A stretch of 63,003 bases of DNA, counting the filler, from Folioceros fuciformis (lineage: Eukaryota): the NCBI GenBank assembly GCA_049999805.1. It is 3 parts of 3 records of this genome, joined end to end, with 100 filler letters (N's around TTAATTAATTAA, not from the genome) between each part and the next. Parts side by side here need not be neighbours in the genome. Positions count along the whole stretch, not along the records: positions 19,661 to 51,148 come from JBNGIO010003096.1; 2 more parts are not named here. One strand, given 5' to 3'. Below are positions 1-63,003 of the stretch, one piece after another (position 1 is the first letter of the stretch; each line of letters opens with the position of its first letter). The notes beneath the pieces were generated by a model. The model had not been told where the DNA came from, did no database searches, and was given only the letters and a program-made list of their open reading frames with translations. The translations under genes and the position numbers were made by a program.

Positions 1-53
1 TCTCATATAGTGTGGGAGCGCGGAAGAGACCCCACTCGACCTCAGCTCTCGCA

Positions 54-1780
54 ATGGGGGACGTTCGAGTCCAGCTCGCTGCAATACTGTTGCTTGTTTG
101 GCCGCTGCTGATCCTGGCGGACGTTCCTACCAGCCTCCCTCCCGGCGTGTGCTTGTGGCGCCAAGGCATTCTCCGTGACGGACAGCTGGGTGGGGCTCCC
201 CCTGGCTGCTCCTTCCAGGTGAGTTGGGGCATGGGGTCCCCCAGTCGTCTTTGAGAGAGGGCTTCAATTGGGTTGTTTGAACGCCAGGTCCGTCACCAGC
301 ATTTTCTCAAGCTGGAAAACCGTTGTTGGAGCACCAGGTCCGTCATCCGGACTTCCTCAAGTTGCTGGGGCCGTCGCCAGTGCTGAAGGTGGAGATCGAA
401 GCCGATGCACACGAGGGAGCTGTTTACTACCCGGACGAAGACGAGTTGTACTTTTCCACCACGAGGTTGCCAGGGGCAACCATCAAGGTCGTGCTCGGAC
501 CTCCTCTCCTCCTGTAAAGGACTAGCATCTGGCATGAAGTTGTGCAACTGTGTGGAAGTTGAGAAACGCAGCAAGGTCTGATGCGTGGCGTAACGTAACA
601 TTGCAGTTGCGGAAGTTTTCTCTCAAGGACAAGACAGTGACGACGGTGGTGGAGGATACCGACATTGCCAATGGCATGGTTCTCGACCACGATGGCAATC
701 TACTGGTGTGCGAGATGGGACGGAAGAACATTCCTGGATACATCCAGAAGATCAATCTCACCTCTCTGCATACAACTACTATCGCTGACAACTGGTTCAA
801 CATACCATTCAATAGTCCCAACGACGTTGTGGTGAAGAGCGACAAATCCATCTGGTTCACCGACCCTGACTACGGGAGGTAATCCCCGCACTCACGCAGT
901 TGCACGTACTGGAGCTGCAGTCCTAATTTCCTCAGTCCACGGAAACCTAATTCTTGCTGGCAGCGTCCAAGGGTACGGGCCGGCCCCGAAAGTGAACAAC
1001 CAGGTGTACAGAATGGACCCCGACGGCACAGTGGATGTGGTGGCCGACATGTTCTCCAAGCCGAACGGATTGACCTTCTCCGAGGACGAGAAGCTCCTCT
1101 ACGTGGCTGACTCGGGCTACCTAACAGGGTGCGGTGTGCGACCTTCCAGCTCCGAGATGTCCAGTACTTTGGAGATGCCAGCCAGCCTCACCATGATGCA
1201 GCTCTCTCCATGGCACTGACCGAGAGGTTTTCGTGTTGTCGCGTTCCTTGCTTCCAGGCTACAATCCTTCGACATCAAAAAGCCTCACTCTGTGACAGTC
1301 TTCGATGTCCGAGGCCGTACTCTGGCGAACAGGCGCTTCTTCACCTCAGTTGCCCGCTACGATGGCACTGCTCTTGGAATCCCGGACGGCATAAAGGTGG
1401 ACACTCGGGGAAACGTGTACATAGCCACCTTCGACGGCATCCAAGGTCAGTGAATGGCAGATCCTTCCCCTGCGTCCGAGGCGGTGTCAGCCGTCCTGAG
1501 ACTGGCGAGAGTTGATCCAATAACGCCGTGACGTGCTGTGGTCGCAGTGTTCGACAAAGAAGCACAAGCGTTGGGACGGATCGTGTTGCCCGGAGCGGTG
1601 AACATGGGGTTCGGAGGCCCCAAGCTCGACACCCTCTACGTCCTTAACGAGACGGCTATCCTCTCTATCAAGCTACAGGCCACCGGGGCGGGCTTAGCTT
1701 ACGCTGCCAAGTATCACAATTTGCCGGTCGATGAGGTAGATGATTCCGGTGGCAGGGACTCGATGTGCAAATTGTATTGA
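54..1780 (+). CDS. SMP-30/gluconolactonase/LRE family beta-propeller protein with N-terminal signal peptide; 6 exons (54-218, 338-487, 607-878, 964-1128, 1258-1445, 1548-1780)
   Basis: GT-AG splicing joins in frame AHEGAVY, ANGMVLDHDGNLLVCE, FNSPNDVVVKSDKSIWFTDPDYG, KPNGLTFSEDEKLLYVADSG and IPDGIKVDTRGNVY, all typical gluconolactonase motifs. The N-terminus MGDVRVQLAAILLLVWPLLILA is hydrophobic. Confidence 0.9.
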
Positions 1781-2079
1781 TCCACTAAGGGCTTCTCCGG
1801 CTCTGGCCAGGGATACGATGCAGACCACGATCCGCATGTAGGATCCGCATGTGGTGGTATAGTAGATGTATCACCACCTTGTGTTAACTTTAACATGTGA
1901 CCCTAAATTCATCCAGCCTCTTGCCAACCTTAGTTAGGGTTATGAGAAGGAGTTTTTGTCTATTGATCAAGTCTTGTGTTCGGATATGAGAATGAGGTGG
2001 CTCTTGATTTGTGAAGCGTGACTGTTTTTTCAGGTATCCAATGTGTATTGTCCAACTAAGGCGGGTGGCGACTAAAGTA

Positions 2080-2940
2080 TGGTTGCAAGAAGACATTGAG
2101 CCAAGACTAGTGTAGTGTGTAGTGCAAGAAGACATCCAAGCAATGGAGATAAAAGTTTGGTTGCAAGCAAACATTGAAGAAAGGCTAGAAATACAAGCGA
2201 AGGCTAGTGGCGATGAGGCAGAGTGTAGTGTAATGCGTGGTGCAAGAAGACATCCAAGCGTAGTGTAATGTGTGGTGCAAGAAGACATCCAAGCGAAGGT
2301 TGGTGATGAATAAGGTGTAGTGCATTGTGTAGTGCATGATGCAAGAAGCCATGCAAGCAAAGAGTGTGGTGTGTGTTGCAAGAAGCCGTCCAAGCATAAG
2401 CATAGAGTGTGGTGGGTGTTACAAGAAGCCATCTAAGCAAAGAGTGTGGTGGGTGTTACAAGAAGCCATCCAAGCAAAGAGTGTGGTGAGTGTTGCAAGA
2501 AGCCATCCAAGCAAAGAGTGTGGTGGGTGTTGCAAGAAGCCATCCAAGCAAAGAGTGTGGTGGGTGTTGCAAGAAGCCATGCAAGCAAAGAGTGTGGTGA
2601 GTGTTGCAAGAAGCCATCCAAGCAAAGAATGCGGTGTGTGTTGCAAGAAGCCATCCAAGCAAAGATTCTGGTGTGTGGTCCAAGAACACATCCAGGCAAA
2701 GGCTAGTGACAAATAAGGTAGAGTGCATTGCATAGTGTGTGGTGCAAGAAGACATCCATGCAAAGAGTGTGGCTTGTGTTGCAAGAAGCCATCCAAGCAA
2801 AGAGTGTGGTGTGTGGTGTGTGGTCCAAGAACACGTCCAAACAAAGGCTAGTGGCAAATAAGGCGGAGTGCACTGTGTGGTACAAGAAGACATCCAAGCA
2901 AAGGCCGGTGTCAAATAAGGCGTGGTACAAGACATATCTC
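2080..2940. repeat. 37-bp minisatellite (core GCAAGAAGCCATCCAAGCAAAGAGTGTGGTGGGTGTT) with degenerate flanking copies
   Basis: Unit starts at 2341, 2378, 2421, 2458, 2495, 2532, 2569, 2606 and 2643. The overlapping repetitive ORFs here are by-products of the array. Confidence 0.95.
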
Positions 2941-3743
2941 TAGCATGGCTACGTGATGAATTAGATGTGTGTAAGATGAGTCCCATCATACACAAGTTCG
3001 GGGAAGAGAGAGAAATTTGCTAGTAATTTGCTTGTGCCAAGAGAACACCCAACAAATTCTTTAGTTGGAAATCATTTGTGATGTAAGAGGATGACAAGTG
3101 CAAACTTAGATTGGTAGTCTTCTCGAATGAAATAGATTTTGTCTTTCTTAAATAAAGCTAATCAGTATATAATAAATAAATAAATGTTCATAGCAGTAGT
3201 GCTTGACATCTTCAAAGAGATTTTAGGCAATGTATTCATGGAGGACAAGTGGAAGAAAAGTATGGTGATTATCCTAAGTGGACATAAATAACATCGATGC
3301 ATAGATATAAATAACACTTATTAGTGAAAATAAATAAATATAAAATATAAAATATATTATTATTTATGGGTATACTTATATAAATTTTGATAGGTTTTTC
3401 TATGAGCATATATCGACTTTTTATCCTCACATTCTTCCCCTTTCTTCCTTTCTTCATATTATTATTATTATTTTCAAAATTATTTTTTTATAAAGTATAA
3501 TATATTATATACATGTATTGTTTTGAACTTCTTATTTTCAATGATTTATGACGTACTATAGGTGGTTACATACAAAGTAATATAAATAAAAAAGTCATTT
3601 CTTCATTCTTTCTTTTCCTTTTGAAATTATACAAGCAGCTAATGTACAAGATCTACCCACTGTCTAACAGTATTTCACCCAGCTAATGTACAGGATTTAC
3701 CTATGTGTTGAGATCGCTAACCGCGTGGTGGGTGGAACATTGG

Positions 3744-5741
3744 TCATTGTTGTTGAAAAGGTTGCTTTTTCTCCCAAATGCAGTAACCATTTCCCACTGC
3801 TGCCACGTTGTACTCATCCAAACTGGGTGCCAGATCACCAATCTCAATTCGATCTCCAATTTTCATCACTACTCGATCATCAATCCGTGCCACGTACACA
3901 TCATTTTCTGCGGTCACAATTTCGACGTTGCTCCGGGAGTTGATTCCGTTGCGATTTCTGATGCTGATGAAGTTTTTCAGTTCTTCCTTCAGCCCCCAAT
4001 CAAAATAGTGGTCGTAGAACTGCACCATCCAAACATGAGCAGGTTCATCACTGAAGAGCTCAGGTTGCCTATCAGCTTTGGCTAAGTGAATGATACGAGG
4101 GACAGGCAGAGCGAGCCGGGCAAAAGAGGAGAAAAAGCTTACAATGCAGGGAATGCCGGGATGCGTCATGATGTACGCGTATCCCTGCAGGACTTTGTCA
4201 GAAGGGAAGGGCCAGTGGGCCTGCGTGGATCCCGTGTCGTGGTTGTCGATGAAGGTGACAGCCCTGGAGGGCCAGTACCCCAGCATACCCGGAGGCTTGT
4301 TGTTGTGATCTCTCAACCTCCACAACTCCCCATTTACAGCTTGCTGCAGAATTCCCTTGGTGGTGAAGTCGAAAGCTGTTGCTCGATCACCGGTGGCGTG
4401 CACCCAGTCCACTAGCTCCTGACGGTGGCTATCCTGGTTGTAATCCAGCCCCTGGTCACCATATCTGCAGGTAGTCCAGACTTCCCCCACGGAAAACTGG
4501 GGTTGTGTCCGCTCGATGTACATGCCCACGTATCCGCCGGCGAAACCCTTGGCAAAGTCGAACCTCCAGCCATCGAAGCCGATGTCCACCTTGAGCCACT
4601 TCATCCACTCGGACAGCTCGTCCTGCACCGTGGAGTTGGTGTGGTCCAGGTCGGGAGCCGCAGCGAAGTCCTCCCCGGTGTCAGGATTGCCAGAGCCGTC
4701 GCTGTAGGGGTAGTCGTTCCCAGCGATGGCCCATGGGCCCCAGTCCAGCCGTTCGTCAGGGGTTCCCCCTTCGAACAGGCACCACTGGCCTCTCTCATCC
4801 TGCTTGTCCGCGCACCGGTGGTTGATGACGATGTCAGCAATGCAGCGCACTCCCTTTTGGTGGAATGCATCAATCACAGCCTTGAGCGCATCCTCGTTCC
4901 CGTACTTGGTGTTGTTCAAATCCAGGAGCCTGTTAGGCATGTAACCTGCGCCCAAGCAAATCAAAAATACCAATGTCAACACCCCTGTCTTGTCAAAACC
5001 ACCGTCCAGTGCTCGGACTAGTCTAGTGATTTCGTGCAATCTGAACAGAACGAAATCAGATGACGGAGTTCCTCCGCGTCAGCTCTGCCTGACATCAACA
5101 TAACTGGCATCACTCTGTGCAAGAGTGTGAAGCAGCTGCAATGAATACCTTGAGGCGCCACAGAGTGCGTGGCCGGAGGAAACCAAATGTCTGTCACACC
5201 AGCTTCCGCCAAATCATCAACATTCCTCCTCAACACATTGTACCATCCATCCTTGTGCTTCCAAGACTCCCAATTAAACCCCTGCCAGCAACCTCGCCGT
5301 CAGGAAACGTGCCACAGCCGCCCTATTCTAAACACCTGAGCATCAAAAACGCAATGTCCTCAACGTCAAAGAGCCTCCTACCTGAAACATGATGATCTTG
5401 CTCCAATCAGCCTCAATGTTGCCGCCACGAGACACCTTTTCCTGAGGCTCCGCCTCAACCTCACCAGGACTAACTTCCGCGGCATTCAACACAACTTCCT
5501 CAACTTCGGCGGCCTCCCGCACCGTTTCCGCTCCTGCCACCGCGTGCGCGATGCAGGAAGTGCGCCCGGTACGAATTCTCCCGGAGTGCCTCAACCCAGG
5601 GTCCGCCATGGGGCCAGACCTCACTCTCACGACGCCATGGCCGCTGGCTGCAAGGCGTTTTTGCCACCGTGTCGACGTAGAGCATTCGGTCGGGCTGCCA
5701 CACTTCACCACGCTCCTCAACCCGGCAGTAAGAACCGCCAT
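3744..5741 (-). CDS. AMY: Alpha-amylase (GH13) with probable plastid transit peptide; exons 5741-5382, 5281-5149, 4945-4143, 4019-3744
   Basis: Motifs [28 protein letters not shown] (nucleophile), VGEVW and [11 protein letters not shown], plus the C-terminal beta-domain. The N-terminal extension is Ser/Arg/Ala-rich. Confidence 0.95.
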
Positions 5742-6766
5742 TCTTGGAAGAGAGCCAGCAGCCGGCAAGGGCGTCTTCAGAGGGGGGAACTAAACAGAGG
5801 GACAGAAATGCAAGGTCGGAAGAATCTCGGAAGGTCGGGGCAAGATGGAGGCAACTTCAGTAACGTGCAGCGAAGGGAGTGAAACTGATCTGACTCGAGC
5901 GGAGGAGCTCGATAGCTTATAAAGCTCGTGTTTGGTCCTCGGTCGAAGCTGTCAGGCGACAGGTGGCGCCACAGTTAGCGGTTGCCACGCGGCTACCTCT
6001 AAGAATTTGCGGCGCAATGGGCCGCTGTGGAGACGACGCGCGGCACAACAATATCACGTGGAAATCGGGGTAGGATTTTCTGGACCGCAAGGCAAAAGGT
6101 TCCAGAACTTCCCCGTGTGCGGGTCCAACTCCCGTTGTCGTGAATTCAGTAAGTTCTGCTTATGGATAATAAAGTCTTGCTAGACTAAGTGAGTACCCCA
6201 ATGTCGTGCCTAGTTCAGTACGCTAAGGGTCTGTTGTCTGGGATGGATGCCTGACCGCCAGAGCCTTCACCTACGCTCTGCACTGGTGCACACAAGCCTT
6301 TCATGTAACTTCAGCAGCAAGACTTGTTTGTGACATCCAAACAATGTTTGCTTTAAGAGATGTTTCTCGTCTGCCAGCTTCATCCTGCCCGCACTTGTGT
6401 ATGGTATTCGAGGTCTGTAGTAAGGTGACACACCTGCACGCCTTTGAGGCACATGAATGTATGTTCCCCACAAATCCGTATTGACTCCTCAGCTGCAATC
6501 TATGTGTCAAGTTAGAACTACGCACCTTTCAGGAGATGGGTGCACATCAACTTAGTTGGTGGATCTCACACTACGCAACATCTGATCACACAGATATGGA
6601 ATAGCTGGAGGGTGTCAATGGGTCTGAGGACCTTCCTTCTCGCATCCTTCATGACTTTGAATCCATACTCCATGAGCAACATCCTCTGCCCTGATCCCAG
6701 CTGTGCTGATGCTAACAGCTTGCGCAATAAGTACACTTTGACTGATTGCAAACATTCAGCGGAATA

Positions 6767-8559
6767 CTACATCTTTCTCGTGAGCTTGCCGCGTCTGGTT
6801 TCTTGCACAGGCTCGATACATGTGTTATCATCCAATTGCAGCATTTTCTTCGCAACTCTTTTCTGCTCCTCAAAAGCTTTCCCAAGTCCAGCCTCAACCT
6901 CCGTCACGTGGGAACGCTGCTTCTTGAGGTCGTGCTTCAATCGCCCTAGAATCTGCAGGTGTTGTTCCAAATCGGTGACCCATTGCTTCCAGGCGATGTA
7001 CTGAGTATAAGTGAACTCTGGCATTGGATGAAAAGGCTTTCTCCGGAGGATGTCAAAATACTTCATCTTAGCCTGTTCAAGAAGGGCCTCTCGCATTCGC
7101 AATCGTCCCTGATGGAGGGCCAGACTCGATTTAAGGTGCTGAGTTCTTTCTTCCGCCAGAGCCATACTCAGACGCATGTCCTCCCTTACCTCTTCCCATT
7201 TGGCATTCTCCGACATGTAGTTCCAGGCTTCGTGGTCGAATAGCTCCAGAGCGTATTCCCCACCCGAGGTCCGTATCAGCCGTCTCTTAAGATCCGCCCT
7301 AAGACTCTGCACGTGGTCGTCTAGAGCGCCACGGTATTCCACCACGCCACCGCTGGGATCCGGATTCGAACCTGCTACCTTGCCTCTGTAAGGTTCTATC
7401 TGGAGAAGCTGCGCTGGGGGTTGGGGCTGCGCTCTCCTATCAGCCTCTCCTGAAGGGCACGCATCCTGATGCAGAGCCGAACACATATCCACATCCTCAT
7501 CCCGCTTACTCTCCTTAGCCGGATCAAGCTGCCTTCGCTGATCTGCTCTCAAGGGCGGCGCACACACAGATCGATGAGACTCCGGGTGATCCGGTCGGTT
7601 TCCTCTGAAATTCTGGCACAAATCTTGATCCCGGTCTATCCCCACCTCCTTAGGCGGGATACCAGGACCAGGACCCGGACCTGCTACAGTGCCTCTGTAA
7701 GGTTCGATCTCGAGAGTCCTGGCCTGGAGATGCGGTTGTGCTCTCTTATCAACCTCTGCTGAAGGATACACGTCCGGATGCAGAGCTTGACTGAAAACCA
7801 CATCTCCATTCCTCTTAGGCTCCTTAGCCGTATCTGGTTGCTTTCGTTGATCTACTGGCGAGGGCGCGCATGCATACCACTGAGGCTCTGGCTCCTTAGT
7901 CCAGTTTCTTCTGGAATCCGAACTCAAATCCTGATCCCAATCCATCCCCGCCTCCTTAGCCGGGATACCAGGCTCCTTCCGCTGGCCTGCTTCGAAAGGC
8001 CGACAGATATCCCCATCCAGATCCAGCTCCGCCTCCTCAGCAGCAAGGCCAGGCTCGTTGGATTCCTCCATTTTCACGATTGCGAGCACAGCCTGGTCAG
8101 GCTTCGGGTCCTTGGATTGTTGCAGTACTTCTCCGAGTTGCTTGTCCTTGAGGAACAGCTGCTGTCTGCCGCCAAATCCTTCAGAGCTCGACATCGGGGG
8201 TACGCTGTGTGTATAAAACTCAGAATCCGAGTCATCGTACTTCAATTCTCCTCCTGGACCCCGCCGCTCTAGCTTCCTCAGCACCTGCCACTCCACCACC
8301 AGGTATCAGCACACATACGCATCACAACGTCGCACCAGGCAAGGGGGGAGGGAAGGAGGCGGGAAATTGAATTGGTCGCCATTCCGAAGATCAAACTTCA
8401 CCGCCTACCTACCTCTTCCACAATGGACGCTGCTTTCTTGGGATTCTGGTTCTGCAGCGCCAAATATTTCTCCGCTATGACATCAGGCACTATGGTAGAC
8501 GACGGTACAAAAGGGCGGGAGTTCTGATTTGCAACGGTTGCGGTGCGTTGCTCACACAT
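6767..8559 (-). CDS. Uncharacterised protein of about 554 aa with an internal 102-aa duplication and C-terminal coiled coil; exons 8559-8413, 8284-6767
   Basis: A 510-codon open frame joins an ATG-containing upstream frame through an in-frame GAG|GTAGG...GGCAG|GTG intron. The C-terminus is heptad-like. No family recognised. Confidence 0.7.
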
Positions 8560-9025
8560 AACAACACTTGCTTCAATCAAGATCACCCCTTTCTTCCTGC
8601 TCGATCCCCTCGAAGAGTCAGATGAATTCACGAAGACACTACGTCACAACAGCTGAGCTCCATTTCAAAAGTACGAAGAAAAGAAAGAAACGTGACAGAG
8701 ATGAATAGCATCTATCTGGTTGTTAACGTTTTGTTGCCCCATCGATGAACGAACATTTCAAAGCATGCAGACATACGTGGTTGCATATTGCTGCACAAGA
8801 ACTGCAGTTAAAACGATTCCATTTCCAGAACATGCTTTGTCGGTGATGACTATTTACCACAACTTGTTATTGTCTAGAAGTTCTGAATTATGAAGAGTCT
8901 AGTTGTTTGTTCCTTACAAAGGCTAACAGTGCATTCTCTCCGGGCTGAGGTTGTGCTTTGCTTTGTTTGTTCGAACCTATTGTAACCTCTAAGAGCTTCT
9001 GGCCTATACATGTTGTACGTTGAAC

Positions 9026-11222
9026 ATGGAGTCGCTGGATCTTCCGGATGATGTTAAGGAAATTCTGACTTCAGAGCAGAAAGTGCTGCTGATTGAGCGC
9101 CGAAAGCAGCCAGCCGAAAATAGGGAGCACCAAAGCGGGCCAGATTGTCAAGCTTCGACCAGAGTCGCTGGTGCCAACCATCAAGATGACACGGATTGTG
9201 GCGTTCTTTCTTCTCGGATCCCCGATTCTCCTGATGTAAGTGAGACACATTCGGTTATAGGATTGTGGTTGCTCATAGTTGATGTACTGTCAATTGTGTG
9301 CTGTGGTGTAGCACAGGTGGCTGGGTATTTTTGTTCCGTCCATTCGTGGAGTGCGCCTTTCTCCTCGCTCTTTGTTTAGTTTGTTGATTCCGGAGGATTC
9401 TAATCCCTAATTGTAAGCATGTTTTCAGGATTTCTCTGCTATTGAGGTGTATTCGCATACCGGTCGTCCTCCTGGACAGGACCTCTATCATTCTCTTCCT
9501 CCTCCTCAAACACCAAGCTCCCGGCCGCCACAACGACAACAACAAGAACCGTCTCAGCAATTACAGAAAAGGAAGCATCAGCCTCAGTATTGGCCTCAAC
9601 CGCCTCAGCAATCGTACGTATTTCATCAGCATGGGCCTCAGCAACCGCCTCAGCAGCAGGGTCACCGTCCTCCGCAACCTCACCAGCACAGTCAGCGATT
9701 CTTAAATCAGCAGAATCCGCGATCATTTCCTGCGAAGGCATCGTATGACAGAGGGCATGCAACAGCTGCTCAACGGGGATCTAGTACGAGCACTGCGATG
9801 CTAAACTATGAGAGTCACCAAAGTTTACCGTGCCCGGTGAGTTACGACAGCGAACCGAATTTGGATAACAGATTCTATACGGCAGATCAGAGGCTGGTTT
9901 TGCCGAGGAAAGGTTATCCGAGTGGTACGTCCAACAGAGTGGACGAGGCTTCCCCCAGCACGAAAATGGACGAGCCTCCTCTTCCCAGAGTGCAGGAGAG
10001 TGGGGATAAGAGGACGTTGAGCTACTGGGAGCAGAGGGGCCTGCCGACTGATGGCATCCTCTTAAACAAGAAGATGTTTCTGTGCGGGCTCACACCTGAT
10101 CGGGTGCTTTTCAAGTATTTCACAAAAGTGCAGGGGTCGTTGGTTCCTGATAGGCCAATGGATAGGAAAATGCAGGAGAACATGGAAGCTTTGTATGAGA
10201 AGATCTTCGAGAAGCCTTTGAACTTGTTAGATGGTAAGGTGAGCATGAAGTTTGGGAGAGCCTTTATTGCTCAGGAACTCAAGAAAAAGAAATTCAACTG
10301 GGCTCAGTATGCTATGTCGGAATATGTTCGCATCACAGATAGAAATGCCAAGAAGGCTTTGGCATTGAGGAAGAGACAGTCGAAGCCGGTAGTAGAAAGT
10401 GATCTCGATGCTGAAGGGGATGGTGATTGGGATGTAGAGGTTGATGGGGATGGAGACGGGGATGGAGACTGGGATGGAGAAGGTGACGGGGAAGGAGGGT
10501 CAGGTGAAGGCTATGACGCAGATGAAATGAAATTGGACAGCCAATACCAAATTTCCGGGCAGGCTGAAGAGGCGGAGCTCGGTGAAAGCAACTATCATCA
10601 CTCTCGCTTGCCTTACACAGTCACCACCCTTCCCGACACCCAAATGGATCCTCACATCCGCGGTAAGTTGGATGAGGACATCCAGAAACTGAGACTGGAA
10701 TTGCAGAAAGCCCTCATACTGACAGAATGTAAGGACGAGATGGTTAGTCAGTTCGACAGGTGCGTTATGCCCTACCTGTCTGAATCGTCCAAAATGGAGC
10801 AGGAAAAGGCGGACCTACGTCAAGCACTTGTTCTGGCGGAAAACAAGTGCACGCTCCTGGAAGCCGATTTGTATTGTGTCAAGGGCAAGCAGGATATGGA
10901 GAGCATGAGCGTCCAAGCGGGCATTCAATCTCTCAAGGCTCTTGTTGCAAAGAAGCCTTTCGAGTCCGCAGACCCTGAAAGACTCGAAAGCAATCTGGCG
11001 GCCACCAAGAAATGGATCCAGGAGTTGAAGGAAGGGTGTATGCACGTGGGCTACTCGAAACACGGGCTCCAGGAACAGGAGAAGGCATACGATAAACTTG
11101 CTGCAGAGCATGCAGTAGCCTCGGCTGAGCGGATTGCCCTCACTAAAAAGCTCAACCAGCGAATGACCTCGCGGTCGACTGGGGATACGGAAGATGGCAG
11201 CAACAAGCGTCTCAAAATCTAA
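9026..11222 (+). CDS. Uncharacterised protein of about 667 aa: Q/P-rich region, central helical domain, acidic GD-repeat tract, coiled coil, C-terminal NLS-like KRLKI; exons 9026-9235, 9429-11222
   Basis: 591-codon open frame. A phase-0 intron GAT|GTAAG...TTTTCAG|GAT links it to the upstream exon MESLDLPDDV. Confidence 0.75.
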
Positions 11223-11269
11223 CCATCTGCCTGTAGCCACTGTATGATTTGTACATAAGTTGGACCTGT

Positions 11270-11314
11270 GCTGGGTCTCTAGCACGCTGGGGCCCCACGT
11301 GCTAGAAACCCAGC
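11270..11314. other. Near-perfect GC-rich hairpin
   Basis: GCTGGGTCTCTAGCACG pairs with CGTGCTAGAAACCCAGC (1 mismatch) around a TGGGGCCCCA palindrome. Confidence 0.85.
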
Positions 11315-11334
11315 GTAGTCTAGAACCAAGGATA

Positions 11335-11740
11335 AAGCCATGGATGGGCTTGAGGTTTCAGCATCATGTTAGGAGGCGCTATAGGTGGGCGAAGGTTCGA
11401 GGACCCCTGGATGGGCTTCAGTTTTGAGCATCACGTTAGGAGGCGATATAGGTAGGCTAAGGTTCGAGAAGCCCTGGATGGGCTTCAGTTTTCAGCATCT
11501 TGACTTTTGAGCATCAGGAGTTGATAAGGTTAAGGTTCGAGAAGGAGCTGATAAGGCCAAGGTTCGAAAAGCCCTGGATTGGCTTGAGTTTTCAGCATCA
11601 TGGTAAGAGCTGATAAGGCTGAGGTTCGAGAAGTCCTGGGTGGGCTTGAGTTTTCAGCGTCATGTTAAGCTGATAAGGTAGGCCAACATTCGAGAGGCCA
11701 ACATAGAGCTGATAAGGTAGGCCAAGATTCCAGAGCAGTG
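11335..11740. repeat. Degenerate tandem repeat with 62-67 bp unit (TGGATGGGCTTGAGTTTTCAGCATCATGTTAG...GGTTCGAGAAGCCC)
   Basis: Core recurs at 11341, 11408, 11475, 11575 and 11637. Confidence 0.9.
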
Positions 11741-13399
11741 GAGAGTTTTTTGGGATCATGAACAACACTCTCAATTGGCTATGACTTGTAAAAAGGGGTG
11801 GAGATGCCGAATCAGTTAAGCGTATGCATGAGTTTCCTTCAGTTCATGTGTAATTTAACATAGTAAATATTATGATTGTATGAGAAGATTGTACATAAGA
11901 GAGTTCTCTTCATGTACGAGAGCTTAAATAAATAGGATCTAAGCCACTTGTGTCAAGTATGGCATGGAATCTTTAAAAACATCTAAGCCTTGGGAGTCAG
12001 CCACATTTTGATTATTACTGAATATGATTATATCATTATACATGATCATTATTGAATGTGACTATAAAATTCTATTTGGTCCTAGGAACACAACAAGACC
12101 TTTGTAGGAGAGGTATTAATAGTAAATAAGCTAGGAGAGATATTAATAGTAAATAAGCTACAATAGTAGGAGCATGAAGAAACATAGCCAGTGTATAACA
12201 TAGTAATAAGAGTATAATACAATAATAGGCATACAACACAATAACACCATAACCCCAAGAGAGACCTTTATATGGGTTAGTAGTTGAACATACTTATATT
12301 CAACTACTAGCTTTAAAATAACTATTAACTTATAGATATGGAGATATCTCTCTATAACTATAAAGATTTAAGTTTTGGGTAATTAAAAATATTTTTTGAA
12401 AAAATCATCAAGTAGTTTTGTATAGAAATACAAAACATTTCTAAGGCATGCCTTGGCTCATTGAGACCTTGTTAACCTAGGCTTGTTATAGAAATGTGCC
12501 TTCTGTGTGTGGTCATGAATATGTCTTTCCTTGTGTGGCAATGAATAGGCCTTTCCTTCTTTATGCAATAACACCATGACTATGTTTTATTTCCCATTCT
12601 TAGCAGGTGGGGACCTATGTCGGCACTAAGCATCTATCCTTTTAGTCCATGAAAGCTCTCTTAACAAATCTTTGTCAAATAATACTTCTTTGGTCATCTC
12701 AAGGCCGGATTAAGCCACAGCTTGGGCATATAATCTTGGAAATCACTTCCACTATTCTACAAGGGCAAAACTAGTACCATTCTTCAGAATTATAATAATA
12801 TTCTTTTGGTCCACTTAAAAGGCAACCCACCAAGCACTTTATTGTATACTGATGTATGATGGCAAACTTGTCAACTCTTTCTTGAGATGTGTCACCATGT
12901 CTATAGATTTTACGTTGGTGGATAGCCCTTCTTATGTCACGTAAAAGTGCCTAGAGAGGTGAAACACTTAGTTTTATCCCAATCTAGATTTGCATTCTCT
13001 TGAATGCTTTCTTTTGAAAGCATCTTTGTGAAGGTGCTTTCTCGTGCACGCACACATTCTCTTATTGGAAATCTAAATAAGGTGTGTGTGTGTGCGTGCG
13101 CGTGTGGAAGAGCACGTGAGCCGATTGTGGATTTGAGACTCCAACCTATGGCTCTAAGAAGTGTGGATACAAGTGGTGGAGATTCTTGTGATGTTTGAAG
13201 AAAGCAAATGCCTCACTTTTACAAGCTTATAGCTGAAGCATGTTCCTGCACGAATGTGAGCTGCTTAAACACTAGATTTAAGCTTGAAAGTTGGAGTTGT
13301 GGCAAGCTTGTTGCAAGATACAAGCTGCTGAAATTATAAATGTATGTAAGCTTGTTGGAAGATAGAGCTATTGGAAGATAACTGAAGCACTCACATTGT

Positions 13400-13470
13400 G
13401 AGTTTAGATGAGCTTGCTGACATTGTAAGTTTAGATGAGCTTGCTGACATTGTAAGTTTAGATGAGCTTG
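13400..13470. repeat. 27-bp tandem repeat GTTTAGATGAGCTTGCTGACATTGTAA, about 2.5 copies
   Basis: Direct reading of the sequence. Confidence 0.9.
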
Positions 13471-13992
13471 TTGGAAGATAGAGAACACAAGTGAAGAGCT
13501 TAGGCAAAGGAGGTCAGCATCTACAAGTAGGACTGCATTAAAGCCTAGGTAAAGCTAGCAAATAGTCAATAAACAATGTTTGGGCATGCATGTTTCAATG
13601 AAGTGAAAAACTATCTTAAGGACAAGGACAACAAGGAAAAGGGATAATTTCAATGTGGAGGACATCTAAAGATCGTAAGCTATAATAGTTGTGCTAGGCA
13701 ATGCATCTGATTAGGCCATGAAAGCGTCTAAGTCACTTAAAGTTGTAAGGTTCTCTAAGAATATTTTTTATGAACTTTGTGAGTTACACTCGTGTAGTGG
13801 GCTGTCAGATATTTTTCTTGTTTGCATGAAACAACAACTAAACATTGTGCAAAACGATGAGAGCCAAGCTGGGTTGAAACTATTAGGTAGGCCGTATTGA
13901 GGTAATCATAATTTCCATGGATGGTTTCATCAAACTAGCTTGCCAACCACATTAAGTTGTCCATGGTTTCTATCTAGAGGAGCTCGCCTTGC

Positions 13993-14102
13993 TCCTCTCT
14001 CATCCATGTTTCACAAGGTAGTGATTGGCCCTTCATGTTAAAGATCATCCTCTCTCATCCATGTTTCACAAGGTAGTGATTGGCCCTTCATGTTAAAGAT
14101 CA
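13993..14102. repeat. Perfect 55-bp tandem duplication
   Basis: 13993-14047 is identical to 14048-14102. Confidence 0.95.
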
Positions 14103-14876
14103 TCATGAGGCATACTTAAGAGACATACGTCTACATCTCCATACTTAATTAAATATAAGCGGTGTTGAAGCATTCCATAACTAGGATGTGGTGTGAATGC
14201 ATTATTTCGACAATTAAAAGGTAAAGTATGCTTTCAGCATAGATCACTTGCAGAACACAATGAAATCAGGAGATGGTATGAGAAGCGATCCAAATACAGA
14301 AGATGTCCAAAATGAATGGAAGGGGCAAGTACATGACATCTGAAACAAATGGAAAGCATATCTCTGCACCAACCGGTAACAAATGTATGGTCGGAGCAGA
14401 AGTAGCCGCCTGTCAGAAAGGGCAATGAACTGGCAGAGTGCGTGCATATCCAGTTCTAGTATGCTTGTAGAAGCTGTACATTTTGCTCGTCTGTCAGAAT
14501 CGGAATCAAAGAACGTTACCTGACAGGCTGGGGAACTGGTGAACCTAAATAGTAACTTGTCCTCAACCCCGGTTCTATGTTTGTTTTATCTACTTTCCTA
14601 CAGCTGCTATCAGAGGACATTCGAGAGTTGCAGCTAGTGTGGATGCTGCGTATCTGCACACATTACATGCCTGCAGAGTCTGGTGTGACGCCTTTGGATC
14701 GGTCAGAGGGGACAACAAATCTGTTATTCAGTCCCCGATGTAGTTAGGTTGATGGGCTTGATCAAGTACTGGTGAGTCGGAGACAGGGACTAGCATGAAT
14801 GCAGGAGGATGTTACGATCTTCGACAAATAACCTGTGCGCTGCTATAGCCTGCCTTTGTCTCTGCGCCAGCTAAAG

Positions 14877-17800
14877 TCACTGGTACTGACTCAACTCATG
14901 GCTGCTGGTGCGGCTGATTACCGGAGAGCTAAACCGCATGGACAATGCTCCCCTGTGGGAGGGGATAAAATTGTCGACCTGATTTCCATTTCCGTTGTGG
15001 CGCTCTTCGCCCTCCCCAGAACCTCTGCCCATGGAAAATATGTCTTCCCTCGACTGATAGTCCGCTTGTCTGGGACTACCTTCAGGCGTGCGGCTAGGAG
15101 TGTGCCGAAACTTGTCGCTGTTGTTTCGTGCCTCCAGGACCAGGCCATTAACGACGTTGGACCTGGTGTGTAGACCATTTGGCGACCTCGACAGATTCCT
15201 GTATCCGTCACCACCCGCGAACCCTCCTCCCCCTGCTTGGGTTCCGAAAGGTCGAACCTGAGAGCTACCATAACCTCCACTTGGTGGAGTCATGGTCCCT
15301 GGGGTTACACCACCAGAGTAGAGGTTCCCAGGCGGCCGCTGTTGGTATTGATGACTGGTTCCTAGTGCCCTTGGGGACTCACTGCACATAAAACAGGAAC
15401 ACAGTCAAAAACGACTTGAAGACGCAGCACTAAACTCAGGCAACACAGGGTAGGGTATCAAGGATCAAACCTTGAAAAGGCCTCTCCAGATCTTCCTCTC
15501 AAACTTTGAGCAGAACTATCAACGTCGTAGGAAAATACTCTTCTGTGCCCAGGCCCCCTCCCTACATTCTGCAGGCAAAGACAGATCATAAGGCTGACAC
15601 AAAACTCTGGGCTCTGGCATCCAGACATGAGGTCAAGCAGTCAAACCAAAACTTACCAATGGTCTCATTGACGTGGTTAGTGCCCCTACATGGTCTGCTC
15701 CAGCTACCTGATCATCTGGTCGGAACATCACACTGCTAATTTGGTCATCAGCTTTCCTCAAAAACGGATGCTCCAACAGTTGGCTAGCAGTCGGTCTCTC
15801 AGCAGGATTCCTTTGGAGACAAGCTCGAATGAAGTCTTTCGCCTCATCAGACAAAAAATCCGGGATCTGAGGAAGATCCTTCGTGTGCCCTATCTTAAAC
15901 ATGGCTGCCACCTGTATCCACAAGAACAAAGGAAAAGTCTGTTCAATACAACTGGTCCACAGATGATTCACAAACGGCAAAACGTGCTAGATAGGATTCA
16001 CTGACCCCTTCATACTGACTCCACGGCGGTTTTGCTGTTGCCATCTCGATGACGGTACAGCCCAGACTCCAAATATCTACAGCCAGATCATGACCTCGGA
16101 CACTGGATTGTGGGTTGACAACCTGAAGTAGCCCACAAAAAGTAAGTGGGACTACACTCAAGTGCATGAATCGGCCATGCACTTTGCCAAGCAGCCAACT
16201 ACGAGCAAACGTACCTCAGGAGCCATCCAATATGCTGTGCCCTTCACGGAGTGAGTTGACTGGTACCGAGAAATCTGCATTACCAAATTCAGAGTCAGTA
16301 GTCGTCCTTCAACAGTAACACATGGAATCAAAAAACCACAATTGTTCCCTGTAAATTACGGGCTAGAGAAGTTTGGTCACTACGCATACATGTTTGGCCA
16401 TTCCAAAATCAGCAACCTTGACTTGCCCCTCATTGTTTACAAGAATGTTTGCTCCCTTGATATCCCTGCAGCAGGCACCAGGGAATTCTTCAATTGACGG
16501 TCATAAGGCATCCTAAGACGACAACCAAACACGTAGGGGCCACGTTGTATAGTACCTGTGGACAGTGTTCATACTGTGAAGGAAAGATAGGCCCGCAAGT
16601 ATCTGGCGAGTATAGTTGCGGATTAAAGGTTCCTTGAATGCACCATAGTCATGAAGTAGCTTGTGAATAGAACCTCCTGAGACATACTCCAAATATATGT
16701 ACAGCTTGTCTTCAAACTGAAAAGAGATAAAACACATGAGTTCTTCATACTTGGAAAAGTCACCAACATGATGGAAAGTAAGAACAATGGAGAAGCTCTG
16801 ACCGACGGAAAACACTTCAAACAGTGGACAACTTACAGAGTCACTTGAATAGTACTGCACAATATTTGGATGCTGAAACCGACTCAACATGGCTATTTCC
16901 TGGACGCACAAGAGAGTTTCAGAATCAACCCCCAGGAAATACACAGCTAGCGGCGGTTCCAAGGGCAACATACAAAGATTGGCCATCTCAAAGAGAAAGC
17001 CAGCGTATGCTGTCGCAACAAAATGCATCATGAAATATTTACTTTACAACCAAACTGAACTTTCCTCCTCAACTACTCCTCGTACCTGCTCTAATTGCTT
17101 TACACTTTCCCTTGACTTGCTGTCATCAGACACAAGCAGAACCTCCTTCATCGCACAAGATTTACCACTATGGCTGCCAAGAAGAATTTATATTAGCACC
17201 ATCCAAACATACAGTATGACCTTGACAGGCTGCAACAGAAACCACAAAAAAAAGGAAATCAGCTAGACAACGGGCTGGAGGAAACAGGGATTTCGTTTTA
17301 AGTAGAAAACATCGGCCTAGTTCTATGTATCATCAGAGGAAGAGCATCACACCTGTTAAAACCTTTGTAGACATTACCAAATGTCCCACTCCCAATCAAC
17401 TGCCCCTTTTTCCATTCATTCGGAATAGGTTCAGCCCTAGCACCTTCTGCTCGAGCTGGCCGAGGCGACTGCGCCATTGATACATACTGAGTTGGATGGG
17501 CAAAAGGAGGGGCGTTGGTATAAGCTGGTGGAGGTAGAGGTAGAGGATGTGCCATCATCATTCTCTCATCAGGCCAACCGGGTGAATCGGAGCCCCTCCC
17601 ACCGACAACGGGGTGCAAAGGAGAGACTGTAGCACTCTGACCTCGTGAACTTGGACCTGGACTCCGGAGTCTTGGACTTAGGATGGGAGATCTCTCTGGG
17701 CTGGTTTTCTGCCAGACAAAGTGATCTCCAACTGAGGAATTATGACCAGAGTTGTAGACCGAGCCCGGATTAGAGCCGAGGGCTTCTGTGCTCTTGGAGT

Positions 17801-18822
17801 GCACATAAGCAGTTAGAGCTCCCTGGTCTTGATGTGTGAGCCTCCTCGGACTGCGAGAGGGACTCGACATGGAACTGTCAGGTGCGCTAAGCAAACCATT
17901 CACATGCGGTATATGCAGGGGAGGAAGCTCGCCAGGTCGCCTTGAAGAAGTGACTGCCGGCTGCCCACCCAGATGAGGACTGGCAGGGCGGGATAGATCA
18001 ACCCGGGAATTCCTTCTGCTGTGCTTCGGAGTAGGCTGAACAGAGCCTCCTTGCTGAGTTCTGAATACCAGAAAGAGAACAGCGATTATCACTTGAAGGC
18101 GGGATTCAATACGAGGAAGTAGATTTCCACGCAAGGTACAGTGGCAACGGCAACCATTTTCAAAGTAACCACAGCACACCACCATCCTGGACTAAACTGC
18201 AAGACAAGCAGCAACCGAAAGTAAAGAGCAAACGACGGAATCCTGAGTCTTACGGGAATGGTCGTGCAGCATCGATCATCTCCCCATCTTGGGGTGGCCT
18301 CAGGTTCGAGATGCGATTAGACACACCAAGCGTCCATGCTTCAGCACCCATTTGGTCACCACTGGCTACTGAGCTGACACTAGAACCCGAACCCGAACCA
18401 CAACCAGAAGTCAAACCGTCAGCATCCACAGGCTCCAATTTGGCCGCCAACTGCGGATAGGAATGCGAAGGCATGGAAGATCCATGCTGAGGAAAGTAAC
18501 CAAGTTGCACGTGCAGTGGGACCTGCGACGAAAATTGCACACCAGAATGTGTCCTTCCCAAAGGAGGAGCACACGGCAAGGGCAGAGGGGTTCCATGCGA
18601 GGGACGATCTCTAAAACTAGGAGAGCGTGTAGCTGGGGTAGGAGGAGAAGGCGACCTGGGTGACTCGGCTTCAGACGGCAGTTCTAAGCTCTGCCTAGAC
18701 CTTCTAGAACTACCATCGTCCTCCGATTGACTATGCTTGGTTCTGCTTCTCAATATCTTGGGGAGACGAGTGAGAGAGCCATCAGCCTTGGGCTCCTTCG
18801 GAGACTTCTGCCACCAGGGCAT
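14877..18822 (-). CDS. YDA: YODA-like MEKK-type MAP kinase kinase kinase; 11 exons (18822-18254, 18060-17353, 17173-17086, 16899-16837, 16716-16556, 16465-16390, 16274-16215, 16122-16006, 15911-15657, 15568-15471, 15381-14877)
   Basis: Starts MPWW. The long Ser/Pro-rich N-terminus has PLPLP motifs. Kinase motifs [75 protein letters not shown] and VAAMFKIG are all joined in frame. Confidence 0.92.
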
Positions 18823-19560
18823 TTTTGGGTTCCACAGTACCTGGCACTCAACCTAATGCTACGCCCCACACTTCAGCTCCAACATCCTTACTTCCTTCCT
18901 CGCGGACCATGCATACACCAGCTCATAAACATCTAAGCCCCTGCCAACTCCTGCCAAGTCAGGCACCCGAACTCTAAACCTACAAGCCCTGCACGATGAA
19001 CCCTCGTCCTGTGCAAAAAGCACGCGATCGAATCCATGCCCTCATCGTCTCAGTCCATCTCCCATCCTGACCCCTGTCCACTGCATTCCTCCCACAATTA
19101 CTCCACAATGTGTCTCCGCTCTTCATATCCTCAACCTATCAAAATCGACGCGACATCACCATCGCCTACCACCTCCACCATACACACATCGCCCCTCCAA
19201 GTCGTAGGCCCTAACCTCCAAATGCGCGCAACTTCATCGCTCTGACCCTTCCACAGTCCCCAAAATGGCACTCCCAGAAAAGGCCGTAGTCCAGCCTCCG
19301 ACCTCTCCAGCACATTATCTCCACCAAACCCACCATCCTCCAAAAGCCCAAAACCCGATCCCCCGTCCTCCACACCCTAACCCGACCAATGCCAGCACGG
19401 CAGCTCACACCACGGCAAAACCACTCACCGTCTTCACCTCCTTCCCCGTCCCAAACCCAAATTCAAAATCCTCCTGCCTACAACTACAAACCCAACGTCC
19501 GTCTTTCCTCTCTTTCTCCCTCCTGCCCACCACCTACCCCCCACTGCCTAAGCGAATTAA

Positions 19561-19660
19561 NNNNNNNNNNNNNNNNNNNNNNNNNNNNNNNNNNNNNNNN
19601 NNNNTTAATTAATTAANNNNNNNNNNNNNNNNNNNNNNNNNNNNNNNNNNNNNNNNNNNN
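19561..19660. other. Assembly gap spacer (44 N + TTAATTAATTAA + 44 N)
   Basis: Exactly 100 nt with a six-frame stop linker; the same structure occurs at 51149. Confidence 0.97.
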
Positions 19661-20024
19661 GTCGTCGAGCTCATCGTGCTTCTCTTCGTTTCAAAGTCGT
19701 CGAGCTCGTCGTGTTTCTCTTCATTATTCTCGTTTTGGAAATGCTTCACCCACAAGTACGGCTCAAAATTTATCTCAAGCTAGGCATAAGGACCATGTAG
19801 TTAGCACATTTTCAAGCCCCCATGCATACCTTAGTCTACTTTACCTTTGCTGATTTCGTGGATGTGGATATGGAAGGGCACGAGGATGGGAATGGGAATG
19901 AGGAGAGCAAGGTTTTAAGTGTTGGTGAATACCTACTAAGGAAGATAAAAAATACGGGCAACAAAAGTTGGTTTTTCCATAAAACCCTAAATCTATGGAG
20001 AAACTTGTTTTAGAAGGAGCGATA

Positions 20025-20450
20025 GTTTAGGCATTAGGGGTAGACTCTTGTGAACAAAAATGAATAAGAAGGGTACTAATCGTACACTCTTATGCACATG
20101 GGAATATAGAATAGGGTAGTGACTAAGGGTACACTCTTGTGTACAAGGGTGAATAAGATGGGTATTAAGGGTAGGCTCTTATGTACGAGAGTCAATAGGG
20201 CAAGCATTAGGGGTAGACTCTTGTGCACAAGAATGAATTGATAAAGGATTAGGAGTCAAGTCTTGTACACAAAATGAATAGGATAGGCATTAGGGGTAAT
20301 CTCTTTTCCAAAGAAGTGAGTAGGATAGATGTTAGGGGTAGGCTCTTGTGCACAAAAGAGAATAGAATAGACATAAAGGGTAGACTCCTATAGGGTACAT
20401 GTTACAGATGGATACTCTTGTGCACAAGAGTGAATAAGATAGGCATAAAG
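20025..20450. repeat. Degenerate tandem repeat of about 43 bp (GCATTAGGGGTAGACTCTTGTGCACAAGAATGAATAAGATAG)
   Basis: The core GTAGACTCTTGTG or a variant recurs at about 20040, 20082, 20128, 20171, 20213 and onward. Confidence 0.88.
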
Positions 20451-21067
20451 AGGGGCATTAAGTGTAGAGTAACAACATAAAAGGATGTACAAGGTCAAAC
20501 AAAGGGTGTGACCTTTTATGAAATGATATGCTTCCAACCATCAAATAAATGGTAAGTAATGAAATTAGGTTTGGTTAGTATTAATTAGGTTAACTAACTA
20601 GATATTATAACAGGAGTGTCTATACTCAAAGGACAGCCATAAAAATTGTGTTTGTTTCCTGCCCCCATATTTCCTGAGCTTTCTATCTAGGGTCACCCTA
20701 TATTACACAAAGAAAATAAAACTACGATATGGTATTTAACTTTTTTTAAGATATTTATAAATTCTTAAATACAAGACATGAAATTGATATGAATTGTTTG
20801 CATTGTAATTTTCCCGTGGGGTATTGTCTATGGCTGCCACTTACTAGAGCCAGTGGTGTTGCCACATCCAAGACTTAGCCTTGCCTACAGGTAGAGCAGG
20901 ACCTCGGGCACAAGGGAGGATCATCCTCCCTGCCCACTTCGGTATGCGATAGAGGCATGTAAATACAGTACATACATATGTACGTATCGATCTAGCTATC
21001 AACCTACTTAATGTGCCTCATTTTTGGAGATCGGTCTTTGTGAAATGGCCACGGTATGGTCACTTGA

Positions 21068-23653
21068 ATGGTCATGGATAGAGCAGGAGGTTGTCGGGTT
21101 TACAGCGATTGTACGAGCCGTTCCCGCTCACCTCACTTCAAGGACTCAACCCCTGGGAGACAATCAGTCCTTCAGTGCAGCAGTGTAACTATCCAAGCAG
21201 CTCAACTTCAGAAAAGACCTGTTGGTGAGGATGGACTTTCCACCGATCGTCGTTGCTATGAGCAGGAGCTCCTGTGGCAACAATTCTTTCTGGAACCTAC
21301 CATGTGGTGGGACAACAGACGAGATAAGAAGAGCTCCCGCTCGCCTGACTTCCGGCGTAAAGGATCTCGAGAGGTCCTCTGGTTAAACAGTTTGTTCAAG
21401 CCAGCTTGGGTGAATGAGAAGCTCGTTTCTTGGGATGTCCAGATGGGTCATGGTGCCTCTCCTTCTGAATGGAGCTTTGCAGGTAGGCCCGGGCATGGCA
21501 GGCGTGCAGAATCGGAAGTGAGCGCCGTAACTCCAGCAACCGTGAGCGAGTTATGTCAGCAGGGGAAGCTTACTGAAGCCGTTGGAGCGTTGGAAGCTCT
21601 AGCGACAGCAGACTGTCCTATTTCTGTGTCTGTGTTTTACACTGTGCTAAAACTGTGTACAGCTAAGGGGGATCTGGTTGCAGGGCAACAAGTGCATGAT
21701 CTCACTGTCAAACTCGGGTACCAGTCCAATACATTCTTAGGGAACCATATCTTGCGCATGTATGCATGTGGAGGATGGCTACAGGAGGCGATGGACGTGT
21801 TCACCAGGGTAGGCACACCAGATGCTTTCATGTGGGGCTCCATAATCTCCGCACATGCTAAACATGGGAAGCCTAACGAGGCCATACAATTGTACCATCA
21901 GATGCGTAGGTCAGGTGTGAAGAAGGATGCGCACGTCTTTGTAGCAGCACTCCAAGCGTGTGCACTCGCCGCCGACTTGGAATCTGGCAGCCAAGTGCAC
22001 CAGGATTTTCTTCAGAGTGGCATTCCTCCTAACTTGTTTGTTGGCACCTGCTTGGTGGACATGTATGCAAAATGTGGCGAACTGCAAGATGCACGCCGGG
22101 CCTTTGACAGTTTAGCCGCGAAAAATATAGCCGCATGGACAGCCCTGATCGGTGGGTATGCTCAGCAAGGGCTCGGTCAAGAGGCGCTTGTTCTATATGG
22201 GCAAATGGAGCAGGAGGGTCTGTTTGTGGGTAACGCTCTTACTTTTGCTTGCCTTCTGAAGGCCTGTGCCAGCACTGGTGCCATACATAAGGGCCGGCAG
22301 CTGCACTCGCAGATTGTGGAAAGTGGGCAGCTGGATAACATCGTGTTGGGTAACTGCCTGGTGGACATGTATGCGAAATGTGGCAAACTGAACGATGCAC
22401 TCCACGTTTTCGACAGCTTGCCCAGAAAGGACGTGGTGACATGGAATGCCCTGATTTCGGGATATGCACGGCAAGGGCTTGAGGAAGAAGCGCTTGTTGT
22501 GTATGGTCTAATGGAGCGGGAGAGTCTGATAGTGGCTGATCATGTTACTTTTGCTTGCCTTCTGAAGGCCTGCGCAAGTGCGGGTGCCATACAGATGGGC
22601 AAGCACCTGCACTCACAGATTGTTGAAAGAGGACTGCTAGATAACATAATGCTGGGTACCTGCCTGGTGGACATGTACGCCAAATGTGGCGATCTGAAAG
22701 AGGCACGCCAGGTTTTTGACAGCTTGACCTCAAAAAATGTGGTGACATGGACGGTGCTGATAGCTGGGTGTGGGACTTGTGATGATGGTCACAAGGGACT
22801 GGCTTATTTTGAGGAGATGTTAGTCGCTGGTGTTCAGCCGGATGATGCTACTTTCACTTGTCTTTTAGTAGCATGCAGTCATGGGGGACTCGTGGATGAG
22901 GGTCGGAAGCTCTTTAGTTCTATGGCTGAACACCACGGCATCAAACCCACTATGGAGCACTACACTTGCATGGTCGATCTTCTTGGGCGTGCAGGCCATT
23001 TAGACGAGGCAGAGAACATGCTGTCCTCATGTGGGAGCCAAAGCAATGTTGTGGGATTGACGTCTTTACTGAACGCTAGCAAGAGTCACGGGGATGTAGA
23101 GAGAGCGACACGGTGTTTTGAAAGGCTCGTTAGACTGGAGCCTCAACGTGCGTCGGCATATGTGCTCATGGCCAATGCCTATGCAGATGCAGGTAGGTGG
23201 GCCGATGCAGAGAGGATCGAAACACAGAGGACGGTAGCAGGAGCTTACAAGAAACCTGCATTAGCAAGCATTGAGGTGGAAAAGCGGGTGCATACATTCG
23301 CGGTGGGAGAAAACAGAGATGATATTGCGCTGGGGGTGGAAAGCATAAATTCGCGTCTGAAGCAGGAAGGAGGCCACGTACCACACACGAAGTTGGTGTT
23401 GAGGCCTCTGTGTGAGAAGGAAAAGGAAGATGTGCTTTGCGGGCATGCTGAAAAGCTGGCTCTGGCTTTTGGTCTTCTGAACACTCCAAGTGGAACGCCT
23501 CTGCTGGTAACGAAGAATCTACGCATGTGCAGTGACTGCCACACTTCCACGGAGATTATGTCAAGGGTTGAAAAGAGGGTCATCGTTGTAAGGGATGGAT
23601 ATCGTGCACATCGATTCTCCGCCGGTTTTTGCAGCTGTAAGGGCCGACCGTGA
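21068..23653 (+). CDS. PLS-class PPR protein with E1-E2 and GRP-type DYW:KP deaminase-like domain (candidate U-to-C organellar RNA editing factor), with N-terminal OSB-like PDF motif
   Basis: Intronless 861-aa frame: (L-S-P)x3-L-S-P2-L2-S2-E1-E2, then KKPALASIEV...CGHAEKLA...NLRMCSDCH...CSCKGRP. KP box, HAE and terminal GRP replace the canonical PG box, HSE and DYW. The N-terminus has WWDNRRDKKSSRSPDFRRKGSREVLWL. An upstream exon carrying a targeting peptide cannot be excluded. Confidence 0.93.
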   Translation: MVMDRAGGCRVYSDCTSRSRSPHFKDSTPGRQSVLQCSSVTIQAAQLQKRPVGEDGLSTDRRCYEQELLWQQFFLEPTMWWDNRRDKKSSRSPDFRRKGSREVLWLNSLFKPAWVNEKLVSWDVQMGHGASPSEWSFAGRPGHGRRAESEVSAVTPATVSELCQQGKLTEAVGALEALATADCPISVSVFYTVLKLCTAKGDLVAGQQVHDLTVKLGYQSNTFLGNHILRMYACGGWLQEAMDVFTRVGTPDAFMWGSIISAHAKHGKPNEAIQLYHQMRRSGVKKDAHVFVAALQACALAADLESGSQVHQDFLQSGIPPNLFVGTCLVDMYAKCGELQDARRAFDSLAAKNIAAWTALIGGYAQQGLGQEALVLYGQMEQEGLFVGNALTFACLLKACASTGAIHKGRQLHSQIVESGQLDNIVLGNCLVDMYAKCGKLNDALHVFDSLPRKDVVTWNALISGYARQGLEEEALVVYGLMERESLIVADHVTFACLLKACASAGAIQMGKHLHSQIVERGLLDNIMLGTCLVDMYAKCGDLKEARQVFDSLTSKNVVTWTVLIAGCGTCDDGHKGLAYFEEMLVAGVQPDDATFTCLLVACSHGGLVDEGRKLFSSMAEHHGIKPTMEHYTCMVDLLGRAGHLDEAENMLSSCGSQSNVVGLTSLLNASKSHGDVERATRCFERLVRLEPQRASAYVLMANAYADAGRWADAERIETQRTVAGAYKKPALASIEVEKRVHTFAVGENRDDIALGVESINSRLKQEGGHVPHTKLVLRPLCEKEKEDVLCGHAEKLALAFGLLNTPSGTPLLVTKNLRMCSDCHTSTEIMSRVEKRVIVVRDGYRAHRFSAGFCSCKGRP

Positions 23654-24267
23654 GCGCGAAGAACTAGAACGACAAAGCGGGGGGCCTGGTAAGGCGAACT
23701 GTTCCGTTTCACGCGGAATTGGCGCTGTAAGACTGAGACTGTGAACCGTGAGCACTAGAGCAACTAACTGATAGGCGGCGCCTGGGGCCGACGGTCGGGT
23801 AGATACGTATCCCTGTAATGCACTGTACTGTAACATCTTCTCCAGCACTCTCGAGGGGTAGTGCAGTGCCCGCTGTATTGCGAGTCTTGTAGCAGACGCA
23901 GCTTCAAGTCGTTGGGCACAATGCGACACAATTGCCCTTGTCATTAAGTCACTTCATTTCTCCCTTCGCCGTGCTGTGCTAGCACGTCAGATGCCCTATG
24001 GTATAACCCCTTGCAAAAGAACAGACACCGACCCGATTGCTTGCAGTTCGGTAACAAGGATTTTCGATGTTTTCTCATAACTCAACCAGGAGAAGAATTA
24101 GTCAACTTTGATCGGGATGTCCCATGTAGTGTGACTGTGTGCCTGACCTCAAAATCAGGGCAAGAGGATGCCGGGAGCAATCTGGGAGGAGACCCTCAGA
24201 GTTTGAAAAAACTTGTCACCATGACGCATACAGGCAGGCATGTGAACACCTAGGCAGTAAACTAGTC

Positions 24268-25708
24268 TTATTCTACCTTCTCGACGGGCACCGGTATTCC
24301 CGTGTCTATGACATTATCCTTCACAAATCTGCGAGAGGAGAGAGAGCACGCATCGATAAAAGAAGAAGGCACAATAAACACAAGCACATTCTCAGTCTGA
24401 CGATACATGCAAACACTTCTAACCTGGCTAGTTTATCCTGAGATGACTGAAGTATGGTAAGTGAAGTGATTAGGAAGAAAACAAAAGCTGCAATGTCCAC
24501 ACGACCATCAGGATAAGATAAGCGAGTCACAATCCCAGGTGCCCGTCAATAGTGCTATCAAAATGAACTTCACTGGAAGCTGAGGCACGAATCTCTTTAC
24601 CAGAACCAAAAAGGACGTAAAAACCACCCTCCACATCGATTTCCGATTTATCCTCCCTAGATGAGGAACCCCGCATACACTCAGTGAGTAAGCAGCATAG
24701 ATCACGGCAATGGAAACCTTGGAGACCGAGGGATGAAAGCGTATATTACCAGACGTAATGAACGAGAAGATGCTTGGGCCATCTGTTCGAGTCCCAAAAT
24801 TCCATCTTCACGTCTGGATGCTCGTTAAGATCTGCAATTATCAAGTGGGACAGTTGAAAGATGTCCTACTAGCTCACAAGAACACATCATGTCAAGATTG
24901 CAAAGTCTAGAATATCCGGTAGAATAGGGACATACACTTCTCAGGCACGTCCCCAACTTTTGCTGTCACACCTACCAAGTCTCCTCCAGTGTGTTTCTGC
25001 ATGTGTTATGACAATGAGCATCCTACTAGAAAACATCAGGCGCGGGTGCTCAGAAAATTGGCTGCTCTGGAACAGACTCACCAGGGTTACATGTATCATG
25101 GTTACATTTGGGCTTCTCCTTCCATAGACAAGCAGCCAAGGTGTGGAAAATTTCTCAGTCCCAAACTGCAGGGCTCTGCAAAACTCAAAGAAAACTGCGA
25201 AGGTCACAGATAAAAGACAGCAGCATTTTCCATTCGTCTTGCGGCCATGAACTGCCTCTACCCTACAAAGAAAACCTTACTCACAATTTGACCTCATCCG
25301 ATCCGGTATAGCCGACTGGCTTGGGAACAGGCACTACCACCTGGAGTACACATCAAAAGCAAGTGAGCAACGAGGTTGACCGAGCGACGCTTCAAGGTTG
25401 CGTAGATGGACGATATGGTGCCTGACTCACCTCCTTGTTTATACCAAAGCGCGGACAGTGCCGTCCTAGTTGATCGTGCCACTCTGTTCTGTACTGCAAG
25501 AAAGCAAAGACTCAGGAAGGTTCAAAATTGGAGCTTTCGAACCAAATTCGAAAGCTCTGCTGTCTAACCCGATCGGAGAAACACTTACATTGTGATACTG
25601 GCCCTTCAGCGACATCGGCACGACGTCTCCTGGGGCGTAAGCTGCGCAAAGCAGCAGTGAAGCAAGGGACACCAGGGCCCCGACCAGAAACCGAATCCAT
25701 CCTCCCAT
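24268..25708 (-). CDS. NPU: NPU-like conserved single-pass membrane protein (homologue of Arabidopsis NO PRIMEXINE AND PLASMA MEMBRANE UNDULATION), multi-exon
   Basis: Spliced peptide: signal peptide, AYAPGDVVPMSLKGQYH, RTEWHDQLGRHCPRFGINKEVVVPVPKPVGYTGSD, FGTEKFSTPWL, EFWDSNRWPKHLLVHYVWEDKSEIDVEGGFYVLFGSG, TM segment, QSSQDKLARFVKD...EKVE*. This matches the NPU family as I recall it. Confidence 0.82.
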
Positions 25709-26519
25709 GCTTGCGCTCCTGTTCACCCAGCTTCCAAGTCTATTGAGTAGATGATTCGGGAGTCCGCCCGATCAGTCACGAGGTCACAGCTCGCCCTTTC
25801 ATGAATCTGTAAGCAAGTTTTAACCCTGTGTGAACAGCGTTTAACCCGCTGTGAGCAAACGTCTCTTTTTGGGAACAGCGACCGAGATGGGTCCTCTCTC
25901 CGCTGCTCTCGTGATCACAAGTGATAGATTCATGCCATCAGCTTACGAACTTCATTTGCACAGACAACTGATCTTTGATTTCCTCCCATGGTGTGCAGCA
26001 TGCTTGGAACGATCCAAACCTCGCTGTCTCCTGAATCCGACTGTGAAAGGTGGCCTCCTGTCGCGAGGTGTGAGCTGAAGGTTTCTATGATGCCCATCAC
26101 GAGCAGGAAACAGTCAGCCAGCACTTCGTCAGAGATGATTCAAGGAGCAGTGTCGGCATGGTGGGCAGCTGGAGCCTAGGCCCAGGCATCGTTCGTATCT
26201 GGTTGTGGGGTGTCGGAATGCGGTAGGATGGAGACACAGTTGTCCTATGATTAGATAGGTGCTGGTGTCCAAGCCTAGTGGCACAAGATTGAGCCAGGGA
26301 TATGTGGCTGGCTTGGAGGGCTGTCGTTGTATCTTCATCCATTTCAGGACGCCGGCGCCATAGGGGCGCAGCCTGAAATTCTCTTCTGCTTGAGCAAGGG
26401 AGGGGAAGAGGGCACATGGCGATGCCGTTGGTTTGGCCTCCACCCAGCATGCCACTTCCAGATTCTTCCACCTCGGGGGTCACATCTGCTCGCAACGTTT
26501 GTTGGCACAAGAGAGGCTT

Positions 26520-28724
26520 GAAGAGCCATGGAGCCTTTCAGGAGCAGCTGGGGCTCAGCAAGTCGGAGCTTGCCCAGTGGGATGCTGCGTTGCCGCGTGG
26601 GACCGAGTTCAGGTCCCACGGTTGAGGCCTCGGTGAGGCAATGCGAGGAGGCGGAGCTGGGCGAGGCTGTTGATGCGTTGGATGTTCTGGTCCAGCAGCG
26701 GGGTATCGAATGTTAAAGAGGTGCGTGGCGCGGAATGACCTTGCGTTGGGGAGGCGGGTTCATGGTCTTACTGTCGTTAGTGGGTATGAAGGCAAGGCCT
26801 TCCTAGGCAATCACATGATTGGGATGTATGCTGGTCATGGCAAATTGGAGGAGGCAGTGCAGGTCTTCACCGAAGTGTCCAGCCCCAATGTCTACATGTG
26901 ATCCTCTATCATCTTTGCGCATACCCGACATGGGCAGTCCAGGGAGGCTGTAGCCCTGTATCGGCGGATGCGAGAGGCTGCGAGTGTGGAGCCTGATGAT
27001 TGTATCTTCGTGGCAGCCCTAACGGCCTGTGCCTCAGCACATGACCTGGACTCTGGCAAGCAGGTGCGTGCTGATGTAGTGGCAACTGGTGGAGAGGGGT
27101 CTGCTCAACATGTATGCTAAGTGCGGGCAACTTGGGTGATGCTCGCGAGGTGTTCGATAGCCTGCCCAGGAGGGATGTGGTGACATCGAATACCACGATG
27201 GCCGGATACAATCAGCAGGGGCTCGGGCAAAGAGGCTCTGACCCGGCACTCAAGGATGCAACAGGAGGGCACAACGAGGCCTGATCATGTCACGTTTGTG
27301 GGTCTTCTCTAAGCCTGTTCCAGTCTTGGAGCCCTTCACGAGGGCAAGCACCTTCACTTGCAGATTCGTGAAAGAGCTTCAAGCTAACGTTTTTGTTGGC
27401 AGCTGCCTGGTGGATATGTACTCCAAATGTTGGGGTCTGGACGATGCTCGCGACGTGTTCGACAGATTGCCCACAGGAAATGTGGTGACATAAACAGCCA
27501 TGCTTGCAGCATATTCTAAGCAGGGGCTTGGGCGTGAAGCCCTGGCTCTGTATGCCAGTATGCAACGTGAGGGCATCACTCCCAGTAATCGTGTTGCATA
27601 TGTGTGCCGGCTTCAAGCATACGCTAGCGTGGGGCGCTGCAGCAAGGGCAGAAGCTTCAGTCGCAGATCCACGATAGAGGTCTTCAAGCTGATGACTTCA
27701 TTGCCAGCTGCCTGGTGGACATTTATGCAAAATGTTGGAGCTTGGAGCATGCTTACGAAGTGTTTCAAAGGCTACCTAAAAGAGACGTGGTGATATGGAA
27801 CGCTCTCCTTACCAGCATAACCAGCTAGTAAGGAGAGCGGAACATAGTGACGGTCACACTGCCATTTAGGGTTTAGCATATGCCGATGCTTGAGGATGGT
27901 GTGAAGCCAAATGAGACAAGCTTCTTGTGTCTCCTTGCGGCATGCCGTCACTCTGGGCTGCTGCATGAGGGCCGTCGGTTTTTCAAGATGATGATTGACG
28001 ATTGTGGTATTATCCCCACCGATTCTCACCACAACTGTATAGTTGATCTCCTTGGTCGTGCAGGCAAGCTGGATGAGGCTATTCATCTTCTACAAACCAC
28101 ATCCTTTTTGGATAAGTTGATGGGCTGGACAGCGTTGCTGATCGCGTGTAAAAGCCACGGTGATGTAGAGCGTGGACGACGATGTTTTGAGCATCTTGTA
28201 GAACTACGAGCAGTGCGAGTTCTTACTCGCTGTTGGGGAACATTTATGCGAATGCAGGCATGTGGGGCGATGTGGATAGGATAGAGAGGTTGAGAAAGTC
28301 AGCAGGTGCTAGGAAGAAGCCTGCAAAGGCATGCATCGAAGTAAAGGGTGATGTGCACGAGTTCACCGTAGGGGGAGACAGATCTGATCTGACGGATCAT
28401 CCAAGGTGAGGAGCATGAATATGAGATTGAAGGAGGAAGGCGGCCACTTGCCACAAACGCAGCTGGTGTTGAGGCCCATTTCTGAGAAGGAAAAGGAGGA
28501 TGCACTGTGTGGGCATCCTGAGAAACTAGCCTTACCCTATGGTCTGCTGAATACACCAGTTGGCACAACTTTGATTGTCACCAAAAATCTTGTCATGTTC
28601 AATGACTGTCACGATAGCTCTAAGATCATGTCACACTGTCGAGAAGCGAGAGATCATAGTAAGAGATGCACATCGGATACTTCGGTGCCAAAACGGCTCT
28701 TGTTCATGTAGAGACGGATTTTGA
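26520..28724 (+). pseudogene. PLS-E-DYW:KP PPR pseudogene
   Basis: PPR motifs are spread over several frames with stops (for example 26899, 27491) and frameshifts. The remnant DYW reads KKPAKACIEV...EGGHLP...LCGHPEKLAL...KNLVMFNDCH, then after a frameshift VEKREIIVRDAHR...CSCRDGF*. Confidence 0.9.
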
Positions 28725-29499
28725 TGTAAGTCATGGGCCTCCTAATGGCATGTCCGGTACTCTCAGCAAAAGCTTTATAAAGCTCGTTGCAGCGCGCCTA
28801 GCGCAGGCAGGCTCTCACATGGCCCGTGCAGCTAGCTGCAGTTTTCTTGCACAGAAGAATGCCAGGAGTAAGGGATCTGGCATCCTCCGGTTGCTCGGCG
28901 GCCATGACTTCTGAAGAGATCACTAGGTGGTTCCCTATATTGGGTTCTGGGCAAGCCCAGACTTTTAAAGAACAGTGTTGGTGGCGGTTTCTCATGTCCA
29001 ACCCCAATTGCTCTGATCCGTAGAATCTCCTTCGCAAGTACAAGATTTTCCTCTCAACGGGAAGGTTAACCCAGTGGCTTCCACGAGGCAGACCAGGTCT
29101 TCTGCTCAAAACATTTGTCTTGTTCAATCATAGCATACATGTCATGGAGATTTTGACCAGGCGCCTTGCTATCGTTTCCAGTATCCGTGGCAGCGGAAGA
29201 CCGAACTGAGCTTTGTAAGGTCGGCGAGGTCATGCAAGGGTTCCAAGCACCAGCTAAACAGTTCAGTTTGTTGTGCACCTCACCTTCCGAGAGTACAGTA
29301 TGATGGGCACAAAATGGCAACCGGACCTGTTGTGGACCCAACAAAGTGGTGGGTATGCAGGGATCTGAGGAGTCGCAGCTCATGTCACCTTGGGGAGTCA
29401 ACCCCTGAAAACAAGCAAGCCTCCAGGGGCTGCAGTTAAAGGCACCCACAACTTCCACTTCCGAGGAAATTTGTGGGCGGGGAACGATTCTCCAGCGAT

Positions 29500-29860
29500 G
29501 GTCGACGTAAGGAAGGGGGACCAGGAGCTCTCGTGGCAACAATTTTTTATGGACCTTAGCATGTGGTTGGACTATGGGCGAGATAACAAGACATCCCGTT
29601 CGCCTGACTCCCGGCGTAGGGGCTCCGCCGACGAGGTCCTGTGGTTAGATAATTTGTTCAAGCCGGCTTGGTGGGAAGGGTAGCTCAGTTTCTTGGACAT
29701 GGCAGACGGGTCATGGTGTCTCTCCTTCCAAGTCGAGCCGTCCTTATGAGCCTGACAGGCTTGCAGGATCGGAAATGCGTGACAAGGGATGGGTACGGTG
29801 TACATCGATCGATGTGCAGTTGGTTGTTGGTCTGAGCGCGGCCTCACCCGCCACAGCATC
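29500..29860 (+). pseudogene. Isolated N-terminal fragment of a PDF-motif PPR gene
   Basis: QELSWQQFFMDLSMWLDYGRDNKTSRSPDSRRRGSADEVLWLDNLFKPAWW* is colinear at DNA and protein level with 21260-21480. No PPR array follows. Confidence 0.85.
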
Positions 29861-31689
29861 TGGCAGCTCCATCGGACCCCCGTGCTTGTCCAGTTTGCCG
29901 CCAGCTGCTGTACGTCGCACGGGCCTCGCACTTTATCGAGCATCGTGCATCTCAAGTATTTCCGTGTCGGTGCAGTTTGCTGGCGGCCGGATAAATAATC
30001 CCTGACGGAGCTCACAATGGACCAATGACAGGACGAATGCGCGTCACTTCATTCAATGCTTAAGTACGTACAGTACATAAACCCCTAAGAACAAGGATAC
30101 TGTTTTTTAAATTTTGACATCGAAAATAAAAGACCTAATGTCCAAAACAAAACCAACGTTGCTAAAGTACTCTATCGAGGCCGTCCTCATGTACAAGATA
30201 GTGGCTAGTTAATCCCGCCCCTGCGTGTCTGCAACTATTCCATACGCCACCTCTCCGTCCTGGTGGCCTGGAATGTGCTGTCCCGTCTGGCTGCGAGAAA
30301 CCTCACCACAAGATTTCTCTCCTTGAAATAAACCATCGCATCTCAAGGTAAGCTTCAATCACAGTAGATGTGGCTCCTTCGGTCCAACTTGAGACTTGAA
30401 CCGTTTGCTTGTCCCTTCGGCATGTCCCCTACCATTTGGCGGTAAGAGATACTCATCCGAATCTGCAGTGTTTCCAAGACTCCGGATCAAGGATTCCTAC
30501 ATCTTGGAGGTCGTGAAAGTGTCCTCAACGTCTTCCGGAAACCTGATCTTACCAATGTGTGCACATGAGGTAGCCTAGCTCATACCCTAAGTGCACAAGG
30601 GTCGGGTACGAGCAAGGCGTACCTGTAGAATAAGGTACACATAATTAATTCAATCCGGATGTGCCAAAGGAATCGGATCCTTGTCTTATCTGAATTGGCG
30701 GGAGGGGAGGTGGTTTTGGGAAGCATATTGCGATTGTAATGCACCTTGAGGGAGCGGGGCGTATGGCTAGCGTGAAGGATCTCTAACAAATAAGACGCCG
30801 CGCCGTTCTCATGAGGTTAGTCTGCCAACCAAGTACGTAATGACATTTGTCATGCTTGAAGTGAAATGCCCATTAGGCTGCATTATTGCTTACTAGGATC
30901 TCAAACTGTCTTTGGCCCAATCAATGTGCAAGAACCAGGTTCACGAGGAGGGCGTTTCACGGGTGTTTGTGCGCAATGTCCGGTACCCTACTCATTGCAC
31001 TCATGTGCTGCTCCAAGCCGTTTTTAATCCCCCACTCTTTGTGGGACTTCGTCTCATTTGGCATGTATTTTTAACATAATTCTAATCATATATCTCAAAT
31101 CTTTACACAAGAGGGTAGAGATTTTAAAATTAATTAAATATAATTTTTCAGAAATATCCAGAGGCTTGGGGCTTGGTTGGGCATCCGGGGATTAACAGTC
31201 ATCCATCGCCAATGCCATCTCTGCAATGTTGACTGAGTTTCTTTTAAAAGCCTTGTCTAATTATGCGACTTAAATTAAGTTGGTCTGTTGGGAAGAACAT
31301 TATATTCTCTTTCTTCTTGGTTAATGAATCTTGAACAAAATCGTCATAGGACGTCGTACCACGTCTTGTCCTCTTCCTCTCGTATCCAGCCATCTTAAAT
31401 CTGTACTTCCAAACTCTTGTGCCTGGGGTATGAAAACATGAATGAAAGAGACAATCTATTAGCCCACCCTCTGGCCCACGCCTGAGTAAGTGACAGCAAG
31501 TCACTCACCGTTACTTAGTTGTTACATACCTATCATCCAATCATAAGTGGCAACATGTCACTATCAATTCAATATATCAAATCCATGAATTGTCCCCTTT
31601 CGTGATGGGTGATAGTTACGGGGCCAATTTATCAATGCATCATCCTGCCCATTCGTGACTAGCAAAATGAGGGGTCAATTTATCAACTT

Positions 31690-32010
31690 TTCGTCTCAGC
31701 CACTCGTGGATAGCATCGAATAACCACTACTATACGGATGTCCGTCTCAGCCACTCGTGGATAGCATCAAGTAACCACTACTATACGGATGTCCGTCTCA
31801 TGTACTCGTGGAGGATAGCATAAGTAACCACTACTATATAGATGTTCGTCTCGTGGATAGCATAAGTAACCACTACTATATACTCGTGGATAGCATCAAT
31901 TAACCACTACTATACGGATGTCCATCTCAGCCACTCGTGGATGCATTGAGTAACCACTATTATATGGATGTCCGTCTCAACCACTCGTGGATGGCATCAA
32001 GCATTGATGA
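31690..32010. repeat. 51-bp tandem repeat (GTCTCAGCCACTCGTGGATAGCATCAAGTAACCACTACTATACGGATGTCC)
   Basis: Units at 31693, 31744 and 31795, followed by truncated copies. Confidence 0.92.
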
Positions 32011-32349
32011 CCCGCTCTTCATGGCAACACTAGCAACAAGTAACCACCATTATATAAATGGTCTTTATCAACTACCCGTCTCACCCATTCTTAGGTGACA
32101 TCATGTAACCACAATCGTCTCAGGTAACCTCACGTAACCACCATTGTATTGATGGCCCATTTGTGGGTGGCAAGATGTAAGCACTGTTGTCTAGATGGGT
32201 CTCACCCACTCTTAATATCATCCTCTATGTAATCCTTTGCAACTATCTAATAGTGGGGCTCATTGTTAATATTATGATCCCTGAACTACATGTACGGCCA
32301 TCCATGCCTTTCTTCTCTGCGTCGTGTACACGTGTATGGGCGGGGAACA

Positions 32350-32765
32350 AGTTATCCCACACAACCTAGCAAGTTACGGATAGTTATCTCATGCAACCCA
32401 ACAAGTTAGGGACAGCTATCCCATGCAACCCAACAAGTTAGGGTCAACTATCCCATGCAACCCAACAAGTTAGGATTAGCTATCCCATGCAACCCAACAA
32501 GTAAGTTAGGGTCAGTTATCCCATGCAACCCAACAAGTTAGGGTCAGCTATCCCTTGTAACCCAACAAGTTAAGGACAGCTATTTCTTGCAACCCAGCAA
32601 ATTAGGGACAGCTATCCCATGCAACCTAGCAAGTTAGGAACAGCTATCCTCTGCAACCCAACTATCCTCTGCAACCCAGCTATCCTCTGCAACCCAGCTA
32701 TCCTCTGCAACCTAGTAAATTAGGGACAACTATCCCATGAAACCCAGCAAATTAGGGACAAGGAA
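32350..32765. repeat. 32-bp tandem repeat (GCAACCCAACAAGTTAGGGACAGCTATCCCAT)
   Basis: Units at 32393, 32425, 32457, 32489 and onward; collapses to 18-bp subunits near 32650-32710. Confidence 0.92.
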
Positions 32766-33986
32766 CTAGTTGTCCAAATAAGTTAGGCCACAAGCATTGT
32801 CCAAAAGACCATAAGGATTGTCTAAGAGAAAGCGCTGTAAATACAACATAGACCAAGGGAAGAAGTCTAATAGTTAAAGGAGTTAGTATTTTCCCCGCGA
32901 AGCTTAAGGCTTAAGAGAAGTGTGGTGCTATCGGGTTTCAAGGAAGTATGTCACTGTAGTGGAGTTAAGAGTAACAATTTAGTGAGGTTTGGAGTAAAAG
33001 TGTTTCGTTATGAAGTCTAAGATAAAAGTGTATTATCTTGGAATTTAAGATTGAAGTTTTATCATATTTATGGCCAGCATATGATATATATATACATACT
33101 CTCTAGAAAAATTAATAATATGTATTCCTGAGTTCTAAGCAATTTGTTTTTCATACTGTGAAATTTCTTTTTCATACTCTAGTGCGAGCTAGGATATTCT
33201 TGGGAGTCCCAGTGCACCCAAGTGCTCACTAGGGCATCCTTGGGAGTCCCAACAGGCCCAAGTGCACGCCCAAGTGTTCCTGGGACTCCTAGATGCCTTC
33301 TCGATGAACAACAGAGCCTAATTTGATATTAGTAAAGAGCAAACAAACGTGAACGAAAGTAGGACTGAAATTGTTTGCTACTGTAGCGCTTTCCAAGCTG
33401 CTACGCATATCAACTGGATTGCACTGTCATGCAATCAACTTGTCGGCCGATAATGTAAGAATCATGTGGACATTTGAGTTCTGCATAAAAAAAAATTGTT
33501 TCATGAGACATATTAGCATCTTTATCCGAACTTGTTGCCAAACCTCGAACGTCCATACCTATAGAATATATCCAACCACGGTCTTTTGGGTTCGGGAGGC
33601 ATCCAGGTACCCATTCATCCACAGAGATAGAATGAGATCAAAGTTGGGCATTATGTAGTCAGCTCCCTTCTTGTGCACACATCACTCTTTGTTGAGAAGC
33701 GCCTGTTCCGACAAATCAGCGTATACGTCTTGGAGTGCTTCCCTCTCTTGGGTTGTGAATGGATTTTCCATATCCAGTCTTGCAACCATACCCAGGTCAT
33801 CTAGGATCACTACCTCTGGCTCTAAATCCAAGGCAAATCTGCTTGTGATTCCTCGTTCCCTTGTATCATTCTGCGTAGTAGTTGCATATAGTCTCTTGCG
33901 AGATCCTTCACGACTCAATGTGGATGTCCTCTGCGTTGCATTAGCATCCATGGAAGCACCTTTAGGGTTGGACTTGCCCACCCCGC

Positions 33987-34020
33987 TTAGGGTTTGGGGT
34001 TTAGGGTTTAGGGTTTAAGG
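33987..34020 (+). repeat. Short interstitial plant telomere-like tract (TTTAGGG)n, about 5 imperfect units
   Basis: TTAGGG TTTGGGG TTTAGGG TTTAGGG TTTAAGG. Confidence 0.75.
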
Positions 34021-35039
34021 CGCCCACTTCTTGCAGGAGCGCAACGCATTATCACTCAGCAACAATCATTGGAGCTAGGGGGAAGAGATTTCAGGCGTGG
34101 ACAAACCTGGATTGTTCTTCCTTTACGGTCTTCAATCGTTCAGGGTCGAGGCAGCCAGGCCACACGCCAGCTTCTTAGAGGATCGCAATTAAGGAAGTCA
34201 AAGGTCCAATCGCTCTAGCACGTGGTAGAGGTGATGAGCGTGCACAAACTTGGATCCTTCAACTAGGCAGCAATTCGTCTTGCACTTCAGCAGGTAGGCG
34301 TAACGTATGATGAAGTGGAGAGGTAGCACACGTTGGCCATCCACACTTGCACCATTAGGGTTTGTGAACTGCTCGAGGTTTTCTTGTTAAATAACCATTT
34401 CTTTCTAACTTCGGTTAGCCTAATCTAGGATTTAGTATCCTAATTGTAGTTAAATGTGGGTGCTCTACGTTTGTTGCATATTACAAATATTCGGTTAGTA
34501 TTAATTAATGACAACTCTTCAAAATATTGCTAAATATAATCAAGACGCTTATTTCTAAAGTTCCCGTTTCAATCTGTTGGTGACGCAAGCGCACTCTTTG
34601 CAACGATTTTCCAATCTCCTTGTAATGGGTTTACAGCACATCCTCTAGAGCAAAGACAAGAGGCTTTTGCGACATCGTTACAAGGATCCCTGTCACATCC
34701 ACAAGATGCGACTTGGACAAGAAGGCCTAGACGACCAGACCAGTGCAATTTGCAAGAATGACGACGGAAGCCCTGGAAATGGGAGGTGGCCGAAAGGTAT
34801 TGGCATAGTTGAAGGTAGATTGTGAAGGAGTGTCATGAATACAACACTAGAATATTGCGCCTACAGAAAAGTGACCACATTGGACACAACGCCAAATTGT
34901 GCAGCTGATAGATCATTCGCTTCGCTCGAGAAATGACGCTATGATGCGGGTGACAGTGAGGAGTCGACGTCCTCCAGCGGAGACACCGAAGACACCCATC
35001 AACAATGTCAACGAAGACTATTCGACAATTCGAAGACAG

Positions 35040-36960
35040 ATGTGCTAGTGCTACGGACTCGAGGACCTGAAGGGGATGCGGAGGCGGAAAAGAATCCGCC
35101 TACCAAGAGTTGGCAGTGCAACAATTTAAAAGAGCGAAGCCTTGTGAGGAAACGGCTCTTCATTTCAAACAAACATGGACCAACAAAGAAACTTTGTGTG
35201 CCCATATTGGTACAGAGAACATGGCAGTCTCACTGCTGCAGCAAGGGATGCTTGCCGAAGATTGGAAAGAAGTACATTGAGCAATTGAGATATTGGTTTT
35301 TAACGTTGGGCAAGGAACAACAAGAGCTATATTTGGAGGGGATGTTCGAGCACATGGTTCTGATCTAACTCCAACTATTGCTATTTCTGTTGTAGCTAAA
35401 GAGAACGTGGTTTGTTGTGTGAAAAGCTTTTGCAAGGTTTTCTGTATGAGGTGGGAAAGATTTCAAGATTTGAAGAAGAGGGTGCTTCTGAATGCTCCAT
35501 GGTCCTCCGAACTGAAGATACAGTGGAGGTCAAAGGAGGACCATGTCCTGGAGTGCATGTCTAGGATGGATCACTTCTTCAAACTTATAGTGGAGCGGCT
35601 CCCTAATGCACAAGTTTATCACCTCTCGGATTCTTACACAAAGCGAGAAATCTTCCTCGAGTACAAACGAGAGGTGTGCAGCATTGGTCTAACCAATGTG
35701 TCCCATTCTCACTTCTATGCTATGTGGAAGATGTATTTTCCCAAAGTGAAAATACTGAAGACCAATCGATTCTCAAGGTGCATAGACTACGAGACTTTCA
35801 AGTCTGCCATTGAGAATACAACCAACCATCTTGAATAAGGTATCTATGCGATCAATGCAAAGTTGTAGAAGGTACCATGTAGTTGTATGGGTGTACCATG
35901 TCCACGGTTGCTAAAGCATGATTCGGATGTTGTTCTCCACAATAATTGTTATCTCTTCCTGGTCCTTCCAGAAGTTCTCCCACCACTGATTGTCTCTAGA
36001 TGTTATGTACAGCCACAACCTTGCAAGCCCAGACTTCAGATGTCCTATACCTTCGATTGGAGACAAACCACCATCTACTCCCTTTTTATTTCGAGCACGC
36101 AATGCCATGAGAGGCGCAAACCCTATTTTCGCCGATGGCACATGTCTCATAAATGCCAAACCTCCCTCTGGCTCCCAATGACTTGATGTAGAATACTGCT
36201 TGCTACGAATGATGATAATCAAGCCTTTCTCCTGTACGTCTTCGCGTGTTATTTTGAACTGGTGCTGGAAAGACAAGTTATTCAACTTTCTCACAGCTGC
36301 TGCATACAATTGTCGCCCATCCTCCCTGTAGAGCGGCCACACGAAAGAACGGAAATTAGAAACTTCCGGTCAACTCTTTGACATATGGAGTTGGAGTGTA
36401 TGCTGTGACCAAGATCTCTTTAAGGGCAACTAGTGTATGTATCTCTTTGTACCACAAGCTCTTCCAAAAACAGGAAAACATTTGATCATTCTGATTATGA
36501 GCGTGGCCTAACAAAAGGAACCCTACCTTTACCTTCTCAAATGTTCCCATTTTCACTAACATATTCAAATATGCAAATAACAGCTGGTTCTTATTCTCTC
36601 TACATGTATTGTCTAGTTGAAGATATACGACCTTGGGAAGAAAACCTTCAAACGTATACAACGTATTTTGAATAATATATATCATCAAGTTCGCATCATT
36701 CCATATATTGCCATAGTGCAAATATGCATGGGCCTTGTACACTACATTATGCACCATGCAACCCACAACGTGAACCGCCATGTAGCATTCTTCGCTCATA
36801 TTTTTCGGCCACTACATAAAATGTGGGATCTCTGTTTTCTTTCGATCCATGCCATCAATTGCTAGCATTAGATACCTATGCGGATGAACATAGCTTTTTG
36901 ATCCATGCTTTGACATCTTCTTGTAAGCCTTAGGCAGTGGGGCCGCTTGATATTTCTCTA
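35040..36960. mobile_element. Degenerate DDD-type DNA transposase (tentatively Sola-like); N-terminal half on +, catalytic half on -
   Basis: Plus strand: CCSKGC..., CVKSFCKVF..., FYAMWKMYFPKVKILKTNRFSRC. Minus strand: YLMLAIDGMDRKKT...LQLDNTCRENKN...GFLLLGHAHNQNDQMFS. Stops and frameshifts are present. The superfamily label comes from motif recall only. Confidence 0.75.
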
Positions 36961-38929
36961 CAAGCAAGAGAAGATTGTCTCTACAAGCAAGAGAAGATTG
37001 TCTTAGTCCTGTCACGACAATCCTTTGACATAGTTATTTGCATGAGCTAGACCCACTTACAAAACCGCCCCTTAAAATGCGTCATTAAATAAGAAGCGAG
37101 TGCCGCTCGGTAGGCGCCCCCCTCACCTGCCGTCCTGCATGCGTGCTACGAACTCTGTGCATTTCAATGCCGCTTGTAGGATCACATGCTCAGGGATTCC
37201 GATCATACATCGATCCGATGTATACTACGAATGGTGTAGCTTTTCGTCAAGAGGGTCTACCCTGTACTAAGGGGGGCAGGACATTCACCCCCTTGCAACT
37301 TTCTCGCGTTATTATTATAAGCTTCAGCAGCCTACTAAATAATTGCTTGGTAATGTAGATTTACGCATATATATATAAAATAGATAAAATTATAAAGTAC
37401 ATTTAGAAAAATTATAGGTTCTTTGTTTAGCTCAGCATAAACCAGCTATATAAATTGAATTTAAGCTAGGATACAACTTTTTTTGTTGGTTTTCGACTTT
37501 TGAGGGTTCTATTGACTATACCCGATGATTGATTGCAATTCTTTTATCCTTCCTTGTCAAGTATATAAAAATATTGTGTCTAGTTCAATAGAAATACTAC
37601 GAAGATCCCAATCTTACTACTCTAAGAGGTATGTACTTAAATGACATACCTCAAGAAAAAGATGCCTTTGGAGAAAGGAGCTATATGTCCTAATGGTAAA
37701 AATTATAAAATAATAAGTCCTGGCAAATAGCCAGGCTTCCTATGCTACATAAGTAGCAAGTCCTATGACGAAAATCCATCCTCCGAAGTCTCCAATTCGT
37801 ACCTATTGGCAATGACCTGGAACAAGCATGAAAATGGAGATAAAAAAGAATGGCGAAGAAGCATATACCATTTTGTCGATCTCCAGGTTTGGTAGAGTTA
37901 TCGTCACAGTTGGCAAGCGATGCCAGTGGCGCCGGCCCCGGCCATGGCATGACCGCAATATCGGAGCATGTGGAGGGATGTGTGGCCGCAGGTGGCAGGT
38001 GCTGCTTACGTTATCTGCGCGGTGCATGTGCATTCTATATGTGCCACATTCTCTCACCACCCCGGTCTGTGTGGAGGCTTTCCTCATATATGAAGGGTCA
38101 ATTTGGAGTGCACATCACAAGCATGAGAGGAGTCACTCAAGAGCTCGTTGCCCACTTGTGCAGTTCGATAACGTACATATCAGCACCATGGCAGACAAAG
38201 GGCGCTCGCTCCCTGACTTTCTGTCATCAACACCACTGAGCTGCATCTCACGAATCCCATCTAAAATCCAAAATCCCTGCGGTCAGTAAGTCTCTGGATT
38301 TGAACGTAGGGCCGGTCCAAGGCCAAGCCCAGACTACAAGGCACGTATCACCCACGACTGGGCCCGCGCCTAGCCCAGTCCTGGAGGTGGGAGCTCGGCC
38401 TCGGCGGTGGGAGCCGAGCTCCCACGACGAGCCCAGTCCCCCCGAGGCCGAGCCCTCTTGGAGGTGGGAGCCAAGCCTCGAGGCCAATTGGAGGTGGGGG
38501 CCAAGCTGGGGCTGACTGGGCAATTAGCCCCAGGATTCTTGCAATGGTCGCTTTAGGGCAGGTCCCCGGAGCGCTCTGCAACAAGAATCAAAATCTATGA
38601 TATTTGCAACAATACCCCCCAACATAGGAATAAAAAAAATGGGCAGCCCCCTTTAGCATGCCATTGCGCCACTCGAAACGCTCCGTGCTGTGTGACTGAG
38701 AATTCGCAAGAAAACGTCAAAAATGTGTAGGTGTACGCCCCTTCAACATACTTTACAAGGCAGACGAAAAGTTTGTGCCCACGGACAACTTCACCTATGC
38801 TCCTGTAGTCTGTCAGCGTTGCTATTGTTGTTACATGATCAGCATGGACAATACCCAGCACACTGTGTCTGCCCAATTGATCTGAACCTCAGTCGGCCAT
38901 AAACGATGGCCGCACGAGCGATGGAATCC

Positions 38930-41089
38930 TCAGTCTTCCGGGGTCTCCTTCAGCAAGAGCGAGCTCGAGATAGCATTAGGCAGCGACTGCACCCTGCTTC
39001 CGGTGGTTACTGCCTGCAACGGTGTAGCATCCGCAGCAAAGGGGAGCAGTGGGTCTTGGTCCTTCAGCCGCTGTAGCGTAAACTTGTAAACCATCCTTTC
39101 GTTCAACCCTTTCTCGAAAGAGCGCTCGACTATCTCATATAACCCATCATAAGTATACATAACACCCGACGGACTTCTGACACAGGCGTGCCCTCTGATG
39201 ACGCGGATGGGGATTTCCAATTTGTGGCTGTTCCACAATGCCAGATTACCCCTGACCAATTTCTGATCCGACGCCTCCTTTCCGCGGCCGACGAGCCCTC
39301 CTTGTCCCGTGTACACCACCGTCTCGCCATTGTCCACATCATCTTTGTACACCTTGTCTTTTCCGATTACGACACTGGTAGCATACGCCTCCTTGCGTTT
39401 CGAGTCCTTCTCTGGCACGTAACCAATACCAGCGCGAATATGTCGATGCAATCCAATAACGCACAGATATATACGGAAGGGGAATGCGTCACCCACGCGC
39501 ACTCCTTTAATATGTCCTTCCACATCACTGAAGTTGAGCCAGAGTCCTTTGTGCCTCATGAACTGGGCGGCCTTCAAATCTGGTCTCCTGATCGATACTG
39601 CCTTTTCCTCACATTCCTTTTGGATCAACGTCCGAACCCTATCGAAATTCTCCCGGGTCGTCTCAACGACCAGTCGGAATGCATCTTCCGCTGTAACCTC
39701 GTTCTCCGTCTCCAGCTTCGGCAAGCGAATGGCACGGTCCAGCGAGCCTTCCTCTAGCATCCTGTCCAATGTAGAAAGTTGAGAGACCACTGGTGCAGGA
39801 GATCCACTAACAACAATATCCTTGGGCTTCCTGGGGAGACTTTCTTCAAGCGGCGCCGGTACATCAAGATCGGAGTTGCCTTCGGACATGGAAGCCCGCT
39901 GGATGAATCTTCCTTCCCTCCCCTTGAGAAGACGCCTGGCCTTTCTTGCGTAGCACAGAGGCCCTTGAGAAACAGTATTGGCAGCAGGATTTGTTGGAGC
40001 TGGAAGACACGGAACTGTAGGCTCCACCGATGGCTCGTCTGCAACGAGACCACCAGAAGGTGCCATCACAACGGCACTACTGCTTGGGTCTCTTGCAGCC
40101 GAATCCGAGACAAGACCTTCCAGCGTCTTCAGCAAATGGGAGGCAGTCTCAACCGGAGAGCGGAGAGGAGACGATGGAGGACTGGCACGAGAAACCGTGT
40201 CACTTGGAACGTCTATCACCTCCTCTTTACATACGACTGAGCTCTTCACCGCAAGCGGCTGAGGGCTAGGTGATACCCCTGCCGCATCTGCATCCTTCGT
40301 GTGGCATTGACACACGCCATCGACAATCATCCCGTCACACAGGTGATCCAGCAGACAGCCATCTTCGTAGTCCTCGTCCTCCTCCAACTCAATGTCATCT
40401 TCATATAAAATTTCGGGCTTCTCTGTTTTCACCTCCACCAGTTCCGTCTTGACAGTACTGCACGGAACTTGAATATTCATGGTCTGTGTCTTGACAACAT
40501 CAGAGATAGTCACAGGTTCCGGCTTGACACAACTTGGATATGTCGGCAATGGAGGAGGAGGACTCAATGGGACGTAATCTGGGGCCCAGATGCTGGACAC
40601 TGGTTCTTCCATTTTACAGACAAACGATACGCTAGGTGAAGCATAAGAAGGCAGGGAGTAGGAAGGCAGTGGACAAGCTGTTGCCACAACATGATTGACA
40701 CGTTGAGAGAGAGGGGACGCAGACAGATGAGAAACAGCAGGGAACTGGAACTGGAACTGGAGGGACCCTTGAAGAGGCGCAGGCGGTGGCATCTGTAGTG
40801 TTGACAGGGGGGACTGGAAGGGTAAAGAAGGATACGATGGAACTGATAAGTATGAAGGAGCCTGGTGAAGAGACGAGATTGAAGTGTACTGAGGGGAAGG
40901 AGGCTGAGGGTGACTATAAAGAACTAAGTTCGGCGGAGCACGAGCATGAAGAAATGGCACAGCGTAAGCCCTGCCAGTCGCTGACCCGTAACCATTGCAG
41001 TAGGGGGGGATACTCCGCCACCTATCCGGCACACCTTGCTGCCGCGCCAACGCTGCGGCAGCAGATTCTTGGTCCCTACTTTGCTCCAT
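38930..41089 (-). CDS. Intronless SRA/YDG-domain protein (SUVH-like) lacking pre-SET/SET
   Basis: RRPDLKAA followed by the SRA domain GHIKGVRVGDAFPFR...GLH...AGI...YKDDVDNGETVVYTGQGG...DQKLVRGNLAL...IRVIRG...YTYDGLY...YKFTLQR. The ORF stops about 40 aa later. The N-terminus is long, disordered and Pro/Ser-rich. Confidence 0.88.
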   Translation of the reverse strand: MEQSRDQESAAAALARQQGVPDRWRSIPPYCNGYGSATGRAYAVPFLHARAPPNLVLYSHPQPPSPQYTSISSLHQAPSYLSVPSYPSLPFQSPLSTLQMPPPAPLQGSLQFQFQFPAVSHLSASPLSQRVNHVVATACPLPSYSLPSYASPSVSFVCKMEEPVSSIWAPDYVPLSPPPPLPTYPSCVKPEPVTISDVVKTQTMNIQVPCSTVKTELVEVKTEKPEILYEDDIELEEDEDYEDGCLLDHLCDGMIVDGVCQCHTKDADAAGVSPSPQPLAVKSSVVCKEEVIDVPSDTVSRASPPSSPLRSPVETASHLLKTLEGLVSDSAARDPSSSAVVMAPSGGLVADEPSVEPTVPCLPAPTNPAANTVSQGPLCYARKARRLLKGREGRFIQRASMSEGNSDLDVPAPLEESLPRKPKDIVVSGSPAPVVSQLSTLDRMLEEGSLDRAIRLPKLETENEVTAEDAFRLVVETTRENFDRVRTLIQKECEEKAVSIRRPDLKAAQFMRHKGLWLNFSDVEGHIKGVRVGDAFPFRIYLCVIGLHRHIRAGIGYVPEKDSKRKEAYATSVVIGKDKVYKDDVDNGETVVYTGQGGLVGRGKEASDQKLVRGNLALWNSHKLEIPIRVIRGHACVRSPSGVMYTYDGLYEIVERSFEKGLNERMVYKFTLQRLKDQDPLLPFAADATPLQAVTTGSRVQSLPNAISSSLLLKETPED

Positions 41090-41700
41090 ACCCAAAACCT
41101 AACGGACCTTCTTGAAAACTCAAGCAGGAGCGCGGAGCAGGTAGCGGAGCACAGGCCGCTGGCAACACTTCCTCTCACTCTCCATGCTTCCTGGTGCAGG
41201 TCTGTCACACAAAAATTTCAGAAACAAGTACGAGTTGACAGCAGAGCAACTCTTTCGTCCGTGATCGCCCCCAATTGGCCAAGAAACGGCCACAAGCCGC
41301 AGACAATAGACATTGACGGCGGGGAGCAAGAACCTACCGTAATTGCCTCACATAACGCGGCAAGGAGATGGTCACATGAGGCAAGGGAGCGGCGCCGCCA
41401 AGGAGGCGCCCCGCCGTGATGCGCTGCAGGAGGCGCACATTGGCGCAAGATACGAGTCGCAGCGTAGAGCGCTAAGAGACGGAGACGCGGGCACCACGCA
41501 GGGGGGGCCTTCAGCGCTGATGGCCGCACCGAACAGAACCGGCAAAAAGTTCCCTTCACAGACGCTGCTCCAGAAAGTCCCCGAAGCTTGCAACAAGAGT
41601 GGTTAGAGGATCGAAAAGTGCACTCTCTACATTTTGATAAGCGAATGGCCAAACGCCTATGAGTTCCACTTGTCGCCATCACGGTACTGGTCACCCAGAA

Positions 41701-41900
41701 CATCCCGCTCCTGTTCAAATGTGGATCGGCCTAATTTCAATCGCTTATAACACTTTTCATGTACACAGGACAGTAGAGTTTAACTTACAATTTATTATGT
41801 TTAATGGGTCTCTCCCGGAGTCTCCTTAGGGGTATCAGGGTTCCGTTCACCCTAAACGTCCCGCTCCTGTTCAAATTTGGATCGGCCTATTTTCAATCGC
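41701..41900. repeat. Pair of 44-bp direct repeats 156 bp apart
   Basis: CATCCCGCTCCTGTTCAAATGTGGATCGGCCTAATTTCAATCGC at 41701 versus CGTCCCGCTCCTGTTCAAATTTGGATCGGCCTATTTTCAATCGC at 41857. Confidence 0.85.
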
Positions 41901-44229
41901 GTACTACAGCCTGTACGTTCATAGGATAGTACAGTCTACCTTATATTTTACATATAAAAATTATATAAGCCAGTATATTATATTTTAAATAATATAATAC
42001 TTATAAATATCAAAATTCTTACATTAGTTATATAGAAATTATATAAATGAATATAAAATTTATTATAAGAAAACAAGATGACAAACCTCATGCATTCCTT
42101 ATATAGGTAAAGAAGAAAAATCTCATCCACAATAAGTTTTCTAAAATTATTTATTATTTATTTAAATAAAAATTAAATATTTAGAGAAGAGTTAACTCAC
42201 CTTAATTTAAGAATAATTGAATGATTTAAGAAGACTATATTTTGGTATATGGAATACACTAATGGACACACCAACCATATAAACATATTTTTTTATAAAT
42301 CTTCTTTATAACTTTTTACATGAATATAAGGACACAACCCTTTTTTTTTAAAGGGTTCATGTGACACACCGTGATTATTAAAGATAGGGCTTAAATACAT
42401 ATAAGAAAAATCTAGCAAACACATCCATCTTGCCACAAAGGAGAAGGCTAGCATGCATAAACTACTCCACACCCTGCTAGTGTGGAGTAGTTTATGCATG
42501 CAAGCCTTCTGTTGGTACCTCCTTCTACTGTGTGTCAGCCTTGTGTGCCACGAGAAGCACGTCACTGTGGGCGCACAAGCGTGTCATCCTCCTCCTCTTT
42601 AGGCAAGCACAACTCAGAGTAAGATAGTTCTTGCTGCTGCTTGCCCACTCTCCTCGCTAGCAGCACACTAGATGTTGGATTGCAATTTGCATAACCACTC
42701 TAGCATTTATCTTGACCTACACCATTACCTGGAGTGCCCCGGGGACCTCCTCGGCCACCTCTTGTGTGTCTGGCAATACTCACCTCCATCATATCTAGCT
42801 CCATTTGCAGAACACGGCGTTCCTTCCCCCATAGCTAGGTCTGGCAAGCCTTCTTCTCAACTGCTGCTTCCAAATGACATTGAGGTACCTCCACCATTAG
42901 AATTGGTCATTTTCACCGTACGAGGCCTTCTATGGATTGTCCCCGACGGCCTAGTTCTATGTACTTCCTACGATCCTAACCATGACCATTGGGGTTGGCT
43001 CTCGTGCCATTGTAGCTTCAACATGTGCCAGGTCTGATGCAGCAGGCACTACACCTTGCTCGACCATGCTTGCTTTTTAGGTTTGCATGTTGGTGCTTGT
43101 ATGGAGGCAACCCTTGAGGTGTGGACAAAGAGCTGAACGTGCGGAAGGGGAGACTCGATTGCAGCCAATTGAGTGGCGATGGACATGAATACATGAAGGG
43201 GGCATCCCCTTGAGCTCCACAAATGAAACCCTAAGCGCACAGTGGTGTGGAGATAGACAAAATAGTTGCCAAGGACATCCCCTTCAGCAGCACACATAGC
43301 ACCCTATGCAGCCAGGGGTGTGGAGACATACGGAAGTGAGCGCTTAGGAGACATCCTTGTGTGCTCTTCCTAGGAGACATCCTTGTGTGCTCTTCCTAGT
43401 ACTGAATGAAACGAGATGGGACCCCTAAACCCTAAAAAACATTAGATGTGACAGAGTGATTAGGATGGTTCGGAAACAAAATCATATGACAGCCACTGAA
43501 AAATTAGAATGTCCCCACTATTCGCTAGGTTGTCTGTATCATGACACCCACACGACTACCTACTATCGATGAGGGCATGTTTGAAACGTTCGGAATTTTG
43601 GACCCTATATGAAGGGGCAAAATATTTTATGAAAGAGCCCTTGACCATATCTATGGAATACCAATGCGGACAGCAACTACAGACTCATGTTTTTTTGTTG
43701 GAATACGTATTTTATACACAAATATTCCATGGCATCTAAGGAATATTCCTCTGCTCTACCTTGCTACATCATCCAATCCTACGTACACATCGTATAGCAA
43801 ATTTTTTTAAATATCTCTAACCTCTTTGTGGACTGAAAGGGACATAGTCTTTAAAGAATTGTCCGAGTCCGCGTCCGCGTCCTCGCTGTCTCCAGACGAG
43901 GCGCTGCATGATGGGCAGCTCCAAGTGCAGTTCCAGCAGCAAGAGTGCCTATGGGTAGAGCAAGCACAGCATCTATAGAAGCAGGATTTCGGAACTTCCA
44001 GCGGCTCAGCGGCTTGCGCCCTAGTCTACTGCCCTCGTTCTTCGTGCCCGTGCCCTTCTCGCTGACCGTGGGCGCCTCCTTCTCGCAGCTCTATGGTTCG
44101 GGATGGATGGTGCATGGCGGGTGCGAAATCAAATCTGCGACGGCGGGCATGCCGGGCCCAAGCTGGATGCAGGAGTTGGGCTCCGCAAGCGGAGCGGCCG
44201 GCCAGCTGCTGCTACAGGGCTTGCCTCAC

Positions 44230-44261
44230 AAAGTAGGTGTCCCGATCGGGACACCTACTTT
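44230..44261. other. Perfect 32-bp palindrome
   Basis: AAAGTAGGTGTCCCGA|TCGGGACACCTACTTT. Confidence 0.95.
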
Positions 44262-46935
44262 ATGCCCTATGATCGAAGTGGGCACAAACGTTATGTCTTA
44301 TATCTTTGCACCGTATACCGCCGCCCTAAAATTTTTATGAAAGAACCCGTGTCCATATTGGTATTCCATATATATCACTATTCCATAGGCGTTTTATTAT
44401 TCAAAATTCATTAATTAAAAAATTATTTTATATTAAAAATAATAACCTAAGAAAATTTTGTTACATCCAAGAAAAACATTTCCAAATTATACTCTGTTAA
44501 TCTGGCCTTAAAAATCAGAAGTTTAAGAAATCAATAAATCACTCATAATGGCTAAGATATTTTAGCCACGACAAAGCTTTTGTCTATGATATGCTTTTGC
44601 ACAATCCTTCATTAACCTAGAAAAATCCTTTCCACTGGGGGATGAAAACTCTAAGACTTGAGCAAGAACTGCTATTTGAGTATGAAGTAATTAACTCATA
44701 AAATATATTTAAATAAAAATGAAAAAAAAATAGTTTTTTAATCTTTAAATTTAGGGTTTAGTTATTCCCGTGGCTATGCTCTTATTAGGTTGGTAGTTTT
44801 AAACAGGCAAGTTTTCCATGTGCACGACCGCAGGGCGTGATGTCTATGTACACTGCATATGCACTTGTTTCGTGGTCACTCTGAAATGGCACAGACGCAG
44901 TGCACAGCCGAACCATCGTTCATTAATCCACTTAAATTCGAGCACGGAAATGTATGGCACCGCCATTAATTCGGAGAGGAAGCAAAACAGGACGAAGCGT
45001 GCCACACTCCCACTCCCACTCCCACGAACTCGAGTGTGCCCCATTTTCACTCGAACAAACTTGAGGTATCTGGTGCCAGTGCCACTATGTGTGGATGGAT
45101 GGATACTGGGAGTCCTAGAGGATGCTCTTCCACTCAAATCACACCACCTCCTGGAAAACAACTGGAGTGCACTCTCGTCAAGGTGGTGAGAAACCACCTC
45201 TCCTCACCCAATAAGATGCATGCTTCCTAATCGCATCCCTCGCCACTACGCACCTACTCAGTGTCAGGGTGAGCTTAATCATCCAAACAAGCATCCCAGA
45301 TGAGGACCCACCACTGGCACTGAGCTCTCAGCTCTCAGCACCCGCCCCATGGACAGCATTCGAGAAATGAAAGTGGCGAGATGTGTATGTACTTCGTGCG
45401 GAAGTTAGACTCGGTACCTGGTACCAGAGGTGGGTGGGGAGAACTGGGGCCCATGGTTGCTTGGGTAGTGAAGCTCGGACTGGGAGCCGTAGGCGTGAGG
45501 GTGATGGACCTGCAGGCCCGCACTCTCTTTCTGTCTGTGCAGTTATCAATGGTGACAACTCTGTGTGGGTGAGGGAATTACTTGATGCTAGTTCTGTCTG
45601 CTGCTCCCCTTCATTGCGTTTGTCTGTGTTGTTCCCGAACCAGGGGTCCTCCTGTAGTCGTAAAGGTTGGCCAAGCGCTCGTGTTTGATTTTGTTCGTTT
45701 AGGCTACATGGTCATCATTGAGAGTATGCTCGAACAGTTAACGGCGGATGAGTGAGAGTATGCTCCGTTAACCCTTCAGAACCATCATTTTCGAGTTCCC
45801 TGCTTTTCGCGTTCGGGCAATTGAAACTGTACGCTGATGCATTTTCCAGAGAAGCGGGAAAGAGAAACAGCATTCTGCTCTTCAGTAGGAAGTCGCTACG
45901 GGGCAGGATTAGTTTGTGGAATCATAGATAGACCTGGGCTGAAGGAGGCGGAAGATCTTACAACTTTTTCAAGTCTGGTAGGCCTGTGTTTTGGATTGTG
46001 GCTGGAGCTGGTTGCTTGTTCCCACCGAGGCTGGCTATGGAAAATGGCTTATCATGTGAGGTGGTAAGCCTTAATTTGCTTTCAACTGTCTGAGCTACTG
46101 AATGGGTGGTCTAACGCTGAAACAAGATGGGGTGTCCATAATTCGTTCGGATTGCAAGGGGTCGGCCTGTTGTTGAGTTCTATCCACACAGTCCAGATTG
46201 TCTCAAGCTGACGTCGTTGCGTTCTGCGAATGAGTTAAATGACGCACTTTCGAGACTGAACGGATAGACATGCCAGCTTCCAGTCACTTTGTATATGTAT
46301 TTAGTGTGGGTTGTGACATCGACCTTTGTGCAGCCTCCGAGAAATACTGTCAGCAGTCGCATGATGTCTAGGGAATCGGACGCGGTTCATCGTAACATGA
46401 TAATCTGAAACCGGTTCGGTTGATTGCCAAGGCGTGACAATGTGTACTAGCCTTGCATGTTGAAACCACCGGCACCCATCATTTCTACATCCCTGATCAC
46501 TTGGCACGCTTGAGAAGTTGGTGTCGTATGGGAGACAGTACACCCTCAAGCAGTGAGCCTTGTTTTGGAGGAGCTTGAAGTTCTTTCTTCATTTGCAGGA
46601 CCCTCTGATTGTCCTGTGCAATTTATGGATGAAGCTCCGTGATTGAGGATGTGGAGAGGAGGGATATGCATTGCTCAGCGTCTGCGTTCACCTAGATGTC
46701 ATTGAAGCTAAGTTCACGATCAGAACGGATATGACAGAACACCGGAAACATGCACAGACGATTACAAATGATCGAGAGATCAAAATGAACTTCCACCTGC
46801 AGTCGACTATTGACATCGTGACGGCTCACGTACAGGAGGCAACAGGAACGGGGTGCCTGGATGGACAGGAGAGAGGTAGCTATCGACAGGAGGCAGGGAT
46901 AGACAGCCGACACACCTTCAAGCAAAAGAAGCAAC

Positions 46936-48701
46936 TTAGTTGACGAGAACTTCATCGATCAAGTGGCGCTGGAACCGGGGCAGTTGGTCGGGCGTGAGCC
47001 CCAAACCCAGGACAACGCTTCCTTGGCGGGAGTCGGACCTGGATCCCCTGGCAATCTGCACGGGAGTTTCCACCTGTCCCGGAGGCCTGACGGGGGTGAA
47101 GAAGTGAGGAACTCCCCACCCGAAATCCACATCTTCAAACGGCAGCCCCCTCCAGTCGGTGATCACCGTGGTGGATTGGGGATCCGACACCAGCTGCGAA
47201 AGGTCCATCGCACCCTCTAGAGATTCCAGCATGTGGCGCACAAAGGCGTCGTCGACGCTGGACTTGGCCTGCTGCACCAGGCTGACAATCTGAGGGAGGG
47301 AGAGATTCCGAGTGAGGTCGTCTGCGGAGCAACGGGCCGTCGCCGTCCACAGCCCGTTGCCGATGTAGGTCGAAGGAAGGGGCGGCACGACGCGCGGCCG
47401 GAAATCGACCGTGAAGCGGAGGCTCAGGACGGCAGATGGATCCGCGAAGCCCACTGCCCTGGCCCGGGACCGCCAGATGTGGGCTGCCAGTACGTCGAAG
47501 GTGGAGAATCTGTCCAGCTGGTCGCTGTTGCGCACCTCCTCTTTGAGCGAGTTGATCACCTTGCCCGGGAGCGTGACTTTGAAGTACACAATCTCGGACG
47601 CTAGGATGGCGGATCCGGAGTGCTGCAGTGCAGACAATTCCGGTTCCTCATCATCTCGATCTGGGTGGTGGTGAAGCTCGGACTCCAAGTCCGATTCCGA
47701 CCCGGATCTCGATCCCGATCCAGATTCCGACTCCGACGTCGAAGTCGACGTCTCCGTGTCCGCCCAGACGGTGCGCACGAGATCGCTGTACTCGCCCTCG
47801 TGCACGTCGGTGTGGGCGACATGCCTGATCCCCAGGTCGGGGTGCTTCCTCTTGTCGTACAGAATGCTGCCGTCCATGAGAGGCACGGGGAGCTGGGAGG
47901 CAGGAACGCCCCTGCAGATCGCGGACCAGGTGTTGAGGAGCAGGTAGGCGGAGATGCCGTCCGCGATGCAGTGCGAGTTGGCCATGCCTAGAGCGAATCC
48001 GCCACAGGAGAATCGGGTGACCTGCAGACAAGGCATTCGACGCAGAGCGGCGGCGTCAGGCCAATCATCCGGACCACCCTGGGCCGTTTAGATTTCAGTC
48101 CATGCCGTGCGGCCCGGCCACGGTCATGTTCCACACACCGTTCACAACCAGATACAGTCCATACCTGAGCGAGGAAGAGTGGAACGCGCGAGACTGGAGC
48201 GCCCGGCGGCGACAGCAAATGCATGGGCAGGAAATGGCGGTAAAGGTCGTAGACAGGCTTGTCACCAAAGTGGGCGAAGTCGGTCACTGCCATGGCGACG
48301 GAGGCCTCCACCATGGGCGCGCCCTGGTTGCAGCACGCAACCTCCAGCTTCCCGGTGTCGGGATTGGGCTGTAGGCTCCCGGCGAGGACGTCCCACGTGC
48401 ACATGAGCTTCCCTAGCCCGTCTTTGAGCCTGCCGTAGGCCTCGTCTCCCCCATGGCTGTAGATGAAGACGGTGAAGACGGGGATGGTGAGCAGCCTGTC
48501 AATGCTGGAGAGCGGGATGATGCGCTTGGGAGGCACCGGGACCGTGTGGTAGGCCTTGGGGAACACCAATTCCGCCTTCTTCCGGCGCACATTTGGTGGC
48601 ACGCGTTCGCCGCCGCCATCTCTGGCCTGCGGTTGCAGCATCTCAGAGTCTTTGCCAGTCTGCCGCTCGCCCGGATGTTCGCACTCCACTCCCATCTTCA
48701 T
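46936..48701 (-). CDS. BAHD acyltransferase; exons 48701-48165, 48021-46936
   Basis: PLFLAQ|VTRFSCGGFALG with the conserved phase-0 intron after Q, catalytic HCIAD (HXXXD), FSTFDVLAAHIWR, YIGN and DVDFGWG. Confidence 0.95.
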
Positions 48702-49039
48702 GTCTTCAACCTCGGCTACCCTGTGGAGCTCTCAATGCTGCTGCTGCTGCTGACGCCCTGTTCTTGTAGTCGTCTCTCGATTGCGCTGCGTTGCCTGGCG
48801 CGATATGGGAGGAGGCAAGGCCTGAGTCCTAAAGCGTGTTCGGCTTGGCGTTCGGGTGTCCCCAGGAGCATCGGCGGCCGCCTCTAAATCCCCACCCGTC
48901 CAGTTGCTCCCACGTGACTGAATTTTACGATTATTTGTCGGGTTATGAAGCTGGTTCCAACTGTTCTAGGCTACAGCTACCGAGTCCACTGTGGGGCCCG
49001 AGCGCGACGGGCAAGCAGGAAACAGACCACTGCGATGGA

Positions 49040-49640
49040 CTAAGTCAGGTCTGCGTAGGGCCACGACTCCAACCTCCTATCCTGTCGCGTAGGCGATGGA
49101 CTAGTCAGGTCTGAGTGGGGCCACGACTCCAACCTCCTATCCTGTCGCGTAGCAGCCGCATAGCTGCATGCCTAGGTTGGCATGCAGTATCCTGCCTATC
49201 CACAAATTGTGGTCCAGGATCAACAACCTAGCCACAAATTGTGGTCCAGGATCAACAACCTAGCCACAAATTGTGGTCCAGGATCAACAACCTAGCCACA
49301 AATTGTGGCTTATGATCAACAACCTAGCTACAAATTGTGGCTTATGATCAACAACCTAGCTACAAATTGTGGCTTATGATCAACAACCTAGCCACAAATT
49401 GTGGCTTATGATCAACACTTATGATCAATACCCTAGCCACAAATTGTCCTTGGCTTATGACAAACAACCTAGCCACAAATTGTTCTTGGCTTATGACCAT
49501 CAACAAGGTTAAAAAACTGTTGGGTCTGCCTAAAAGAAGAGCTGGGTCTGCCTAAAAGAGGAGCTGGGTCTGCCTAAAAGAGGCAGGTCCAAGGCCGAGC
49601 TGGGTCTGCCTAAAAGAGGCAAGTCCAAGGCCGAGGTAAA
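49040..49640. repeat. Compound repeat block: 60-bp duplication (49041-49152), 32-bp tandem array CCACAAATTGTGG...GATCAACAACCTAG (49200-49510) and about 22-bp CTGGGTCTGCCTAAAAGAG repeats; partial second copy at 50135-50310
   Basis: Array units at 49200, 49232, 49264, 49296 and onward. Confidence 0.9.
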
Positions 49641-51148
49641 ATCAAGATGGAAGATTCTCCCAACCTAGTAATGCAACATACCACAAGAACCTCCATGAGA
49701 CAAAGACATAGGGAGGAAGTATGGATGAAGTGCCTCTTTGCACCGGTGGTAGGCACTTCATAATCCTACTTCTCCTTGGCCTTATTTTATTATTTTCATA
49801 TTTGTTTTGGAATATCTCCGCAACGTTCATATGTGTCATGACGCTCTTCCTCAGATGTATCCAACACACATGGTTCACATCCACCATGACACATACATCC
49901 TCTCTCTAGATATGTCACATGCATCTACATATCATCCTTCATCTTCATACGCATACATGCCACACACCTAGGCATACATGTCATGTGCAAGCCATCCATG
50001 GGGCATATACATGGCATCATCAAGCACTTCAGCATCAGGGCTTATGCCCAGGATGCTCTAGTCAGTATCCAGTCATAGAGTCTCAGGTGCTCTATTCTTC
50101 ATATAGCAACAGCATAACAGCTGTCACGCTGCAGTTGCATAGCTGCATGCCTACCTAGCCTGTCCACAAAGCTAAGTATCTAAGCATCAGCCTGCCTGCA
50201 ATATCCTTGGCCTATGGCCCAGGATCAACAACCTAGCCACAAATTGTCCTTGGTCTATGACCAAGAGCAAGGCTACAAGAAGGGTTGGCTCTGCCTAAGA
50301 GAGGCAGGCCCAGTGCCGCGAACAGCCCCTCTGGGAAACTTGGGGGCATAGCCACTAGGTTTCCTACAAAATTGTCTAGACCACCACAACTGTTTATCAA
50401 TGCCCCTACCATCGAAAACGTAACTTGTCCAACACTGATGGTGGCTCTGCCTGAGGACGAGTTACGGGATCGTCTTCGAGATCCTCATCATCCGGTGGGT
50501 CTACACGTGGCTCCTGCTTGATCTCAATCTCGCTAGGCAACTTGAATCCAGAGAGATGGTCAACCTGTTCTTCCACAAAGCGCTTGTGCGCATCTAGCTG
50601 ATTGAAAACAGGGTGTATGCCATCCTGCCCGGCATCCAAGTCCCTATTGTAAGCTTCCTGAGTTGGGTTATTGAAAAACGGTAACGTATAGTAAGTGTAA
50701 ATATGTGGGCTTGCGAGCTTCCTGAGGCAATCGAACGCGTCCTTCTCCTCTCGAGTCTAAGCATGCTGGTCAACATAAGGTGCCTTAAGCTTGTTGGTCA
50801 GAATGTAAAATTGCCGAGGCCATCCTACCACATGATGCCTTGTCTGCAAATGGTGGAACACTCTAAACCATTCTTTGAGAAAGACCAAGCGATGAGGGTA
50901 CATGTCTCCCCAATCAATGAACTTTGCTGGCAACCTCATCCCGTCAAACCATTGGTACATCTGAAAGTGGTGCTACAACTTCCTCCAAGCTCCTTCTATA
51001 TAGCTTGTCCATGCCCAGGGCAACCGCTGTGGAGGCAAAACCCCAGGCACTGATTGCCAACGGGTTCCACCTTTAGTGGCCACACTTATCCCACTGTCGT
51101 TGAGACATTGGGTTTCGTTCCCACGAAGGAGCGATGGGGTTCCTTGCT

Positions 51149-51248
51149 NNNNNNNNNNNNNNNNNNNNNNNNNNNNNNNNNNNNNNNNNNNNTTAATTAA
51201 TTAANNNNNNNNNNNNNNNNNNNNNNNNNNNNNNNNNNNNNNNNNNNN
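51149..51248. other. Assembly gap spacer (44 N + TTAATTAATTAA + 44 N)
   Basis: Same structure as 19561-19660. Confidence 0.97.
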
Positions 51249-52788
51249 GTTGGATGTTGTGCATTTAGATGTTGGATGTTGTGCATTCAGATGTTGGATG
51301 CTGTGCATTCAAATGTTGGATGTTTATGCATTCAGATGTTGGATGTTGTGCATTCAGATGTATGGGGTCCTACACAGACTGCATCAATCAGAGGATGCAA
51401 GTACTATGTGACCTTCATTGACAACCACACAAGGAAGGTGTGGGTCTATTTCATGAAAGAAAAAAGTGAAGTGATCACTCATTTTCATACTTTCAAGACG
51501 ATGGTTGAGAAGCAGACAGGTAGGCACATCAAATGCTTAAGATCTGATGGAGGGGGAGAGTACTTCTCCAAAGCTTATCAGAAAAGAGCATTCAACGGCA
51601 ATACTCATGTCGTTATACGCCACAACAAAATGGAGTTGCAAAGCGCAAGAACAGGCACATAGCAGAAGTGGTGAGAGCATTGATGACAGAGAAGAAGATG
51701 CCTCACTACTATTGGGCTAAAGCTGTAAACACTGCAAAGTACATCATGAATAGAACTCCCACAACAGCGGTGCACAGTGTAACACCGGAGGAGAAGTTCA
51801 CAGGGAAGAAACCCGACTTGTCACACTTAAAGGTATTTGGTTGCAGTGCTTATGTCCATATTCCGGATGAGTTGCGGACTAAGCTTGATCTAAAACCAGA
51901 AAAGTGTGTCTTCATTGAGTATTCTGTTACATAGAAAGGATACAGGTGTTACAATCCCAGTACACGAAGAGACGTAGTCTTTGATGAAATGGCTAGCTGG
52001 TACTTTGAAGAACAAGCAAGTGGTGTAGCTAATGTGCATGAAACTGAGGTAACAAGCAATGCAAGTCAACAATCACAAGTGCTGAGTGGACTGCAAGCAT
52101 CATCAAACTCAACAAATGTTCAGAATCCATGGAGTGGCAGGTTGCGAGGTAGTGTGAGCCCTACAAGCTCCACAGCTGTGTCTCGCAAAGGGAAGGAAAA
52201 GTCCAGGATTCAAAGATACCAAACCTAAGTGCAGGTGCAGATGATTCAAGCGACTCTGAGCAGAGCTTGAATGAGGAATTCGGTGTATCGAAAATTGAAA
52301 CACCCGATGCAAAAGAGGTTCAATGAGCCCCTGGAAGTGGTTGAATCCCATGGAAATTTGGAAGACAGAAGGTTCCAATACAGCGGTTGACCTATGATAG
52401 CTATGTAGCTAAGCAGTGTGCCTATATGGCAAAGGTTGTGCAAGATGTGGAACCAAGGAGCTTTAAAGAAGCTATTGGAGACACAAAGTGGGAACATGCC
52501 ATGGGTGAAGAAATGAATGCATTAGATCATAATGCAACATGGGACCTAGTACAACTACCTGAAGGCAAGAAACAAATAGGTTGCAAATGGGTGTATAAGG
52601 TCATACACAACGCAGATGGTAGTGTCAGCAAGTACAAGGCAAGGCTTGTGGCCAAGGGATATGCCTAGACACATGGAACAGATTTTGAGGAGACGTTCAG
52701 TCCAGTTGCCAAAATGGCAACAATTCAAACCGTGATCGCACTAGTGGCATCGAAAGGTTGGGTCCTACATCATATGGATGTGAAGAAA
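51249..52788 (+). mobile_element. Ty1/copia fragment A (integrase to start of RT), degenerate
   Basis: VHSDVWGP, CLRSDGGGEY, KVFGCSAYVHIP, IGCKWVYK...YKARLVAKGY and HMDVK. It is cut off by an LTR at 52789. Confidence 0.93.
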
Positions 52789-55700
52789 TGTTAGAGCATA
52801 TGTAGCATCTTAACTATACTTAAACATAAGTGCTAGGTAAACACAGACGAAACGGCATGGCTGTTTGAGAAAAATCGGCTAGGCAGATAAACTGCTATTT
52901 AAGCAGAAACACTCATGTGATTTTTGACTTTATTATTCAATTGTAAAACTCATAGAGAACTATTTTCCTAGAATCGCTATGCTCCCTAATCACTTTGTTC
53001 TCATGGTATCAAAGCCATGCTGAAACCTCCGGAGGAATCCTGGAACCATGTCGAGGCAGGGCGCACCCAGTAGGGGCAGATTCGAGTGCGTGCCTGAAAC
53101 TGAACTCACCGCCGCAGGCTGCCCACTTGATCACCTGGCGCACCTCTCAGCAGAAAGTGTGCGTGGCCCCAGGAGAGGGAGAGCCCGGCGCCCGTGGCGG
53201 CAACTCTCTCCTCCCCGGTGCTAGCAATTCCCCTTGCAACGCGACTGCGCCTCCAACACTCGTTGTTCCTACGGACAATCCACGTTGGCGCGCTACTCGC
53301 TGAACGCTTGGGGGCCCTTGCGAGCACCTGGAACACCTGCCACACACCAGTGCAACGCAGACATCAACCCACACAAAGGGCTAAGGAAGATTCTCGACAG
53401 ATCCCACAGCATACTCAGCCGTGTGGAGGGATTGCTGTCCAATCTGCTCTCGTACCAGGCTTCCTCCAAAATCCACGCCCAACGCCCCGACCCCGGACTT
53501 AAGACCCCTAAATTCCCCACCACTGACAAAATCCGTGAGAGCATTTGCTAGGTTGTAGATTTCCTCAAGAACCTTGATCAATAGAGGCGAAATTCAGGGG
53601 ACTCGCCCACCAAGTCGGGATCAAACAACCTTGGGCCCTAGACACCTCCGCTGCCAGGGAGCAATGACCCGTGCGAACGGGCAGGTTCGGTGCCCCATAC
53701 GCAAACTGGCGCGATGCGCTTCACGCCCCTTGCCGAGATCGACCCAGATGCCTCCCCATTGGGCCACTTGGTGAACCTTTTCATGCCGCTGGGACATGAC
53801 GGTTAGTAACGGCCGACCTGGACTCAAACCCTAGGGCTCACCTCCTTCAGTCTACCCCCCTAGAAATAACAGCAATAAGTACCATTTCCCCTATCCGAGC
53901 CTAATAGGCCAGGCTAGTTCCCTGTCACCTTAGGTGCACCTATGCTGCAGGCGTCAGTGGCGAAGCCTTCAACTAGGCGCAGGATCCAAATGCCATCCAC
54001 CTAACGGCACCTGAACTCTATGCCCAGCTAGGCTCCACCACCTACGTCCCAACATTAGCCGCTAAGGGAACGAGAGCCTAATAACAGGAGTTATGTGCAC
54101 GCCTACCTCCCTGTACCACTGCAGCCGTAGCTCCTTTGGTCGTCGTAGGTGTACATGGTCACCCCTGCACAACTCAACTCCCTCATTAGTGGTCTTCAAC
54201 AGCTTTCCTTACATACACCAGTCCAGCATCCAGCCATGGCAGCATCGTCAAGCGCACCTACCTTTACCTCAAAACTCAAGGAGAAGGACAGGTTTAAGGG
54301 GTCTGGCTATACTGTGTGGAAAGTTAGGATGAAGGCCACCTTGTTGGCCAGGGGAGTTTGGACCGTCGTTGACGGCTCATATCCCAAACCTAATCCCAAC
54401 ACCAGTCCTACCCCCACAGCCGACGAAATTGCCAAGTGGGAACAGCACAACACCATTGCTATCACCCTAATTATAGGTGGGTTAGACGCAGACTTGGTCC
54501 CAGAGGTAGAGTACCTCACATCTGCACACGGCATGTGGGATCAATTAGAAAAGACATAGAAAATCCAGAACATGATGACGCTATGCGCAGTCAGCAGGAG
54601 TTCTTCTCTCTTAGAATGAAAGAAGGAGAAAAGGTGGCCTCATATGTTAGCAAGTTTCGGCACCTACGTGCCCAACTTACTGCGATGACAAGAGAGAAGG
54701 TGTCACAGGTGGATGCTATCGCCCAACTGCTGAGCAGTCTTCCTCCCTCCTACTAGACCTTCGATATGAGCCAAAACAGCCCCATACACGCTGTTGCAGC
54801 TGCCTCAGGCCAGACAGCGACCATCACCTTGGAGGAGGTGATTGGTGTGCTATTCTAGGAAGAGCAGAGTCGCGCCTTCTCATCCACCTTCAGGAACAAG
54901 GGAGAGAAGGTATTAGCCACAAACTTCCGCAAGGGAAGAACCAGACCAAGAAGCACAGCAATGCAGGGACAGAGGGGGGAACCTTCAAGCCCTGTCAAGA
55001 GACCTGGCAACTGCAATTGGTGTGGCCTTCCCGGCCACTAGGTCAGAGAATGTCGGAAAAGAAGGGCCGGTGAGCCCTGTAGGCAGCAAAAACCAGCCGC
55101 AAACGTGGCCATGAGGCAGAACAAACCAGGAGACTCGAAGGCTCCTGTGAAGATACTGACAATCTGCTTGTCCAGCACTCTCAATGATGACAGCTGCTGG
55201 TACCTCGACTCCGAGGCGACGACCCATATCTGCAAGAAAAGGGACCTCTTTAGTACCCTTGACCTAACACAAAAAGGAGGTCAGGTATTTCTTGTAGATG
55301 AGCAGAGCAAGACAAGTCTGCGCATTGAGGGCAAGGGTACCTGTGTCTTCAGCTTGCATGATGGCACTGAACTAACCCTGACAAATGTCATTTATGTCCT
55401 AGGCATGGCCAAGAACCTCATGTCCATGAGCCAACTCATGGGACAGCAGGCCTTCTACATGCACGCAGACTCTGAGCACTACTGCTTCTACAGGCAGTCA
55501 TCTCCCCACACATGTGCCTTTGAGGGACTGCCTGAGAGCAACCTATATAGGCTCAACATCACCTGTCACAGTTCAGACCCACACACATAGGTTGTCCACA
55601 AAACCACAGGTCCTAACCTAAGTCAGGCACAACAGGCCTTGTTGTGGCATGCCCGCCTAGGACATGTCAATAGGTCAAAGCTGATGTCAGCCCTAGAGTG

Positions 55701-56060
55701 CCACCAAGAACCCCTGCCCAAATGCTTCAAGCAATTACATGTGTGCGAATCATGTATCCTTGCCAAGCAGAAGGAATCACCATTCGTGATTCACCTGCAT
55801 AGAGGGCCACCCGAGTCCTTGAGTTAGTCCACGCAGACATCTCAGGCAAAGTCCATGAGCCCTCCCTTGGAGGTGCTCGTTACTTCCTAACAATCACTGA
55901 TAACTACAGCCGCTACACGTGGACCTACCCCATGCAGTTGAAAAGTGACACCTATGCCTGCTTCGAGGAATGGCTTACCATAGCCCAGAGGCAATCAGGA
56001 CAGCTCGTGAAGACCCTTAAAACCGATAACGGCACTGAATTTGTCAACTCATCATTTGCC
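52789..56060 (+). mobile_element. Ty1/copia element B: 5' LTR (52789-53003, TG...CA), tRNA-Met PBS (53004-53015), gag, protease and truncated integrase
   Basis: TGGTATCAAAGC follows CA. Motifs: gag YTVWKVRMKATL, zinc knuckle CNWCGLPGH, WYLDSEATTH, LWHARLGH and TDNGTEF. Many in-frame stops. Confidence 0.9.
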
Positions 56061-56062
56061 AG

Positions 56063-57155
56063 ATCAAAGATGCTGCTAGATCTACGATCATACACACACC
56101 CTGCCAACCTGCATCTGTGTACCCACAAAGTTTTTTTTGAATCTGCAGCATAAAAGAGAGCATGATCCATAGTTGCCTTTACATAGCGCAACATTCACCT
56201 TACTGCATCCAAATGTGGCTTTCTTGGTGCCTGCATAAACTGACTCTGCAGTCCTACTGTGTAGTTTAAATCTAGTCTGGATAGAGTGAGATATATCAAG
56301 CTACCCACAATCTTCCTGTACATTGTTGGATCTTCAAGTGCTTCACCATCATGAGCATTGAGCTTCAGATTTTGATCCAAAGGAATTGAGATTGGCTTGC
56401 ACTCAGCCATACCATACTTAGTTAATACATCCGACGTATACTTCCGTTGTGATAGCCAAATGCCTGTGTTGGTTCGTATAATTTCAATGCCCAAAAAGAA
56501 CCTCAGTTCACCTAGGTCCATCATCTTGAACTCTTGTTGCAGAAGTTCCTTGATCTGCTCCACTTGATCCAGCTGATTACCTCCAGTGATTAGATCATCC
56601 ACATAAATGATCACAAAGAAAATCCTTTGTACTTCTGCACACATACAATGAATGATCCGCATCTGCCATGTTGAATCCGATGTGAATTAGATGTTGAGCA
56701 AAACGGTCATGCTAAGCTCTCTGGGCTAGCTTCAGTCCGTGCAACGTTTTTTTCAGCTTGCACACATGATTTGGATGATCCAAATCGTCATAACCTGGTG
56801 GCTGGTCCATGTATACTTCTTCCAGCAACTCTCCATGTAAGAACGTATTCTTCACATCCATATGATGTAGGACCCAACCTTCCAAATTTCCATGGGATTC
56901 AACCACTTCCAGGGGCTCATTGAACCTCTTTTGCATCGGGTGTTTCAATTTTCGGTACACCGAATTCCTCATTCAAGCTCTGCTCAGAGTCGCTTGAATC
57001 ATTTGCACCTGCACTCAGGTTTGGTATCTTTGAATCCTGGACTTTTTCCTTCCCTTTGCGAGACACAGCTATGGAGCTTGTAGGGCTCACACTACCTTGC
57101 AACCTGCCACTCCATGGATTCTGAACATTTGTTGAGTTTGATGACACTTACAGTC
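56063..57155 (-). mobile_element. Ty1/copia fragment A' (inverted relative of A; RT to start of RNase H)
   Basis: 57155-56880 is nearly identical to about 52090-52365 in reverse complement. Motifs [22 protein letters not shown]-like YVDDLITG, YRKIVGSLIYL and DRRSS. Confidence 0.93.
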
Positions 57156-60100
57156 AATGTCCTTCATCTTATACACCCATTTGCATGGCAACGCCTTCTT
57201 GCCCTTAGGCAACCGAACCAACTCCCAAGTTTGGTTCTTGTACAGTGAATCCATCTGCGACTGCATCGCTTCCTCCCACTTGTCCTTGTCAGTCACTGAC
57301 ATGGCCTCTTGGTAACAAGAGGGCTCCCCACAATCCGTCAGCATGACATAATCAAGAGATGCAACATACCTATCAGGAGGACGTGAGATCCTTCCTGACC
57401 TACGAAGCAATGGTGCCTCGACCGGAGCTGGTTGCACTCTCTCCTCTTGTACAAGTGGAGGAAGTTGTTCCTGCACATCACGACGTTCAACCTGCGCAGG
57501 ACGGTCAAATCCATCTTCTTGAAACACCACCCGTCGCACCTCCACATTTGGAGTAGGCTTCTTGTGCATCTTGGTCTCATTGAAGAACACGTCATTACTG
57601 CGAACCATTCTCTTGGCCTCTGGATCCCACAAACGGTATCCCATCTCACCAGATTCACCATAGCCAAGAAAAATACATTTCTTGGACTTGTGTGCCAACT
57701 TGTCCCGAAACTCCTTAGGAACATGGTAGTATGCCTCGCAGCCAATCTTTCGTAAATGCTTGTATGACGGCTTCTTTCCAGACCACATCTCCTCCGGAAC
57801 CTGCTCAGGTTAGGAGACCCTATTAGGAGATCTGTTAATAAGATGCACCGTAGTAGCCATTGCTTCGGCCCAAAATCCGTTAGGCAATCCAAATTTTGAC
57901 AGTAAACTCCGCATCCGCTCCTGGATGGTCATGTTCATCCGTTCAGCCACACCATTTTGGGTAGGAGTATCCAGCGCAGTCAATTCTCTCTTGATTCCCT
58001 TAAAATCACAGAATGACTGGAAAGCCTTCGAGACATACTCTCCCCCATTGTCTGTCCTTAGACACTTCAGTCGGAGGCTAGATTGAGTCTCCACAAGGGT
58101 AACAAATTTCTGAAACACTGTCAGAACATCATCCTTTTTCCTCAAAGGATAAACCCACACCTTGCGTGAAAAGTCATCAATGAAAGTGACAAAATAAGAT
58201 GCAACACCTAAAGATACTGTGGGCATAGGTCCACAAACGTCACTGTGAACCAACTCAAGAGGTTTACTTTTGTGTTTACCTCTTGCTCCATGTGGTGACT
58301 TCGTCTGTTTCCCATACAAACAATGCTCACACACAGAGAAATCGATGAAGTCAAAAGCAGGGACGTAACCAAAACGAGATAAGATCTTCATTCCTTTTTG
58401 AGACATATGTCCTAACCGATTATGCCACAAGGAAACACTTGGCTGCTCCATTACACAAATCACATGATCCTTAACAGTGGTTACCTGAAGTGAGTACAAA
58501 GTGCCACACTTCATTCCACGAGCTAACACAAGAGAACCTTTGGAGACCTTCCAAGAATTATCTCCAAACCAACAGTGGTAGCCAGCGTTATCCAACTGCC
58601 CTGCGCTAGTCATGCTTTTTGTCAACTTCAGAACATGCCTAACATCCTTCAGTGTGAATGAAGATCCGTTGTGGAACTTCAGCTGCACATCACCAACGCC
58701 TGCAATCTCGCACACATAGTTATTTCCAAGCCGAACACATCCTTTCCTAGTAGCATCATAAGTGCTAAACCACTCCCTATGCGGAGTAACATGGAAAGAT
58801 GCTCCAGAGTCAATTATCCAATTAGAGAATAAATGACTATCCACGGCTGTCAGTTGTGCAGAATCGAAGGAAGAAGAGATAAGAACATCTCCATCGTCAA
58901 CATAATTCACCTCGTTAGGCTTGGTACTCGGACTTGCCTTGGTGTCGGTTTGCTTTTTCTTCTTTCCTATGTCCTTCTTGAACTTCTCGCAGTCCTTTCT
59001 GATGTGATGCTTCTTGTGACAATGATAACACTCAACATTGTTACGACTACGAGATTTACTACGGGAAGAACTTCGTCCCTTGTACTTCCCCTTTGAAGTG
59101 GACCTTCCTCTCACCATGAGGGCATTAGAACCTTTCGAAGGTTCTATATTCTTTCTGTTCACCTCCTCTGTTAACAGACTACCTTCTACATTTGCAACGG
59201 TAAGACCACTAGCAGGAGCCGAATTACTCAGAGCTGTACAAAAGGTGTCCCAGCTCTCTGGTAATGTGACCAATAGAAACATAGCTCTCACGGAATCCGG
59301 AAACGAGATACCTTGAGATGAGAGCTCGCTGAAAATTGTATTGAACTCGTTTAGATGATCGGACATCCTCGTCCCTTCCTTCATCTTCAAGTCCACCAAT
59401 TGTTTCAATCAGTACACATGAGAAGCCGCACTTTGCTTCTCGTACAGGTCACACAACTTCTGTCATAGCTCGTAGCTTGTGGTCTTGTCTTTCACGTTGA
59501 AGTAGACCGACTTCGACAATGTTAGCATGATGGTAGACCTAGCAAGCTCATCTAGATCCTACCACTCATCTTGAGTCATGCTAACAGGTTTCACTCCTAG
59601 CAACTTTATCGGCTTGATTTGCTTCTTCTGCACTAGAACATTGTACACTTATTCTTTCCAGAACGGGAAGTTAGTACCATCTAGCTTCTCGATATTGAAC
59701 ATGACGTTTTCGGAGGACGTCATGATTCAAAAAACCAATGCAAATCAACTTAAAGGCTAGTTAGTAAACAGTCGGAATGTAATGTAGATTCTCAAAGTTA
59801 CCCTCATAACTTGTTCCAAATCGGATGTCCACAACTTGGGCTTCGATTGCTCACAACTGGAATGTCTCCCATCGTCCGATCGAGATCTTGACTTCCACGG
59901 TCGGGGTCAGTTCGGCGCCCACACCCTCGCACTCGACGACCGCAATTTGTTCGCTTTCTTGCATCCGTCTTGCGCGCTCGGTGCTCAGCAAGATCCTTGT
60001 CTCGGTAGCGCTCCACTGGCGAACGACTACCGTCCAGGTATCCCTTCCATTGGTGCCTAGTTGGTGCCCAGTTGGCGCCCTACGGGCGCCTTGCTAGCAC

Positions 60101-61283
60101 TAGGGTGGCACCCCGCTGGCGCCTTGCTGGCACTAGGGTGGCACCCCGCTGGCGCTCTGCTGGCGGCCAAGTGGCGCCTTGTTGGAGCCCGCGTGGCGGC
60201 CAAGTAGCGCCGCGTTGGCATCCGGGTGGCGCCGCGTTGGCGCTCGAGTGGCGCCCAGGTGGCCCCTCGTTGGCCCCCGGGTGGCGCCCAGTGGCGCTTA
60301 GTTTGCGCCCGGGGGGTGCCCTACTGGCGCCCTAACCGTCCTAGGTCCATCTTCTTGCCTTGTGCCTCTGCTCATTGTACCTACAATAGGCACAACCATC
60401 TTGCTCCACAACCTTAGCTCTAATACCACTTGAAAGGATCATTAGAGGAGCATGGTGAGGGAGAAGAGAGAAGAAGGGAGGAGGAGAGGAGAGGAGAAAG
60501 AGAGGTCTCATAGTGTCTCTCACAGCTCTATTGCAAAGGGAACCCTTTGTGAACGACGCTATGAACTCTAGAAGGTTGGGAAAGCTTGCTGCAGTTGAAC
60601 TGCCGCTGCTGTTGCTAGCACGATTAAGGCGTGTGGGTGATGCTGCCTTGCTGTACTTGCGTGCCTGCCTCCACCCAGCTCATTTGCTCTCACATCTTGC
60701 ATGCCTGTCCCAGATTGAAATAGTTGTTGAAGTGAAGAGATTGCAGCAAAAACTTGCAGTAATCTGGGTTTGAAAGGAACTGCGTGACACACGTAGCTTG
60801 GTGAGTCAGTAAGTTGCGCCATGAACTGCAACACTGGAATCAAAGGCACTGAAAACGTTCCTCATCCTAGCTCCCAATTCCAGAGAACACAAAAACATGG
60901 TTTGAGCTGCCTTCCCCAAGTTACAGCGCTGCGCGACACAACTTCAACAACTATCGACTTCTACCCTAGCTGCCCCTTTTTTCTAGCGCCAGCCATCTTC
61001 ACGATCCAGCGTCTAGTTGAGTTGGCTTCATGCCCTTGCATTAGCGCTGCTCCTTCCATGATGCCTTGCTAGTGTACCCTAAGTTATGCTGTTTTCCCAC
61101 GTTGGGCAGCAGGGTTACACCAACAACAAGTTGCAAAATACCCAACATGTGTTCCGACTCAACTTGCCTAGAAACATCTAGCTATTTCTAAGCTAGTTTG
61201 CGAAATATCTAGCTAAGCTACGTTCATTTATCCTAGCATTGGTTTACTTAAGACATATATTTGCTATCCTATTCTAAATAACA
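57156..61283 (-). mobile_element. Ty1/copia element C: probable 5' LTR (about 61283-60431), PBS 60428-60417, GC-rich leader repeats, gag-pol (start about 59722) truncated in early RT
   Basis: The minus-strand sequence CA-AG-TGGTATTAGAGC marks the PBS. Motifs EKLDGTNFPFW, CYHCHKKHHIRKDC, WIIDSGASFH, LWHNRLGH, VHSDVCGP, TDNGGEY and LPCKWVYK. The far LTR boundary is approximate. Confidence 0.88.
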
Positions 61284-61644
61284 TCGATTGAGGGTTTCTT
61301 ACCTAATCGGCTCCATCAGAATCTTCCATTTTTAGGACATGGACTGTCCTCACTTGCAGCACATTGTGCTGCAATTTGTGACATGGAGAGTAGTCAGAAA
61401 CAACACTAGGATACAGGTACAAATGCTGAATATGCAAGTCGGAACCCCAAGCTTCAAGTGGGTGCTGGCTAGGCTCAAGACTCGACTCATCACAACATTG
61501 CCCTAGCACGACAACATGACTTAGGTTAGTGGTTAATTACCATAACTATAGTTAATACCTTTATTTGTATATATTTGGACATCATTCGTTATTCAAGTGC
61601 TTTTTCACAATTCTCTTTGTTCATAGAATATTTCCACAGTGTAT

Positions 61645-61658
61645 CATGGTATCAGAGC
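61645..61658 (+). mobile_element. LTR 3' end plus tRNA-Met primer-binding site of a further retrotransposon
   Basis: CA-TGGTATCAGAGC. Confidence 0.75.
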
Positions 61659-62648
61659 CCAAAACAACATTTTGATTTGTAGCATTGGTCAGATGCTTGT
61701 GCACATGAGTCTCACTCAGCAATTTGCTGAATGGGAACTTGTGTGCTAAGGTTCTGGTTAGTACCTACATAGTTTCGAAGTGTTAGATGTTCATGGGTGC
61801 CTAAGGAAAATTTTCTAAATAATTTTTCTAGAGCAGCCACATGAGGCAAAGGCACTATGGCCAAAGGTATAGGGTGGCGGGTTCTTGAATCACTTTATCC
61901 CAATTACCTCGGTCTGCAGCAAGTTGCCTGTGATCTATCTGCACGTCCAAAACGGAGAGATGTGAGAAATCTATTTAGGAGTGCCCGATTTCCAACAGAG
62001 AAAAGACAACCTGGATGTTTTCGAAGGGAACACAGGCTTCGAGTGAATCGAGTAGGTGTCCTAGAGCAGTGTCAACAACTCTGTGATGAGTTTCGGGAAT
62101 CCTTGTTGCCGTTGTTGGATCTACAAACACAGGTGCACAGAATCGAGCACATGCTATTAAAACTCATGCCTATGATCAGTCAGAGCCTTACAGCTCTTGA
62201 AGACTTGGTAGCCCAGAATTGTTCTATTGTTCAAGGGTTGATGCTGCTGATTGGGCGCTTGAAATTTGCTGTCTCTACTCGTGATTCCAAGGTGGCAATG
62301 TATCTTTCGTCCCTAAGGCCGCCTCTCGCTCTGTCGCGAGCTCCAGCCTTGCTCTGACCAATTCAGATTTGAAGAGGCACGCTCTAGCTAGGGCAAGAGT
62401 GGCTGGTGCTGATTGGTGTGGCTTCCCTTGGCGGTTGCTCTTGCACCTACGGCGTTGAGTTATTATGATTATCATTTTTAATACCTCTTTATTAAGAGTC
62501 ATGTCCTTAGTAAAAGGTTATGTCTATTCATAATAACTTAAGTTCAATTAGCCTCCTTTGACAAGTGCTCTTATTGTAATATTCTTTTATCAATAATGTA
62601 ATTGTTTAATATAGCAATTGATCTACGTCAATTCAATCCAATATTTGT

Positions 62649-62662
62649 CATGGTATCAGAGC
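62649..62662 (+). mobile_element. LTR 3' end plus tRNA-Met primer-binding site of a further retrotransposon
   Basis: CA-TGGTATCAGAGC. Confidence 0.75.
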
Positions 62663-63003
62663 CATGCTTTGGTGTAGATTGCATTCATAAGAATGCACAT
62701 TGAATTCTACACATTTTGATGTGCAAATGGATGAATTTGGTTGTTGTATTTTGTTGTTTTTTTTTAAGAATTGTTTTTTAAACATATCAAGAAAATACTT
62801 TATAGTTTTTCTTTGGATCTTATTTTGAAAATTTGCATTTCTAGGAATTTGTTCGAGAGCATCTATTGACAGATTGCATCTTTGCATTCTGACAATAGGC
62901 ACGCTAGAACAAAAAAAGAATTGGCAAAAATTCTATTATAGAATCTTATACAAAAATTTTCAAATGTTTCTTGATACACAATAAAATACAAAATTGGCCA
63001 AAT

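Follow-up and report, generated by a model that had tools for sequence, protein, structure and literature searches.

What might a motif of organellar DNA-binding proteins be doing at the front of an enzyme of the type linked to reverse RNA editing? The question is raised by a locus of Folioceros fuciformis (assembly GCA_049999805.1, record JBNGIO010003096.1), which was analysed within a window of 63,003 nucleotides made up of three joined parts of that genome. An earlier note on this DNA had proposed that the locus encodes a candidate U-to-C editor fused to a PDF motif, a module hitherto treated as a hallmark of the OSB genome-maintenance proteins, and that the motif could act as a cofactor built into the enzyme. 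Here we describe the gene and its motif, trace the motif on other PPR proteins and weigh the explanations for its presence.

The gene and its deaminase domain

The locus holds a nuclear PPR gene of the PLS class that is intact and lacks introns (Table 1). From the N- to the C-terminus its protein comprises a leader of about 60 residues, one PDF motif, about 15 PPR motifs, E1/E2 motifs and a GRP-type DYW:KP domain. The ORF extends from 21068 to 23653 on the plus strand and encodes a single protein of 861 amino acids. A TGA at 21065-21067 directly abuts the first ATG. The leader is presumed to be a putative organelle targeting peptide; in homologues, by comparison, 40-80 residues precede the PDF.

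Table 1. Features of the Folioceros fuciformis gene, in window coordinates
Feature	Residues	Positions	Strand	Remarks
Whole coding ORF		21068..23653	+	861 codons plus stop, uninterrupted; intron not needed
Leader	1-60	21068..21247	+	8 K/R, 6 D/E, 13 S/T; contains SRSRSPHFK
PDF motif	61-127	21248..21448	+	Database search, profile, alignment, model
WWDNR	80-84	21305-21319	+	Within PDF motif
P-D-F	93-95	21344-21352	+	Within PDF motif
PLS-class PPR tract	159-660	21542..23047	+	Pfam and own segmentation
E1 and E2 motifs	661-727	23048..23248	+	Pfam E_motif and own segmentation
DYW:KP deaminase domain, GRP subgroup	728-861	23249..23650	+	Pfam, alignment, structure match
KKPA	728-731	23249-23260	+	First box, KP-type
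HAEK	793-796	23444-23455	+	
TKNLRMC	815-821	23510-23530	+	Carries active-site-type lysine
CSDCH	821-825	23528-23542	+	
CSCKGRP	855-861	23630-23650	+	C-terminal end

Pfam matches the protein with PPR (1.5e-66), PPR_2 (1.5e-59), E_motif (1.5e-13) and DYW_deaminase (3.3e-31). Our own segmentation of the repeat tract yields alternating motifs of 35/36, 35 and 31/32 residues, showing that tandem P, L and S types are present; their order is P?-L-S-P-L-S-P-L-S-P-L-S-P2-L2-S2, and individual motifs range from 28 to 36 residues. The E1/E2 extension is likewise recognised by Pfam, whose E_motif match spans residues 674-736.

Judged by its sequence, the C-terminal domain is of the DYW:KP kind and bears every tested mark of the GRP subgroup. 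The KP/GRP-type assignment in the earlier note was correct, the domain starting exactly at 23249 with KKPA and containing HAEK, CSDCH and CSCKGRP. In the alignment KKPA occupies the box where PG-type relatives read K-x-P-G, and every KP-like row has a four-column gap where PG rows show SHPQ or GHPH, which corresponds to the loss of xHP. The zinc ligands HxE and CxxC are found as HAE (residues 793-795) and CSDC (821-824), the lysine of TKNLRMC is domain position 88 or 89 depending on where counting starts, with the methionine of M92 also present, and GRP stands in place of DYW at the C-terminal end. The M92 feature and the loss of xHP in DYW:KP are described in PMC9478123, and further marks of the subgroup in PMC11845758. 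Solved DYW domains (9kfx, 7w86 and 7o4e) match the Folioceros domain at E 7e-36 to 1.5e-27. Near the C-terminus, in a conserved stretch, the Folioceros protein reads RDGYRAHRF and its closest relatives RDAHRVHRF.

Among the nearest known systems are the hornwort GRP-type DYW:KP PPR proteins (Gerke et al. 2020, cited in PMC9478123), from which the designer proteins KP2 and KP3 derive. The Folioceros protein shares with them the PLS tract, E1/E2, KKPA, the loss of xHP, the HAE...CxDCH zinc site, the KNLRMC lysine, the NLRMC methionine and the GRP end, but differs in its N-terminal PDF, which is absent from the published descriptions as far as their accessible text goes and from the designer proteins. 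In E. coli the GRP-based designers KP2 and KP3 carry out U-to-C editing at about 26% and 22%, respectively (PMC9478123), and Lys88 is indispensable for the U-to-C activity of designer KP proteins (PMC11845758); a proteinase K step is required to detect such editing (PMC11845758). According to the accessible portion of PMC9478123, such editing has been demonstrated for designer consensus proteins only, and the Introduction of PMC11845758 still states the activity of natural KP proteins as unestablished. From its sequence, the Folioceros gene is predicted to encode an editor of organelle RNA, and one of the type associated with U-to-C editing.

The PDF motif

An exhaustive search of 1.84 billion sequences with a 71-aa query returned 590 proteins at E<=1e-3; a word-indexed search with the 71-aa fragment gave four candidates, none significant, and the figure of 590 is that of the exhaustive search. 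The matches include proteins named OSB1, OSB2 and OSB3 (for example P0040, 'protein OSB1, mitochondrial-like [Populus nigra]'), and many such names are listed by the profile search. Residues 61-127 score 78.0 bits (E 2e-26) against a profile of 333 PDF segments. Hence the OSB-type identity that had been proposed withstands the HMM comparison, and homology of the N-terminal segment with the OSB PDF motif is statistically solid on these scores. The WWDNR/PDF string is also as described in the earlier note, its span of 21266-21413 being a few codons too narrow (about 21248-21448). A possible second, degenerate copy had been suspected in SRSRSPHFK (residues 17-25, 21116-21142). This did not hold up: with filters off and at E<=100 the PDF profile finds a single domain in the Folioceros protein, and a six-frame scan of the window gives no PDF match at 21116-21142. 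A decayed copy of the motif does occur in the window 8 kb away, with WLDYGR for WWDNR and PDS for PDF, and illustrates what an unconstrained PDF looks like.

Across 61 PDF segments of OSB type and PPR type, D27, R29, K32, D39, F40, L49 and W59 are invariant, and W15, W25, W26, W50, K43 and P57 are retained in at least 90%; the Folioceros copy holds every one of these residues. Tryptophan, arginine and lysine abound on the conserved surface, as they do in the ssDNA-binding OSB copies. OSB proteins carry the same PDF of about 60 residues with the same invariant residues, but in them an SSB-like OB-fold is followed by one or more C-terminal PDFs, whereas in the Folioceros protein a single PDF is N-terminal to the PPR tract. 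An SSB OB-fold lies upstream of the PDF in 6 of 10 matches tested (E<=0.01), two of them above Pfam's cut-off. Pfam detects no such fold in the whole Folioceros protein at E<=1 or in residues 1-171 at E<=10. With the PDF present and the OB-fold missing, the protein has a module in common with the OSB family without belonging to it. Pfam finds no family at E<=10 in the N-terminal 171 or 66 residues, and the PDF escapes domain surveys because Pfam has no model for it.

The predicted structure of the motif is a compact mini-domain (pLDDT 92.8) comprising a long helix, three short strands and a C-terminal helix. The model has no clear fold match: the best E from Foldseek against the PDB was 5.5, VIA-align reached no more than Z 4.6 over 48,161 chains (no chain at Z>=5), and a profile search of PDB sequences with the PDF gave nothing at E<=1, although a missing match is not proof of a novel fold.

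The junction between the PDF and the PPR tract is real, since a 458-base contig of run X1, presumed to be of RNA, is identical to 21310-21767 with zero differences and no joint, and since ORFs of Pteridium transcripts show the same order of PDF then PPR. Contig depth, on the same presumption about the runs, is 0.89 (X1), 28.9 (X2) and 23.5 (X6) over 21058-21251, and 3.07 in X2 with none in the other three runs over 20864-21057. Zero contigs from the four runs fall in 19700-20863; like the low cover upstream of 21252, this is uninformative on a further 5' exon. It could be argued that the working protein lacks the PDF, either because the motif is removed with a transit peptide or bypassed by a downstream translation start, or because the gene is silent, and indeed the ORF opens directly after a stop, leaving its true 5' end not fixed by sequence. 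Several observations speak against this highly unlikely scenario: the invariant residues are all intact, in visible contrast to the decayed copy nearby, 734 more codons follow the motif in the same frame, the same domain order is kept across land-plant lineages, and the exact-match contig of presumed RNA origin reaches from the PDF core into the PPR tract.

The PDF on other PPR proteins

The suggestion that the PDF is a cofactor specific to reverse (U-to-C) editing by KP enzymes predicts an association with KP-type domains. The Folioceros gene and three relatives do pair the two, P0141 and P0276 ending in GRP and P0336 in DRH. However, when co-occurrence is counted among the 120 closest rows, which like our other distribution counts are a biased sample and not complete proteomes, the PDF is present on 3 of 16 KP-like proteins as opposed to 11 of 26 PG-like and 20 of 73 DYW-less PPR proteins, and is thus no commoner on KP-like proteins than on PG-like ones. 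Thirteen of the 16 KP-like relatives are without it, some of these being gene calls on short contigs with a possibly cut N-terminus; the many close KP relatives without the motif suggest that it is dispensable. Furthermore, Sphagnum and Calypogeia proteins ending in DYW carry the PDF, and designer GRP proteins without it do edit U to C (PMC9478123). We therefore consider a KP-specific cofactor extremely improbable, and the motif is no special feature of reverse editors in this sample.

Many PPR proteins from ferns, peat mosses, a clubmoss and a liverwort carry the PDF at their N-terminus; the majority of them have an E motif, and several end in a canonical DYW (Sphagnum, Calypogeia, Diphasiastrum). 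Annotated as hypothetical or PPR proteins, they carry one to three N-terminal PDFs followed by the PPR tract. Examples include Diphasiastrum complanatum KAJ7517631.1, Adiantum capillus-veneris KAI5076972.1, Ceratopteris richardii KAH7415344.1 and Sphagnum compactum CAM6033764.1, along with Calypogeia fissa proteins and Pteridium aquilinum transcripts. Most of these proteins terminate with an E motif or a canonical DYW, unlike the Folioceros protein with its KP-type end. Clubmoss members often have two or three PDFs, whereas the Folioceros protein has one. The presence of the motif on canonical-DYW and DYW-less proteins suggests that the fusion is general and old in non-seed land plants and not an adaptation to U-to-C editing.

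Phylogenetic analysis supports this picture. In a FastTree reconstruction on about 60 columns, in which many rows are paralogues from one clubmoss, 107 of 111 PPR-linked PDF segments, the Folioceros copy included, form one group (support 0.88), and 14 label changes are observed compared with 98-104 under shuffled labels. The PPR-linked PDFs form a branch apart from those of OSB proteins. This clustering points to the PDF having been joined to PPR once, long ago. By this tree the PPR-linked PDF is a single lineage running through liverwort, moss, clubmoss, fern and GRP-type (hornwort-type) proteins, whatever their C-terminus.

The presence of the motif on more than 100 PPR proteins of five land-plant lineages shows it to be a mobile, putatively single-strand-binding module, common to proteins of organelle DNA maintenance (OSB) and RNA processing (PPR). 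A literature search found no paper tying the PDF to PPR proteins, two key papers and their supplements lying outside its reach, and a 2026 survey of OSB evolution (PMC13393729) nowhere mentions PPR proteins.

No seed-plant name occurs among the PDF-PPR proteins sampled, whereas MORF genes are, according to PMC5515838, reported from seed plants only. This distribution, together with a compact and confident model that recalls no recognisable nucleic-acid-binding fold among solved structures, would suit a module for protein contact, by which the PPR protein associates with itself, docks the motif on its own PPR or DYW domain, or recruits a partner, much as MORF helpers work in seed plants. The tryptophan-, arginine- and lysine-rich conserved surface, resembling that of the ssDNA-binding OSB copies, argues against such a role, which we regard as improbable.

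A proposed role for the motif

On bound RNA the N-terminus of a PPR tract faces the 5' end, so a PDF ahead of the tract would sit just 5' of its footprint. In the explanation that we favor, and to which we assign an even chance, the protein would be imported into the mitochondrion or plastid, the PPR tract would read a specific RNA target, and the KP domain would turn U into C through the lysine-dependent mechanism reported for designer KP proteins. The PDF would be an accessory, sequence-unspecific binder of single-stranded nucleic acid that could add affinity or keep the site unfolded, and would not be needed for catalysis. Its accessory status is suggested by the PDF-free designer GRP proteins, which already edit U to C; likewise, a clone of the moss protein PPR56 that lacks the N-terminus is active in editing in E. 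coli (PMC10482289, Methods). In AtOSB1 the PDF is reported to suffice for binding to ssDNA (PMC6963530, PMC4166229). For the PPR-linked motif, binding is putative, and its conserved residues are most likely of the binding type.

The OSB literature also lends itself to a different reading, in which the PDF tethers the editor to ssDNA of the organelle nucleoid or transcription bubble, coupling editing to transcription while the motif leaves the RNA target uncontacted. The OSB PDF is described as the ssDNA-binding part (PMC4166229, PMC6963530), and OSB1 and OSB2 are reported to favour ssDNA over RNA (PMC4166229), a preference that speaks more for tethering to DNA or the nucleoid than for contact with RNA. 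The retention in PPR-linked PDFs of the residues invariant in OSB-type PDFs is consistent with this. On the other hand, the motif directly precedes an RNA-binding tract, where RNA contact would be sterically simplest, and we judge the tether rather unlikely.

The accessory single-strand binder that we prefer invites comparison with the MORF/RIP proteins of seed-plant editosomes, which improve RNA binding by PLS-class PPR proteins. The parallel is possibly functional only: MORF proteins have no sequence or fold relation to the PDF and act in trans. A bolder version, which we offer as a doubtful speculation, holds that the PDF is an ancestral cis helper of PLS-class editors, fused once before the land-plant lineages split and multiplied in bryophytes, clubmosses and ferns, which raises or stabilises RNA binding in cis, a task taken on in seed plants by MORF/RIP proteins acting in trans. 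On this view the PDF-PPR fusion would have been lost in seed plants, and natural KP proteins bearing a PDF may out-edit the designer versions without one. The fusion offers a handle on how editing factors in non-seed plants can do without MORF helpers. There is also a practical side, as U-to-C editors are wanted as programmable RNA tools and GRP designer proteins are about one quarter efficient (PMC9478123); a natural accessory module on enzymes of the U-to-C type is a cheap add-on candidate for designer proteins.

Finally, a target can be predicted for the Folioceros protein. In our own reading of PPR positions 5 and last, taking S2 to lie at -4, the tract would recognise 5'-U G? n A A n U U n A G n A n n n [edited base].

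The N-terminal PDF motif

The gene at 21068-23653 (+) is one open frame of 861 codons, with a TGA directly before the first ATG. Pfam matches its product to PPR repeats (1.5e-66), places an E motif at residues 674-736 (1.5e-13) and a DYW deaminase domain at residues 769-859 (3.3e-31), and assigns residues 1-171 to no family, even with E<=10. A word-indexed search with a 71-residue query (21233-21445) found nothing; with the same query, HMMER run exhaustively against 1.84 billion proteins returned 590 matches at E<=1e-3, of which 121 reach E<=1e-10 and 16 reach E<=1e-30. In many of these 590 proteins the motif is repeated, with 2 to 13 copies each, and one match, P0040, carries the name 'protein OSB1, mitochondrial-like [Populus nigra]'. 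Six of the ten matches tested have an SSB OB-fold at E<=0.01 (above the Pfam cut-off in two), which precedes the best-matched motif copy in five and lies behind it in P0002. A profile built from 17 motif copies matched 990 proteins at E<=1e-3, with OSB1, OSB2 or OSB3 names numerous among the 120 listed, and a local profile of 333 segments scored residues 61-127 of the window protein at 78 bits (E 2e-26). At the level of sequence, the OSB-named matches, the OB-fold neighbours and the profile score identify the N-terminal segment as a true PDF motif, in agreement with the earlier note, which had called it OSB-type. The possible second, degenerate copy that the note placed upstream is rejected: the 333-segment profile, with filters off and E<=100, found no second copy in the window protein, and a six-frame scan of the window with the PDF profile gave nothing at 21116-21142.

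AlphaFold2, given a 61-sequence alignment, produced a confident model of the motif (mean pLDDT 92.8), with predicted helices at segment positions 2-20 and 59-70 and short strands at 25-27, 40-42 and 48-49. Residues D27, R29, K32, D39, F40, L49 and W59 of the segment are invariant and identical between OSB-type and PPR-type copies, and further tryptophans are kept in at least 90% of copies. Neither the model nor the profile gave a clear match among solved structures. The motif also occurs in odd contexts (P0002, P0060, P0051), with 13 copies in a Kingdonia uniflora protein and three each in a kinesin model from Coptis chinensis and a model from Striga named 'interactor of constitutive active ROPs'; in the latter two, neighbouring genes may have been joined in the gene model.

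Spread and origin of PDF-PPR proteins

The window gene is part of a widespread PDF-PPR architecture that is apparently undescribed. Among 150 listed matches to the 71-residue query, 16 have a PPR tract, in every case with the PDF N-terminal to it; Pfam found PPR repeats in all ten tested, and a DYW domain in two. Counting by eye, 33 PPR proteins occur among the 120 listed profile matches (30 from Diphasiastrum complanatum, one from Adiantum and two without a name), 28 of them with an E motif and four with a DYW domain. By their source names, further members come from Sphagnum, Calypogeia fissa and Ceratopteris richardii, and from transcripts of Pteridium aquilinum. No seed plant is among the named PDF-PPR proteins in these samples, and within the best 120 of 3839 whole-protein relatives the PDF is found in none of four Cryptomeria rows and none of seven 'Gb_' rows, a label which we take to mean Ginkgo. 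Nothing in the literature searched connects PDF with PPR proteins, and an earlier mention is possible; none was found in the available text of a recent survey on domain fusions of editing factors (PMC13386178) or in that of one on OSB evolution (PMC13393729), in which 'PPR' does not occur.

In a FastTree phylogeny of 666 distinct PDF segments, 107 of the 111 from PPR proteins, including the window copy, fall in one group of 120 tips (support 0.88). Of its 13 other tips, 12 come from proteins of at most 250 residues, several with tails that resemble the beginning of a PPR tract; P0037, with 366 residues, is the thirteenth. The tree requires 14 label changes, compared with 98-104 in 200 shuffles. 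This is an indication, not proof, that PPR-linked PDFs share one origin, since the tree rests on a short alignment in which paralogues make up many of the rows.

The C-terminal domain and the role of the PDF

The DYW:KP domain begins with KKPA at 23249, exactly where the earlier note had placed it. Aligned with 11 KP-like and six PG-like relatives, it shares with the KP group KP for PG in the first box, HAE, CSDCH, a four-residue gap where PG types have xHPx, the lysine and methionine of TKNLRMC, and a C-terminal CSC followed by KGRP. Available excerpts describe these features as marks of DYW:KP domains and the hornwort GRP subgroup (PMC9478123, PMC11845758), and the gene joins the known family of GRP-type DYW:KP proteins as a new member. 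Solved DYW domains of the PG type are matched too (E 7e-36 to 1.5e-27). U-to-C activity is described as requiring Lys88 (PMC11845758), and designer proteins from the GRP consensus as performing U-to-C editing in E. coli at ~22-26% (PMC9478123). 'Candidate U-to-C editor' is the right level of claim because designer proteins edit and, in the text available, natural KP proteins are reported to be of unknown activity (PMC9478123, PMC11845758).

The earlier note had proposed comparing PDF occurrence between KP and PG types. Among the best 120 of 3839 relatives, chosen by similarity to the window protein and hence a biased sample, the PDF is present in 3/16 KP-like, 11/26 PG-like, 2/5 other DYW and 20/73 DYW-less rows, several PDF-less rows being gene calls on short contigs with N-termini perhaps cut. 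The PDF shows no sign in this sample of going with KP-type domains. Its KP-like carriers are P0276 (59% identity to the window protein, GRP end), P0141 (54%, GRP end) and P0336 (DRH end).

Editing itself, by analogy, would not require the PDF, since the designer GRP proteins lack it (PMC9478123) and assays of moss PPR56 routinely use protein lacking the N-terminus (PMC10482289), as far as the accessible text of both describes. In OSB1 the PDF is described as the ssDNA-binding part (PMC6963530, PMC4166229, available portions); that it tethers the PPR protein to the nucleoid through ssDNA is unlikely, and that it is a protein-contact module is less probable still. A further, very unlikely rival is removal on import; the reading frame of the PDF continues through the whole gene, and each of its invariant residues is preserved. 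We prefer to see it as an unspecific single-strand binder, which would sit just 5' of the PPR footprint. The PPR code table, read at position 5 and the last position of P and S motifs with S2 at -4, predicts the target U G? n A A n U U n A G n A n n n followed by the edited base. The -4 register of S2 is taken from PMC10482289, in the part available.

Contigs, related copies and surroundings

A contig from run X1 matches 21310-21767 exactly and without a joint. The RNA nature of X1 is a guess; a minus-strand neighbour gene shows four skips with CT..AC ends in this run, as expected from cDNA. The contig lends weak support to the PDF being part of the gene product. Skips at 24655-24749, 24831-24936 and 25175-25285 occur in all four runs and 24996-25082 in X1, X2 and X14, all with CT..AC ends, equivalent to minus-strand GT..AG introns. 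A contig of X1 reaches from 23527, inside the 3' end of the PPR gene, to 24328.

Features of the window around the PPR gene
Feature	Position	Strand	Details
Alpha-amylase gene	3744-5078	-	ordinary plant gene
Convergent neighbour gene	24200-25500	-	contig skips
Second PPR-DYW gene, KP type, decayed look	26522-28711	+	PPR and DYW matches across all three + frames
Degenerate orphan PDF fragment	29510-29698 (DNA match 29519-29777)	+	28.4 bits, E 3.3e-10
SAD/SRA-domain protein gene	38930-41098	-	ordinary plant gene
BAHD-type acyltransferase gene	46936-48731	-	ordinary plant gene; two overlapping ORFs, divided by intron or frameshift
Copia-type LTR retrotransposon ORF	57810-59408	-	gag, Pol beta-barrel, GAG-pre-integrase and integrase core domains

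The second PPR-DYW gene has KKPA in its first box and HPE at the zinc site, with the CxDCH cysteine replaced (NLVMFNDCH). A scan with the PDF profile gave no motif ahead of this gene, which is probably a paralogue of the main PPR gene that has become a pseudogene. The orphan fragment lies 8 kb downstream of the main gene and shares 76% DNA identity with 21260-21520. Neither WWDNR nor PDF survives in it, and there is no PPR tract behind it; it has the look of a leftover from a local duplication of the main gene's 5' part. In X1, X2, X6 and X14, from the window's organism and three others, summed contig depth (at least 90% DNA identity) in the PDF-coding bin 21252-21445 exceeds that of the adjacent upstream bin by a factor of hundreds to thousands, which suggests that these four species have numerous paralogues whose PDF-coding DNA is very similar.

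With its alpha-amylase, SAD/SRA and BAHD-type genes and a copia-type element, the remainder of the window has the character of plant nuclear DNA; long ORFs at 9417-11222 (+), 6767-8305 (-) and 17298-18191 (-) have no Pfam match. Identical patterns of 44 N, 12 bases and 44 N at 19561-19660 and 51149-51248, 31.6 kb apart and the first 1.4 kb upstream of the gene, are filler joins.
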